A stretch of 34,456 bases of DNA. Origin: Pseudomonadota bacterium. Lineage in GTDB: Bacteria; Myxococcota_A; Polyangia; Haliangiales; SHYZ01. Where the stretch lies: assembly GCA_043801535.1 (NCBI GenBank), contig JAZDLZ010000765.1, positions 1 through 34,456 on the forward strand, given 5' to 3'. The position numbers were made by a program, and so were the translations under genes. The notes under the pieces were generated by a model. That model saw only the letters and a program-made list of their open reading frames with translations. It ran no database searches and was not told the origin of the DNA. Shown here piece by piece: positions 1 through 34,456 of this stretch (position 1 is the stretch's first letter; every line of letters starts with the position of its first letter).

Positions 1-159
1 CCGCTGCCTAGCGCCATCCTGGAGGCCTCCAGCGAGGTCGACCGGGCAGGGGAGGCTGCCGCTACCGGGCAGGGCACGGAGGATGCCCTCATGGCGGCCA
101 TCTGGCGTCTCGAGCAGGCATGGCGGGCCTGGGGAGGCCCGCTGGCGAGGATCGCGTAA
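1..159 (+). CDS. 3' end of an upstream ORF (last 52 codons, function unknown)
   Basis: Frame 1 is open from the window edge to TAA at 157-159. Third codon positions are GC-rich like the neighbouring genes. No recognisable motif. Confidence 0.3.
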   Translation, partial: PLPSAILEASSEVDRAGEAAATGQGTEDALMAAIWRLEQAWRAWGGPLARIA

Positions 160-162
160 GAA

Positions 163-195
163 TTGCGTTCTCCGTCGAAGTGTGTAAAGTATACG
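163..195 (+). promoter_or_regulatory. Possible sigma-70-type promoter for the small-ORF/cas12/CRISPR operon
   Basis: TTGCGT (163-168) is followed 16 nt later by TAAAGT (185-190), in the only AT-richer gap (160-221) upstream of the operon. GGGAAGGG (206-213) precedes ATG 222. This is a by-eye match only and the host consensus is unknown. Confidence 0.2.
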
Positions 196-221
196 CATGC
201 TCGACGGGAAGGGCCTAAGAT

Positions 222-683
222 ATGGGGTATCAAGCCAAAATCCAATCGTCGGCCGTCTGCGACCAATCGGCCCTCGGTGGATGTGTGGGCGCGATTACAG
301 TTTTTCGGTGCAGAGAACTCGGATGTCAATTCCACATCAAACGCTGTACGGTCCATTCGGGAAAGCGAATAGGTAGCGCATTCGCGGCGCACGCAAAAAT
401 CGCCCACCCGCGCAAGTACCGGGCTCTGCGGACTCGACGGGCAGTGCGGATAGGTCAGCGCAACGCTCCGCGAGTGCCAGTGCCGCAGACCATGCATCAG
501 TGTCGACGATGCGGACTGTCGATCCGATACCCGAAGCTCAATCAGCACCTCTGGGATGCTCACGGGATAGCCGAGGAGGCACGCCTGGCGGTGACACACT
601 TTGTGTCGGAGTCGTCGGAGCAGACTGTGTCGACTACTCCGACGAAGACATCGCAGAGCTGCGACGACAGCGACCTCGAGTGA
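222..683 (+). CDS. Small Cys/His-rich (C2H2-like zinc-finger) protein with an acidic Ser/Thr-rich tail
   Basis: CRRCGLSIRYPKLNQHLWDAH fits C-x2-C-x11-H-x4-H. There is also an upstream Cys/His-rich stretch, FRCRELGCQFHIKRCTVH...AAHAKIAH. By hand count, GC3 is about 73% for 492-683 and about 60% for 222-491, so the start could be ATG 492 instead of ATG 222. The stop TGA 681-683 overlaps GTG 680 of the next ORF. Confidence 0.45.
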   Translation: MGYQAKIQSSAVCDQSALGGCVGAITVFRCRELGCQFHIKRCTVHSGKRIGSAFAAHAKIAHPRKYRALRTRRAVRIGQRNAPRVPVPQTMHQCRRCGLSIRYPKLNQHLWDAHGIAEEARLAVTHFVSESSEQTVSTTPTKTSQSCDDSDLE

Positions 684-958
684 GAGGCGATTGCGAAAGC
701 GGAGCCAGACCATGTCCGTGGGTGGGCTGCCGGTATCACCTCTACCTGCACGTCACTGCCGCCGGGGCACTGCGGATCGAGTACCCCGACCGCGACCCCG
801 ACGAGATACCAGAGACCTGTGTTCTCGACGTGGCCGAGCATGACTTCCTCACTTTCGACGACATCGGACGATTCCTCGGCGTGACCAGCGGCCGGATTCA
901 ACAGATTGAGGCGAGTGCGCTGCGGAAAATGAAACGAAAAATGAAGGAGCCACAATGA
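680..958 (+). CDS. Sigma-70 region-4-type helix-turn-helix DNA-binding protein with an N-terminal Cys/His cluster
   Basis: The C-terminus ETCVLDVAEHDFLTFDDIGRFLGVTSGRIQQIEASALRKMK matches the region 4.2 HTH pattern, preceded by CESGARPCPWVGCRYHL. A GTG 680 start is chosen because the longer 500-679 extension has only about 51% GC3. The stop TGA 956-958 overlaps the effector ATG 955 (ATGA). Confidence 0.6.
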   Translation: MRGDCESGARPCPWVGCRYHLYLHVTAAGALRIEYPDRDPDEIPETCVLDVAEHDFLTFDDIGRFLGVTSGRIQQIEASALRKMKRKMKEPQ

Positions 959-2790
959 TCGACGAACGAAGCAAACGAGTCTACGCCTATGGCTGTCGTG
1001 CTCCCATGGCAGGGAGCGAGGCGTTCGAGGCGCAGCTACGACTCGCGCACAATTACTACAATCGTTTGATCGAAATCGAAAGGACTCGACGGGAAAAGTA
1101 TCATGAATTGTGCGGTCGGTATCAGGAGGTCGTCGAGGTCGACGCGGCACTGACGGCGGTCAACGCGGCGCTCGACATGATCTATGGAGTAATCGCTGCC
1201 TCGAAAATGAAAGGACGCAGTCGGAAGGCTGTCGATCCGCAGAATACCGTCGAGGCTAAGCGACTCCAGCAACAACGGAGGTTTTTGTACGATCGACGGA
1301 AAAAGGCCGAGTCTGCGGCGAAGAAAAATCACCCGGAGCTGATGCTCGAGCTGGAGCAGATGCAGCTCCAGACTCGGATGTTCGTGAAGTCGGCAAGAGG
1401 AGAGTATTCCGCCAAAGGGCTTTACTGGGGAACCTATCTGATCATCGAGCAGGCATACGAGCTCGCGAAGAAATCACACGGACCGCCACATTTCCGTCGA
1501 TGGGACGGCACGGGACAAATCGCAGTGCAAATTCAGCATGGCAAGCCCGTCGAAGAAATCATTGGCGGTGCTGATGGCCGGCTGCAAATCGATGCTATTG
1601 ATTCGGCAGCATGGAGTGGCTCTCGCGGCGAGCGCCGGCGAGCGACTCGGACGATGGTCAGAATTCGTGCGCACAGCGATGACAAGAAGGATCCCGTCTG
1701 GGTGGAGCTGCCCGTTGTGTTGCATCGTCCGATGCCGGCGGGAGGTCGCATTTGGTGGGCGCGGTTGTGTCGCAAGCGTGTGGCCGGGACGTTTGAGTAC
1801 GAGCTTCAGATCACGGTGGATATCCCAATCCCGTCGGTGGAAGTCGATCCTCGAACGGCAGTCGGAGTCGATTTGGGATGGCGGCGCAGAGACGACGGAA
1901 TCCGTGTGCTGACCTGGCAGTGGCAAGATGGCCGGCGTGGGGAGCTACGCTGTGATACCATGACCGAGGCTACGATGGCTCATGCACAATCGTTGCAGTC
2001 GATCCGCGGCAAGAATCTCGATGCTATGCGTGCTGGCATGGTCGAGTGGATGCGTGGACATCCATTGCCCGAGTGGATGACGGAATCGACGGATACATTC
2101 GGGTTGTGGCGGTCTCCAGGAAGATTTGCAGCACTGGCGATCCGCTGGCGAAACCTGCGATTCGACGGAGATGCGGAGGGGTTCGATCTGCTCGAAGCAT
2201 GGCGCAAGCAGGACCGGCATCTTTGGGAGTGGCAATCTCACGAGGTGCAAAAGGCTATTCTTCGACGGAGAGAGCAGTATCGGGTTTGGGCACGGGGTAT
2301 CGTGAGACAGTCGTCTTTGATCGCCATCGAAGATTTCGATTTGCGCCAGATGGCGCGGCAGACTCCGCCGGAGGAGCCGGGGAAGTACGATGATCTGGCG
2401 CGTGCTCAGCGTATCGTGACAGCTCCGAGCACAGCACGCCAGGCGCTTGAGCAAGCGGCAGCGTCGGCAGGAGTGCCAGTGATCAAGGTGCCCTGCCCTG
2501 GGACGACGTACATCTGCCGGGAGTGCGGGTGTGCCTGCGAGTGGGATCAGGCGCGCGAGATCAGACATACCTGCGAGGGCTGCGGGCGAGAGTGGGACCA
2601 GGATGAGAACGCCGCGACGAATATTTTACGAGCGGGTCAGGGATACGTGGCATCAGGCAAGCTGCTCGCAGACCAGATCGCGAAGAAAAACAAAGCATTG
2701 CGAGGAGGGAGATTCCAGCGACGTGCTGCGGCAAAGGTAGAAGTGGTGATCGCTCGAAAAGCTCTCGACACGTCGAGTGAAATCGGATAG
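955..2790 (+). CDS. cas12: Miniature type V CRISPR effector (TnpB/Cas12-family RuvC nuclease, 611 aa); subtype unresolved (Cas12f/Cas12m-like size)
   Basis: RuvC-I is VGVDLGW (D306, nt 1870-1872). RuvC-II is SLIAIEDFD (E459, nt 2329-2331). RuvC-III is WDQDENAATNIL (D550, nt 2602-2604). A CxxC...CxxC zinc ribbon (YICRECGCACEW...HTCEGCGREW; C521/C524/C540/C543) sits between RuvC-II and RuvC-III. The N-terminus is TnpB-like (KRVYAYGCRAP...LRLAHNYYNRLIEIER). AAGGAG lies at 944-949. A CRISPR array starts 14 nt downstream. Confidence 0.85.
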   Translation: MIDERSKRVYAYGCRAPMAGSEAFEAQLRLAHNYYNRLIEIERTRREKYHELCGRYQEVVEVDAALTAVNAALDMIYGVIAASKMKGRSRKAVDPQNTVEAKRLQQQRRFLYDRRKKAESAAKKNHPELMLELEQMQLQTRMFVKSARGEYSAKGLYWGTYLIIEQAYELAKKSHGPPHFRRWDGTGQIAVQIQHGKPVEEIIGGADGRLQIDAIDSAAWSGSRGERRRATRTMVRIRAHSDDKKDPVWVELPVVLHRPMPAGGRIWWARLCRKRVAGTFEYELQITVDIPIPSVEVDPRTAVGVDLGWRRRDDGIRVLTWQWQDGRRGELRCDTMTEATMAHAQSLQSIRGKNLDAMRAGMVEWMRGHPLPEWMTESTDTFGLWRSPGRFAALAIRWRNLRFDGDAEGFDLLEAWRKQDRHLWEWQSHEVQKAILRRREQYRVWARGIVRQSSLIAIEDFDLRQMARQTPPEEPGKYDDLARAQRIVTAPSTARQALEQAAASAGVPVIKVPCPGTTYICRECGCACEWDQAREIRHTCEGCGREWDQDENAATNILRAGQGYVASGKLLADQIAKKNKALRGGRFQRRAAAKVEVVIARKALDTSSEIG

Positions 2791-2804
2791 ATAGAGAGTG
2801 CGCA

Positions 2805-3571
2805 GTAGCAAAGGCTGCTCGGAGCCTTCGTGTCCGAGACAGCGAGTAGCAAATCCGGCGGGGCCTGATATGCGTGTAGCAAAGGCTGCTCGGAGCCTTC
2901 GTGTCCGAGACGGTGTACCGGGCCGTATGCCGTGCGCTGGCCGACCGAGCGTAGCAAAGGCTGCTCGGAGCCTTCGTGTCCGAGACCTAGTTCCTTGTTC
3001 AATTCCGACGACGACGAAGGGGTAGCAAAGGCTGCTCGGAGCCTTCGTGTCCGAGACATATGCAATCCGTGCAGGACGATCGAGGTGAATCGTGTAGCAA
3101 AGGCTGCTCGGAGCCTTCGTGTCCGAGACGCAGCAACGGAGCGAGGCGTCGCGATCGCGCACACCAGTAGCAAAGGCTGCTCGGAGCCTTCGTGTCCGAG
3201 ACGCGAGCAACAGATCCGGCGGGGCCTGATATGCGTAGGTAGTAGCAAAGGCTGCTCGGAGCCTTCGTGTCCGAGACAGCGACCCGAAGACCGGGATGGT
3301 TTTCGACATCCCGACCGTAGCAAAGGCTGCTCGGAGCCTTCGTGTCCGAGACCGGTGCGCGAGTATCACGCATCGCCACCAGATGATGAGTAGCAAAGGC
3401 TGCTCGGAGCCTTCGTGTCCGAGACGGCATCAGCCACGAGGCCGCCCGCAAGCGATTCCAGGTAGCAAAGGCTGCTCGGAGCCTTGGTGTCCGAGACTGT
3501 GGTCGTTCCGCCGTCCGTCCATCCAAGCGGTCCCCGTAGCAAAGGCTGCTCGGAGCCTTCGTGTCCGAGAC
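2805..3571 (+). CRISPR. CRISPR array: 11 x 36-bp repeat GTAGCAAAGGCTGCTCGGAGCCTTCGTGTCCGAGAC with 10 spacers of 35-39 bp
   Basis: Repeats start at 2805, 2876, 2951, 3022, 3094, 3167, 3242, 3317, 3390, 3462 and 3536. Ten repeats are identical; repeat 10 has C25G (CCTTGGTGT). Spacer lengths are 35, 39, 35, 36, 37, 39, 39, 37, 36 and 38 nt. Flanking bases vary, so the repeat boundaries are exact. The + orientation is inferred from the position of the variant repeat and of a 9-nt remnant (GTCCGAGAC, 3582-3590) at the right end, and from co-orientation with cas12. Confidence 0.97.
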
Positions 3572-3630
3572 GGATGAGCACGTCCGAGACCCCGTCGAGA
3601 GTAGACCAAGCGGGGTGGTAGAGTACGACC

Positions 3631-4377
3631 ATGATTTCTTGCATTTGCTGCACATCTGCCTCCCGCGCATGGTGCCTTCCGCTCGCCATCCGCGCCTTCA
3701 GCCGCCAGACCTACGCAGCGTGGGACCGTGAGTTGGTCATCGTCACCGATGGCACCGACGCAGACCGAGACATCGTCGCTGCAATCGCCAGCGGTCATCC
3801 GGGCGTCGAGCACTATCACATCCCATCCAAGCCAGGCGCTACCCGACGGATCACCCTCGGAGAGAAACGCAACCTGGCCATCGTGCATGCCCGCGGCGAT
3901 TGGCTCTGCCATTGGGATGACGACGATTGGCATTCCCCCGACCGACTCACCCGGGCGATCAAGGAGCTGGCGTTGCAAGGAGCTCGAGCCGCTGGCATGA
4001 CCTCGTTGCTGTTCCACGAGCTCACGGGAGACCGGCGGACGTTCCGCTATCGCTACAGCGGCAAGCCTTACCTCGTGGGCGGAACCATGCTTTATCATCG
4101 CAATGACTGGCGGGACATCCGATTTCCCCGCAGGCAGGAGGGCGAGGATTCCGTCTTCGCCTTCGAGCTCTGTCGACGGGTAACCGTGGCCATCGTCGAC
4201 GACCTCAGTCACTACGTGGCGCTGCGGCACGGGAATAACACGTCGCATCGAGGGCAGACGAATCCTCGGCCGCCCAAGTGGGTGCAGTGGGAGGGCGATA
4301 TCCGGAGTATCATGGGGCAGGATCTCGACGAATACGAAAGGGCATTGCATGGGAGCCGCGAAAACCAAGAGCGATGA
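3631..4377 (+). CDS. Family 2 (GT-A fold) glycosyltransferase
   Basis: ISCICCTSASRAWCLPLAIRAFSRQTYAAWDRELVIVTDGTDAD resembles the GT2 N-terminal signature. An acidic HWDDDDW motif (DxD-like) is present. 248 aa. Confidence 0.65.
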   Translation: MISCICCTSASRAWCLPLAIRAFSRQTYAAWDRELVIVTDGTDADRDIVAAIASGHPGVEHYHIPSKPGATRRITLGEKRNLAIVHARGDWLCHWDDDDWHSPDRLTRAIKELALQGARAAGMTSLLFHELTGDRRTFRYRYSGKPYLVGGTMLYHRNDWRDIRFPRRQEGEDSVFAFELCRRVTVAIVDDLSHYVALRHGNNTSHRGQTNPRPPKWVQWEGDIRSIMGQDLDEYERALHGSRENQER

Positions 4378-5014
4378 GCGCAAGATTCGCATCGAGTACA
4401 TGCCACTGTCACAAGTCGTGCGAGCGCCGCGCAATCCGCGCTGGCATGCGGACAAGGACATTCAGGCGAGCATCGAGGCGTTTGGCTACGTCCAGCCAGC
4501 AATTCTCGATGAGAGAACGGGCAAGCTGGTGGCAGGCCACGGCAGACTGGATGCGTTGCTGGCCATGAAGCAGGAAGGCAAGCCGCCGCCTCCAGGAATC
4601 GCAGTCACTCCCGACGACTGGAAGCTCCCAGTCATTCGTGGCGTCTCGTTCCGCACGCAGGAGGAGGCCGAGGCCTTCTTGCTCGCCGACAATCAGACGA
4701 CTGTTTTAGGCGGGTGGCACGACGACAAGCTGGCAGCCATCCTCAAGGATCTCCAAGCGTCCGACCAGGCAATCATCGGATGGGCACAGGAAGAAGTTGA
4801 TGTTTTGCTGGGTGCGGACCTCGAGCTAGAAATTCCAACACTAGACGACCCATCACCCGACGATGGGTTGCGCGAGTACAAGTTTCGCGTTTCCGAGGAG
4901 GAGACAGCCACCGTCGATCGTGCGTTTGTCGCGCAACGCGGAAAGCGACGGGAAGCTGATGATGCCAGGCTATTCGTCGCCATCTGTCGGGCTTTTCTGA
5001 AACTGCCGGAATGA
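4349..5014 (+). CDS. ParB/Srx-fold (ParB-like nuclease domain) protein
   Basis: IRIEYMPLSQVVRAPRNPRWH ... KLVAGHGRLDAL matches ParB N-terminal domain motifs (NPR, GHxR). It overlaps the GT2 3' end by 29 nt. The start is uncertain (ATG 4400 is an alternative). Confidence 0.6.
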   Translation: MGAAKTKSDERKIRIEYMPLSQVVRAPRNPRWHADKDIQASIEAFGYVQPAILDERTGKLVAGHGRLDALLAMKQEGKPPPPGIAVTPDDWKLPVIRGVSFRTQEEAEAFLLADNQTTVLGGWHDDKLAAILKDLQASDQAIIGWAQEEVDVLLGADLELEIPTLDDPSPDDGLREYKFRVSEEETATVDRAFVAQRGKRREADDARLFVAICRAFLKLPE

Positions 5015-6555
5015 CTCCGATGGAAGCCGGCATCATTACGTTTGGTCATGCCAACAGTCACGGCAAGAATCAAGTCAAAAACGAGCTGGGGCAGGGCCCG
5101 CACATCGTGCGTCAGTGCTGCCTCGAGGCTGGTATTTCTGTCCACAATTTGCACGAGCGATGGCATCGGTGTGATGTCGTTATGGTCGGACTCTACTGGT
5201 GGGAGCATCTCTACGACCTGGTGCTCTGGCTCGCTGCGCATGGAATCGAGCCGGATCGAGAGAAGCGACGGAAGGCAGGCGGTCCGCTCGTATTCATCGG
5301 TGGACAACTGCCCAGCTACAACCCATCCACTGTGGCTGCTATCGCTGATCTGGTGTGCATCGGCGATGGCGAATCGGCTGCGCCAGCAGTGCTATCCCTG
5401 ATTCGCGCCGGCGCTCCTCCATCAGAGTGGGCAAGCGTGCCAGGCATCTACGTATCCGAGCTCGACAATTGCGCAGAGTGGCAGCATGTCGACGATGTCT
5501 CAGGCACGATTCGCTGGCCATTCTACAATTCGACGCTGGTCGAGCATGACAGCGGGGTCCATCAGAAGCTCGTCTTCGAGCGACGAATTGAGATAGCCCG
5601 TGGCTGTCGGCACAAGTGTGCCTACTGCGGAGTCGGGTGGACAAAACGCTACCGTGAGGTGTCGACCGCGGAAATCTGCGGGGCAGTCGCGAGCACGCCA
5701 GGGATGATCAAGGCCTTCGCGCCAGACCCTCTGGCGCATTCTGGCTGGGATGAAATCGACGCTACGTTTGTCGAGTATGACAAGAGCAACCAGGCACGGG
5801 ATATCTCGGCTCATACAATTCTGACCAAGGGATTCGGTCGTTCGAGGATTTACACCACTGGCATCGACGGGCTGTCCGAGAGACTTCGACGAGCAGTGAA
5901 CAAACGGCTGTCGCAAGATGAGCTTGTCGAGGTACTAGAGCGGACATCCGGGCATGGCGGACAACTCATGATCTACATGATTCTTGATTTGCCAGGCGAA
6001 ACAGAGGCTGACTATCGTGAGTGGTTCGCGTCCTTGTCGCGGGTGCAGGTCCGTACCCGGCCCCCGAGTGGTAGATTTGCTTCAGGCGACGAACGCGATT
6101 TCTACGTCGCTATGACGCTCACTGCGTTCAATCCGACGCCTCACACTCCATTGCAATGGGAAGGCATCGACATCCACAAGCAGTGCTACGATTGGTATCG
6201 ACAAGCATTGGACGTGGGACTCGTCGACAAGAGTCAGCGACGGCTCAAGCACAAGATACTCGGCCGTCCGCATGGAGGCGCTGCACGACTGCTCGAGGCG
6301 GCCGCCCTCCGCGGGGACAGAGAGCTCGGTCGGTTTGTCTTGCGAGTCGCTGCTGTTCGACATCGGTTCAAGACATCGTCGCAGGTTCTGACTGCCGCTG
6401 ACAGACTGGGCGTGGGCGAGGCCTTGCACAACACCGTGAGGCGTCATTCTCTCGACGAGACCTTGCCCTGGGAAAGACGAGTCCGCCCGCTGTTCGGGCG
6501 TGACACGCTGCAACGGGCGGCTCTCAAGTTCCGCAACATCGTCGGACAGCTATAG
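5011..6555 (+). CDS. Radical SAM enzyme with an N-terminal B12-binding-like domain
   Basis: IARGCRHKCAYCGVGW contains the CxxxCxxC 4Fe-4S motif. The N-terminal VFIGGQLPSYNP...VCIGDGESA resembles the Rossmann-like B12-binding domain of class B radical SAM enzymes. ATGA overlap with the previous ORF at 5011-5014. Confidence 0.7.
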   Translation: MTPMEAGIITFGHANSHGKNQVKNELGQGPHIVRQCCLEAGISVHNLHERWHRCDVVMVGLYWWEHLYDLVLWLAAHGIEPDREKRRKAGGPLVFIGGQLPSYNPSTVAAIADLVCIGDGESAAPAVLSLIRAGAPPSEWASVPGIYVSELDNCAEWQHVDDVSGTIRWPFYNSTLVEHDSGVHQKLVFERRIEIARGCRHKCAYCGVGWTKRYREVSTAEICGAVASTPGMIKAFAPDPLAHSGWDEIDATFVEYDKSNQARDISAHTILTKGFGRSRIYTTGIDGLSERLRRAVNKRLSQDELVEVLERTSGHGGQLMIYMILDLPGETEADYREWFASLSRVQVRTRPPSGRFASGDERDFYVAMTLTAFNPTPHTPLQWEGIDIHKQCYDWYRQALDVGLVDKSQRRLKHKILGRPHGGAARLLEAAALRGDRELGRFVLRVAAVRHRFKTSSQVLTAADRLGVGEALHNTVRRHSLDETLPWERRVRPLFGRDTLQRAALKFRNIVGQL

Positions 6556-6568
6556 AACCATCTGACCC

Positions 6569-6877
6569 ATGCGTATACTGGTACGTATGGTCAGCAAGTA
6601 TCCTCGAGCCGGCAGACAGCGTCTCCAGGTGGTTTGCGATCAATCCGAGATCGCAGCAATCGACGCTGCGGTAGCGCGTGACGGCTACGACGGAGACAGG
6701 TCCGCGTGGATTCGTGAGGCGGCATTGGACAAGGCTCGCAAGGCCGAGAGCATCTCGATCCTGCCAGAGGTATCAGCCGAAATCAGACGACGCGCCAACG
6801 CTGCTGGCGTCGATGCCAGAGACTTTGCGACGCTGTTAGCGGGCATCGTGCTCGGGAAGGCGGCTCAGCGTGGCTAA
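6569..6877 (+). CDS. Small ribbon-helix-helix-like (CopG/Arc-type) protein
   Basis: RLQVVCDQSEIAAIDAAVARDGYDGDRSAWIREAALDKA fits a beta-strand/helix/helix RHH pattern. The start is uncertain (ATG 6569 or ATG 6587). An imperfect palindrome spans both candidate starts. Confidence 0.4.
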   Translation: MRILVRMVSKYPRAGRQRLQVVCDQSEIAAIDAAVARDGYDGDRSAWIREAALDKARKAESISILPEVSAEIRRRANAAGVDARDFATLLAGIVLGKAAQRG

Positions 6878-7373
6878 GCCGTATTGTCATACCGTGCCAG
6901 CCAAGGCGACGCATCACGTCGAGGTGGCGCAGCAGTACCTCGAACGTGGGCACCGAGACAGCATAGTCGTCCAGTTGCTCGCGAAGTCCGAAGGCATTAC
7001 GAAGCGGCAGGCCTATCGGGTGCTTGGCAAGGCTTGGCAGGTGCTGATTTCGCAACACGCGAAATCAGCGCACCTAGACGCAACTCGACTGGAGAATGCG
7101 CTCGAGACGCTCCTGGAGCACGCGCTCGTGGAGGCCTCCAAGGGTGACGTTCGGGCAATCGTGGCTGGCACGAATACCGCCATGTCATTGGCCAAGCTGC
7201 GAGGACTGATTGTTGACCGCAGTTCTGTCAGGGTCGACGTGCGTCAGCAGGTCGAGGAGAAGGTCACGCAGATGACGACTGCGGAGCGCCATGCTCGCAT
7301 TCAGCAGCTCCTCACCGAGGCTGGTATGGTGGCAGCATCCAATGGCAGTGTCAGCCCGACAGATTCTGCCTGA
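6870..7373 (+). CDS. Putative terminase small subunit
   Basis: It sits immediately upstream of, and overlapping, the large terminase. The N-terminus is HTH-like (EGITKRQAYRVLGKAWQVL). GTG start at 6870. The call rests on position and motif only. Confidence 0.45.
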   Translation: MAKPYCHTVPAKATHHVEVAQQYLERGHRDSIVVQLLAKSEGITKRQAYRVLGKAWQVLISQHAKSAHLDATRLENALETLLEHALVEASKGDVRAIVAGTNTAMSLAKLRGLIVDRSSVRVDVRQQVEEKVTQMTTAERHARIQQLLTEAGMVAASNGSVSPTDSA

Positions 7374-8754
7374 GTCGAGCTTGCTCGAGCTCGAGGCGTT
7401 GCTGCAACGCCAGAATGCCGTCGAGTCGCTGCCTGACTTCATCAGTCGAATGTTCCCGACTCAGCCAGCGCCAGCGCATGCTGCGCCAATTCTCGACGTG
7501 TTCGAGCAGGCTCGACGGAAGCCACAGCGGGTCTGCATCTCAATGCCTCCGCGCCACACGAAAACCACCATCATTCTGCGCGGATTCGCGTGGTGGTTGC
7601 ACAATACTCCGGCGGATACCTGCGCCTACGTGAGCTATTCCGATCGGCAGGCGAGATCCAAGTCGCGCCTGGCTCGCTCATGGGCAGGGCAGGCAGGTTT
7701 GCGGCTAGCACCCGATTCCCACAACATGGCAGAGTGGCGCACGCTCCAAGGTGGCGGGCTGCTCTCCTGTGGAGCTGGTGGCGGTATCACGGGGCAGGGA
7801 GTTTCGGGAATTTTTGTTGTCGACGATCCGTACAAGAATCGGCAAGAAGCGGACAGCATTGTCATCCGCGAGCGAATCGAGCAGTGGTTCAACGAGGTCG
7901 TCTTTACCCGACTCGAGGGTGCGTCGGTAATCGTCGTCCATACCAGGTGGCACGAGAATGATCTCATTGGCACGCTGGCCGAGCAGGGCTGGCGAATAAT
8001 CAACCTGCCGGCAATCGCCGAGGATGACGACCCGCTGGGCAGGGTTCCAGGCGAGGCACTCTGGCCGGCAAAGTTCGATCTGGACACGTTGCATTCGATT
8101 CGCAAGCAGATCAACGATTGGTCATTTGCTGCGCTCTATCAGGGCAGACCGCGGCCGAGAGGTGCTAGCGTCTTCGGGCAGGCGAGTTACTACGATCCAG
8201 AAAAGTTCGACGCAAGGGGATGCCGTATCGTCATCGGCTGCGACCCAGCAGCGACGGCAAAGACCCAGGCAGATCACAGCGTGGCAGTGGTGCTCGCCAT
8301 GCGTGGACATGGCGACAAGGCAATCGGTTATGTCCTCGACATGTGGCGTGGGCAGGTCGAGATTCCCGCGCTGGTCGGCCACCTGCGCAGCCTGTCCGAC
8401 CGCTGGTGGCATGCGCCAGTTGTCGTCGAGGCGATGGGTGGATTCAAGGCGGTGCCGCAGATTCTGCGGCAGCTCGATAGCCGGCTGCAAGTGCGAGAGG
8501 CGAAGGTTACTGAAAGCAAGTTTTTGCGCGCTCAAGCTGTCGCCGCGGCGTGGAATGGTGGACGGCTGCTGGTGCCCACCAAGGCGCCATGGCTCAAGAC
8601 CATGCTGTCCGAGCTCCAGCGGTTCACGGGTGTGAGTGATGCCGAGGATGACATCGTCGATGCTCTGGCGCATGCCTACAACGCTTTGTCTACGTCGAGC
8701 ATGTCCGTAGCAGCTCCAGACGTCAGCCTTACTCAATCGTCGTGGGCGAAATGA
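7342..8754 (+). CDS. terL: Terminase large subunit
   Basis: Walker-A-like ISMPPRHTKTT, Walker-B IFVVDDPY, the coupling motif VVHTRWHENDLIG, and a C-terminal RNaseH-like nuclease region (IVIGCDPAATAK...). The longest ORF starts at 7291; ATG 7342 is preferred. Confidence 0.85.
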   Translation: MAVSARQILPESSLLELEALLQRQNAVESLPDFISRMFPTQPAPAHAAPILDVFEQARRKPQRVCISMPPRHTKTTIILRGFAWWLHNTPADTCAYVSYSDRQARSKSRLARSWAGQAGLRLAPDSHNMAEWRTLQGGGLLSCGAGGGITGQGVSGIFVVDDPYKNRQEADSIVIRERIEQWFNEVVFTRLEGASVIVVHTRWHENDLIGTLAEQGWRIINLPAIAEDDDPLGRVPGEALWPAKFDLDTLHSIRKQINDWSFAALYQGRPRPRGASVFGQASYYDPEKFDARGCRIVIGCDPAATAKTQADHSVAVVLAMRGHGDKAIGYVLDMWRGQVEIPALVGHLRSLSDRWWHAPVVVEAMGGFKAVPQILRQLDSRLQVREAKVTESKFLRAQAVAAAWNGGRLLVPTKAPWLKTMLSELQRFTGVSDAEDDIVDALAHAYNALSTSSMSVAAPDVSLTQSSWAK

Positions 8755-8770
8755 TGCGTCTGACCATGGC

Positions 8771-10081
8771 TTGGCTCATGGTAGCCTAGTCGACGTGAGC
8801 AAGTCCGACATGCCCGAGAATGCGTCTCGTTTGGCCGAAATAGGTTCTGCTGGTCTCGAGATCTACGGTGGTCAGATTTCCGAAGAGTTCCTACCTGAAC
8901 TCTCCGGCGGCAAGGCGCTCAAGATTTACCGTGAGATGTCGAGCAACGACCCGATGGTCGGCACGGTACTCTTCGCGATCCAGATGCTCATCCGCCAGGT
9001 CGACTGGACGGTGAAGGAGGCCTCGCAGGATCCGGCAGACCTGCAAGCCGCGGAGTTCTTGCGCACTTGCCAGTACGACATGAGCCACACCTGGGACGAG
9101 CTGATCGTCGAGGTGTTGTCCATGCTCACCTACGGATTCAGCCTGCACGAGACGGTCTACAAGCGTCGAGCAGGCATGAAAACCAAGGTGCCGTCGAGGT
9201 ACGATGACGGGCGCATTGGTTGGCATCGGCTGCCGATTCGAGGACAGACCACCATCTGGCAGTGGGAGATGGACGAAAACGCCGCAGATTTGCTGGGCGT
9301 GTGGCAACAGTCTCCACCGACGTGGAAACGTGTGTTCATTCCGTCGGAGAAGCTGCTCCTCTTCCGACCAAAGGGGCACAAAAACAACCCCGAAGGATGC
9401 AGCATCCTGCGCACTGCCTATCGACCCTGGTATTTCAAGACTCGCGTCGAGAATTTCGAGGGAATCGGACTCGAGCGAGACTTGGTCGGGTTACCCGTCG
9501 CCAAGATTCCGGCCTATCTGCTGCGGTCGGACGCCTCATCGGAAGACAAGGCTGTGCTGGCAGCCTTCAAAAGGCTGGTCACGCAAGTCCGGCAGAACGA
9601 GCAGGCGGGAGTCATCATGCCGCTCGAGTACGACGAGAATGGCAACGAGCGCTTCAAGCTCGAGCTTATGTCTGTCAACTCCCGTCGGCTGTTCGATACC
9701 TCGGCGATCATTCAGCGCTACGACCAGCGCATTGCTATGTCGGCGTTGGCCGACTTCGTGTTGCTCGGACACGAGAAGGCTGGCAGTTTCGCGCTGGCCG
9801 ACTCCAAGACCGATGTGTTCGGGGTCGCGCTAGGTGCATGGCTCGGAGCGATTCAGGACGTGCTCAATCGGCAGGCTGTGCCGCGTTTGTTTGAGCTCAA
9901 CCCGGAATTCAACCTCGATGCATTGCCGACGTTCCAGCATGGGGATGTCGAGAGCGTGGATCTCACTGCGCTGTCTGTCTTCGTCACTGCGATGACTGGG
10001 GCTGGTTTCGAGATGACCGACCTCGAGGATCACCTGAGACGGCAGGCTGGCATGCCACTGCGAGAGGCCGACGAGCAGTGA
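8771..10081 (+). CDS. Portal protein (Mu gp29 / DUF935-like)
   Basis: It lies between terL and the Mu-F-like gene. HTWDELIVEVLSMLTYGFSLHETVYKRR...GRIGWHRLPIR resembles the DUF935 portal core. The start is uncertain (TTG 8771 or ATG 8810). Confidence 0.75.
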   Translation: MAHGSLVDVSKSDMPENASRLAEIGSAGLEIYGGQISEEFLPELSGGKALKIYREMSSNDPMVGTVLFAIQMLIRQVDWTVKEASQDPADLQAAEFLRTCQYDMSHTWDELIVEVLSMLTYGFSLHETVYKRRAGMKTKVPSRYDDGRIGWHRLPIRGQTTIWQWEMDENAADLLGVWQQSPPTWKRVFIPSEKLLLFRPKGHKNNPEGCSILRTAYRPWYFKTRVENFEGIGLERDLVGLPVAKIPAYLLRSDASSEDKAVLAAFKRLVTQVRQNEQAGVIMPLEYDENGNERFKLELMSVNSRRLFDTSAIIQRYDQRIAMSALADFVLLGHEKAGSFALADSKTDVFGVALGAWLGAIQDVLNRQAVPRLFELNPEFNLDALPTFQHGDVESVDLTALSVFVTAMTGAGFEMTDLEDHLRRQAGMPLREADEQ

Positions 10082-10968
10082 GCAGGCGGGCTTTACCGAT
10101 TCGCTCCATTCAGACGATCAGGCAATGGCGGGACATTCTCAGTGCAGCCAGGATCCAAACTGCCATTGGTGCGCGGATGATCGAGAATGCTTTGCTCGAC
10201 ATGCGCGACCGTTTAACCGTCGAGCGGATCGAGGAATGGATAAGGGGACGGCTCAAGAAAGCCGGCGATGATTTGCTGATCGATGCCATTCCGCTGAAGG
10301 GCACCTTTATGACGTTCACCGATGGTGCTCTTTTTGCCGGTCGGACGACAGCGGGCAAGCATGCCATCGAGATGATTGGGTCATCCGTCGGACGATTCGT
10401 GCATCGAGTCACTCCGTCGGAACGTGGCGCGAAATGGGCCGACCGCAGAGCGGCCGACCTCGTTGTGCAAATCAGCGAAGGGACCCGAGACGCACTACGG
10501 CGCATCGTGTCCATGGACAATCGCCGTGGAATCCATCCCAACAGTACGGCTAAGGCAATTCGTGCAGTCATCGGTTTGGATGAGCGTCGAGCAATCGCAG
10601 TCGAGAACTACCGGCTAAAACTGCTCGACGACGGGATGTCCGAGGACAAGGTTCTCGTTCGCACAATGCGGTTCGCGGAGACCAAGATCACTGAGCGAGC
10701 TCGGGTCATTGCCCGCACCGAAAGCATGGCAGCGGTACACGAGGGGCGGCTCGACCTCTGGCACGAGCTGGCTGATGCCAAGGTGGTGCCGAGCGACAAG
10801 ATTCAGCGCGAGTGGGTCTCTGCCCGTGATGAGCGTGTCGACGATGAGTGCCTGGAACTCGACGGGAAAACCGCGACTTTGCGGGGAGACTTTCCGGGCG
10901 GAGCCCATGATCCCCCGCTCCATCCGCAGTGCCGATGCACGACCATGATTACCGTGGAGGGCTACTGA
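10078..10968 (+). CDS. Head morphogenesis protein (SPP1 gp7 / Mu F family)
   Basis: ARTESMAAVHEG...REWVSARDERVDDECLELDGK...PPLHPQCRCT is the hallmark C-terminal motif of this family. GTGA overlap with the portal gene. Confidence 0.85.
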   Translation: MSRRALPIRSIQTIRQWRDILSAARIQTAIGARMIENALLDMRDRLTVERIEEWIRGRLKKAGDDLLIDAIPLKGTFMTFTDGALFAGRTTAGKHAIEMIGSSVGRFVHRVTPSERGAKWADRRAADLVVQISEGTRDALRRIVSMDNRRGIHPNSTAKAIRAVIGLDERRAIAVENYRLKLLDDGMSEDKVLVRTMRFAETKITERARVIARTESMAAVHEGRLDLWHELADAKVVPSDKIQREWVSARDERVDDECLELDGKTATLRGDFPGGAHDPPLHPQCRCTTMITVEGY

Positions 10969-11543
10969 TGCCGATACCGATTCCTGGAAAAAACGAGAAG
11001 CAGGAAGCGTTCATGACACGCTGTATGTCAGCGGAGATGATGCAGCGCGAATACCCGGAGCAGGAGCAGCGGACAGCGGTGTGCATGACGCAGTGGCGTG
11101 ATGCGCACGACGAGGCCCGCAAGGCTGCTGTCGTGCTGGTCCGGGCTATACCTGCGAAGCCTCTGCTGTTCGACGAACGCATGGACATGGTGGCGCCCAT
11201 CGTGTGTGCCGATGACGAGAAGCGCCTGGTCTACGGACTTGTCTACGCGCCAGACGACGAGGATACGCATGGCGATTCAGCCGATGCAGATGAGATCGAG
11301 GCTGCGGCGCATGGCTTCATGGCCAGTCGCGTGGTCGGACTTCAGCACAAGGCGAAGGCTCCTGCGTCGGTCGTCGAGAGCTACATTGCTCAGGCTGACA
11401 TGCCGCTCGGGAAAGAGCAGATCAAGAAAGGCTCCTGGCTCGTCGTGCTCAAGATCGAGGATGACAACCTCTGGAAGGCGGTCAAGGATGGCACCTTCGA
11501 CGGTATCTCGATGGGCGGTTCGGCTCGACGGGTGAAGGAATAG
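10968..11543 (+). CDS. XkdF-like putative prohead protease / head maturation protein
   Basis: VYGLVYAPDDEDTHGDSADADEIEAAAHGFM...VVESYIA...GISMGG matches the PBSX XkdF-type domain. TGATG junction with the previous gene. The longest ORF starts at 10929. Confidence 0.65.
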   Translation: MPIPIPGKNEKQEAFMTRCMSAEMMQREYPEQEQRTAVCMTQWRDAHDEARKAAVVLVRAIPAKPLLFDERMDMVAPIVCADDEKRLVYGLVYAPDDEDTHGDSADADEIEAAAHGFMASRVVGLQHKAKAPASVVESYIAQADMPLGKEQIKKGSWLVVLKIEDDNLWKAVKDGTFDGISMGGSARRVKE

Positions 11544-11548
11544 CCTGC

Positions 11549-11863
11549 ATGCCAATCAGCTCGTCGGAGATTGCTCAACGTGTGGGCGTCTCGGTCCGCT
11601 ACCTCAACAAGCTTGTCCGTTGCGGATTGGTGCAGCCGTCGAAACAGTCACGCAAGCAGGGTTCGCCTGCGGAATGGGCGGAAGAGGACGTGGCCAAGGT
11701 CGTGCTCGCCGTGCGCATCAAGCGGGTGTTGAATCGGTTTTCCAAGGTGCGTCTTGATGCTTCGGTGTTGGAAGATTTGGACGACCGAGCAATTGCAGTC
11801 GGGGAGCAGTTTCTTCGAGAGCTCGACGGTCAATCAAAGATAGTCATCCCACAGGAGTCATGA
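11549..11863 (+). CDS. MerR-type HTH protein
   Basis: ISSSEIAQRVGVSVRYLNKLVRCGLVQP fits the MerR N-terminal winged-HTH pattern. 104 aa. Confidence 0.5.
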   Translation: MPISSSEIAQRVGVSVRYLNKLVRCGLVQPSKQSRKQGSPAEWAEEDVAKVVLAVRIKRVLNRFSKVRLDASVLEDLDDRAIAVGEQFLRELDGQSKIVIPQES

Positions 11864-12840
11864 TGGTCATCGCATACGTCGGCAACTTCGAGGCTCGTAC
11901 TCCAAGTGGTGAGTTGTTCTCGACGGAATCTCACCTGTCCGCATCGCTCGAGCAACTCGGGCATACCGTCGTGCGGCTCCAGGAAAATCGTGTCACCGCA
12001 GAGCAGGTGGCGTTTCGCGTCCGCGAGTGCGCGGCGGATCTTTTTCTGTGGACGAAGACCGGGGAATGGCTGCGTGGCGACCGCGAGGAGATGCTGCGAG
12101 TCATCAAATGTCCAACGGTAGCATATCATCTGGATCTTTACGCTGGGCTCCCGCGGTCGGCTAACGTGGACAGTGAGCCATGGTGGCGGTGCAAGTACGT
12201 GTTCACTGCCGACGGCGGCAGCGATGACTTCTGGCGTGAGCATCGGATCAATCACTACTGGGCGCCACCAGGAGTCTACGGCAAGGAGTGCTATCTCGCA
12301 GAGCCGGGACCCGAGCGATACGATGTCATCTTCGTAGGCTCCGGGAAAAACGGATACCATCCGGAATGGCCATACCGCAAGCAGCTCCTCGACTGGCTAG
12401 CCAACACCTACGGAGAGCGATTCGTCCTCTTCGGGCGCGGCGGTGAGCTGGAGTGCGTGCGCGGGGCAGCGCTCAATCAACTCTACGCGAGCGCGAAGGT
12501 GGTCGTCGGAGATTCGCTGTGCCTAGGATTCCAGCACCGACGGTACTGGAGCGATCGGGTGCCAGAGACGCTCGGGCGGGGAGGCTTTCTCATCCATCCG
12601 GCAGTCTCGGGGCTCGAGCAGTTTTTCCGCAATCGTGAGCATCTGGTCACCTACGACTATGGCGATTTCGACGGACTCAAGCAGACGATCGACTACTACC
12701 TAGCTCACGACGAGGAGCGTGAGACTATCCGGTTAGTCGGTCACGAGGAAGTGAAGTCGCGGCACACTTACGCCAATCGTATGGCGTGGATGCTCGAGAC
12801 AGTGCGGCGGTCGGAGACCAGGGTCGACGTGATGCTATGA
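11860..12840 (+). CDS. CgeB-like / Glyco_trans_1_2-type glycosyltransferase
   Basis: VIFVGSGKNGYHPEWPYRKQLLDWL...LYASAKVVVGDS...RVPETLGRGGFLIHP...DYYLAHDEERETI...SRHTYANRM follows the CgeB-family C-terminal pattern. AGGAG lies at 11853-11857 and there is an ATGA overlap. Confidence 0.65.
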   Translation: MMVIAYVGNFEARTPSGELFSTESHLSASLEQLGHTVVRLQENRVTAEQVAFRVRECAADLFLWTKTGEWLRGDREEMLRVIKCPTVAYHLDLYAGLPRSANVDSEPWWRCKYVFTADGGSDDFWREHRINHYWAPPGVYGKECYLAEPGPERYDVIFVGSGKNGYHPEWPYRKQLLDWLANTYGERFVLFGRGGELECVRGAALNQLYASAKVVVGDSLCLGFQHRRYWSDRVPETLGRGGFLIHPAVSGLEQFFRNREHLVTYDYGDFDGLKQTIDYYLAHDEERETIRLVGHEEVKSRHTYANRMAWMLETVRRSETRVDVML

Positions 12841-13634
12841 GAGATTTTCGGCCGACATCAGCGAAGGCGGAATGGCATCTCACGTATCGTTGCACCTTGC
12901 GGTGCAATGGATGCAGTCGGGCTACGTGGCTGGCGAAGCCGCACACGGAGGACATGACGCTCGACGATGCCCGTGAATGGTGCAAGCAGGCCGACGAGAT
13001 TGGATGGAAGCGTTTTCAGCCCACGAAGGAGAACGCTCGAATCATCCTCATCGGTGGCGAGCCGACGGTGCATCCGGATTTCATGGAGTTCGTGCAGCTC
13101 GCTATGGAGTGGTCGGGCGCGTATGTCCAAGTCTATTCCAATGGGTGGTCAGCCCAGACAAGGGCTCTGCTCGAGCACGCCAGGATTCATCACAGCGCGT
13201 CGATCGAACGGAGTAACGCGAAGCCACGAGGTAGCGTGACTGGCCCAGAGTGGGCTGGCTGGCGGCTAGACATGTACGTCAGCCCAGCAGACGCTGGGGT
13301 ACCAAGTCCTCCGTGCTATGTCCATCCGTCGGAAATCTGCGGGCTCGGAATCGATCACGAAGGATATTCGATGTGTCCAATCGGAGCGTCGGTGCGGGCA
13401 TTGCTGGGATTACCGCGGACACGACGATTCGCCGATCTGTTCGACATCGACCTTGCCGCGCGCATGACCGCGGAGGAGTGCTCGCATTGCGGATACGAGT
13501 ATGCCAAGCGTGCGGCGTCCAATGAGCACAAGGAGAGATTTGCGGCTTATGTCGCGCAGTGTCCGACGATGCAGGGGTGTTTGATGTCTCCGACGTGGCA
13601 GTCGGTTTTCCAAGGACGTGAGGTCAAGAAATGA
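12837..13634 (+). CDS. Radical SAM enzyme (possible SPASM/twitch-like Cys-rich C-terminus)
   Basis: HLTYRCTLRCNGC contains CxxxCxxC, followed by IILIGGEPTVHPDF. The C-terminal cysteines are CYVHPSEICG...SMCP...CSHCG. ATGA overlap at 12837-12840. Confidence 0.75.
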   Translation: MRDFRPTSAKAEWHLTYRCTLRCNGCSRATWLAKPHTEDMTLDDAREWCKQADEIGWKRFQPTKENARIILIGGEPTVHPDFMEFVQLAMEWSGAYVQVYSNGWSAQTRALLEHARIHHSASIERSNAKPRGSVTGPEWAGWRLDMYVSPADAGVPSPPCYVHPSEICGLGIDHEGYSMCPIGASVRALLGLPRTRRFADLFDIDLAARMTAEECSHCGYEYAKRAASNEHKERFAAYVAQCPTMQGCLMSPTWQSVFQGREVKK

Positions 13635-14359
13635 AGCGCATCACAATGGCAGGATTCTCGACGATGATTCCAGACCATCGTGCCGACTGGGATGGATGGG
13701 CGGAATGGGAGCGGGTTCGCTTCGAGTCGATGGCGCACAACCTCATCAAAGATGATGTTCTCTACGACGTGGGCGCTGAGTACGGAGACATGTCAGCGAT
13801 TTACGCTCAGATGGCAGGCAGCCTGTGTCTCTTCGAGTCGGAACCGGCGGTGTGGCGCAATATTCGCCATGTCTGGGATGCTTCCGGGTTACAGCCTCCG
13901 CGAGCTTGTTACGTTGGTCTTGTCGGAGAGCAGACCACAGACCCGGTTGCACAGGACTTCGACGGGCGGATCCGTGCCGGCTGGCCAGAGTGCGCGTGGG
14001 TAGACAGTATTTGGCCAGATTGGACGTTTCGCTATTTGCATTACGCATCTCATGTAGCTTCGACGCCGCAGACTCGCCTTGATGACTGGGCGGATCGGTC
14101 GGGCATCTTACCGACAGTGATCACGATGGATATCGAGGGCGCAGAGCTACTGGCGTTGCGCGGTGCTAGCCGGCTGCTCGAGCAATACCATCCGATGGTG
14201 TACGTATCCATCCATCCCGATGCGATGGAGCGGGACTACCATCAGAGCGATGCCGATCTGCATGCGTACATGCGAGATCTGGGGTATGCCGGCACGCATC
14301 TAGGCACTGATCACGAGCAGCACTGGGCGTTCACCGCAGGTGGGAGGCCGCTCAGGTGA
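13631..14359 (+). CDS. FkbM-family SAM-dependent methyltransferase
   Basis: VLYDVGAEYGDMSAIYA...LFESEP and ITMDIEGAELLALRGASRLL...VYVSIHP match Methyltransf_21/FkbM motifs. ATGA overlap. Confidence 0.7.
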   Translation: MKRITMAGFSTMIPDHRADWDGWAEWERVRFESMAHNLIKDDVLYDVGAEYGDMSAIYAQMAGSLCLFESEPAVWRNIRHVWDASGLQPPRACYVGLVGEQTTDPVAQDFDGRIRAGWPECAWVDSIWPDWTFRYLHYASHVASTPQTRLDDWADRSGILPTVITMDIEGAELLALRGASRLLEQYHPMVYVSIHPDAMERDYHQSDADLHAYMRDLGYAGTHLGTDHEQHWAFTAGGRPLR

Positions 14360-16074
14360 CCCGAGTGCTCTGGCCATGGGCGGCCTGCAATCATTGGGAC
14401 CAGGCCATGCTGCGCGATTTGTTCGCCGGTCGTCTCTGGCCGATGGCAGAGCCTTTCGTCGATGAGATGGAGCCGACGCGAGGCGGCGAAGGCGCAGTGG
14501 TGGTCTGCTCCGGGGCGTTGCTGGCAGAGCGAGGAGATCAGGAGTTGCGCGCTTTGCTCGGGGTGTTGCCATGGGCGATTTTCGTCCACACCAGCGACGA
14601 AGTGATGCTGTTCGATTCGTCGAAGTTGGCTCGAGAAGCGCGGGTGAAGGTCTGGTGCCAGACACCTCGATTCGATCGTAATTACAGCGACCGCAAGCTG
14701 CTCATTGGATGGCCGCCTGCCACGCGGGATATCGTCGAGAGATTGCCACGGTTGCCGTTGGCAGATCGTCCGTTACTGTGGGCGTTCCAAGGTCAGAGCA
14801 ATCACGTTCATCGGCAGCGCATGGTCGACGTGTTGGGCAAGCGTAATGACGGGCGACTGGTCGTCACGGGGGGATTCGCTCAGGGCAAGCCGAGACCGGA
14901 ATACCTGGCCGATCTGGGGCAGGCTCGCATTGTGCCGTGTCCGTCGGGGCTGTGGACGCCAGACAGCTTCCGCATGGCCGAGGCGCTCGAGGCAGGCTGT
15001 TTGCCCTGCGTCGAACGCAGGTCTCCGCAGTGGAAGGGAGGCGGCAACTTTTGGCAGTTTGCGTTGAACACGCAACCAATGCCTTGCGTCAAGGACTGGA
15101 CCGAATTACCGCGGATCCTTGACGGATACCGAAGCAATCCTGTTGCGTTGCAGCGAGATGCCAATCGAGCTGCGGCATGGTGGCTGGGCTACAAGCGTCA
15201 GCTAGCGTGCAACTTGCTCGACGATGTCGAGACGCTATCTGGCAAGCCACCAGAGCCATTGCACCAGGTGACAGTGTTGATGCCGACCAGTTCCATACCG
15301 TCGCACCCATCCACTGCTTTTATCGAAGATGCGATTACCAGGCTGCGGGCATATCCAGAGATGGCCAATGCCGAGGTCATCATCATGGTCGACGGGTTGC
15401 ACGCCAGCCATCGTTTCCGATCTGCTGACTACGAGGAGTACAAGCGTCGGCTGATCGACCTCTGCTCATGGGATCCGAGATTCCGTGGTTGCCTGCCACT
15501 CGTGTTCGACGAGCACACGCATCAAGCCAACATGACGCGCCTGGCGCTCGAGCTTGTGCGGACTCCCCTCGTGTTTTTCCAGGAGCATGATACCTGGCCG
15601 TGTTGGGACATCGACTGGGTTGGCTTGAAGCGGGCATTCTGGGTTGGTCGTGGCGTGAACATGATCACGCTGCATATCGACCATCAAGTGCTCGACGAGC
15701 ACAAGTATCTCACGTTGGGTGACGTCGAAGACATCAACGGAGTGCCGTTGTTACGTCATTGCAAGTGGAGCCAGCGCCCGCATATGGCTAGTACGTCGTG
15801 GTATCGCGGAATCCTCGCTGAGTTTTTCGGCAGGAACGCGCGTACCATGATCGAAGACGTCATGTGGGGTATAGTTTCGACGAGAGTGCAGGCAGACAAG
15901 GCAGCGTGGGGGAGATTTGGGTTGTGGATGTATCACCCCGACGATTCTGTGCATGGTGTTTTGCGTAGTCAAACCAGAGATGGCCGAGCGGGCGAGGCAA
16001 AGGTTCCGCTCGTCATTGCCTACGACGGAATGCCTCCGGAATGTGCGCCTGTCCCGGGAGTCAAGCGATGGTAG
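14356..16074 (+). CDS. Two-domain putative glycosyltransferase (exostosin/GT47-like N-terminal half, GT-A-like C-terminal half)
   Basis: LLWAFQGQSNHVHRQRMV...ARIVPCPSGLWTPDSFRMAEALEAGCLPCV resembles the exostosin-type pattern. VTVLMPTSSIPSHPSTAFIEDAITRL...EVIIMVDG resembles a GT-A N-terminus. GTGA overlap. Confidence 0.5.
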   Translation: MTRVLWPWAACNHWDQAMLRDLFAGRLWPMAEPFVDEMEPTRGGEGAVVVCSGALLAERGDQELRALLGVLPWAIFVHTSDEVMLFDSSKLAREARVKVWCQTPRFDRNYSDRKLLIGWPPATRDIVERLPRLPLADRPLLWAFQGQSNHVHRQRMVDVLGKRNDGRLVVTGGFAQGKPRPEYLADLGQARIVPCPSGLWTPDSFRMAEALEAGCLPCVERRSPQWKGGGNFWQFALNTQPMPCVKDWTELPRILDGYRSNPVALQRDANRAAAWWLGYKRQLACNLLDDVETLSGKPPEPLHQVTVLMPTSSIPSHPSTAFIEDAITRLRAYPEMANAEVIIMVDGLHASHRFRSADYEEYKRRLIDLCSWDPRFRGCLPLVFDEHTHQANMTRLALELVRTPLVFFQEHDTWPCWDIDWVGLKRAFWVGRGVNMITLHIDHQVLDEHKYLTLGDVEDINGVPLLRHCKWSQRPHMASTSWYRGILAEFFGRNARTMIEDVMWGIVSTRVQADKAAWGRFGLWMYHPDDSVHGVLRSQTRDGRAGEAKVPLVIAYDGMPPECAPVPGVKRW

Positions 16075-16288
16075 CGGATCTGGCGCGGTGGGCGAAGGTA
16101 GCGACTGAGCCGTCGCCATGGACAAAACGGATAAATCCACTGCGACTTTCGGTATCGATCCGTTGACACGCAGCTTCGGACGGACTCGGACGGACGACCG
16201 AGCCGTCGGACATCGTGAGTGGCGCATGTCGTTACAAGCGGCCGGGGCTCGAGGGAATCAAAAAACGTCTACGGGAGGCTTTCCTTCG

Positions 16289-17173
16289 ATGAAGATCGTG
16301 TTGGTGTCGAATGACAATGGTCGCGGGTTGAGTCGAGACCTCGCCATCGTGTCAGACCTGGCACGTCGTGCGGGGCATTCCGTGCGTGCCGTCAATTTTA
16401 AAATCATCGATCCTGCGTTGCGCGGTGACTTAGTCATTTGTTTGGAAACAGCGCCCATGAAAGCGCTGGCGGTAGCGCTGGTGCGCTGGTGCGTGCCCAA
16501 TCCTGAATGGTGGCCACAGGCGATGCCGGTGCAGGCCTTCGACCGGATCCTGTGCAAAACCCACGAATCGTTGCGGTTATTCGAGGCTATCACTGACAAG
16601 GCTGAGCTAGTCGGATTCACCGCCCGAGACCGGTACATCGCAGACGTACCGCGAGAGCGCGCCTTCCTGCACGTCGCGGGCAAATCGATCATGAAGGGCA
16701 CGGATGCCATCCTCGCTGCCTGGAAGCAGTTCCATATCGATCAACCATTGACCATAGTCAGCTCGTCGAGATTCAAGGAATCAATCCCGGGCGTCAGATA
16801 CCTCGATTGGCTCGACGATGCAGCACTCAAATCAGAGCAAAATCGCAACCTCTTCTACCTGGCGCCCTCGCAGACCGAAGGCTACGGGCACTCTCTGCAC
16901 GAGGCGGCGTCGTGCGGGGCAGTCATTGCCCGCAGCGAATGGTCACCGATGGATGAGGTCCCTGGCGTGTCCATGCACGCGGAGGCAGGCCGGCCAATGC
17001 GGCTAGCTCGGACATGTCGCGTTTCGTCAGGTGCGATTCGAGATGCCGTCGAGAGCTGCCTAGCCATGGACGGCGGACAAATCGTCGCTCTGCGAGCCAA
17101 GACTCGTGAGAGCTACGTTCGAGAACGCGCCGCCTTCGAGTCTCGATTTCTCCACCTGCTAGCGACTATCTGA
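16289..17173 (+). CDS. GT-B fold (GT4/GT1-like) glycosyltransferase
   Basis: The MKIVLVSND start is preceded by GGGAGG (16274-16279). FLHVAGKSIMKGTD... and PSQTEGYGHSLHEAASCGAVI match the E-x7-E-type GT-B C-terminal motif. The longest ORF starts at 16118, but that extension has low GC3 (about 56% by hand count). Confidence 0.7.
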   Translation: MKIVLVSNDNGRGLSRDLAIVSDLARRAGHSVRAVNFKIIDPALRGDLVICLETAPMKALAVALVRWCVPNPEWWPQAMPVQAFDRILCKTHESLRLFEAITDKAELVGFTARDRYIADVPRERAFLHVAGKSIMKGTDAILAAWKQFHIDQPLTIVSSSRFKESIPGVRYLDWLDDAALKSEQNRNLFYLAPSQTEGYGHSLHEAASCGAVIARSEWSPMDEVPGVSMHAEAGRPMRLARTCRVSSGAIRDAVESCLAMDGGQIVALRAKTRESYVRERAAFESRFLHLLATI

Positions 17174-17215
17174 CATCCTCGACGCAAGACCAACTTACGC
17201 AGGGTATATGACCGT

Positions 17216-17243
17216 TTGACTTGGCCGACGTTGGCCAAGTCAA
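17216..17243. promoter_or_regulatory. Perfect 11-bp inverted repeat (TTGACTTGGCC-GACGTT-GGCCAAGTCAA); candidate intrinsic terminator or operator
   Basis: The arms at 17216-17226 and 17233-17243 are exact reverse complements with a 6-nt loop, followed by CTTCTTTCT. It lies in the 101-bp gap between the GT cassette stop (17173) and the scaffold start (17275). Confidence 0.4.
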
Positions 17244-17274
17244 CTTCTTTCTGACATGGCCTGACTATGGGTCT

Positions 17275-18039
17275 ATGAGCAACAAGCTCAAGGACCTGCG
17301 GATCGTCGAGGTGAGCCTTGTAGACCGGGCTGCCAACAAGCGCCCGCTACTATTGCTGCGTAGCGCCGAAGCAGAGCAGCCAGCGATCGAGCTTCCCGAG
17401 GAGCTCTTGCCGGCGCTCGAGAAGGCCGCTGCCGATGGCTCGCTCCTCGAGATGCTGCATGCGAAAGGACAGCCGATGGCGAAGGATGCGACCGAGGCTA
17501 CCGTCGACAAGTCGAAGGAGACTGGCATGGATAGATCTGAGTTCGAGACGCTGGCCAAGGCGAATGCCGAAGCCAAGGTGCAAATCGAGATGCTGGCCAA
17601 GGCGAATGCCGAAGCCAAGGCGCAACTCGAGGAATTCACCAAACGAGCTGAATCGGCTGAAGCCAAGCTCGTTGCCGAAATCGGCGAGCGCAGACGGCGA
17701 GACGCTGTCGTCAAAGTGGAAAAGTCCTATCCGCATCTCGACGGTGTCAAGGTCGTCTCGCAGCTCCTCAAGGCTGAGATGCGTGGTGCCGACGATGTCA
17801 AGGAACTCGACGAAATTCTGCTTCAGGCAGAGCTTTTGGCCAAGAGCGGCTTCCGCGAGATTGGCTCGAGCGCTGTTGGTATCAGCGGTGCCAGTGACGC
17901 CTGGTCGAGAATCGAGGCTGGCGGTGCTGCGATTCAGAAGTCGGCTACTGACTTGACCAAGGAGCGGGCGATCGATCAGTTCCTGCGCACCAGCGAGGGT
18001 CGAGCGCTCTACCGTGAGTACGAGGCAACGCGCCAGTAG
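17275..18039 (+). CDS. Scaffolding protein
   Basis: It sits just upstream of the decoration and capsid genes. It is Ala/Glu/Lys-rich and coiled-coil-like, with a tandem LAKANAEAK(V/A)Q(I/L)E repeat. SLVDRAANKRP is N-terminal. The longest ORF starts at TTG 17221, inside the inverted repeat. Confidence 0.65.
   Translation: MSNKLKDLRIVEVSLVDRAANKRPLLLLRSAEAEQPAIELPEELLPALEKAAADGSLLEMLHAKGQPMAKDATEATVDKSKETGMDRSEFETLAKANAEAKVQIEMLAKANAEAKAQLEEFTKRAESAEAKLVAEIGERRRRDAVVKVEKSYPHLDGVKVVSQLLKAEMRGADDVKELDEILLQAELLAKSGFREIGSSAVGISGASDAWSRIEAGGAAIQKSATDLTKERAIDQFLRTSEGRALYREYEATRQ
17551..17634 (+). repeat. In-frame 42-bp tandem duplication inside the scaffold gene
   Basis: CTGGCCAAGGCGAATGCCGAAGCCAAGG is identical at 17551-17578 and 17593-17620. 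The two units encode LAKANAEAKVQIEM and LAKANAEAKAQLEE. Confidence 0.9.
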
Positions 18040-18059
18040 GCGCGGAAAGGATTCGCGCC

Positions 18060-18446
18060 ATGGCAATCGAGATTCCTGGACTGAAGGCTGGTGCCTGGGT
18101 CGCCAATGCGACGCTGGCAGCCAATCAATTCTACGCCGTCAAGATGGGCAGCAATGGCAAGTGGGCCGTCGCTAGCGCAGGACAGCGCACCATCGGGGTC
18201 GCGCAGAACACGCCGGCGGCTGATGAACCCGTCGATGTCATGATGTCCGGATTCACCAAGGCCTACGCCGGCGGCACCATCACCTGCGGCGACGCGATAG
18301 CCGTCAATTCGTCCGGTCAATTCGTTTCCGCTGGAGACAACGACTACCAGGTGGGCGTGGCGTTCGAGAGCGCCGTCTCTGGTGAGTACTTCACCCTGTA
18401 CTTGTCCGGCGGACAAGGGCTGACGGAGTCCACGTCGCCGGCCTAG
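18060..18446 (+). CDS. DUF2190-like head decoration / capsid cement protein
   Basis: 128 aa, located between scaffold and major capsid. LAANQFYAVKMGSNGKWAVAS...IGVAQN...GDAIAVNSSGQ matches the DUF2190-type pattern. Confidence 0.55.
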   Translation: MAIEIPGLKAGAWVANATLAANQFYAVKMGSNGKWAVASAGQRTIGVAQNTPAADEPVDVMMSGFTKAYAGGTITCGDAIAVNSSGQFVSAGDNDYQVGVAFESAVSGEYFTLYLSGGQGLTESTSPA

Positions 18447-18464
18447 CCGGTAGGAGGATTTGAG

Positions 18465-19451
18465 ATGCCGCAACCGACTAGCAGCATGGTTCATGTCAAT
18501 CGGCCGCTGACCAATATCAGCGTCGCGTACATGCAGGCGGCGGTGAACTTCATCGCCGACCGTGTGTTTCCGATCGTGCCAGTGGCCAAGCAGAGCGATC
18601 GGTACTTCAAGTACGCTCGCGATGATTGGTATCGTGACGAGGCCAAGGTCAGAGCACCAGCGTCGGAGTCCGCAGGTAGCGGGTTCGAGATCGACAACAC
18701 GCCGACGTACTTCTGCCCCGTCACGGCATTCCACAAGGATGTCGACGACCAACTCCGCGCGAATGCCGACCCACCGATCGATCCCGACCGGGATGCGACG
18801 CAATTCGTCAGTCAGAAGCTCCTGCTCAAACGCGAGGTGGACTGGGCAGGTGCATTCTTCGCTGCGAGCGTCTGGGCTGGCAGCACGACTGCTGCCGACC
18901 TCGTGGGCGGCGTGGACTTCGTGCAGTGGGGGGACAATGACTCCACTCCCATCGAGGACATCTCGGCACAGATTATTCACGTCGCGAGCAAGACGGGTTT
19001 CAAGCCCAATAAGTTCGTCTGCTCGCCGAAGGTCATGAACGCGCTCAAGCAGCATCCGTCGATTCTCGACCGCGTCAAGTACACCCAGAAGGGCGTGGTC
19101 ACCGCGGATCTGATCGCTGGATTGCTCGGCGTCGAGGAAGTGCTCGAGGCGTGGGGCGTCAAGAATTCCGCAGCGGAGAACGGCACCGAGAGCACCGACT
19201 TCATCGTCGGCGCAAATGCCATGCTCTGCTACGCAGCTCCATCGCCGTCCATTCTGGCGCCGTCCGCCGGCTACACGTTCACTTGGACTGGGCTTCTTGG
19301 ATCTGGAGCCTACGGCAACCTGATCAAGAAATTCCGTCGAGAGGAGCTCGAAGCCGACCGCATCGAGGGAGAGATGGCCTACGACCATGTCGTAGTCGCA
19401 TCGGAGCTCGGTGTCTACTTCTCGGGCGCCTTCTCCGCCTTCAGCGACTAG
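18465..19451 (+). CDS. Major capsid protein (HK97 fold, lambda gpE-like family)
   Basis: Position and size (328 aa) fit. FPIVPVAKQSDRYFKYARDDWYRDEAKVRAPASES...YFCPVTAFHKDVDDQLRANAD resembles the Phage_cap_E-type N-terminal region. Confidence 0.8.
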   Translation: MPQPTSSMVHVNRPLTNISVAYMQAAVNFIADRVFPIVPVAKQSDRYFKYARDDWYRDEAKVRAPASESAGSGFEIDNTPTYFCPVTAFHKDVDDQLRANADPPIDPDRDATQFVSQKLLLKREVDWAGAFFAASVWAGSTTAADLVGGVDFVQWGDNDSTPIEDISAQIIHVASKTGFKPNKFVCSPKVMNALKQHPSILDRVKYTQKGVVTADLIAGLLGVEEVLEAWGVKNSAAENGTESTDFIVGANAMLCYAAPSPSILAPSAGYTFTWTGLLGSGAYGNLIKKFRREELEADRIEGEMAYDHVVVASELGVYFSGAFSAFSD

Positions 19452-19465
19452 GAGTACCGATACCA

Positions 19466-19741
19466 ATGCCTCACGTGGCGCTGCAAGATTTTGAGCATCT
19501 CGGGACCCGCTACAAGGCGGGAGTCACGCTTCCCAGGCGGGCCCGCCTGTGGATGGGTCTCCGAGAGCTCCAGCGTCGCGGGAAGGTGTCCGACGGCAAG
19601 GGGAAGATTCCAGTCGCTATCGTCGCAGTAGATGCGAGTCACGATTGCTCGCTTACCGAATATCCACAGCACCAGTCAACCGTATCCGCAGAATCATTCG
19701 ATTCGCTTGTCATCCGTCGCAAACGACGGCGGCGGAGATAG
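19466..19741 (+). CDS. Hypothetical small protein with a poly-Arg C-terminus
   Basis: ATG 19466 follows AGGAG (19450-19454). GC3 is about 64% by hand count and lower in the second half. It ends RRKRRRRR. No recognisable domain. Confidence 0.35.
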   Translation: MPHVALQDFEHLGTRYKAGVTLPRRARLWMGLRELQRRGKVSDGKGKIPVAIVAVDASHDCSLTEYPQHQSTVSAESFDSLVIRRKRRRRR

Positions 19742-19744
19742 GCA

Positions 19745-20158
19745 GTGGCACTTTCGACGATTGACGAGGTGCGCCTCACCTATGGCGACACTGAGGACAG
19801 TCCAATTCTCACAGACGACCAGGTGCAGCACTACCTGGACGCGAATGGCGATCAGATTGTCCCCACTGCCAGGGATTGCGCTCGAGCAGCCTGGCGAGCG
19901 CTGTCCATGCGTGCCGTGGACGTGACCACGGGCAGCATGTCTGCCGCCTATGCCAGGCGAGCGGAGCTCTACCGACAGGTCGTGATTGATCTCGGTGGCT
20001 CTGTGAGTCAAGCAGCAACCGCAGCACCGTACATCGGCGGCATTGCTGTTGCGGAACGAGAGGCAGCCAAAGACGACGACAGCACCATCTATCCGGCCTT
20101 TGTCACGGGCCTGCACGACACCGAGGAGCGCGATGCGAAGCTCAGCGAAGACTCATGA
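19745..20158 (+). CDS. Head-tail connector (gp6-like) protein
   Basis: The call rests on position after the capsid gene and on an N-terminal pattern (LSTIDEVRLTYGDTEDSPILTDDQVQHYLDAN) typical of gp6-like adaptors. GTG start. Confidence 0.45.
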   Translation: MALSTIDEVRLTYGDTEDSPILTDDQVQHYLDANGDQIVPTARDCARAAWRALSMRAVDVTTGSMSAAYARRAELYRQVVIDLGGSVSQAATAAPYIGGIAVAEREAAKDDDSTIYPAFVTGLHDTEERDAKLSEDS

Positions 20159-20612
20159 CCGTGACCGTGGATTCAGACGGATCATGCATGACCTTCGTCG
20201 TGCGTTGAAGTCGTTTGTTTCCGTCGGATGGTTTGAAAACGTCGAGCACAAAGCCGAAGAGGGCACAGTCCCGACGGCATTGATTGCCGCCACGCACGAA
20301 TTCGGCTCTCCCAAGCGACACATTCCGGCCAGACCCATGTTGCGATTCGTCGCAGACCAGCATGGCAAGGAGTATCGAGCCTTGGCCAAGCGGCTGTGGG
20401 ACGAGCTATTGGCCGGGAAGCTACCATCCGTCGAGAGTGCTCTCACGATTCTGGGTGCTCGCATTGAGGCAGACGTCAAACGACGCATCTCAGATGGCCC
20501 GTTCGAGCCTCTGTCACAGCGCACGATCGACAAGAAGGGCTCTTCGCAACCGCTCATCGACACGGGCGCCATGCGCGCGCAGGTAACCAATCGAGTGGTG
20601 ATTCTTCGATGA
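20133..20612 (+). CDS. Neck / virion morphogenesis protein (HK97 gp10-like)
   Basis: VGWFENVEH...ALIAATHEFGSPKRHIPARPMLR...PLSQRTIDKKGSSQPLIDTGAMRAQV matches the conserved HEFG / PARP / LIDTG pattern of this family. The start is uncertain (20133 or 20184). Confidence 0.5.
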   Translation: MRSSAKTHDRDRGFRRIMHDLRRALKSFVSVGWFENVEHKAEEGTVPTALIAATHEFGSPKRHIPARPMLRFVADQHGKEYRALAKRLWDELLAGKLPSVESALTILGARIEADVKRRISDGPFEPLSQRTIDKKGSSQPLIDTGAMRAQVTNRVVILR

Positions 20613-21001
20613 GCACCATTCGTAAGCCGGCCGAGCACTTCACGACGGTGACTGTTCGCCGTCGGGCGGATGGCGGCTACGTGGATGGCATCTGGATCGA
20701 TGGCTCTCAGTCGGAGACTACCATCACTGCCAGCGTGCAGCCGGTGTCCGGGCAGGCGCTTGAGCGGCTACCCGAGGGATTGCGCACCAGGGATTCCGTT
20801 CGGGTAATCACCGATGATGATTTGCAGTCAGCCGACGAGAACGACAGCAAGGTGGCTGATCGCATCGTGTGGCAGAGCGAGGAATACGAGGTGGTGGCCG
20901 TTCAGAATTGGCTGCATACCCAGATGCCGCATGTCGACGCGATTGCCGTGCGGATGGATCGAACTGGTGCAGTGACTCCTTCATCGCCGGTGGGGGTGTG
21001 A
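20609..21001 (+). CDS. Head-tail joining (head closure) protein
   Basis: Size and position fit. The pattern is TITASVQPVSGQALERLPEGLRTRDSVRVIT...IVWQSEEYEVVAVQNW. ATGA overlap. Confidence 0.45.
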   Translation: MSTIRKPAEHFTTVTVRRRADGGYVDGIWIDGSQSETTITASVQPVSGQALERLPEGLRTRDSVRVITDDDLQSADENDSKVADRIVWQSEEYEVVAVQNWLHTQMPHVDAIAVRMDRTGAVTPSSPVGV

Positions 21002-21002
21002 C

Positions 21003-21545
21003 ATGCCGACGATGACCCAGATCAATGCTGCTCTGCGTGCCTGGGTCGAGACTGCGCTCGTCGGCACCGACGCTGCCGGTCGAACCATTTTTAACCGGCA
21101 GGGGAAGCCTCGACCAGAGCGACCCTACGCGGACATCAGCATTGATTCGATTCGCGCGGTTGGCCAAGACGAGCGACGACCGATAGATGACGACGGAGAC
21201 CGTGGTGTGGTCGGCACTCGCATTGCCGCGGTTACGGTGCAGACGTATGGAGCGGATGCACTGGGGCTCGCCGAGACGATCCGTTCAGCGCTATCGCTGA
21301 AAACGGTGTTGACTGCTCTCCGGGCAGAGGAGTTGGTCTTCCTTGCGTCGGAGTCCGTGCAGGACATCACTGCTCTGCTTGCTACGGACTACGAAGAGCG
21401 CGCGACCTTCGAGGCGCGGTTTGCTTTCGTGTCCGACCAGACCGAGAACGTCGGCTGGATTGAGGCTGTCGAGGGTTCGTACGAATACGAAGACATCGAC
21501 GGAACGACAGCCCTGGATGGGACTTTTTCCGTCGACATCAGCTAG
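21003..21545 (+). CDS. Tail terminator / neck protein
   Basis: It lies directly upstream of the sheath gene. N-terminus INAALRAWVETAL...RPERPYADISIDSIRAVGQDE. The call is positional. Confidence 0.4.
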   Translation: MPTMTQINAALRAWVETALVGTDAAGRTIFNRQGKPRPERPYADISIDSIRAVGQDERRPIDDDGDRGVVGTRIAAVTVQTYGADALGLAETIRSALSLKTVLTALRAEELVFLASESVQDITALLATDYEERATFEARFAFVSDQTENVGWIEAVEGSYEYEDIDGTTALDGTFSVDIS

Positions 21546-21557
21546 GAGGCCGAGGAC

Positions 21558-23174
21558 ATGGCACTTTCGGACGTTGTCAATCTCACCATCACCCGCCAGT
21601 CGCGCCCTCTCGAGCGCGCTGGCTTCGGTACTACACTGTTTTTGACCATGCATCGAGCGTGGGATGACCGAATCAAGTACTACACCGACGCATCGGACAT
21701 GCTCGATGATGGCTTCGCTGCGACGGAAGATGCCTACCGCGCTGCCGTGCGATGCTTCGCGCAATCGCCCAAGCCAGAGCAAATCGCCATTGGTCGGCTG
21801 GCCACCGCTGATGCCGTGATCGTGGTCGTCGACACCGTGACCAGTTCCACGCGGTACACGGTATTCGTCGACGGAATCGGCTTCGACTATTCGGCTGATG
21901 CTTCTGCTACCACCACGGAGATCGAGGCCGGTCTGACCGCAGCCATCAACAGCGGATACACCATCATCGCAACCGATGAGACCAACGACACGTTTACCGT
22001 CGCTGGGAACCACCTGGCTGCTTTCGTCGCGGGCAAGACCTTCCGGGTCACCGGTTCGACGACCAACGATGGCACCTACACCGTAGCGTCTGTCGCTCGT
22101 TCCAGCGGTAACACCGTGATCACCGTCGATGAGGACGTGATCGCAGAGGGAATGGCACTAGGCACGATCAAGTCTGCCACTGCGGTGACTGCCACCAATA
22201 GCGTGGCGGGCGATGGCGAGTTCATCATCGAGCCGGACGTGGCTGCCACGTTCTTCGAGTGCAAGGCGGGCTCCAACATGCACCTGGAGTTCGATCTCGA
22301 CGAGTCGATGGATACCGCGCTCTCGGCCATCGAGGATGAGGACTCCACGGGGTGGTACTTCGTGGCGCTCGCTCACCAATTCGGCGCGGGATTCTCCAGC
22401 CCGGCCAACGACGATCTGACTGCCTTGCAGAAGGACCTGTCCGACCTCATCGAGACCAGGCGCAAGATTTTCGTCGCGGCCTGCGCGGATGCGAATCTTC
22501 CGGGCACCACTGCTGCGGCAGACGATGACACCTCTGGCACGTTCGCCCGCTACATCCAGGGCAGGAGCTATGCCCGCAGCGTGGCGTTCTACAATGCCCA
22601 GGCCGACAATGGTCTGGACGTGTCCGGCGGTGATCCGGACCCGTACGCAGACGTAGGTTGGATCGCGTCACGGGCGACCAGTGACCCAGGCCGCGAAACG
22701 TGGAAGTTCGCGTCGGTAAGCGGTATCGTCGCCGACGAGCTTTCGACGACTGAGCGCGCCAACGTGTTGGCCAAGAACGCCAACTGCTACACCGCGATCA
22801 CAACTTCGGTGTCTATCACCGAGGAAGGCACCGTCGGCGATGGCGAATTCATCGACGTGGTGCGGCTCTGCGATGCGCTCTACGACGCTGTTACCACCGA
22901 GGTGTTCAGCGCCTTGACCAATCCGACCTCGCCACTGGTCAAGGTCCCGTTCACCAATGGCGGAATCGCCGTGGTAGAGACGGCGATCAAGAAGGCGCTC
23001 GACCCGTACACCGGACCGACGAAGGGACTGTCCGAGTACACGGTGACCGTTCCCGACGAAGACGATGTGTCGGATGCCGACAAGGCGAATCGCACGCTTA
23101 CCGGAGTCGAGTTCGTCGGATATCTCACCGGCGCCATTCACAGCGCGACCGTCAATGGCTTCGTGACCGTCTAG
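21558..23174 (+). CDS. Tail sheath protein (DUF3383-like) with an inserted repeat module
   Basis: It lies immediately upstream of a DUF3277-like tube gene. The N-terminus ALSDVVNLTITRQSRPLERAGFGTTLFL is typical of this sheath family. 538 aa. Confidence 0.7.
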   Translation: MALSDVVNLTITRQSRPLERAGFGTTLFLTMHRAWDDRIKYYTDASDMLDDGFAATEDAYRAAVRCFAQSPKPEQIAIGRLATADAVIVVVDTVTSSTRYTVFVDGIGFDYSADASATTTEIEAGLTAAINSGYTIIATDETNDTFTVAGNHLAAFVAGKTFRVTGSTTNDGTYTVASVARSSGNTVITVDEDVIAEGMALGTIKSATAVTATNSVAGDGEFIIEPDVAATFFECKAGSNMHLEFDLDESMDTALSAIEDEDSTGWYFVALAHQFGAGFSSPANDDLTALQKDLSDLIETRRKIFVAACADANLPGTTAAADDDTSGTFARYIQGRSYARSVAFYNAQADNGLDVSGGDPDPYADVGWIASRATSDPGRETWKFASVSGIVADELSTTERANVLAKNANCYTAITTSVSITEEGTVGDGEFIDVVRLCDALYDAVTTEVFSALTNPTSPLVKVPFTNGGIAVVETAIKKALDPYTGPTKGLSEYTVTVPDEDDVSDADKANRTLTGVEFVGYLTGAIHSATVNGFVTV

Positions 23175-23183
23175 GAGACGACC

Positions 23184-23594
23184 ATGCCGCAAACTGTAGC
23201 TACCTTTGACCCGGAAAAAATGCAGATCGTCATCGGCACCGTGCCGATGTCAGGGTTTGCGTCTGGAACTTTCGTCACCGTCGAGCAAGACGGGAATTCC
23301 TTCAACACCAAAGTCGGTGCCGACGGAGACGTGGCGCGAGCCAAGATCGTGGGACGGCCGGGCACCATGAAACTCACGCTCATGGCAACGTCGATCTCGA
23401 ACGCAATTCTTACCGCATTGCATGCCGCGGAGGGCGTGTTCCCGATATCGATCAAGGATGGGAGCAACACAGTCTTTGCCGCGGAGGCGTGGATCGAGAA
23501 GCCGGCATCCTTCGAGCGTGGCGATGAAATCGCCGATACCGAGTGGACTTTCAAGCTGGCCAAGGTTACGCTCGTCCTCGACGGAAACCCGTAG
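23184..23594 (+). CDS. Tail tube protein (DUF3277-like)
   Basis: TFDPEKMQIVIGTVPMSGFASGTFVTVEQDGNSFNTKVGADGDVARAKIVGRPGTMKLTLMATSISN matches the DUF3277 pattern. 136 aa. Confidence 0.7.
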   Translation: MPQTVATFDPEKMQIVIGTVPMSGFASGTFVTVEQDGNSFNTKVGADGDVARAKIVGRPGTMKLTLMATSISNAILTALHAAEGVFPISIKDGSNTVFAAEAWIEKPASFERGDEIADTEWTFKLAKVTLVLDGNP

Positions 23595-23607
23595 CGGAAG
23601 GTAGCTG

Positions 23608-24108
23608 ATGGCAATCGAGACGCGAGAACGTGATATCGACGGGCATCATTGGTCGGTGACCATGCTGCCCGCCTCGAGGGGCATGGAGATTGCGCGGAAG
23701 CTGCTTCGGCTGGCGGGTCCTGCCCTTGGTAAAGCGATGACTGCGATTGGAGGTAGCTCGGCGTCCAGCGGCGGTGGCTCCCTGCTGGACGCTGAGCTGC
23801 CGGTCTTAGGCGATGCCGTCGCTGCGCTGGCGGCAGGACTCGGCGAGCCAGAGTCAACAGCGCTCATCAAGGAGCTGGCGACCACCGGGGTGTTCTGCGA
23901 TGGCGTCGAAGTCAAGCCGGTCCAGTTCGAGGTGCTGTTTGCCGGCCAGTACGCTACCTTGATCAAGCTCGTCGGATTCGTGTTGGAGACGAACTTTTCC
24001 CTCCCTTTCGACTCCTGGGCCAACGCCGCCAAGGGACTCGCCGTGAGAGTGGCTCAGTCACCCTCACTGCGACCAAAGCCCTCGGTGAAGTCTGTGGTCG
24101 ACGACTAG
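23608..24108 (+). CDS. Tail assembly chaperone
   Basis: The call rests on position between tube and tape measure, and on size (166 aa). No strong motif. Confidence 0.5.
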   Translation: MAIETRERDIDGHHWSVTMLPASRGMEIARKLLRLAGPALGKAMTAIGGSSASSGGGSLLDAELPVLGDAVAALAAGLGEPESTALIKELATTGVFCDGVEVKPVQFEVLFAGQYATLIKLVGFVLETNFSLPFDSWANAAKGLAVRVAQSPSLRPKPSVKSVVDD

Positions 24109-24134
24109 AAGAACGCTCCGACATCTGGAGACCT

Positions 24135-24269
24135 GTGCTCGCCGGTCTGGCCTCTGGCCTGGCCGAGGTCGAGATGCAGTGGAGTGTGCTCGATCTCGTC
24201 GAGGCCAATCTATTACTGGACTACCAGGATGCCATGCGGGAGAAGGCCGATCGGGAGAGGAGTCACTGA
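24135..24269 (+). CDS. Small ORF or frameshift extension of the tail chaperone
   Basis: The frame -1 relative to the chaperone has about 75% GC3 over 24111-24266 (hand count) and ends at TGA 24267-24269. GTG 24135 is preceded by GGAG (24127-24130). There is no ATG start giving more than 32 aa. Confidence 0.4.
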   Translation: MLAGLASGLAEVEMQWSVLDLVEANLLLDYQDAMREKADRERSH

Positions 24270-24290
24270 CATGATGGTAGGATCGTAATC

Positions 24291-25823
24291 ATGGCGACCG
24301 TGCGTGAGCTGCTCACCAAGTGGGGGTTCGAGATCGACGAAAAACCACTCGGAAAGCTCGAAAAGTCGATCGAAACCGTGAAAACGGGGCTCAAAGTGGC
24401 CACCGTTGCGGTGATTGGCGCTACTACTGCGTTGTTGGGGTTGGCCAGGTCGACCATGAATGCGGCAAGGGATGCCGACGACCTGGCGCAATCGTTGGGC
24501 GTAGACGCGCAGTGGCTGCAAGAACTCGTCGCGGTGGCCAGTCTCGGTGGAGCCTCCGTCGAGGATGTCGGGACCTCGATTCGGATCCTTCAACGCAATC
24601 TCGACGCTGCTTCCCGGGGGAATGTCCAGGCCAGCCAGACGTTTTCCCAACTCGGGGTATCCATCAGAGATGCCAGCGGCGAAATGATGCCGGCAGAGCT
24701 GGTGCTGGCCGGCATCGCCGAGCGGTTCAAGGCCTTGCCTCCTGGCACGCGGCGAACGGCCGCGGCAATGGAATTATTCGGGCGTTCTGGCGCCAAGATG
24801 ATTCCGACGCTCAAAGATGGCGCGCAAGCAATGGCAGCACTGGGCGATCAGGTGCGTGATGCGGGTGCGGTATTTTCGGATGAGACGGCTGAAGACGCGG
24901 CCAAAATGGAGTTTCAACTCAAGCTCGTCGAGCTCCAAGTGACGGGCCTACGCAACAAACTGGGCACTCGGCTCATTCCAGTGGTGACACAGGTCGTCGA
25001 CAAGATTGCGAAATGGATTGATGCCAACAAGGCAATCATTGAGCAACGATTGGATCAATTCGTCGCAACTCTCACGTCAATCGTAACTGCTGCCTGGGAG
25101 GCCTTCGTCAAGCTAGCTGCGGCGGTGCAGACCACGTGGGAATGGTTGCGTGAACATCCGACTGTCTTGGCGTTGGTCATCAGCGGGCTAGAGCTACTGG
25201 TCGCTGCACTCGCCGTCGGCAAATTGTTGCAGTTCGTCGGAGCCATCAAGGAAATGATTTTGGTGCTCAAGTCGCTCTGGGTAGTGATGATGGCCAATCC
25301 TATCGCTGCATTAATGGTCATCATTGGCACTCTCATCGCATATACCATTGCCAATTGGGATGAAATCAAGAGTGCCTGGGGTGATGTCTGGTTTGCGATG
25401 ACGCAAGCGGCCGAATGGGCCGCGGGTAAATTTAAGGCCGCGTGGAAGGCTGTTTCCGATTGGTTCACGAGCAATATCGTCGGACCGATCAAGGAAACTT
25501 GGTCGAACATCAAGGAAATCGCCGACTACATCGGCATTGGCGGCGGCGGCGGCGGGGGTAGTCATTCCCCCGGTCGACCGGGCACGCAAGAGTCTGGCAT
25601 CAGGCCGGACGCCTTGTCGACGGGCCTGCTCTACAACGCTCCGCTGGCTGCTGCCATGGGGTATGGTGGTGGTGGGGCAGGCGCCACGCTGTCCATTGGC
25701 GCCATCAACGTGTCCGTGGCTAGCACATCGTCGACGGCTAGAGACATCGGCGATGAGGTTAGAACCGTCGTGCGTAGTGAGCTCAACCGAATGACGCGCA
25801 TGGCAGCGTTGGACGTGAGATAG
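24291..25823 (+). CDS. Tail tape measure protein
   Basis: LGVDAQWLQELVAVASLGGASVEDVGTSIRILQRNL...MELFGRSGAKMIPTLKDG is the TP901-type tape-measure core. A hydrophobic central segment and a Gly-rich C-terminal region are present. Confidence 0.85.
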   Translation: MATVRELLTKWGFEIDEKPLGKLEKSIETVKTGLKVATVAVIGATTALLGLARSTMNAARDADDLAQSLGVDAQWLQELVAVASLGGASVEDVGTSIRILQRNLDAASRGNVQASQTFSQLGVSIRDASGEMMPAELVLAGIAERFKALPPGTRRTAAAMELFGRSGAKMIPTLKDGAQAMAALGDQVRDAGAVFSDETAEDAAKMEFQLKLVELQVTGLRNKLGTRLIPVVTQVVDKIAKWIDANKAIIEQRLDQFVATLTSIVTAAWEAFVKLAAAVQTTWEWLREHPTVLALVISGLELLVAALAVGKLLQFVGAIKEMILVLKSLWVVMMANPIAALMVIIGTLIAYTIANWDEIKSAWGDVWFAMTQAAEWAAGKFKAAWKAVSDWFTSNIVGPIKETWSNIKEIADYIGIGGGGGGGSHSPGRPGTQESGIRPDALSTGLLYNAPLAAAMGYGGGGAGATLSIGAINVSVASTSSTARDIGDEVRTVVRSELNRMTRMAALDVR

Positions 25824-25825
25824 CC

Positions 25826-26497
25826 ATGGCGGCAGAGCCTGTGCAGGAGATCCAGTTTTTCGCCGGTCAGAGTCCGACCAAGATCGAAAGTCTGAGCAGG
25901 TCGATTCAGTTTGACGCCGTGGTGAGTCGTACTCATTCATTCATCTCGACGATTGCCGATTCTCCAATCGAGGATGGAACGTCGGTCACCGATCATGTCA
26001 TCAAGTCTCCTCGTGCTCTCACGATTGAAGGTCTTGTCTCGGATCATCCCGTCGACAAGGCGACCAGGGAGAATGCCGCTGTCGCGGCCCAGAAACGCAG
26101 CCAGACCGCCGCAGCTATCCTCGAGGAGCTCTGGTCTACCGCTGCCACCCTGCGCGTGATCACCAGGCTGCGAATCTACAATGACATGGTCATCGAGCGC
26201 CTCGAGTGGCAGGAGACGCAGGATTCTGGGCAAACGCTCACCTTCCGCATGGATCTACGCGAGATCAAGAAGGTATCCGCGTCAATTGTCGACGTCGAGG
26301 TCATCGCTACCGTGCAGGCCGACCTCGCAGCGGGTCCGACGCAGCGTGGGAAGCGGGCGCTCAAGAAGGTGCGCGAGCAGAAAATGATTGATTCGCTGTC
26401 GGATGCCGCCAAGCAATCGGGAAATTACGAGGATCACGTCGCATTGCAGTCGATAGCTCCAGAGCCGCAGATGTCCGTAGCACCATGGGGGTACTAG
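25826..26497 (+). CDS. Tail-tip / baseplate-proximal protein (Dit-like)
   Basis: It lies directly after the tape measure gene. The motif is IADSPIEDGTSVTDHVIKSPRALTIEGLVSDHPV. Confidence 0.4.
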   Translation: MAAEPVQEIQFFAGQSPTKIESLSRSIQFDAVVSRTHSFISTIADSPIEDGTSVTDHVIKSPRALTIEGLVSDHPVDKATRENAAVAAQKRSQTAAAILEELWSTAATLRVITRLRIYNDMVIERLEWQETQDSGQTLTFRMDLREIKKVSASIVDVEVIATVQADLAAGPTQRGKRALKKVREQKMIDSLSDAAKQSGNYEDHVALQSIAPEPQMSVAPWGY

Positions 26498-26498
26498 C

Positions 26499-26828
26499 AT
26501 GTTGATCGTTCCCACGACTGATGAGGTGCCAGATTACATGCAGACCGTGGTTCTCGACGGAACGACGTACACCATGCGGCTGCTTTGGAACGGTCGAGAT
26601 TCGAGCTGGTATCTAACGCTCTACAATGCCTCTGGCGAGGTGCTCTTGCATGGCGTCAAGATTCGCATCGAGTTGGACTTGTGCGATCAGTACGTGAGCC
26701 GCGACCTTCCGACGGGAAGGCTGATCGTTTCTGATCCGGAACAGCTACGAGCAGAGCCATCGCGTGACACGCTGCAAGATGATCGGTTGCCTCTCATCCA
26801 CGTAACCGATGAGGATCTCGGACGGTGA
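26499..26828 (+). CDS. Small baseplate (plug-like) protein
   Basis: QTVVLDGTTYTMRLLWNGRDSSWYLTLYNASGEVLLHGVKI resembles small baseplate proteins of sheath/tube DUF3383/DUF3277 phages. This is recalled from memory, not verified. Confidence 0.4.
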   Translation: MLIVPTTDEVPDYMQTVVLDGTTYTMRLLWNGRDSSWYLTLYNASGEVLLHGVKIRIELDLCDQYVSRDLPTGRLIVSDPEQLRAEPSRDTLQDDRLPLIHVTDEDLGR

Positions 26829-27745
26829 CGCAGCTCTTTGGACGTGCAGCGTTGCTCGAGGTGGGCCCATCCAATGCCAGCGGGTTGCAGGTCGACAGTC
26901 GCAATGACGAGGGATTCCGCATTGGTTTTGACGTCGTAAAGACGATCCAATCGGAGACCAACAAAGCCACGGTGCAGGTCTACAATCTTTCTCCGAGCAG
27001 TCGGTTGCGCATCGCCAAGGGGCACACTCTCATGCTGCTTGCTGGCTACGCAGAGACAATGGAGCTCATCTACGAGGGCGAGGTTGCTGCTGTAGAAACG
27101 GCACGACAGGGAGCCAATTACGTCACGACGATTGAATGCGGCGATGGGACAGAGGCTTTCGACTCACAGGATTACAAGCACACCTTTCCGTCGGGGACTC
27201 CGGTGCGAACGGTGATTCTCAAGGTGGCTGAACAATTCAAATCGGCGATGCCTGATGACACGACCGCTCCTGTGCTGTTTGGCAACCGACCGAAGCCGAC
27301 GAAGGCCTCCAGGCTTTCACTCCGCAACCTCAAGCGTGACCTCGACGTCCTCGAAACTACGCTCAAGGAACAGGGATTCTCGACGGTGTTGCGTAGGCAG
27401 ATGTCCGTGGCGGGCAACGCCAAGGATGTCATGAATTCACTGGCGAGCATGTATCGTTTTGACTGGTCGGTGCAGGATGGCACGTTCCAGATAGTCGCCT
27501 ACGGACAGGCGATCGTCGGAGAGGCGACGTACCTCACCGAGGATACTGGTCTTATTGGAATTCCCAGCCTCACCGAAAAAGGCTGCAAGCTGACCGCTCT
27601 CATCCAGCCCAAGATTCGCCCGGGCGCCTTGATCACCGTCGAATCGGCAGCGGTCGAAGGGTTGTTTCGGGTGGAGTATGCTCATTTCACCGGTGATACT
27701 CACGGCGGTCAGTGGCTCGTCGAGGTGGAGGCAAGCGCGCTATGA
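26825..27745 (+). CDS. Baseplate hub protein
   Basis: GLQVDSRNDEGFRIGFDVVKTIQSETNKATVQVYNLSPSSR is a typical hub N-terminal pattern. Position fits. Confidence 0.5.
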   Translation: MTQLFGRAALLEVGPSNASGLQVDSRNDEGFRIGFDVVKTIQSETNKATVQVYNLSPSSRLRIAKGHTLMLLAGYAETMELIYEGEVAAVETARQGANYVTTIECGDGTEAFDSQDYKHTFPSGTPVRTVILKVAEQFKSAMPDDTTAPVLFGNRPKPTKASRLSLRNLKRDLDVLETTLKEQGFSTVLRRQMSVAGNAKDVMNSLASMYRFDWSVQDGTFQIVAYGQAIVGEATYLTEDTGLIGIPSLTEKGCKLTALIQPKIRPGALITVESAAVEGLFRVEYAHFTGDTHGGQWLVEVEASAL

Positions 27746-28428
27746 GCAACACCACCAGCACGCAGCCGTCGCTGTCGACCCTGCTCGTCACTGCTGGCGA
27801 TCGAGCGACCGAGCGTCTGCGTGTCGCCATTCCTGCCGTCGTGATTTCGTTTGACGCTGACACGATGACATGTGCCGCTCAGCCACTCATCGCTCACCCC
27901 AGGAAAGAGGGCGGCAGCAGGTCGGATGCTCCAGTGGGTGATGTACCCGTGCTCTACCCGGGCACCATGCGCTCGCAGGTGCGCTTCCCGCTGGCCAAGG
28001 GAGACCAGGTACTCCTGGTGTTCCTCGACCGGGCGAGCGATGACTGGGCACTTGCCCTGCTCACATCTGAGGTTTCAAGCCCGAAGGAAAAGCGGCCGGC
28101 GGAACGACGATTCCATGATCTGACCGACTGCATCGCTATCCCATTCTGCACCGCAGTTCCCGCCAATCGAGCAGTAGCCATTGATCGTCTGGTGGTGCGG
28201 CATGGGGACGTGACTCTGGCGCTCACGGATGCCGGAGAAGCGTTGGTGCATGATGGCGTCGACGGCGAGGCAGTGGCGCTTGCCACCAAGGCAGACGTTC
28301 AAGCGTTGGTCACTTGGGCGAAAACGCATACTCACTCAGGAGTCACGACGGGACCTGGAGCGAGTGGTGTCCCTGTGGCACCATTGCCGGGAAATCCAGA
28401 CGGGACCTCGGTGCTGAAAGGCAAATGA
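27742..28428 (+). CDS. Baseplate central spike (gpV / Gp138-N-like)
   Basis: RVAIPAVVISFDADTMTCAAQPLI...DVPVLYPGT...PLAKGDQVLLVFLDRASDDW matches the OB-fold spike pattern. ATGA overlap at 27742-27745. Confidence 0.6.
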   Translation: MSNTTSTQPSLSTLLVTAGDRATERLRVAIPAVVISFDADTMTCAAQPLIAHPRKEGGSRSDAPVGDVPVLYPGTMRSQVRFPLAKGDQVLLVFLDRASDDWALALLTSEVSSPKEKRPAERRFHDLTDCIAIPFCTAVPANRAVAIDRLVVRHGDVTLALTDAGEALVHDGVDGEAVALATKADVQALVTWAKTHTHSGVTTGPGASGVPVAPLPGNPDGTSVLKGK

Positions 28429-28429
28429 C

Positions 28430-28798
28430 ATGGCGACCGTGCGTGATTTGAAGCTCGACGAAACGACCGGCGACATCGCCATCGAGGACGGCGACATCGT
28501 GCTCATCGAGGATCTGGACGTAGTAGCGCAGCACATCAGAATCCGGCTGCGCACCATCCTGGGAGAGTGGTATCTGGACACGAGCAAAGGTGTCGATTGG
28601 TTCGGCGTTGTGTTCAGCAAGGAATTTCCTCGAGGGATGGCAGAGGCGACGCTTCGTAACGCAATTGAGACCGTCGACCATGTCAGAGCCTTGGCCAAAT
28701 TCGAGGCGACTTTCGACGGGACGACCAGGCACTTGTCCATTGAATTCGAGGCCTCGACCGACTTCGGCACTGTCACCATGCTAGTGGAGTCACCATGA
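28430..28798 (+). CDS. Baseplate wedge protein (gpW / gp25 / XkdS-like)
   Basis: TGDIAIEDGDIVLIEDLDVVAQHIRIRLRTILGEWYLDTSKGVDW is the conserved pattern of this family. Confidence 0.65.
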   Translation: MATVRDLKLDETTGDIAIEDGDIVLIEDLDVVAQHIRIRLRTILGEWYLDTSKGVDWFGVVFSKEFPRGMAEATLRNAIETVDHVRALAKFEATFDGTTRHLSIEFEASTDFGTVTMLVESP

Positions 28799-30456
28799 GC
28801 GGACTGCTGAGCACTGGATTCGAGATCAAACGTCTCCAAGAAATCCTCGAGGAGTTGCAAGCCAACGTCCATGCGGAGTTCGGCGCCGAGGCAGTCACTC
28901 ATGCCGAGTCTGGATTCGGTCGGCTGTGCGGCATCCTGGCCGAGCCGTTGGCTGAGCTGTGGGAGCTCGCGCAGGCTGTCCACTCGAGTCAGTACCCCAC
29001 GACTGCTGCGGGCGTATCGCTGGACAATGTGCTCGCCATCAACAATTTGACTAGGCTCGACGAGGAAGAATCCACGGCATGGCAGCTTTTGGTTGGCGAT
29101 CCAGGCACGGTGATTTCTTCCGGCAGCCAAGTCGAGCACGAAAGCACTGGAGCGCGGTTCGAGACGCAGTCGGAAGAGACGCTCGACGCAGACCAGGTGC
29201 TCGGCGCTGTCATCGAGGTGAGTGGCGCTGCCAACGGGCTGGACTTCACCATCACGATCGACGGACATGCGTACCTCGTCACGGCTGGTCCAGGTGATGT
29301 CGACGCTGACGTAGCCACGGATTTGGTGGCAGCCATCGACCCGGAGCTAGCCATCACTGCGGTGTCGGAGGAAGACAAGACTTTCACAGTGGCCGGAGAC
29401 CAGCGCACCTTTTTTGCCATCGGCAAGCGCTGTCGGGTGACCGGCGGCTCCGATCACAACGACGAGTACACGGTCGCTGACCTCGAGTATGCGGGTGGCA
29501 ATACGACGGTGACTGTGAGTCAGAAGATTGGTGCTATCGGGTCACCACCTGATCCGGGCAATCTGCGTGGCTACGTGGTAGCCACTGCGGATGGCGCAGA
29601 AATCACATTGGCCGCCTATCCATTGCCCGATGTCGCGAATGATGCAGACGACTATGCCTTCGCCTATACCGTCGACGCTGAAAGTCCTGGAGATCTGACC
29701 GAGACGGAAATCTCCGTGCCGCACCTGGTCAAGGCTACGGAGACCGGTGTCATCGGCGCAGACCTCGGAACGCTTACCACGATTGCGACGCCAGTCTCTG
29801 GTTGGACGAGCACTACCAACGTCATCGAGGCTGATGTCGGTCGCGTCGAAGAGAGTGATGTCGACGCGAGGCAGAGACGGTGCAAGTCTCTGCTGGTGAA
29901 TCGCTTGACCACCAGGCTGCTGGCAGTAGATGGTGTCGACGGCGTCAAGGTCTACGAGAACGATACGGGGGAGACAGATGATGATGGCAGGCCTGGGCAT
30001 TCCGTCGAATGCGTGGTGACCGGCGGTACTGATACTGATGTCGCCGAGACAATTTATCAAGTCAAGGCGGCTGGCATCCAAACCTACGGCAACAACGTGC
30101 AGTACATCACCGATGACAACGACAAGCTGCATGCGATCTACTTTAGTCGTGTAGTCGAGGTGCCAATCTACGTCGCGGTGACCGTCAATAGTCTCTATGA
30201 CGAGGAGGATTTGCCGACGAGTGCGGCAGATGCGATCAAGCAAGCCGTGGTCGATTATGGGGATACTTACGTTGGCGGAATGGACGTCATCAACCAGCGG
30301 ATTTCCGGGGCGATCATGACTGCCGTGGCAGGCCTCGAATCGCTCACGGTCAACATCGGGACATCCTATCCGGCAGTAGCCACGACCACGATTTCGATCG
30401 ACTCCGACGAAATCGCCACCTTCGCCATTGTCCGTATCACGGTGACAGGAGTCTGA
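28795..30456 (+). CDS. Baseplate J-like protein with an inserted repeat module
   Basis: The N-terminus (FEIKRLQEILEELQANVHAEFG...SLDNVLAINNLTR) and C-terminus are of Baseplate_J type. An insertion of about 110 aa (aa ~136-245) is shared with the sheath. Confidence 0.7.
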   Translation: MSGLLSTGFEIKRLQEILEELQANVHAEFGAEAVTHAESGFGRLCGILAEPLAELWELAQAVHSSQYPTTAAGVSLDNVLAINNLTRLDEEESTAWQLLVGDPGTVISSGSQVEHESTGARFETQSEETLDADQVLGAVIEVSGAANGLDFTITIDGHAYLVTAGPGDVDADVATDLVAAIDPELAITAVSEEDKTFTVAGDQRTFFAIGKRCRVTGGSDHNDEYTVADLEYAGGNTTVTVSQKIGAIGSPPDPGNLRGYVVATADGAEITLAAYPLPDVANDADDYAFAYTVDAESPGDLTETEISVPHLVKATETGVIGADLGTLTTIATPVSGWTSTTNVIEADVGRVEESDVDARQRRCKSLLVNRLTTRLLAVDGVDGVKVYENDTGETDDDGRPGHSVECVVTGGTDTDVAETIYQVKAAGIQTYGNNVQYITDDNDKLHAIYFSRVVEVPIYVAVTVNSLYDEEDLPTSAADAIKQAVVDYGDTYVGGMDVINQRISGAIMTAVAGLESLTVNIGTSYPAVATTTISIDSDEIATFAIVRITVTGV

Positions 30457-30459
30457 GCT

Positions 30460-31917
30460 ATGGCCGACGACATCACTCCGATACGAGAGCACGCAGAGCG
30501 AGCGCTGGAGCTCTTGCCCAGCCAGCATGCCCAGGTGAATTGGGGCAAGCTCATCAGGTCGTTGATTGGTGCGCGGGGGATGTGGGCAGACGAAAACGTG
30601 TTCTATCTGTTCCGCATCAATTCGACGGTGCCGAATCTCAAGAGCTTCGTTTGCGCGGACAGCATGCTGGACACGATTTTTGCTCCAGCCGAGGCAACCC
30701 TGGCCAGAATCGGCACGATGACGCTGCCTGCGTTTTCGAGTGCCGATCTAGTCGACAAGTCGATCCAGCTTTGGGAGCTCATTGGCGATCCGGGAGTCAC
30801 CCTTGCGTTGGCTCTCGCCGGAGATGAGATGCGGGCACTCATGGAGTCGCACGCCATCCGTGAGCTGCCGGCAGATGACGGCGAGATGACCAACTCGCAA
30901 CTCGTGGCGCTCGTAGAGTGCGAGCTGGCCGGTGCTCCCAGCGGGGCACAGGAGCTCGAGGGCGAGCTCATCAAGCTACTTGTGCTGCGACGGATCGCTC
31001 TGGCATTCGGTGAACAGCTCGACGAGCTGGGCGATTTGCTGGGACAGACGAGAGATGGTCTGACCGACGAAGAATACCGACCAGTGCTCCGGATGAAAGC
31101 TGGCGTCAATGTCTCACATGGCACCATCCCGGAGGCAATCGCGATAGCCGACCAATGCACCGGGGTGACCTCTGTGCAGCTCCAGGAGTCGTTTCCGGCA
31201 TGCTTCGACGTCTATCTCTACGAAGCGGCAGGGACGGAGACAGAGCGCGCGCTGCTGCGGCAATCGAGGGCAGAGGGTGTGGACATGGCGATCGTCAGCA
31301 TGGAGGGAGACCGACCGCTGGTGTTCGGTCCGGACTCGGGCTGGCATCGGATCGTGAGCGCAAGCGGCAACGATATCATCGTCGAAAACGATGTGACGAG
31401 TTGTTACGCCGTGGGTGACACCGTGCGCGTGGCAGGATCTCGGGATTGTGCGTCGCAAGGTGACTACACGGTATCGGCAGTGGCGCTCGATAGTCCCCCG
31501 GACAACACAATCATCACCGTGACTACCACCGTGGCTGTTGCGCTGCCAGCGATTCTCGAAAACGTCTCTCGTGGCGTGCAGGACCCGGATGGATTCGGTC
31601 TCGGAGAGGCGTTCGTCATCGATAGCAGCGACGGACTCAATGTCATTTACATCGATGGTGACTGTTCCGACGAGTTTGCGGTTGCTCAATGCATCCGCGT
31701 TTCCGACGATGCCACCGATGTCTATCGTATCTACAGCGTGCAGTATTACCCTGAGTTCTATCTCACGGCATTGACTCTGACGCGGAGCATCGTGTCTCCC
31801 GCGGGAAAGCATGTGCAGATTGTGTCTCCCGCGGTAGCAGAGGCAGTCAATCCAGCATTCACCGATGTGACGGATGCACCTGTTGGAGACATGGCCGACG
31901 AATGGGACGATCCATAG
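30460..31917 (+). CDS. Baseplate / fibre-adaptor protein (gpI / DUF2612-like N-terminus plus two copies of the repeat module)
   Basis: LAFGEQLDELGDLLGQTRDGLTDEEYRPVLRMKAGVNVSHGTIPEAI resembles the DUF2612/gpI pattern. It lies between the J-like gene and the fibres. Confidence 0.45.
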   Translation: MADDITPIREHAERALELLPSQHAQVNWGKLIRSLIGARGMWADENVFYLFRINSTVPNLKSFVCADSMLDTIFAPAEATLARIGTMTLPAFSSADLVDKSIQLWELIGDPGVTLALALAGDEMRALMESHAIRELPADDGEMTNSQLVALVECELAGAPSGAQELEGELIKLLVLRRIALAFGEQLDELGDLLGQTRDGLTDEEYRPVLRMKAGVNVSHGTIPEAIAIADQCTGVTSVQLQESFPACFDVYLYEAAGTETERALLRQSRAEGVDMAIVSMEGDRPLVFGPDSGWHRIVSASGNDIIVENDVTSCYAVGDTVRVAGSRDCASQGDYTVSAVALDSPPDNTIITVTTTVAVALPAILENVSRGVQDPDGFGLGEAFVIDSSDGLNVIYIDGDCSDEFAVAQCIRVSDDATDVYRIYSVQYYPEFYLTALTLTRSIVSPAGKHVQIVSPAVAEAVNPAFTDVTDAPVGDMADEWDDP

Positions 31918-31926
31918 AGGGACATC

Positions 31927-32625
31927 ATGGCGAAACCGACAGAACTACCGACGTGGGCGACGAATGGTGGCACGGATCCGATTTCGGGGCAGAGCAACGT
32001 GCTCGAGCCGCCCGACGGAAAACAAGCCGATGGATTCCACTACCTCGAGAAGCCGGCCCGAAACTGGCTTAACTGGTTGCTCAATCTGATCTATCAGTGG
32101 TGCGCCTATCTCGACACATTCCTCGAGGATGACCATACCTGGTCGGGCGCCCAGACCTTCAGCGACTACTACCATAGCGGACGAGCACTGAGTCTCCCCG
32201 CTGCTATGGCAGAGGCAGAGGTTTTGATCTCTGGCGGTTGGCTCTACGACTACGGCACTGCGACATGGGCTGCCACGACTGATTCTGACGGGCATCTGAT
32301 TTTCCCGATCACGCTCAAGCTCGGCGATCGAATCAATGGAGTGGGAGTTTACGTCAAACACGGTGCCACTGAGGGTGGCATCTGGGCGAATCTCTACTCG
32401 GTAGACATGACTACAGGAGTGCGCACTGGGCAAGGAAGCGATTCAGCGACGGGGACTTTGACGTATGACATGCTCTACGTCGAGGCTACGGTTCCGACTG
32501 TCATCGGTGCTGGGACCAAGTGGGAGCTGGATGTCTGGTGCGTCGATACCCTAACGTCTCCGACGAGATTGGTGCTCGGAGTAGAGGTCGACTATGATCG
32601 GCCAGCGATCGGTGGTGGACCATAA
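31927..32625 (+). CDS. Tail fibre / receptor-binding protein, paralogue A
   Basis: The N-terminus TELPTWATNGG...GFHYLEKPARNWLNWLLNLIYQWCAYLD is a common fibre N-terminal motif. It is duplicated in the next gene. Confidence 0.6.
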   Translation: MAKPTELPTWATNGGTDPISGQSNVLEPPDGKQADGFHYLEKPARNWLNWLLNLIYQWCAYLDTFLEDDHTWSGAQTFSDYYHSGRALSLPAAMAEAEVLISGGWLYDYGTATWAATTDSDGHLIFPITLKLGDRINGVGVYVKHGATEGGIWANLYSVDMTTGVRTGQGSDSATGTLTYDMLYVEATVPTVIGAGTKWELDVWCVDTLTSPTRLVLGVEVDYDRPAIGGGP

Positions 32626-33317
32626 TGGCAGCCAAGCCGACAGAACTACCGACGTGGGCGACGAATGGTGGCACGGATCCGTTGACCCAGCAGAGCAACG
32701 TGCTCGAGCCGCCGGCCAGCAAGAAGGCCTCGGGATTTCACTATCGAGAGAAGCCGGCCAGGAACTACCTCAACTGGCTGCTCAATTTGATCTATCAGTG
32801 GTGCGCCTATCTCGACACATTCCTCGAGGATGACCATACCTGGTCGGGAGATCAGACTTTCGACGAGTTTTGCCATGGCGACCAGGTATTGAGCATTCCA
32901 ATCGCAGCGGCAGAAGCAGAGGCCGGCGGTTGGCTGTTCGATTCCGTGGAGACTACCTGGGAAGCTGACGTCCCCAGCAACGGTAAGCTGATCGTTCCGA
33001 TTCCGCTCGACGTGGGAGACCGGATCAAGTCCATTACCGTCTACGTCAACGCCGGAAGCAATACTGATCAGGGATTGGTCATCTATCTGATATCTCAAAT
33101 GATGTCAGGGGTGTTCAGAGGCGCATCGATTGCTACTGCTCAGCCAGGCGCACCAGGATCTCCCTACGTGGCCGTCGTCATGACGTTAGGTGCGCCGGTG
33201 ACTGTCATTGCCGGAAAAAAATGGGAGCTGGAGATCCAGCCCTACATTCCAGGCCAGTCTGGCGATACCAAAAAGGTATTGGGCGTCGAGGTCACTTTCG
33301 ATCATCCCGCGGCCTGA
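32625..33317 (+). CDS. Tail fibre / receptor-binding protein, paralogue B
   Basis: The first ~80 aa are near-identical to paralogue A, including 45-nt and 60-nt exact DNA matches. The central region is divergent. TAATG junction. Confidence 0.6.
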   Translation: MAAKPTELPTWATNGGTDPLTQQSNVLEPPASKKASGFHYREKPARNYLNWLLNLIYQWCAYLDTFLEDDHTWSGDQTFDEFCHGDQVLSIPIAAAEAEAGGWLFDSVETTWEADVPSNGKLIVPIPLDVGDRIKSITVYVNAGSNTDQGLVIYLISQMMSGVFRGASIATAQPGAPGSPYVAVVMTLGAPVTVIAGKKWELEIQPYIPGQSGDTKKVLGVEVTFDHPAA

Positions 33318-33349
33318 CCCTAGTCTGATCTCGGCGGTATGCTAGACCC

Positions 33350-33721
33350 ATGCAACGGTCCAGCGTCCAATTTGAGCGGGCCTGTCTTGGGCCCTTGGTT
33401 GACATCGACGGCAGTCTAGGCGCATCCGATGGTCAGGCGATCGATGCTGTCGGCACTGTCGTGGTATTTGGGCCTCTCCCGTCGGGCGTCTACGGGCTGG
33501 AGTTTATTCCGACGGATGGCTACACCGGCAAGGGGGATTGCTACGCCTTGCAGGGCGATTCCACCGTCACGGTGACGGCGTTGGCTGGCATCAGGATACC
33601 GCCGGAGACCGAAAAGACCTTCCGTGTCCCGACCAACGGAGACAGGGATTACGTGGCTGTCGTCGGAAACGGAATTGATACTGGCAAGGCGCGCATCAAT
33701 CTGTGGAGTCGAGTCGCATGA
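33350..33721 (+). CDS. Hypothetical protein between fibre genes (possible fibre accessory)
   Basis: The ORF has an ATGA overlap to the next fibre-like gene. No recognisable motif. Confidence 0.35.
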   Translation: MQRSSVQFERACLGPLVDIDGSLGASDGQAIDAVGTVVVFGPLPSGVYGLEFIPTDGYTGKGDCYALQGDSTVTVTALAGIRIPPETEKTFRVPTNGDRDYVAVVGNGIDTGKARINLWSRVA

Positions 33722-34456
33722 AAACGCGCAATCTCACTCGTGGCACTGCTACGACAGGGAAGGGATCTGGCACCAATCCTGGCACGGTGCAGCTCTCGGA
33801 TACTCCGGCGCTTGCCGTCGGCACCGCCGCTGCTGGTGTATCAGCCTTGGTATCCCGCTACGATCACGTCCATGCGCACGGGAATCAGCTCGGCGGCTCG
33901 TTGCACGCCGACGCCACGGCAATCGCGGCTGGCTTCATGTCCGCGGCCCAGTACTCTGCTCTCGCCAGTCTAGTGCGCTCCGACGATCTGCCAGCGAGCG
34001 TAGGCACCGCCGCTGCTGGTGTGGCGACCACTCTCTCGCGGTCGGACCACGGCCATGCGCACGGGAATCAACTCGGCGGGACGCTGCACGCCGATGCCAC
34101 GGCGATAGCCGCTGGATTCATGTCCGCGGCCCAGTTCTCGAAACTCGACGGCATCGAGGCTGGCGCAGACGTTACCGACGAGGCGAACGTCCGCGCAGCA
34201 CTCGCTGCTCTTACGACGACTGCGACATTTAACAGCCAGGCTCTGACTACCATCGGGAGCATCAGCGTCGGCAACTCTGGCGTCGTAACGGTGCAGTACG
34301 ACGCGATCGGTGCGACGCAGGTGGCGGGGCTTACGCTGCAAAACACGACTGCGGCGGCAGACGGTGTGCAGCAGAACAGTCCTTTGTTAGTCTTGGCAGG
34401 ACAAGGCTACAAGAGCGATGCCGTCGCAGCGTCACAGCGCGTGGAGTGGTCGGTCG
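33718..34456 (+). CDS. Fibre-like protein with tandem HxH-containing repeats (5' partial; runs off the window)
   Basis: My own translation from ATG 33718 is MKTRNLTRGTATTGKGSGTNPGTVQLSD...SRYDHVHAHGNQLGGSLHADATAIAAGFMSAAQYSAL...SRSDHGHAHGNQLGGTLHADATAIAAGFMSAAQFSKLDGIEAG... The frame is open to the window end. It is absent from the ORF track because there is no stop. The GFMSAxQxxKLDGI motif is common in phage fibres. Confidence 0.6.
   Translation, partial: MKTRNLTRGTATTGKGSGTNPGTVQLSDTPALAVGTAAAGVSALVSRYDHVHAHGNQLGGSLHADATAIAAGFMSAAQYSALASLVRSDDLPASVGTAAAGVATTLSRSDHGHAHGNQLGGTLHADATAIAAGFMSAAQFSKLDGIEAGADVTDEANVRAALAALTTTATFNSQALTTIGSISVGNSGVVTVQYDAIGATQVAGLTLQNTTAAADGVQQNSPLLVLAGQGYKSDAVAASQRVEWSV
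33820..34149 (+). repeat. 183-nt-period tandem duplication (two ~147-nt similar units) inside the fibre-like gene
   Basis: The units start at GGCACCGCCGCTGCTGGTGT at 33820 and at 34003. Both encode GTAAAGV...DH(V/G)HAHGNQLGG(S/T)LHADATAIAAGFMSAAQ. Confidence 0.85.

Follow-up and report, generated by a model that had tools for sequence, protein, structure and literature searches.

A phage protein with a sigma-region-4-like helix-turn-helix, encoded ahead of a type V-M cas12m gene, is probably a generic regulator sharing its operon

Near one end of the window (the whole stretch of 34,456 nucleotides analysed here), the gene of a compact CRISPR effector is preceded by two small open reading frames, chained to one another and to the effector gene by overlapping stop and start codons. 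The arrangement raises the question of whether the upstream products belong to the effector functionally or only share its transcript. A preliminary description had proposed that two small nucleic-acid-binding proteins are co-expressed with the effector: a zinc-finger protein (ORF1) and a protein with a sigma-70 region 4-type helix-turn-helix (HTH) motif (ORF2). ORF2 has held up as such a protein, but ORF1 is probably not a gene, so that the claim of two proteins is unsupported. The contig is that of a myovirus-like phage, and the window contains genes for a terminase, portal, major head protein, tail sheath, tape measure and baseplate. Comparison of 25 kb with 50,697 phage records by megablast gave no match, and so no close phage relative. 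The features discussed below are listed in Table 1.

Table 1. Positions of the features of the ORF2-cas12m-CRISPR region in the window.
Feature	Position (nt)	Strand	Evidence or remark
Gap of about 350 nt between the stop codon of the upstream gene (157-159) and ORF2	160-508	+	no coding signal in the + frames
ORF1, 153 aa (63 aa from ATG 492), described as 'C2H2-like'	222-683	+	most likely not a gene
ORF2, 149 aa (152 aa from GTG 500), four invariant Cys and a sigma-region-4-like HTH	509-958	+	
N-terminal part of the ORF2 core	641-739	+	helix DEDIAELRRQ, then RPRVRGDC-x6-C-PWVG-C-RYH
Sigma-70 region 4.2-type HTH of ORF2, recognition helix TSGRIQQIE	848-934	+	PF04545, PDB, Foldseek
Shine-Dalgarno AAGGAG (944-949), cas12m ATG (955-957) and ORF2 stop TGA (956-958)	944-958	+	
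cas12m, 611 aa, type V-M (V-U1) effector	955-2790	+	PDB, PADLOC and Pfam matches
CRISPR array, 11 repeats of 36 nt (GTAGCAAAGGCTGCTCGGAGCCTTCGTGTCCGAGAC), 10 spacers of 35-39 nt	2805-3571	+	

By its sequence, the effector is a Cas12m of type V-M. It matches the Cas12m chain 23vw_A of the PDB over residues 10-562 (E=3e-82), the Cas12m2 structures 8hio and 8hhl (about 5e-38) and the PADLOC profile Cas12u1 over residues 8-562 (4e-120); the Pfam match is to Cas12f1-like_TNB. The residues of the RuvC triad (D306, E459 and D550) occupy invariant alignment columns, the C-terminal zinc ribbon is intact, and there is no extra domain relative to the solved Cas12m structures across the aligned residues 10-562. 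It has been shown that Cas12m variants with D-E-D, H-D-D and N-D-D triads bind double-stranded DNA in a PAM-dependent manner and do not cleave it, and that Cas12m processes its own pre-crRNA and does not need a tracrRNA (PMC11013384). By analogy, the effector can be identified as a probable DNA-binding silencer and not a nuclease. The preliminary description had held the intact triad against a partnership between ORF2 and the effector; since D-E-D orthologues of Cas12m bind without cutting, the triad argues neither way.

The array begins 14 nt past the stop codon of cas12m and has the same orientation. No tracrRNA-like anti-repeat was found above chance elsewhere in the window (the best match covers 20 of 36 positions, while shuffled sequences reach 20-24), and PADLOC reported no Cas1, Cas2 or Cas4 among the 38 other ORFs of the window. 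The spacers have no match within the window, and a 23-nt core common to two of them has none in IMG/VR.

Direct reading of the sequence confirmed the junctions as previously described: GTG 680-682 overlaps TGA 681-683, the start codon of cas12m and the stop codon of ORF2 share an ATGA, and AAGGAG lies 5 nt upstream of the cas12m ATG. The peptides quoted for the two small ORFs are likewise all present. The unit is thus laid out as ORF2, cas12m (with the ATGA overlap and the Shine-Dalgarno sequence inside ORF2) and the array. With a match of 6 nt, the Shine-Dalgarno sequence of cas12m equals the longest seen at any of the 36 gene starts that the scan of the window covered; no such motif stands at 492, 500, 509 or 680, and many real genes here likewise lack one. 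From the ATGA overlap, the position of the Shine-Dalgarno sequence in the 3' end of ORF2 and the 14-nt distance between cas12m and the array, it is very likely that ORF2 is co-expressed with the effector. The overlap itself is not special, as overlaps of 4 nt occur at 8 of the 36 gene junctions of this phage.

The gap ahead of ORF2 is, from its position, presumed to be the promoter/operator region of the unit. A simple scan of positions 1-4000 found no consensus sigma-70 promoter and no terminator upstream of ORF2, and the gap has no Rfam match. Operator-like repeats or palindromes in the gap, and motifs common to other intergenic regions, did not go beyond chance-level 11-12-mers. Since the searches of 160-508 yielded neither a promoter nor an operator, the single transcript and the autoregulation considered below are inferred.

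The evidence on ORF1 is almost uniformly negative. No match was found in Pfam, PHROG or NCBIfam, no zinc-finger model of Pfam reached E<=1, and no homologue, the protein itself included, was present among 5.8 billion proteins; it follows that the NCBI annotation of the contig did not call ORF1. The claim of a zinc-finger gene drew on a C-x2-C-x11-H-x4-H pattern and a second Cys/His-rich stretch; in the pattern the spacing between Cys and His is x11, compared with C-x2-4-C-x12-H-x3-5-H in canonical C2H2 fingers. In this relaxed form the pattern turns up by chance at a level of about 2%: it is present in 5 of the 328 ORFs that run from stop to stop in the window, and shuffling ORF1 produces it in 2.2% of cases. 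The ORF1 frame scores -0.11 per codon over nt 222-491 and -0.08 over its Cys/His part (492-560). Nucleotides 509-683 of ORF1 overlap the ORF2 frame that is supported by homology, and with that frame beginning upstream of 680, hardly any of ORF1 would fall outside ORF2 and non-coding DNA. ORF1 would be a chance open frame that runs over non-coding DNA and an alternative frame of the ORF2 N-terminus.

The start of ORF2 had been placed at GTG 680, coupled to the stop codon of ORF1. Homology speaks against this start, which cuts into the RPxxR..C motif of the family. Residues R58, P59, R62 and C65 (numbered in the frame that starts at 500; nt 671 onwards) are invariant in an alignment of 11 sequences; over 91 family members the P, the second R and the C show no variation, and the first R is kept in 90% or more. 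Just upstream, helix DEDIAELRRQ (nt 641-670; residues 45-54) is modelled by AlphaFold with a pLDDT of about 89, and its DEDIAEL resembles the DEDLDAL and DEDLEEF of relatives. As judged from this conservation and from the model, the ORF2 frame extends upstream to at least nt 641. The canonical starts available are GTG 500 and ATG 509 only, the latter being the NCBI call, and the exact start is putatively one of these two. The gene model is corrected accordingly: one small gene, not two, with a start upstream of 680.

It could be argued that there are three genes after all, with ORF1 (from ATG 492 or 222) a zinc-finger ORFan and ORF2 starting at GTG 680 and lacking the N-terminal helix and RPR. 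Base composition had been cited in support of such a model, and the values quoted were reproduced: GC3 is 0.72 for 492-683 in the ORF1 frame and 0.50 for 500-679 in the ORF2 frame. The codon scores agree, with 0.034 per codon for the ORF1 frame over 492-680 (a value at the 5th percentile of windows that are truly coding, and higher than in any of 263 open windows at +1 offset) and -0.197 for the ORF2 frame over 509-679, a value absent among 1248 coding windows; the GTGA overlap is also present. However, the indisputable, homology-proven core of ORF2 scores -0.27 per codon over 680-739, and GC3 is 0.56 over 638-739. Because this proven core looks equally non-coding, codon and GC3 statistics cannot discriminate the frames here, and they were dropped as an arbiter. 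The negative score of the ORF1 Cys/His part, the lack of any homologue or family match for ORF1, the absence of a Shine-Dalgarno sequence ahead of 492 or 680, and the family-like residues and confidently modelled helix upstream of 680 all stand against three genes, which we consider quite improbable. A further possibility, judged very improbable, is that a frameshift at about 560-640, due to an assembly indel or a pseudogenising mutation, has divided a single gene into ORF1 and ORF2. The intact protein would then, with the same very slight likelihood, bear an N-terminal CxxC...H finger before the core. This would reconcile the codon statistics (ORF1 frame to about 620) with the homology (ORF2 frame from about 640), and CxxC is found in the N-terminal extensions of 19 of 150 family representatives, for example FCRRCAKALEHGIPENPRWRGH in P0034, to be compared with QCRRCGLSIRYPKLNQHLWDAH in ORF1. 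The similarity is not significant, though: the best BLAST match of ORF1 to these extensions has E=1.8 against 161 sequences, the core HMM gives 3.2 bits, equalled by 43 of 2000 shuffles, and a phmmer match to P0028 (E=0.016 in the 161-sequence set) owes its score to Arg-rich low complexity. The uninterrupted ORF2 from 509 is, moreover, already of the usual family length. Programmed -1 frameshifting from ORF1 into ORF2 was also considered and rejected: direct reading found no X XXY YYZ slippery heptamer in 560-680, and a local hairpin at 605-645 is no more stable than its shuffles (z=-1.64; 15 of 200 fold at least as well).

The assignment of a sigma-70 region 4.2-type HTH to ORF2 is well supported. 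The match to PF04545 scores 28.4 bits, above the gathering score of 24.1 (E=1.2e-6), and spans 29 residues (117-145 of the 152-aa form); sigma-A domain 4 chains of the PDB also match (E=3e-4). On the contig, NCBI calls ORF2 (P0001) as a 149-aa 'sigma factor-like helix-turn-helix DNA-binding protein'. There is no match to Sigma70_r2 in this protein of at most 149 aa, only to region 4 (PF04545). Lacking regions 1-3, ORF2 cannot by itself serve as an initiation factor. Of the four invariant cysteines, three lie in the block at 641-739 together with a near-invariant histidine, and form a putative metal site.

The AlphaFold2 model of ORF2 has a mean pLDDT of 80.2 and reaches 83-96 over residues 41-149; conservation is poor over residues 1-40, for which disorder is predicted. 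Foldseek, run with the model against the PDB and BFVD, aligns the HTH alone (about 36 residues) and gives no match at E<=0.001. These residues superpose on sigma-A domain 4 at 2.3-2.8 Å. The Cys-rich module has no structural match in the PDB or BFVD.

The family to which ORF2 belongs is found in phages and mobile genetic elements; it is very large and uncharacterised, and its members are scattered over unrelated neighbourhoods. Counted as representatives at 50% identity, the clusters recovered by a profile search number 9217 at a threshold of E<=1e-3 and still 1356 at one of E<=1e-30. Eight positions are invariant among 91 family sequences (P56, R59, C62, R67, P68, C69, C74 and C104). ORF2 has all the invariant columns of the family core, RPxxRxxC...RPCPWVGCRYHL...ETCxLDxA, and scores 146.9 bits with the core HMM. 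In most members the core is C-terminal, behind a variable N-terminal extension, with a median of 65 aa before the first core Cys, which matches the 149-aa product of ORF2.

The family consensus of the recognition helix, LTRERIRQIE..AL.KL, hardly differs from the helix with which primary sigma factors recognise the -35 element. ORF2 as a whole differs from these in lacking regions 1-3, in having a Cys-rich module ahead of the HTH, and in its own helix. The latter reads TSGRIQQI where the family has TRER[IV]RQ[IVL], with changes at three positions usually occupied by R (86 of 91 relatives), E (87 of 91) and R (87 of 91), and is unique among the 91 relatives; this divergence could reflect an altered, non-generic function. 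In a tblastn search of phage records the sole match of ORF2 was to the HTH in a sigma factor from an Aeromonas phage, and a literature search for the motif RPCPWV returned no paper. Because the family has no characterised member, the label 'transcription regulator' derives solely from the HTH. With its size, four invariant cysteines and sigma-like recognition helix, this uncharacterised family is worth a study of its own.

The linkage between ORF2 and Cas12m was examined from both sides. Fifty-six Cas12m loci, on about 50 distinct contigs, were fetched from viral, metagenome and genome collections and scanned with the ORF2-core HMM; none of them contains a relative of ORF2, and none of any other kind of neighbour is conserved among them. 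This includes the closest relative of the effector (L012, 42% identity), for which 2.2 kb of upstream sequence was examined. Conversely, relatives of ORF2 are common in CRISPR-less phages: the 93 ORF2-family loci fetched (807 kb) contain no Cas12m or TnpB, with no match even at E<=10. The genes downstream of the family members in these loci are heterogeneous, and the seven nearest homologues of ORF2 lie on phage-like contigs without Cas12m. A CRISPR-like signal in one of the family loci (L110) was traced to a coding tandem repeat of 15 nt. Both outcomes had been named in the preliminary description as ones that would speak against a partnership. On sequence comparison, the pairing of ORF2 with cas12m is unique to one contig among the loci fetched, with no conserved linkage. 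A clear HTH, above the Pfam cut-off, was found in 1 of the 10 upstream ORFs scanned at other Cas12m loci, so that a regulator followed by Cas12m is not a general theme. The exception is an unrelated XRE-type HTH gene, which lies directly upstream of Cas12m in L037/L038; the HTH matches of the upstream ORF in L004 are below threshold.

The preliminary description had offered three readings of the locus: regulation of cas12m by the small ORFs, transcription factors of a generic phage kind that happen to lie in the same operon, and physical partners of the effector. The second fits best. With a pairing seen nowhere else among the fetched loci and ORF1 probably unreal, the locus looks like an ordinary operon, and we consider it reasonably probable that a phage regulator of a generic kind stands at the head of a transcription unit in which the Cas12m-CRISPR cassette is also included. 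A promoter in 160-508 would drive ORF2, cas12m and the array as one transcript. Cas12m, as in the published work on this effector, would mature the array into crRNAs and silence matching DNA by binding without cutting. ORF2 would be a phage transcription regulator acting on DNA, probably at its own promoter too, and would incidentally set the levels of Cas12m and crRNA; regulation of cas12m expression is thus possible as a by-product of autoregulation. It would not be dedicated to Cas12m as a subunit or partner; the cassette would have landed behind, or been captured beside, a generic regulator gene. The locus would then be one more example of a type V-M CRISPR-Cas12m in a phage, preceded by an unrelated regulator gene of that phage, and of value mainly for annotation.

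Two closer relationships between ORF2 and Cas12m have to be weighed against this reading. ORF2 could be a dedicated, Aca-like repressor or activator of the cas12m-CRISPR operon, with an operator in 160-508 and no other targets in the phage, which would keep the dosage of Cas12m in a safe window. Its place as the first gene of the unit, tightly packed with cas12m, and the length of the upstream gap, unusual for a compact genome, are consistent with this, as is the unique recognition helix, which would suit a private operator; the HTH gene upstream of Cas12m in L037/L038 offers a parallel. We nevertheless regard a dedicated regulator as unlikely, given that 160-508 has no operator-type repeat or palindrome and no motif common to other intergenic regions, that of the 10 ORFs scanned upstream of other Cas12m genes just one has a clear HTH, and that the relatives of ORF2 are never linked to Cas12m in the loci fetched. 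In the other relationship, ORF2 would bind Cas12m, or RNA polymerase at sites bound by Cas12m, and the polymerase would be recruited, blocked or redirected, as with dCas12f-sigmaE. Cas12m is indeed a programmable DNA binder and not a cutter (PMC11013384), relatives of Cas12f/TnpB that work with a sigma factor provide a precedent (PMC13472631, PMC10691335), the two genes overlap, and three near-invariant helix residues of DNA-contact type are lost in ORF2, as if DNA targeting had been delegated. Yet the two were found together in none of about 50 distinct Cas12m loci, that of the closest relative of this Cas12m included, and in none of the 93 loci of the ORF2 family; ORF2 has neither a sigma region 2 nor an extra domain, Cas12m has no domain beyond those of the solved structures, and ATGA overlaps are routine in this genome. 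A physical partnership thus found no support and is, in our estimate, extremely improbable. The same slim probability attaches to co-option of the divergent ORF2 by the phage Cas12m, in which crRNA-guided binding would place a sigma-domain-4 mimic at selected sites in the DNA of a competitor or of the host, where the mimic would capture, block or redirect host RNA polymerase; the loss of the three near-invariant residues would fit such a role. If a partnership were true, RNA-guided transcription control by a sigma module would have arisen a second time, independently, and there would be a second way in nature to direct RNA polymerase by RNA guides.

The dCas12f-sigmaE and Sigma-TnpB systems of Bacteroidota (PMC13472631, PMC10691335) are similar in that a compact RNA-guided DNA binder of the TnpB/Cas12 lineage shares an operon with a protein that has a DNA-binding region of the sigma-70 family. 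There, a RuvC-truncated dCas12f is paired with a complete ECF sigma factor that has an extra C-terminal domain, the linkage is kept in more than 60 genomes, and the guides match host promoters (PMC13472631, PMC10691335). Here, in contrast, the RuvC triad is complete, a region-4-like HTH stands alone in place of sigma-2 and sigma-4 with an effector-contacting extra domain, and the linkage is found on one contig, in a phage.

Genes for Aca proteins usually lie downstream of acr genes and encode HTH families other than that of ORF2. The likeness to these autoregulators lies in a small HTH gene packed with phage cargo for counter-defence or competition, from a family with many different neighbours. 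The ORF2 family adds the four invariant cysteines and the sigma-4.2-type recognition helix, and no operator was found in 160-508.

The cassette itself closely resembles the type V-M systems already described (MmCas12m, GoCas12m; PMC11013384; PDB 8hio, 8hhl and 23vw), with the same effector of about 600 aa, similar to the solved structures, the same D-E-D RuvC, C-terminal zinc ribbon and co-oriented array of 36-nt repeats, and the same absence of adaptation genes and of a tracrRNA-like anti-repeat. It differs in having an overlapping sigma-4-like HTH gene upstream, of which there is none at the other fetched loci, and in being carried by a tailed phage instead of a chromosome or plasmid of a bacterium. 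Carriage of Cas12m by phages has now been reported (bioRxiv 10.64898/2026.09.14.751636). About ten phage contigs in IMG/VR carry a Cas12m, so that it is not rare in phages.

The locus is an ordinary operon arrangement, in which one ORF of the preliminary description had been mis-modelled and another is probably spurious. The genes follow the order ORF2, cas12m, CRISPR array and are tightly packed, with only 14 nt between the cas12m stop and the array.

Positions of the locus features and of neighbouring gene blocks
Feature	Coordinates	Remarks
Leader	160-508	
ORF1	222-683	shorter form from ATG 492
ORF2	500/509-958	only in-frame canonical starts: GTG 500, ATG 509
ORF2 recognition helix	884-907	residues 126-133
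cas12m	955-2790	611 aa
cas12m-array gap	2791-2804	no room there for a separate leader
CRISPR array	2805-3571	eleven 36-nt repeats, ten spacers of 35-39 nt
Spacer 1	2841-2875	
Spacer 6	3203-3241	
Partial repeat end	3582-3590	GTCCGAGAC recurring 3' of the last repeat (3572-3630)
Block directly 3' of array	3631-6555	glycosyltransferase-like gene; ParB-like nuclease/partition gene (phrog_620, 1e-31); 514-aa ORF without PHROG or PADLOC match; terminase comes next
Non-structural block	11860-17173	inside the structural module, between head morphogenesis and major head protein; glycosyltransferase-like, QueE-like radical-SAM, methyltransferase and unknown genes

The coordinates in the preliminary description were all correct: the overlaps GTG 680-682/TGA 681-683 and ATG 955-957/TGA 956-958, and AAGGAG at 944-949. 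The peptides quoted there are present, and its hand GC3 counts were reproduced (0.72 vs 0.50). The proposed ORF2 start at GTG 680 did not hold. Searched with the 92-aa form, a collection of 5.8 billion proteins yielded ten homologues of 101-160 aa and NCBI's own call on the contig (P0001, 149 aa, start ATG 509), and in the alignment family conservation already begins at nt 671, three codons 5' of GTG 680, with RPRVRGDC. Residues R58, P59, R62 and C65 (500-start numbering) are invariant in the 11 sequences; across 91 sequences the P, second R and C never vary and at least 90% keep the first R. The residues immediately before the motif, DEDIAELRRQ, are similar to DEDLDAL and DEDLEEF of relatives, and an AlphaFold2 model based on the 91-sequence alignment (mean pLDDT 80.2) shows this segment as a helix (about 89). 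The conserved motif, this likeness and the modelled helix together indicate that translation of the ORF2 frame is already under way by about nt 641. Ahead of the core, most proteins of the family have an N-terminal extension that is not conserved; the first core Cys is preceded by a median of 65 aa, and a 149-aa product is therefore typical. GC3 had been taken as support for the three-gene model; however, codon and GC3 statistics cannot decide the frame here. Over 509-679 the codon score per codon favours the ORF1 frame (0.034 vs -0.197 for the ORF2 frame), but it also falls to -0.27 in the indisputable ORF2 core (680-739); it is -0.08 in the Cys/His part of ORF1, and the proven segment 638-739 has a GC3 as low as 0.56. 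We conclude that ORF2 has the extent listed in the table and is preceded by a long non-coding leader.

ORF1, described earlier as a C2H2-like zinc-finger ORF, is in all likelihood no gene at all. Pfam, PHROG and NCBIfam contain no family that it matches, and the 5.8 billion proteins include neither a homologue nor an entry of its own; no SD precedes ATG 492, and the C-x2-C-x11-H-x4-H spacing is found in 2.2% of ORF1 shuffles and in 5/328 open frames of the window. A frameshifted ORF1-ORF2 fusion was also considered, as CxxC motifs occur in the N-terminal extensions of some ORF2 relatives; the likeness to these extensions is not significant, a slippery site is absent, and the local hairpin does not stand out.

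The effector is a Cas12m. Residues 10-562 match PDB 23vw_A, 'CRISPR-associated DNA-binding protein Cas12m' (E=3e-82), Cas12m2 (8hio, 8hhl) is matched at about 5e-38, and the PADLOC Cas12u1 model is covered end to end (4e-120). D306, E459 and D550 fall in invariant alignment columns; the preliminary description had noted that the RuvC triad looks intact, and for that reason had called a physical partnership with the small ORFs speculative. Whether the site is D-E-D, H-D-D or N-D-D, Cas12m orthologues show PAM-dependent dsDNA binding and no cutting, and they process their own pre-crRNA with no need of tracrRNA (PMC11013384); an intact triad therefore does not make the effector a nuclease. No anti-repeat above chance was found in the window, and Cas1, Cas2 and Cas4 are absent among its 38 other ORFs. 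Type V-M CRISPR-Cas12m is the closest known system, its features being present wherever they were examined here. A 23-nt core, ATCCGGCGGGGCCTGATATGCGT, is common to spacers 1 and 6 and their flanks have diverged, a pattern that acquisition from two versions of a single target would give; IMG/VR holds no exact match to the core, and no spacer target was found in the window.

One of three readings in the preliminary description, labelled speculative there, was that the small ORFs encode physical partners of the effector, for example in RNA-guided recruitment of a sigma-like module. Such a partnership is now very improbable. In 56 Cas12m loci (about 50 distinct contigs from IMG/VR, JGI/ENA metagenomes and GTDB genomes; 26-42% identity to the effector), the ORF2-core HMM has no match, and all-against-all clustering finds no recurrent neighbour of any kind. 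The genes upstream of the other Cas12m proteins encode helicases, an integrase, a portal-like protein, an XRE repressor and unknowns; the closest effector relative (L012, 42% identity) has no ORF2 relative in its 2.2 kb upstream. Conversely, the seven nearest ORF2 homologues lie on phage-like contigs beside SNF2 helicase, DNA methylases, tail genes and similar, and 93 fetched ORF2-family loci (807 kb; at least 80 from IMG/VR) have heterogeneous downstream genes and contain no Cas12m or TnpB-like protein, even at E<=10. Effector homologues lacking the small ORF, and the small ORF being common in phages without the effector, were findings named in advance as speaking against a partnership, and both were obtained. 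In addition, 4-nt stop/start overlaps occur at 8/36 junctions of this phage genome, and the ORF2/cas12m overlap reflects genome compaction, not partnership. The likeness to dCas12f-sigmaE and Sigma-TnpB, which are defined by a dead effector, a complete ECF sigma factor and conserved linkage (PMC13472631, PMC10691335), is superficial only; each of these features was examined at the locus and none is present.

The sigma-70 region-4 helix-turn-helix reported earlier in ORF2 was recovered by Pfam PF04545 (28.4 bits vs a gathering score of 24.1), and hits to PDB chains of sigma-A domain 4 and to NCBIfam/PHROG sigma models cover these roughly 30 residues too. Because only a region-4-like helix-turn-helix is present, ORF2 is not a sigma factor; in Foldseek just those roughly 36 residues align to sigma-A domain 4, and the Cys-rich part has no structural match in PDB or BFVD. 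C62, C69, C74 and C104 are invariant and H77 nearly so in 91 sequences, suggesting a putative zinc or iron-sulfur site. The recognition helix of the family, TRER[IV]RQ[IV]E (typically TRERIRQIE), scarcely differs from region 4.2 of primary sigma factors. ORF2 has TSGRIQQIE, the sole such variant among 91 relatives; three positions of TSGRIQQI depart from residues that at least 94% of them share, and the turn residues are also changed (GG to DF). Possible explanations are a DNA specificity of its own, decay or a new role. The family (509-958 here; L005-L011 and L064-L149 among the fetched loci) is very large and entirely uncharacterised. Its pattern is C-x6-C-x4-C...C plus the sigma-region-4.2-like helix, its profile finds 9217 clusters (50% identity) at E<=1e-3 and 1356 at E<=1e-30, and it has no dedicated Pfam or PHROG model. 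In one family locus (L110), a 15-nt tandem repeat of about 26 or more units (4097-4681) lies within the ORF just upstream of the ORF2-family gene; it looked CRISPR-like and is in fact a coding pentapeptide repeat.

A promoter in the leader would drive transcription of ORF2, cas12m and the array; a consensus scan of 160-508 returned none. Cas12m would then process the transcript and, by binding to it, silence DNA that matches; the targets would probably lie in competing mobile elements. ORF2 would be a DNA-binding regulator and may autoregulate the ORF2-cas12m-array unit.

The window spans an entire NCBI MAG contig, and outside the locus it is a myovirus-like phage, with large terminase, portal, head morphogenesis, major head protein, tail sheath, tape measure, baseplate and fibre genes. 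Carriage of Cas12m by phage has been reported recently (bioRxiv 10.64898/2026.09.14.751636), the September 2026 preprint presenting the Cas12m of its myxophage as the first example from any bacteriophage. Cas12m relatives are encoded on about ten IMG/VR viral contigs (L054-L062; 5-185 kb), and such carriage looks commoner than reported. Among the ORFs of the window, PADLOC viperin (pVip) models match one (7.7e-11) and MTase_II matches another.

Follow-up and report, generated by a model that had tools for sequence, protein, structure and literature searches.

[quoted passage not shown] By analogy with characterised Cas12m proteins, this locus probably silences rival DNA through crRNA-guided binding, without cutting it. 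The features of the locus are as follows.

500..958, + strand: ORF 5' of cas12m whose C-terminus holds a sigma-70 region-4 helix-turn-helix, true start uncertain
944..949, + strand: Shine-Dalgarno sequence AAGGAG, 5 nt 5' of the cas12m start codon, read from the sequence
955..2790, + strand: cas12m, type V-M effector, from profile, PDB sequence and fold matches
1870-1872, + strand: RuvC-I residue D306, in the motif VGVDLGW
2329-2331, + strand: RuvC-II residue E459, in the motif SLIAIEDFD
2515-2583, + strand: zinc ribbon C521-x2-C524 ... C540-x2-C543, between RuvC-II and RuvC-III
2602-2604, + strand: RuvC-III residue D550, in the motif WDQDENAATNIL
2791..2804, + strand: 14-nt junction from the cas12m stop to repeat 1, from the sequence
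2805..3571, + strand: CRISPR array, 11 repeats of 36 nt (GTAGCAAAGGCTGCTCGGAGCCTTCGTGTCCGAGAC) with 10 spacers
2841-2875, 2912-2950, 2987-3021 and 3058-3093, + strand: spacers S1, S2, S3 and S4
3130-3166, 3203-3241 and 3278-3316, + strand: spacers S5, S6 and S7
3353-3389, 3426-3461 and 3498-3535, + strand: spacers S8, S9 and S10
3582..3590, + strand: 9-nt piece GTCCGAGAC, identical to the repeat's final 9 nt, 10 nt past the terminal repeat

The ORF at 955-2790 (+) opens with ATG, ends with a TAG stop at 2788-2790 and encodes 611 aa, and by sequence and predicted fold its product is a full-length Cas12m (V-M, formerly V-U1). The PADLOC Cas12u1 profile aligned to residues 8-562 over profile positions 4-531 of 533 (4.1e-120). 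The sequence search of the PDB returned Cas12m 23vw (3e-82), Cas12m2 (5e-38) and GoCas12m 8pm4 (1.5e-37), with the weakest Cas12m chain at 8e-32; these matches span residues ~6-564, and TnpB-type and Cas12f chains scored 6e-6 or weaker and aligned at the C-terminus only. The AlphaFold2 model of the protein (pLDDT 89.2, pTM 0.81) matches the Cas12m fold, which is bilobed with the order WED-REC1-WED-RuvC-REC2-RuvC-TNB-RuvC: the four top-ranked Foldseek matches were all Cas12m structures (8hhl, 8hio, 8pm4 and 8hhm; ~605 aligned columns), with TM-scores of 0.65-0.76 normalised to the query and 0.76-0.77 normalised to the target. Next came Cas12f and TnpB, at no more than 0.41, and CasPhi, at 0.23-0.25. 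The catalytic triad and the zinc cysteines align to conserved columns of the family, and the D-E-D state of D306, E459 and D550 fits Cas12m clade 3 or 4, the clade triads being given as HEK/HQK (clade 1), HDD (clade 2), DED/NED (clade 3) and DED/DND/NED (clade 4) (quoted in PMC10442227). Identity is at most 45% to any other protein found and ~24% to the solved HDD-type structures. The effector is therefore a divergent further Cas12m within an already described kind of system and opens no new mechanism.

These results agree with much of what had been read from the DNA alone. The ORF, its three RuvC motifs and its zinc ribbon lie where the original prediction placed them, its kinship with Cas12 and TnpB is confirmed by profile and structure, and a single-effector type V system on a phage contig, smaller than Cas12j at 611 aa, is borne out by the Cas12m matches together with the array. 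The suggestion of a separate TnpB-to-Cas12 lineage gives way to membership of V-M. An assignment to Cas12f (V-F) or TnpB was rejected, as the profile cut-offs were missed, the TM-scores did not exceed 0.41 and no anti-repeat was found. The NCBIfam guided_TnpB model reached 4e-15 and 55.9 bits against a cut-off of 100, over the C-terminal third only, and Cas12f2 reached 29.4 bits against a cut-off of 450, again C-terminally only; the Pfam PF07282 match (5e-11) covers the RuvC/zinc-ribbon (TNB) core. The PADLOC model PDLC01692, labelled 'Cas12f/CAS-V-F' (4e-123), does not differ from the Cas12u1 model in length or coverage, and its label is a naming legacy and no evidence for V-F. Cas12j/CasPhi (V-J) was likewise rejected, with no CasPhi chain among the PDB sequence matches and TM-scores in the range given above.

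The array begins with repeat 1 at 2805-2840, 14 nt past the TAG, and ends with repeat 11 at 3536-3571. Its period is 71-75 nt with spacers of 35-39 nt, and ten of the 11 repeats are identical while repeat 10 carries one substitution, a regularity that cannot be due to chance. The 9-nt piece at 3582..3590 is probably the leftover of a decayed repeat. No further copy of the repeat was detected on either strand of the window at up to 9 mismatches, so that the repeats form an array and not a dispersed REP-type element, an alternative that had been set up as a check; nor was any anti-repeat or tracrRNA candidate detected in the window, on both strands and within the same mismatch limit, or any match to Rfam families. 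Covariation across 16 related repeats predicts a stem (positions 7-12/19-24) and a pseudoknot (14-18/30-34). Pairing was found in 86.9% of the alignment cells, compared with 66.6% in shuffles (0/500 reached 86.9%) and at most 48% with slid partners. Within the pseudoknot helix every cell (100%) is paired, four of its five pairs show compensatory changes, and ten G-U cells are consistent with the + strand being the RNA strand. Counted on the handle, one helix lies at -30..-25/-18..-13 and the other at -23..-19/-7..-3, as has been reported for PmCas12m and Cas12m2 (bioRxiv 10.64898/2026.03.26.714355; PMC10442227). The repeat is thus predicted, from sequence, to be a Cas12m crRNA handle formed of a stem and a pseudoknot and encoded on the + strand.

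Since the 14-nt junction is too short for a separate leader or promoter, the array probably shares a transcript with cas12m or has its promoter within the 3' end of that gene; a promoter and terminator scan detected no consensus promoter or terminator near the junction. At its 5' end, cas12m shares the ATGA of its start codon with the stop of ORF 500..958, which matches Pfam Sigma70_r4 (1.2e-6) and a PHROG sigma factor (7e-5). This ORF is a neighbour of cas12m and a possible regulator, with no sign of a conserved partnership. The dCas12f-sigma systems raised the idea that a sigma-factor partner might be conserved here too; it was rejected because the small genes 5' of cas12m in related loci are homologous neither to ORF 500..958 nor to each other.

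As originally predicted, the rest of the window consists of phage genes on the same (+) strand, here those of a contractile-tailed phage: TerL, portal, head morphogenesis, capsid, sheath, tape measure and baseplate genes. PHROG matches include TerL (6e-85), portal (2e-80), sheath (5e-73), tape measure (1e-44) and baseplate (3e-43), and the capsid gene matches Pfam Phage_cap_E. No cellular housekeeping genes or tRNA were found in the window. By its gene content the contig comes from a phage of the Caudoviricetes with a contractile tail, which is uncultured and of which the contig represents only a part. Its TerL relatives are at most 36% identical in IMG/VR and 33% in GenBank phages, and no exact copy of the repeat was found in IMG/VR. 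An apparent 'pVip' match of ORF 12786-13634 covers a generic radical-SAM core only and was not taken as a viperin. In line with the predicted lack of an adaptation module, no Cas1, Cas2 or Cas4 model matched among the 137 ORFs of at least 85 aa on both strands of the window, and none was found within 10 kb of eight homologues. This absence applies to the window; elsewhere in the phage there may be adaptation genes, since the contig is a fragment that lacks a terminal repeat and reaches only 954 nt 5' of cas12m.

The array structure and the 14-nt gap stood as first described, but the ten spacers proved not all unique, since S1 and S6 derive from the same protospacer with a 1-nt offset and differ at 3 of 34 aligned positions. 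This suggests that they follow two variants of one target differing in the guide (seed) region, that is, escape and counter-escape. The identical repeats (10 of 11) and the allelic S1/S6 pair also support an array in use. The protospacer search that had been proposed returned no target in the collections covered (phages, plasmids, IMG/VR, metagenomes and GTDB). With blastn, the whole array gave only noise (E >=0.7) against 50,697 GenBank phages and 72,556 plasmids, and a 34-nt match in a Rhodobacteraceae repB was rejected because it straddles a spacer-repeat boundary. Exact 22-23-mers of the S1/S6 core had no match in IMG/VR, JGI metagenomes or GTDB genomes, and neither had those of S3, S4 and S7 in IMG/VR or of S8 in metagenomes. 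Only short chance matches were seen for the 10 spacers against 76 loci and for 104 spacers of related arrays against the window. Because no protospacer was found, no PAM or target class can be derived; rival phages or plasmids of the same host are the most likely targets.

By analogy with studied Cas12m systems, cas12m and the array would be transcribed as one, and Cas12m itself, in a Mg-dependent reaction that does not need RuvC, would trim the pre-crRNA to crRNAs of ~50-60 nt, each with a repeat-derived 5' handle and a guide of about the first 17-20 nt of the spacer. The complex would then locate a PAM-flanked dsDNA target and remain bound to it without cleavage, thereby blocking transcription or replication of the target. 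Cas12m proteins with D-E-D, H-D-D and N-D-D triads bind dsDNA, leave it uncleaved and protect against plasmids and phage (PMC11013384), and V-M is classed as interfering via a transcription block (PMC12669027).

The original prediction considered cleavage plausible from the intact triad and kept Cas12m-like binding as a fallback; the fallback has become the main answer. An active RNA-guided nuclease or nickase, in which D306-E459-D550 cuts competing DNA as in Cas12f or Cas12j, would accord with the canonical triad and zinc ribbon. The triad and the four zinc cysteines are intact and conserved in 26-28 of 31 relatives, D548 and D550 are invariant (31/31), and D-E-D is the majority state in a second set of relatives (28/43), among viral (17/27) as well as genomic (11/16) members; such majority conservation hints at a retained catalytic role. 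However, in direct tests four D-E-D orthologues bound dsDNA but had no nuclease activity on it (PMC11013384), a change from HDD to DED left Cas12m2 still unable to cleave (PMC10442227), and 23vw, the closest PDB match, whose aligned sequence keeps D-E-D, carries the deposition label 'DNA-binding protein'. Since published D-E-D Cas12m proteins bind without cutting, silencing is the likeliest mechanism despite the intact D306, E459 and D550. Moreover, relatives with arrays have lost the triad repeatedly (DKD, NED, NDD, HMD, HDD) and kept the gene-plus-array layout, which argues that the function of the system is independent of the nuclease site. Cutting is therefore unlikely here, though extrapolation from biochemistry is uncertain at the low identities given above.

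Binding could also be turned on the host or on the phage itself, the protein acting during infection or lysogeny as a programmable repressor at promoters of the host chromosome or a resident prophage or, through partial matches, at the phage's own genes. Cas12m is a natural transcriptional roadblock (PMC11013384), and here its gene is translationally coupled to the HTH/sigma-r4 regulator and shares its direction of reading with the structural genes. The 18-nt guide of S9 matches 21534-21551, just 5' of the sheath gene, with 3 mismatches, but one such match is at chance level (0.4 expected), and no full spacer matches the window at up to 8 mismatches, so self-targeting or autoregulation was rejected. 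In addition, an exact search for the S1/S6 core in 185,579 species-representative genomes found nothing, though this is a weak test. Such takeover or self-regulation is quite improbable. That the locus is a decaying passenger, a TnpB/IS605-type transposon relic or a disused array carried into the phage, would be in keeping with the lack of a target for any spacer, with PHROGs and GenBank annotations that call such proteins 'transposase' and with the decayed repeat fragment 3' of the array. Against this, the ORF of 611 aa is unbroken, keeps every residue that is invariant in the family and follows a strong RBS. All but one of the 11 repeats are identical, the Cas12m match runs full length and includes REC domains absent from TnpB, the layout is kept in ~25 viral loci, and no IS ends or TnpA were found; this explanation is very improbable. 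Silencing of rival DNA by binding is therefore preferred.

A further, rather doubtful proposal is that the D-E-D Cas12m proteins, which dominate on phage and other MGE contigs, form a functionally distinct branch that could have kept a RuvC-dependent activity and could renew its arrays without its own Cas1-Cas2. That activity might, under other conditions, nick or cleave the target or cut ssDNA collaterally. The two alleles S1 and S6 hint that spacers are still being exchanged, for which a host adaptation module might be borrowed or arrays might recombine. If true, this branch would be a phage weapon mechanistically unlike the characterised binding-only Cas12m.

Like Cas12m elsewhere, the present system combines an effector of ~600 aa, with a full-length sequence and fold match and the order RuvC-I, RuvC-II, zinc ribbon, RuvC-III, with a 36-nt repeat whose stem-plus-pseudoknot 5' handle ends in ...AC, no tracrRNA, an array directly 3', no adaptation genes and carriage on a mobile element. 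It differs from the solved HDD-type proteins in its ~24% identity and in having D-E-D, the clade 3/4 state, instead of HDD/NDD. The characterised members (MmCas12m2, GoCas12m, MsCas12m and PmCas12m; Wu et al. 2022; PMC10442227; PMC11013384) are encoded on plasmids or chromosomes, whereas this locus lies on a contig of tailed-phage structural genes.

Cas12j/CasPhi (V-J, huge phages) is also a phage-encoded compact single effector without an adaptation module, and its own crRNA processing and presumed role in inter-MGE competition may be shared here by analogy. Cas12j is an active nuclease of 700-800 aa whose RuvC domain processes crRNA as well as cutting DNA, and it is a separate lineage by fold. 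With Cas12f (V-F) and TnpB the effector shares the RuvC and zinc-ribbon (TNB) core; those proteins have ~400-530 aa, lack the REC2 insertion, use long tracrRNA or omega-RNA scaffolds and cut DNA. The Cas12m family is used in base and epigenome editing, and a divergent compact D-E-D member with a defined 36-nt repeat is added to it, natural diversity in PAM and binding strength being valuable for editing. The locus settles no open question. It lends support to the idea that mobile elements, in competing with one another, prefer CRISPR systems that do not cut and have no adaptation module.

The locus is not as rare as first implied. Its cas12m-plus-array layout occurs in 30 loci on 29 IMG/VR viral contigs and in the GenBank virus Rctr197k, and has been reported for myxophage MV-1 (bioRxiv 10.64898/2026.09.14.751636, Sept 2026). 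By its published description, MvCas12m resembles the present effector in being phage-borne V-M, in length (610 aa, compared with 611 aa here) and in its triad (D305/E463/D555, compared with D306/E459/D550). In the MV-1 locus, too, the array adjoins the effector gene, cas1/2/4 and a tracrRNA are missing, and its spacers have yielded no protospacers; it differs in lying on contig GCA_020854145, compared with the 'Pseudomonadota bacterium' MAG here, and in having 8 spacers instead of 10. The MV-1 preprint presents its Cas12m as the first from a phage, which the IMG/VR loci and Rctr197k contradict. Together with these, the present locus indicates that V-M recurs in phages of ordinary as well as large size, and not in plasmids alone.

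The locus is genuine, and the original prediction described its core correctly: the coordinates of the open reading frame (ORF) and array, the 11 repeats, the 10 spacers of 35-39 nt and the 14-nt gap between gene and array were all confirmed.

Features of the cas12m locus and the accessory gene blocks
500-958, + strand: small ORF with a sigma-70 region-4 helix-turn-helix (HTH), translationally coupled to cas12m
944-949, + strand: strong ribosome-binding site AAGGAG, read upstream of cas12m
955-2790, + strand: cas12m, ORF of 611 aa, ATG start, TAG stop
2805-3571, + strand: CRISPR array, 11 x 36-nt repeat GTAGCAAAGGCTGCTCGGAGCCTTCGTGTCCGAGAC and 10 spacers, starting 14 nt past the cas12m TAG
3631-6555: family-2 glycosyltransferase, ParB-like N-terminal-domain protein and B12-binding-type radical-SAM protein, directly past the array and 5' of the terminase gene
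11860-17170: glycosyltransferases, radical-SAM protein (12786-13634), FkbM-type methyltransferase and a 572-aa protein without matches, between the head-morphogenesis and capsid genes

Ten of the 11 repeat copies are identical, and repeat 10 carries one substitution. Neither strand of the 34.5-kb window has a further copy, even with up to 9 mismatches, so the repeat is confined to this site and forms an array, not a dispersed REP-type element. A 9-nt copy of the repeat 3' end (GTCCGAGAC) at 3582-3590, 10 nt beyond the last repeat, is probably a decayed terminal repeat. The HTH ORF, whose stop codon overlaps the cas12m start (ATGA), is not conserved 5' of cas12m in related loci and may serve the phage as a regulator or control the cas12m locus locally; the overlapping alternative ORF 222-683 gave no family matches.

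The effector could be placed in a subtype, which the original prediction had left unassigned. The PADLOC Cas12u1 profile matches it end to end (4e-120), and the top five chains in a PDB sequence search are all Cas12m (3e-82 to 8e-32, residues ~6-564), whereas TnpB-type and Cas12f chains match the C-terminal RuvC/zinc-ribbon core only, at 6e-6 or weaker. Pfam and NCBIfam likewise detect this shared core alone, with NCBIfam scores under the family cut-offs. An AlphaFold2 model built from an alignment of 31 homologues is confident (pLDDT 89.2, pTM 0.81), and Foldseek ranks cryo-EM structures of Cas12m2 and GoCas12m first to fourth (TM 0.72-0.76 over ~605 columns), followed by a drop to TM <=0.41 for Cas12f/TnpB and ~0.24 for Cas12j/CasPhi. 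From sequence and predicted fold, the effector is assigned to Cas12m, subtype V-M (formerly V-U1). Type V-F was rejected: the PADLOC 'Cas12f/CAS-V-F' model scores marginally above Cas12u1, but with equal length and coverage, and reflects a naming legacy. No entry among 5.8 billion database protein clusters exceeds 45% identity; the protein is a divergent new Cas12m within the known subtype and represents no new lineage or mechanism; the separate TnpB-to-Cas12 lineage suggested earlier does not agree with the full-length match to Cas12m by profile, PDB sequence and fold.

The repeat is predicted to fold into a two-helix pseudoknot, pairing AAGGCT/AGCCTT (positions 7-12/19-24) and CTCGG/CCGAG (14-18/30-34). 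In an alignment of 16 distinct 36-nt repeats from arrays adjoining cas12m relatives, 86.9% of cells pair, versus 66.6% after column shuffling (none of 500 shuffles reaches the observed value) and <=48% with slid partners. The pseudoknot helix is paired throughout (100% of cells), with compensatory changes at four of its five pairs, as in CTCGG/CCGAG, CGCAT/ATGCG and CGGAA/TTCCG. Read on the other strand, ten G-U cells would turn into A-C mismatches, indicating that the + strand is the RNA strand. Counted from the spacer, the handle helices lie at about -28..-26/-17..-15 and -23..-19/-7..-3, followed by A(-2)C(-1), and the helix spans are the same as in the cryo-EM structures of PmCas12m and Cas12m2 (bioRxiv 10.64898/2026.03.26.714355; PMC10442227). 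No anti-repeat was found in the window on either strand with up to 9 mismatches, matching the tracrRNA-independent mode of Cas12m, and no Rfam family matches. Two arrays beside cas12m relatives (L010 2404-3047 and L003 7479-8144) have degenerate repeats whose pseudoknot arms covary inside one array, e.g. GCGTGAC/GTCACGAC versus GCTCGAC/GTCGAG; this suggests selection on the structure even as the repeats diverge.

Contrary to the original prediction, the spacers are not all unique. Spacers S1 (2841-2875) and S6 (3203-3241) correspond to one protospacer with a 1-base offset, and 3 of 34 aligned positions differ. The differences fall at spacer positions 6-11, within the ~17-nt guide/seed region that Cas12m uses. 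S1 and S6 are two alleles of one protospacer, the pattern expected if a target escaped by mutating its seed and the array later gained a spacer that fits the mutant; the allelic pair indicates past selection on the array. All three differences sit in an octamer that in S1 is identical to repeat positions 1-8 (GTAGCAAA); chance, gene conversion or a target resembling a repeat boundary may account for this. A protospacer search, run for part of the spacers and collections, found no target. The whole array gave only noise against GenBank phages and PLSDB plasmids; exact 22-23-mers had no match for the core shared by S1 and S6 in IMG/VR, JGI metagenomes or GTDB genomes, for S3, S4 and S7 in IMG/VR, or for S8 in JGI metagenomes; and cross-searches among 76 fetched loci gave chance matches only. 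With 3 mismatches, the first 18 nt of S9 match 21534-21551, just 5' of where the tail-sheath gene starts, but shuffled guides give 0.4 such matches, and this site was rejected as a self-target at chance level.

Family alignments place D306, E459 and D550 in the RuvC columns and C521/C524/C540/C543 as the zinc ribbon between RuvC-II and RuvC-III, as the original prediction had them. Its view that the intact D-E-D triad makes cleavage plausible is weakened by work on orthologues. The Cas12m family, as quoted in PMC10442227, comprises four clades by triad (HEK/HQK, HDD, DED/NED and DED/DND/NED). In the experiments of Bigelyte et al., orthologues with a D-E-D (four), H-D-D (two) or N-D-D (two) triad all bound PAM-flanked dsDNA without cutting it, yet blocked plasmids and phage (PMC11013384), and converting Cas12m2 from HDD to DED did not restore cleavage (PMC10442227). 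In our collected set the D-E-D triad is present in 17 of 27 viral-contig and 11 of 16 genome-contig relatives, a predominance that leaves room for some retained catalytic role; the triad is also repeatedly lost (DKD, NED, NDD, HMD, HDD, DND, DRD) in loci that keep an array, a pattern that fits a function independent of the nuclease site. On balance, an active nuclease is unlikely, and the binding-only behaviour named earlier as a fallback is favored by the Cas12m identity and, by analogy, by the orthologues that bind without cutting (PMC11013384).

The window holds a Cas12m gene followed, after 14 nt, by a Cas12m-type array of the same orientation, with no tracrRNA candidate. By analogy to characterised orthologues, gene and array would be co-transcribed, and Cas12m itself would process the pre-crRNA in a Mg-dependent, RuvC-independent manner into crRNAs with a pseudoknotted 5' handle and a ~17-20-nt guide. 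For target recognition the complex would use a 5' PAM, which is T- or C-rich in known members; tight binding without cutting would then keep the target from being transcribed or replicated. The system probably serves to exclude or silence rival phages or plasmids that share the host. Regulation of host or self genes, which such a block of transcription could also serve, is rather improbable, and the spacers have no self-target in the window. That the locus is a non-functional relic is very improbable.

The claimed lack of an adaptation module stands within the window, where Cas1, Cas2 and Cas4 matched none of 137 ORFs of >=85 aa on both strands and all cas-model matches fall on the Cas12m ORF; it does not extend to the whole phage, the contig being a fragment, and is proven for the 34 kb in hand only. 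These genes are also absent from eight Pfam-annotated homologue neighbourhoods (10 kb each side), as from described V-U/V-M loci.

Carriage of Cas12m by phages, whose rarity had been implied, is not very unusual; it is already documented and demonstrably recurrent. Searching IMG/VR with one conserved peptide pattern gave 30 loci that encode Cas12m relatives, spread over 29 viral contigs (13-193 kb); most of the proteins are full length, with 23-43% identity, and at ~25 of the loci an array of mostly 36-nt repeats ending in GAC starts roughly 100-200 nt downstream. In myxophage MV-1, a September 2026 preprint describes a 610-aa D-E-D Cas12m that is accompanied by an 8-spacer array, again lacks adaptation genes and is billed as the first phage Cas12m; the authors found no protospacers either (bioRxiv 10.64898/2026.09.14.751636); that locus is of the same kind as ours but on a different contig. 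The layout is shared by the 197-kb Caudoviricetes Virus Rctr197k (KX853510.1, 110803-114219), in which a Cas12m homologue (34% identity) went unrecognised under the label 'similar to transposase', with an annotated 1.5-kb CRISPR region directly 3' whose 36-nt repeat CTCACAAGAGAAGCTCAGATCTTTGGGTTCTGAGAC has the stem and pseudoknot layout of the window repeat. Neighbourhoods of closer homologues contain phage tail, lysozyme, integrase and nucleotide-metabolism genes, and one is a conjugative-element context. Near-full-length relatives (<=40% identity) in species-representative genomes are scattered over >10 phyla, one on a plasmid, a patchy pattern that reads as that of a gene borne by mobile elements. 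V-M systems are common phage cargo, to which this locus adds evidence, and it is useful as an extra compact D-E-D Cas12m. One 153-kb viral contig (IMGVR_UViG_3300032770_000005; L016 and L032) has two full-length cas12m copies ~48 kb apart, only one with a clear downstream array. On a 44-kb JGI 3300062814 contig (L077 4951-11746), a cas12m relative adjoins a type IV-B-like module of divergently oriented genes that match Csf3 and PAPS reductase. This mobile element also encodes integrase, serine recombinase and lysozyme, and it may carry two non-cutting CRISPR systems side by side.

The window is a complete NCBI MAG contig labelled 'Pseudomonadota bacterium'. As a fragment without a terminal repeat, it extends only 954 nt 5' of cas12m. 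Its + strand genes for large terminase, portal, head-morphogenesis, major capsid, tail-sheath, tape-measure and baseplate proteins make it part of a contractile-tailed phage, and no tRNAs or cellular housekeeping genes were found in it. TerL is <=33% identical to any GenBank phage and <=36% to any IMG/VR contig; at sequence level, the phage appears to have no close relative. The cas12m locus sits between the HTH ORF and the accessory block preceding the terminase, in which the ParB-like protein also matches methyltransferase-associated models; these genes may form a DNA or virion modification or an anti-defence cassette. In the second block, the PADLOC 'pVip' match of the radical-SAM protein (12786-13634) was discarded, as it covers the generic radical-SAM core only. 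The position of this block, between head-morphogenesis and capsid genes, is an unusual location for modification enzymes.

Follow-up and report, generated by a model that had tools for sequence, protein, structure and literature searches.

A glycosyltransferase, methyltransferase and radical SAM cassette within a phage head operon

Gene content and borders of the cassette

The window, by which we mean the whole 34,456-nucleotide stretch analysed, carries six co-oriented open-reading frames between positions 11549 and 17173, with the gene of an XkdF-type prohead protease on one side and the scaffold, cement and capsid genes on the other; all six exist as the original prediction had described. 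They lie on the + strand, and so do all other genes located below. The protease (10929..11543; PF14550, E 2.6e-32) forms the upstream border, and in the sister phage L094 it is 61% identical and again followed by an HTH gene. The downstream border is a scaffold-like protein (17275..18039), called without a family match from its position, its coiled-coil composition, a 42-nt internal duplication and its conservation (40-47% identity in the sister phages L094 and L174). Next come a cement/decoration protein (18060..18446; PF09956), whose C-terminal tail ends ...TESTSPA, and a major capsid protein of the Phage_cap_E type (18465..19451; PF03864), which has 293 relatives in IMG/VR.

The first cassette gene (11549..11863) encodes a 104-aa HTH-like protein, possibly a regulator, with a homologue in the corresponding place in L094 (45% identity); its predicted MerR type was not upheld, the MerR_2 match reaching 17.1 bits vs. 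a cut-off of 29, and no PHROG or NCBIfam match was found. Overlapping it by ATGA is the first core gene, a CgeB-like GT-B glycosyltransferase (11860..12840; Glyco_trans_1_2, PF13524, 82.2 bits vs. a cut-off of 25; phrog_28745, E 1e-54), followed by a 265-aa radical SAM enzyme (12837..13634), which has ATGA overlaps on both sides and most likely starts at ATG 12837 rather than GTG 12786. The second core gene encodes an FkbM-family SAM methyltransferase (13631..14359), which reaches both family cut-offs (TIGR01444, 51.6 bits vs. 37.7; PF05050, 34.8 vs. 22.7), and the third a 572-aa bifunctional glycosyltransferase (14356..16074). An apparently non-coding gap of ~214 nt follows (16075..16288); were 16118 the true start of the next gene, it would instead encode a disordered extension of the N-terminus. 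Since homologues of this last cassette gene align from residue 56-58 of the 351-aa open-reading frame, its start is most likely ATG 16289, where the protein begins MKIVLVS and GGGAGG lies upstream. Its product (16289..17173) is a GT4-like GT-B glycosyltransferase by a PHROG glycosyltransferase family match (phrog_2170, E 2.5e-6) and by tblastn matches, from residue 1, to annotated glycosyltransferases of seven Streptomyces jumbo phages (E 4e-24); its Pfam match is weak (E 0.005), and L094 and L174 each carry a homologue of 42-43% identity in the corresponding place. The CgeB-like, FkbM and final GT-B assignments had all been predicted and are borne out by these matches. Together with a GT2-family glycosyltransferase upstream of the packaging genes (3631..4377; PF00535, E 1e-10), also foreseen, the window holds four glycosyltransferase genes with five glycosyltransferase domains, where at least four genes had been expected. 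The GT2 enzyme possibly belongs to the same pathway; a 47% identical homologue lies upstream of TerL in L094, and homologues adjoin the module in L082 and L095.

ATGA/GTGA overlaps, predicted to chain the first five genes, are present at four of the five cassette junctions, and translational coupling ties the cassette into the late head operon, where it stands between protease and scaffold. GC content is flat (0.59-0.61 in the cassette and in its flanks), and no promoter-like site was found within the cassette. None of its proteins has a hydrophobic 19-residue segment typical of a transmembrane helix, on which ground a Gtr-type O-antigen system (GtrA/GtrB with a serotype-specific membrane glycosyltransferase) was rejected, and the cassette contains no flippase, polymerase, polyprenyl-phosphate glycosyltransferase or export gene. 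The inverted repeat predicted to bound the cassette downstream is real, a perfect hairpin (17216..17243, + strand) with an 11-12 bp stem and then a T-rich run, CTTCTTTCT, but its role as a border did not hold: it has no partner repeat upstream of the cassette and is not kept in L094 or L174, and we reject it as the border of a mobile element. It may be a weak terminator or attenuator (region z-score -1.87); terminator-like sites in the region show no excess, at 6 vs. 4.7 +/- 2.3 in shuffles.

Folds of the bifunctional glycosyltransferase and the radical SAM enzyme

The AF2 model of the 572-aa protein (pLDDT 92.6) consists of an N-terminal, GT47/exostosin-like GT-B domain (about residues 1-295) and a C-terminal, SpsA-like GT-A domain (about residues 300-572), the two-domain enzyme that had been predicted. 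In a Foldseek comparison with the PDB its best full-length matches were EXT1/EXT2 and EXTL3 (E 1e-9), at a low full-length TM (~0.3) and ~11% identity, so the match is limited to the domain folds and their order; that order, a GT47-like GT-B followed by a GT-A in one chain, is the order of the exostosins. Chlorovirus A075L was among the best fold matches of the N-terminal domain, whilst the C-terminal domain matched SpsA, PmHS2 and K4CP, of which the last two likewise unite two glycosyltransferase activities in one chain. At the sequence level RXYLT1_C gave a borderline score of 27.3 bits vs. 27, Pfam Exostosin_GT47 membership was not reached (21 bits vs. 33.4) and the A075L match in a PDB profile search was not significant (E 0.08). 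Unlike the exostosins, the protein is soluble and phage-encoded. It keeps 38 of the 38 residues invariant in its family, in which 751 clusters at 50% identity reach E <= 1e-30, and the GT-B and GT-A domains occur as separate genes in L190-L193, L234 and L239. The likeness to Bacillus CgeB and SpsA is at the family or fold level only, the first glycosyltransferase falling in a CgeB-like Pfam family and the GT-A domain having the SpsA fold. Both of these enzymes have been linked to the polysaccharide on the proteinaceous outer layers of the spore, for which they work from within the cytoplasm of the mother cell; such spore-layer glycosylation would be analogous to that of a capsid, although theirs is a cellular developmental system.

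The radical SAM enzyme, an accessory tailoring enzyme of probable twitch type, is a member of its superfamily, as predicted: it matches PF04055 (E 4e-6, at 27.4 bits slightly below the cut-off of 29.5 for the single sequence), contains the CTLRCNGC motif and has an AF2 model (pLDDT 94) that fits radical SAM cores. Across 29 family sequences C19, C23 and C26 (CxxxCxxC) and GGEP are invariant, as are five more cysteines C-terminal to the core (C160, C168, C180, C215 and C218), in the family pattern C-x2-H-x4-C-G-x3-D-x2-G-Y-x2-C ... C-x2-C-G. The best PDB match is SpeY, a twitch radical SAM dehydrogenase (E 6e-6), with weaker fold matches to the peptide epimerase EpeE, ChlB and a sactipeptide synthase, and phmmer against PDB sequences gave core-domain matches only. 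In SpeY the radical SAM core leads into a short, C-terminal, Cys-rich domain for an auxiliary cluster, as it putatively does in the phage enzyme, and both have a carbohydrate-related genomic context, but the TM is just 0.45-0.50, the identity 13-15%, and the phage family has its own invariant cysteine pattern. BtrN, like SpeY, is a twitch radical SAM carbohydrate dehydrogenase. A prokaryotic viperin (pVip) was considered and rejected (NF038283, 33 bits vs. a cut-off of 180, with only the N-terminal core aligning). A radical SAM enzyme in such a cassette had been called unusual, which is so against the described systems, but it is no one-off: the family comprises at least 298 unnamed proteins, nearly always adjoining phage glycosyl enzymes.

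Distribution and insertion history of the module

Most of 80 IMG/VR viral contigs, which form 58 groups at 90% identity, contain the CgeB-like glycosyltransferase, FkbM methyltransferase and 572-aa glycosyltransferase as a trio in this order, and so do Nocardia and Mycolicibacterium prophages; among 93 related loci, the CgeB-like gene is present in 71, nearly always upstream of the other two, and the FkbM gene in 64. This three-gene core is a widespread, previously undescribed phage module, with hosts mainly in the Actinomycetota (12 of 20 full-length genome matches, including the Nocardia and Mycolicibacterium prophages). A terminase, portal, protease, capsid or adaptor gene lies no more than 6 kb away in at least 48 of the 80 module loci. 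In some layouts the module stands between portal-protease and adaptor genes, in others it simply follows portal-protease genes, and in the commonest it immediately precedes the terminase, at times with DNA methylase or ParB-like genes between, a site that is also the usual place for DNA-modification genes and morons. Some versions add TagF-like glycerophosphotransferase, pyruvyl transferase, Stealth, sulfotransferase or Kdo-kinase-like genes. When the six cassette proteins and the GT2 enzyme were searched by tblastn against the 50,697 phage records of INPHARED, which is expected to include the experimentally studied mycobacteriophages, no Mycobacterium phage was matched; the only matches were to Streptomyces phages, for two of the glycosyltransferases, and the 572-aa protein was found in none of these cultured phages.

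The radical SAM family is also embedded in three other head-module types, directly beside capsid genes. One arrangement (L084, L230, L231) has radical SAM, GH130, methyltransferase and small HTH genes, the last unrelated to that of our cassette, between an S78 protease and an HK97 capsid gene; another (L090, L091, L232) has GH130, methyltransferase and radical SAM genes between a ClpP-capsid fusion with a cement gene and a head-tail joining protein. Contexts free of structural genes also occur (L081, L082, L085, L086, L088).

Both sister phages, L094 and L174, carry the cassette at the identical site, at 42-64% amino-acid identity, and in L094 the place of the radical SAM enzyme is taken by a pyruvyl transferase and one more methyltransferase; a conserved site with differing tailoring genes is a pattern typical of surface-glycan diversification. 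Eighty loci with more distant capsid relatives (45-56% identity) are without the cassette, their protease, scaffold, cement and capsid genes being mostly contiguous or the site holding other cargo. This absence agrees with the moron-like insertion of the original prediction, yet a moron has its own promoter and terminator, deviant composition and is absent from close relatives, and of these features only the downstream hairpin fits. The flat GC content, the lack of a promoter, the translational coupling and the presence in both sisters indicate a long-resident module with no sign of recent acquisition.

Proposed glycosylation of head proteins and alternative readings

Cytoplasmic glycosylation of head proteins with a tailored, O-methylated oligo- or polysaccharide best explains the cassette and is, on balance, probable, judging by guilt by association and fold similarity. 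The soluble CgeB-like and GT4-like GT-B enzymes, and probably the GT2 enzyme at 3631, would use host nucleotide sugars, and the exostosin-like enzyme would add two different sugars as a disaccharide or repeating unit; the FkbM enzyme would O-methylate a sugar and may cap the chain, whilst the putative twitch radical SAM enzyme would oxidise or epimerise a sugar carbon by radical chemistry. The assembling capsid would serve as acceptor, the most specific candidate being the exposed Ser/Thr-Pro-Ala tail at the C-terminus of the cement protein and the alternative the major capsid protein. All three phages with the cassette have an SSPA/STSPA tail and none of 41 cassette-free relatives does, a correlation confounded by phylogeny, as it rests on three related phages. 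The fold matches are to enzymes that glycosylate protein shells or polymers, namely the exostosins, the chlorovirus capsid-glycan enzyme A075L and SpsA. A virion glycan had been proposed from the outset and is now the best-supported reading, with stronger comparative evidence, but nothing points to the sheath or baseplate proteins also named then as targets. Counting against glycosylation of the head are the layout upstream of the terminase, the radical SAM contexts free of structural genes, the low exostosin TM and the lack of sequence similarity to any phage in INPHARED beyond the Streptomyces-phage matches.

Actinobacterial phages reportedly glycosylate capsid and tail-tube proteins using their own glycosyltransferase and O-methyltransferase genes (PMC11600133, PMC12619734, citing Freeman et al. 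2023), and in the mycobacteriophage cassettes of the Che8 and cluster O/Corndog types the glycans reportedly lie at the C-termini of capsid and tail-tube subunits (PMC11600133, PMC12619734). As far as they are outlined in these sources, those cassettes resemble ours in having phage-encoded tandem glycosyltransferases with a methyltransferase, actinobacterial hosts and genes by or within the structural genes; they differ in that there is no sequence similarity and that the exostosin-like bifunctional glycosyltransferase, the CgeB-like glycosyltransferase and the radical SAM enzyme are found here. Chlorovirus PBCV-1 makes the methylated glycan of its major capsid protein with soluble, cytoplasmic, multi-domain glycosyltransferases and methyltransferases (A064R, A061L, A075L, A111/114R; PMC9614988). 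The likeness extends to virus-encoded soluble glycosyltransferases with a methyltransferase, but PBCV-1, a giant virus of eukaryotes, has its glycans N-linked to Vp54, and its genes are dispersed, early-expressed and without a radical SAM enzyme (PMC9614988).

It is conceivable but unlikely that the exostosin-like enzyme is a true polymerase, making a repeating heteropolysaccharide on the cement or capsid protein that is capped by FkbM and whose sugars are edited by a new class of twitch radical SAM enzyme. If true, the bacteriophage head would wear a proteoglycan-like coat, and polymer-coated capsids would be common in uncultured phages of Actinomycetota and Saccharibacteria.

The original prediction had allowed that the cassette remodels the host envelope instead, which we now regard as quite unlikely. 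In this reading it would alter a cell-wall or capsule glycan on lipid-linked intermediates at the cytoplasmic membrane face, blocking superinfection or changing serotype. The module does occur in the integrated Nocardia and Mycolicibacterium prophages, its TagF-like, pyruvyl transferase, Stealth, sulfotransferase and Kdo-kinase-like companions are typical of cell-surface polymers, and O-antigen glycosyltransferases of temperate phages are established. Envelope remodelling would, however, need soluble glycosyltransferases of a late operon to work on lipid-linked host intermediates with no export genes, and the cassette has neither a transmembrane protein nor a flippase, polymerase or polyprenyl-phosphate glycosyltransferase; its genes are coupled inside the late head operon with no promoter of their own, and the recurrent placement between protease and capsid in unrelated head modules would be left with no rationale.

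It is very unlikely that the radical SAM enzyme modifies a head protein rather than a sugar, leaving a thioether, epimerised or oxidised residue as a glycan site or capsid cross-link. Most SPASM/twitch enzymes do modify peptides, and the twitch/SPASM-like putative auxiliary cluster, the weaker matches to EpeE, ChlB and the sactipeptide synthase and the capsid or cement genes immediately adjoining the radical SAM gene in L084, L090, L091 and L230-L232 are in keeping with such an activity, but the best structural match is a carbohydrate dehydrogenase, no RiPP-recognition (RRE) domain is recognisable, the gene is also distant from structural genes in L085 and L086, and what it constantly adjoins, over at least five partner sets, is a glycosyl enzyme, mostly accompanied by a SAM methyltransferase, and no particular capsid type.

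Least likely of all is DNA hypermodification, with the glycosyltransferases acting on modified bases before packaging and the sugar methylated or radically tailored to evade restriction: neither the window, which is part of the genome, nor the annotated neighbour clusters showed a recognisable gene for hydroxymethyl-pyrimidine synthase or for another base modification, many carriers are integrated prophages, in which hypermodified DNA is uncommon, four or five glycosyltransferase domains plus methyltransferases exceed the needs of known DNA glycans, and a place between protease and capsid does not suit an early or middle function. It would fit the commonest layout, upstream of the terminase and sometimes beside a DNA N6/N4 methylase or ParB-like nuclease gene, and some phage glycosyltransferases are known to attach diverse glycans to DNA as a hypermodification (Pyle et al. 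2024, cited in PMC12619734).

Organisation and residence of the glycan cassette

The phage is contractile-tailed and its late genes lie in order on the forward strand: a TnpB-like gene (955-2790), the glycosyltransferase GT2 (3631-4377), a ParB-like gene, a B12-type radical SAM gene (5011-6555) and the large terminase (7291-8754), then a Mu-type portal, MuF and the XkdF protease (10929-11543), the six cassette genes, the scaffold-like gene (17275-18039) and, 3' of it, the cement protein, E-type major capsid protein, sheath, tube, tape-measure and baseplate genes. Gene calls and family searches confirmed the six reading frames between the XkdF protease and the scaffold-like gene. The first encodes a 104-aa HTH-like protein, its proposed MerR match being sub-threshold, and the others a CgeB-like glycosyltransferase (82 bits), a radical SAM enzyme, an FkbM methyltransferase, a 572-aa protein with only a borderline match to RXYLT1_C/GT47, and a GT-B enzyme; all are predicted to be soluble. 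ATGA or GTGA overlaps were verified at four junctions, with two starts to be corrected: the radical SAM gene begins at ATG 12837, from which an ATGA overlap arises, and the last glycosyltransferase most likely at 16289, as alignments with homologues begin at that residue.

The original prediction took the cassette for a moron-like insertion bordered downstream by an inverted repeat. A recent moron is made unlikely by a GC content of 0.59-0.61 throughout, and by the presence of the cassette at the same site in both truly close phages, L094 and L174. The inverted repeat itself is genuine (17216-17243, with a T-rich run directly 3'), but it has no upstream partner and is not kept in these sister phages, so we rejected it as a mobile-element end; terminator-like sites showed no enrichment in the cassette region. 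L094 shares 61%, 63% and 58% identity with the window phage in terminase, portal and sheath, whilst L174, binned with an Acidimicrobiaceae MAG, shares 62% in sheath. The order in L094 is XkdF, HTH, GT1_2 (the CgeB-like glycosyltransferase), FkbM, 572-aa glycosyltransferase, GT-B and scaffold, with GT2 upstream of the terminase; L174, at a contig end, has the 572-aa glycosyltransferase, then GT-B, then scaffold. L094 lacks the radical SAM gene and in its place has two others, for a polysaccharide pyruvyl transferase and an additional class-I methyltransferase (11758-12555 and 13298-13996 of that locus). Tailoring genes of the module are exchanged between close relatives, and the cassette, kept at one site whilst these genes differ, is therefore an old and stably inherited resident with variable tailoring genes and no sign of being a recent moron.

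Comparison with more distant relatives gave a different picture to that of the two close phages, as cassette genes were found in none of 80 IMG/VR loci encoding capsid relatives at 45-56% identity, most of which have cement and capsid genes within about 1 kb after the protease. Several of these loci carry other cargo in the MuF/XkdF neighbourhood: XkdF may be fused to a Zeta toxin, ferritin, UDG or NUDIX-methyltransferase domain, and other loci have an ADP-ribosyltransferase, a GNAT acetyltransferase, or HNH/DUF6321 proteins between XkdF and the scaffold gene. Across the wider group the site is thus a cargo hot spot, and the MuF/XkdF region appears to collect effectors that are probably delivered by the capsid. 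XkdF with fused or flanking cargo was observed in L003, L009, L015, L062, L070 and L075, where the cargo list includes HNH/DUF6321/DUF5872.

A widespread trio with an exostosin-like enzyme

The 572-aa protein belongs to a large unnamed family, which counts at least 649 proteins when clustered at 90% and spans 751 clusters at 50% identity (E <= 1e-30), and is encoded on 152 IMG/VR contigs. Alignment queries were needed to recover IMG/VR relatives of this protein and of the radical SAM enzyme, single-sequence scans with either giving no matches, and an exact-sequence look-up of the 572-aa protein returned no record. The 572-aa protein, the FkbM enzyme and GT2 are each missing from the 50,697 cultured-phage records, relatives of the two cassette GT-B enzymes were confined to Streptomyces phages, and no INPHARED genome matched the 11 kb surrounding the cassette in a megablast search.

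Across 80 fetched loci (58 groups at 90% identity) the order GT1_2, FkbM, 572-aa glycosyltransferase is kept, often with a second methyltransferase inserted within it. Downstream, 70 loci have a GT-B gene and 32 have a GT2-like gene, though BLASTP did not support the last glycosyltransferase and GT2 of the window as orthologues of these equally placed genes (c1 and c4), and on sequence comparison demonstrable conservation is limited to the trio. The flanks are head and packaging genes in three layouts: the module lies directly upstream of terminase, portal-MuF, protease and capsid genes, after portal and protease genes, or between portal-protease and the head-tail adaptor. A head or packaging gene is found within 6 kb in at least 48 of the 80, a lower bound because the count was restricted to annotated clusters. 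Twelve of 20 full-length copies in reference genomes are from Actinomycetota, among them prophage-like regions within large Nocardia and Mycolicibacterium contigs, and four are from Saccharibacteria MAGs.

The structural model of the 572-aa protein is confident (pLDDT 92.6) and its best PDB matches over the full length are human EXT1/EXT2 and EXTL3. Its N-domain matches chlorovirus A075L, which has been implicated in synthesis of the chlorovirus capsid glycan (PMC9614988), and for its C-domain the matches are SpsA, heparosan synthase and chondroitin polymerase. The model thus places a GT47-like GT-B domain N-terminal to a GT-A domain, the same order as in exostosins, whereas resemblance to the bacterial polymerases is confined to the GT-A domain. 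As TM-scores over the full length reach only about 0.3 and the Pfam GT47 score falls below cut-off, the likeness to exostosins is one of architecture and no proof of belonging to that family. At some loci the two domains are split into separate genes. Our literature searches found no paper describing an exostosin-like glycosyltransferase, or this radical SAM enzyme, in bacteriophages.

A radical SAM family beside phage glycan genes

The radical SAM family comprised 33 members in a single-sequence search and at least 298 in a profile search, all unnamed, with CxxxCxxC, GGEP and five more Cys residues invariant. The model (pLDDT 94) best matched the twitch dehydrogenase SpeY (E 6e-6, TM 0.45-0.50), whilst no viral structure in BFVD came close in a fold search (TM 0.41 at best); identity as viperin was rejected (33 bits vs 180).

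Wherever there was enough flanking sequence (L241 being unclear), glycosyl enzymes adjoin the enzyme in nearly every context and a SAM methyltransferase almost always. It occurs with the exostosin-like module in the window, L081, L082, L095/L236, L229, L234 and L239, with GT1 or GT2 genes in L233, L240 and L242, and with a Stealth/GXM multi-domain protein in L243. A further context is a GH130-methyltransferase pair, and this triad is embedded in three further head modules of unrelated kinds: it lies between an S78 protease and an HK97 capsid gene in L084, L230 and L231, again with a small HTH gene, and between a cement protein and a head-tail joining protein, after a ClpP-capsid fusion, in L090, L091/L092 and L232. 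The two glycan modules differ in their enzymes and have only the radical SAM family in common; each has repeatedly come to lie within or next to the head-morphogenesis genes of unrelated phages. The family is new, with phage glycan genes beside it in nearly all cases, and since its near-constant neighbours are glycosyl enzymes its most likely task is to oxidise or epimerise a sugar.

Small HTH proteins are present in both kinds of head-embedded module bearing this enzyme (11549-11863 in the window, 12554-12778 in L084, also L230 and L231); those of the two kinds are unrelated in sequence, and they could regulate the cassette or the capsid genes. The second radical SAM gene of the window (5011-6555, forward strand) encodes a 514-aa B12-binding class-B enzyme (PF19864, PF04055, PF02310; weak TIGR03960), which is missing from L094 and all other fetched loci, and could perform a further C-methylating tailoring step for the same glycan or be unrelated. 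L086 (ENA k141_523339, 1-19203), perhaps an archaeal virus or plasmid, is an element that has an integrase as well as Alba, ERCC4, RtcB and NrdD-like genes; it also encodes the radical SAM enzyme, a glycosyltransferase of the 572-aa type, a Kdo-kinase-like gene, APS kinase and a sulfotransferase, a set that suggests a sulfated, methylated glycan.

Proposed glycosylation of the assembling head

The placement of both glycan modules among head genes, together with translational coupling and predicted solubility, makes cytoplasmic glycosylation of the assembling head the simplest reading of the cassette, and judging from context and fold we regard it as somewhat probable. The original prediction is thus supported in part, for its virion glycan but not for its moron. 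The cassette, whose genes are coupled in translation and sit between those for protease and scaffold, would put a glycan on the head during assembly, in parallel to the mycobacteriophage and chlorovirus systems but with a different enzyme set. As alternatives, we consider remodelling of the host envelope, a protein substrate for the radical SAM enzyme and glycosylation of DNA each unlikely. For head glycosylation, the cement protein offers a weak lead on the acceptor, as its C-terminus is SSPA/STSPA in each of the three phages with the cassette but in none of 41 relatives that lack it, a contrast confounded by relatedness.

To our knowledge, phage virion glycosylation has so far been demonstrated experimentally in a few mycobacteriophages only, and our results point to a second enzyme set for it, unrelated and much more widespread. 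What surprises is how widely the module occurs and that cultured phages lack it, along with the dedicated radical SAM family and the exostosin-like enzyme, an architecture now seen in bacterial viruses. The prediction is directly testable, because carriers include prophages of the culturable strains Nocardia pulmonis CDC141 (NZ_JAMRXG010000006, 192.8-214.4 kb) and Mycolicibacterium moriokaense DSM 44221 (QQBJ01000015, 38.5-60.1 kb). If true, it would bear on virion stability, on escape from capsid-sensing defences or antibodies, and on the choice of therapeutic phages against actinobacterial pathogens.

Elsewhere in the window, Rfam and tRNA scans gave no matches. The gap between a reading frame at 2932-3393 and GT2 contains a 74-nt tandem repeat (3390-3573; 2.5 copies, 80% matches), every unit of which has a small hairpin (AAGGCT..AGCCTT) with no Rfam match, and the scaffold-like gene contains a 42-nt (14-aa) tandem duplication at 17543-17631 (93% identical). 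The gene at 955-2790 (forward strand) encodes a 611-aa TnpB/Cas12f-like protein (PF07282 TNB domain, E 5e-11; phrog_506 transposase), large for TnpB, and a 645-aa relative (16359-18296; 29% identical) closely follows the glycan module in L081.
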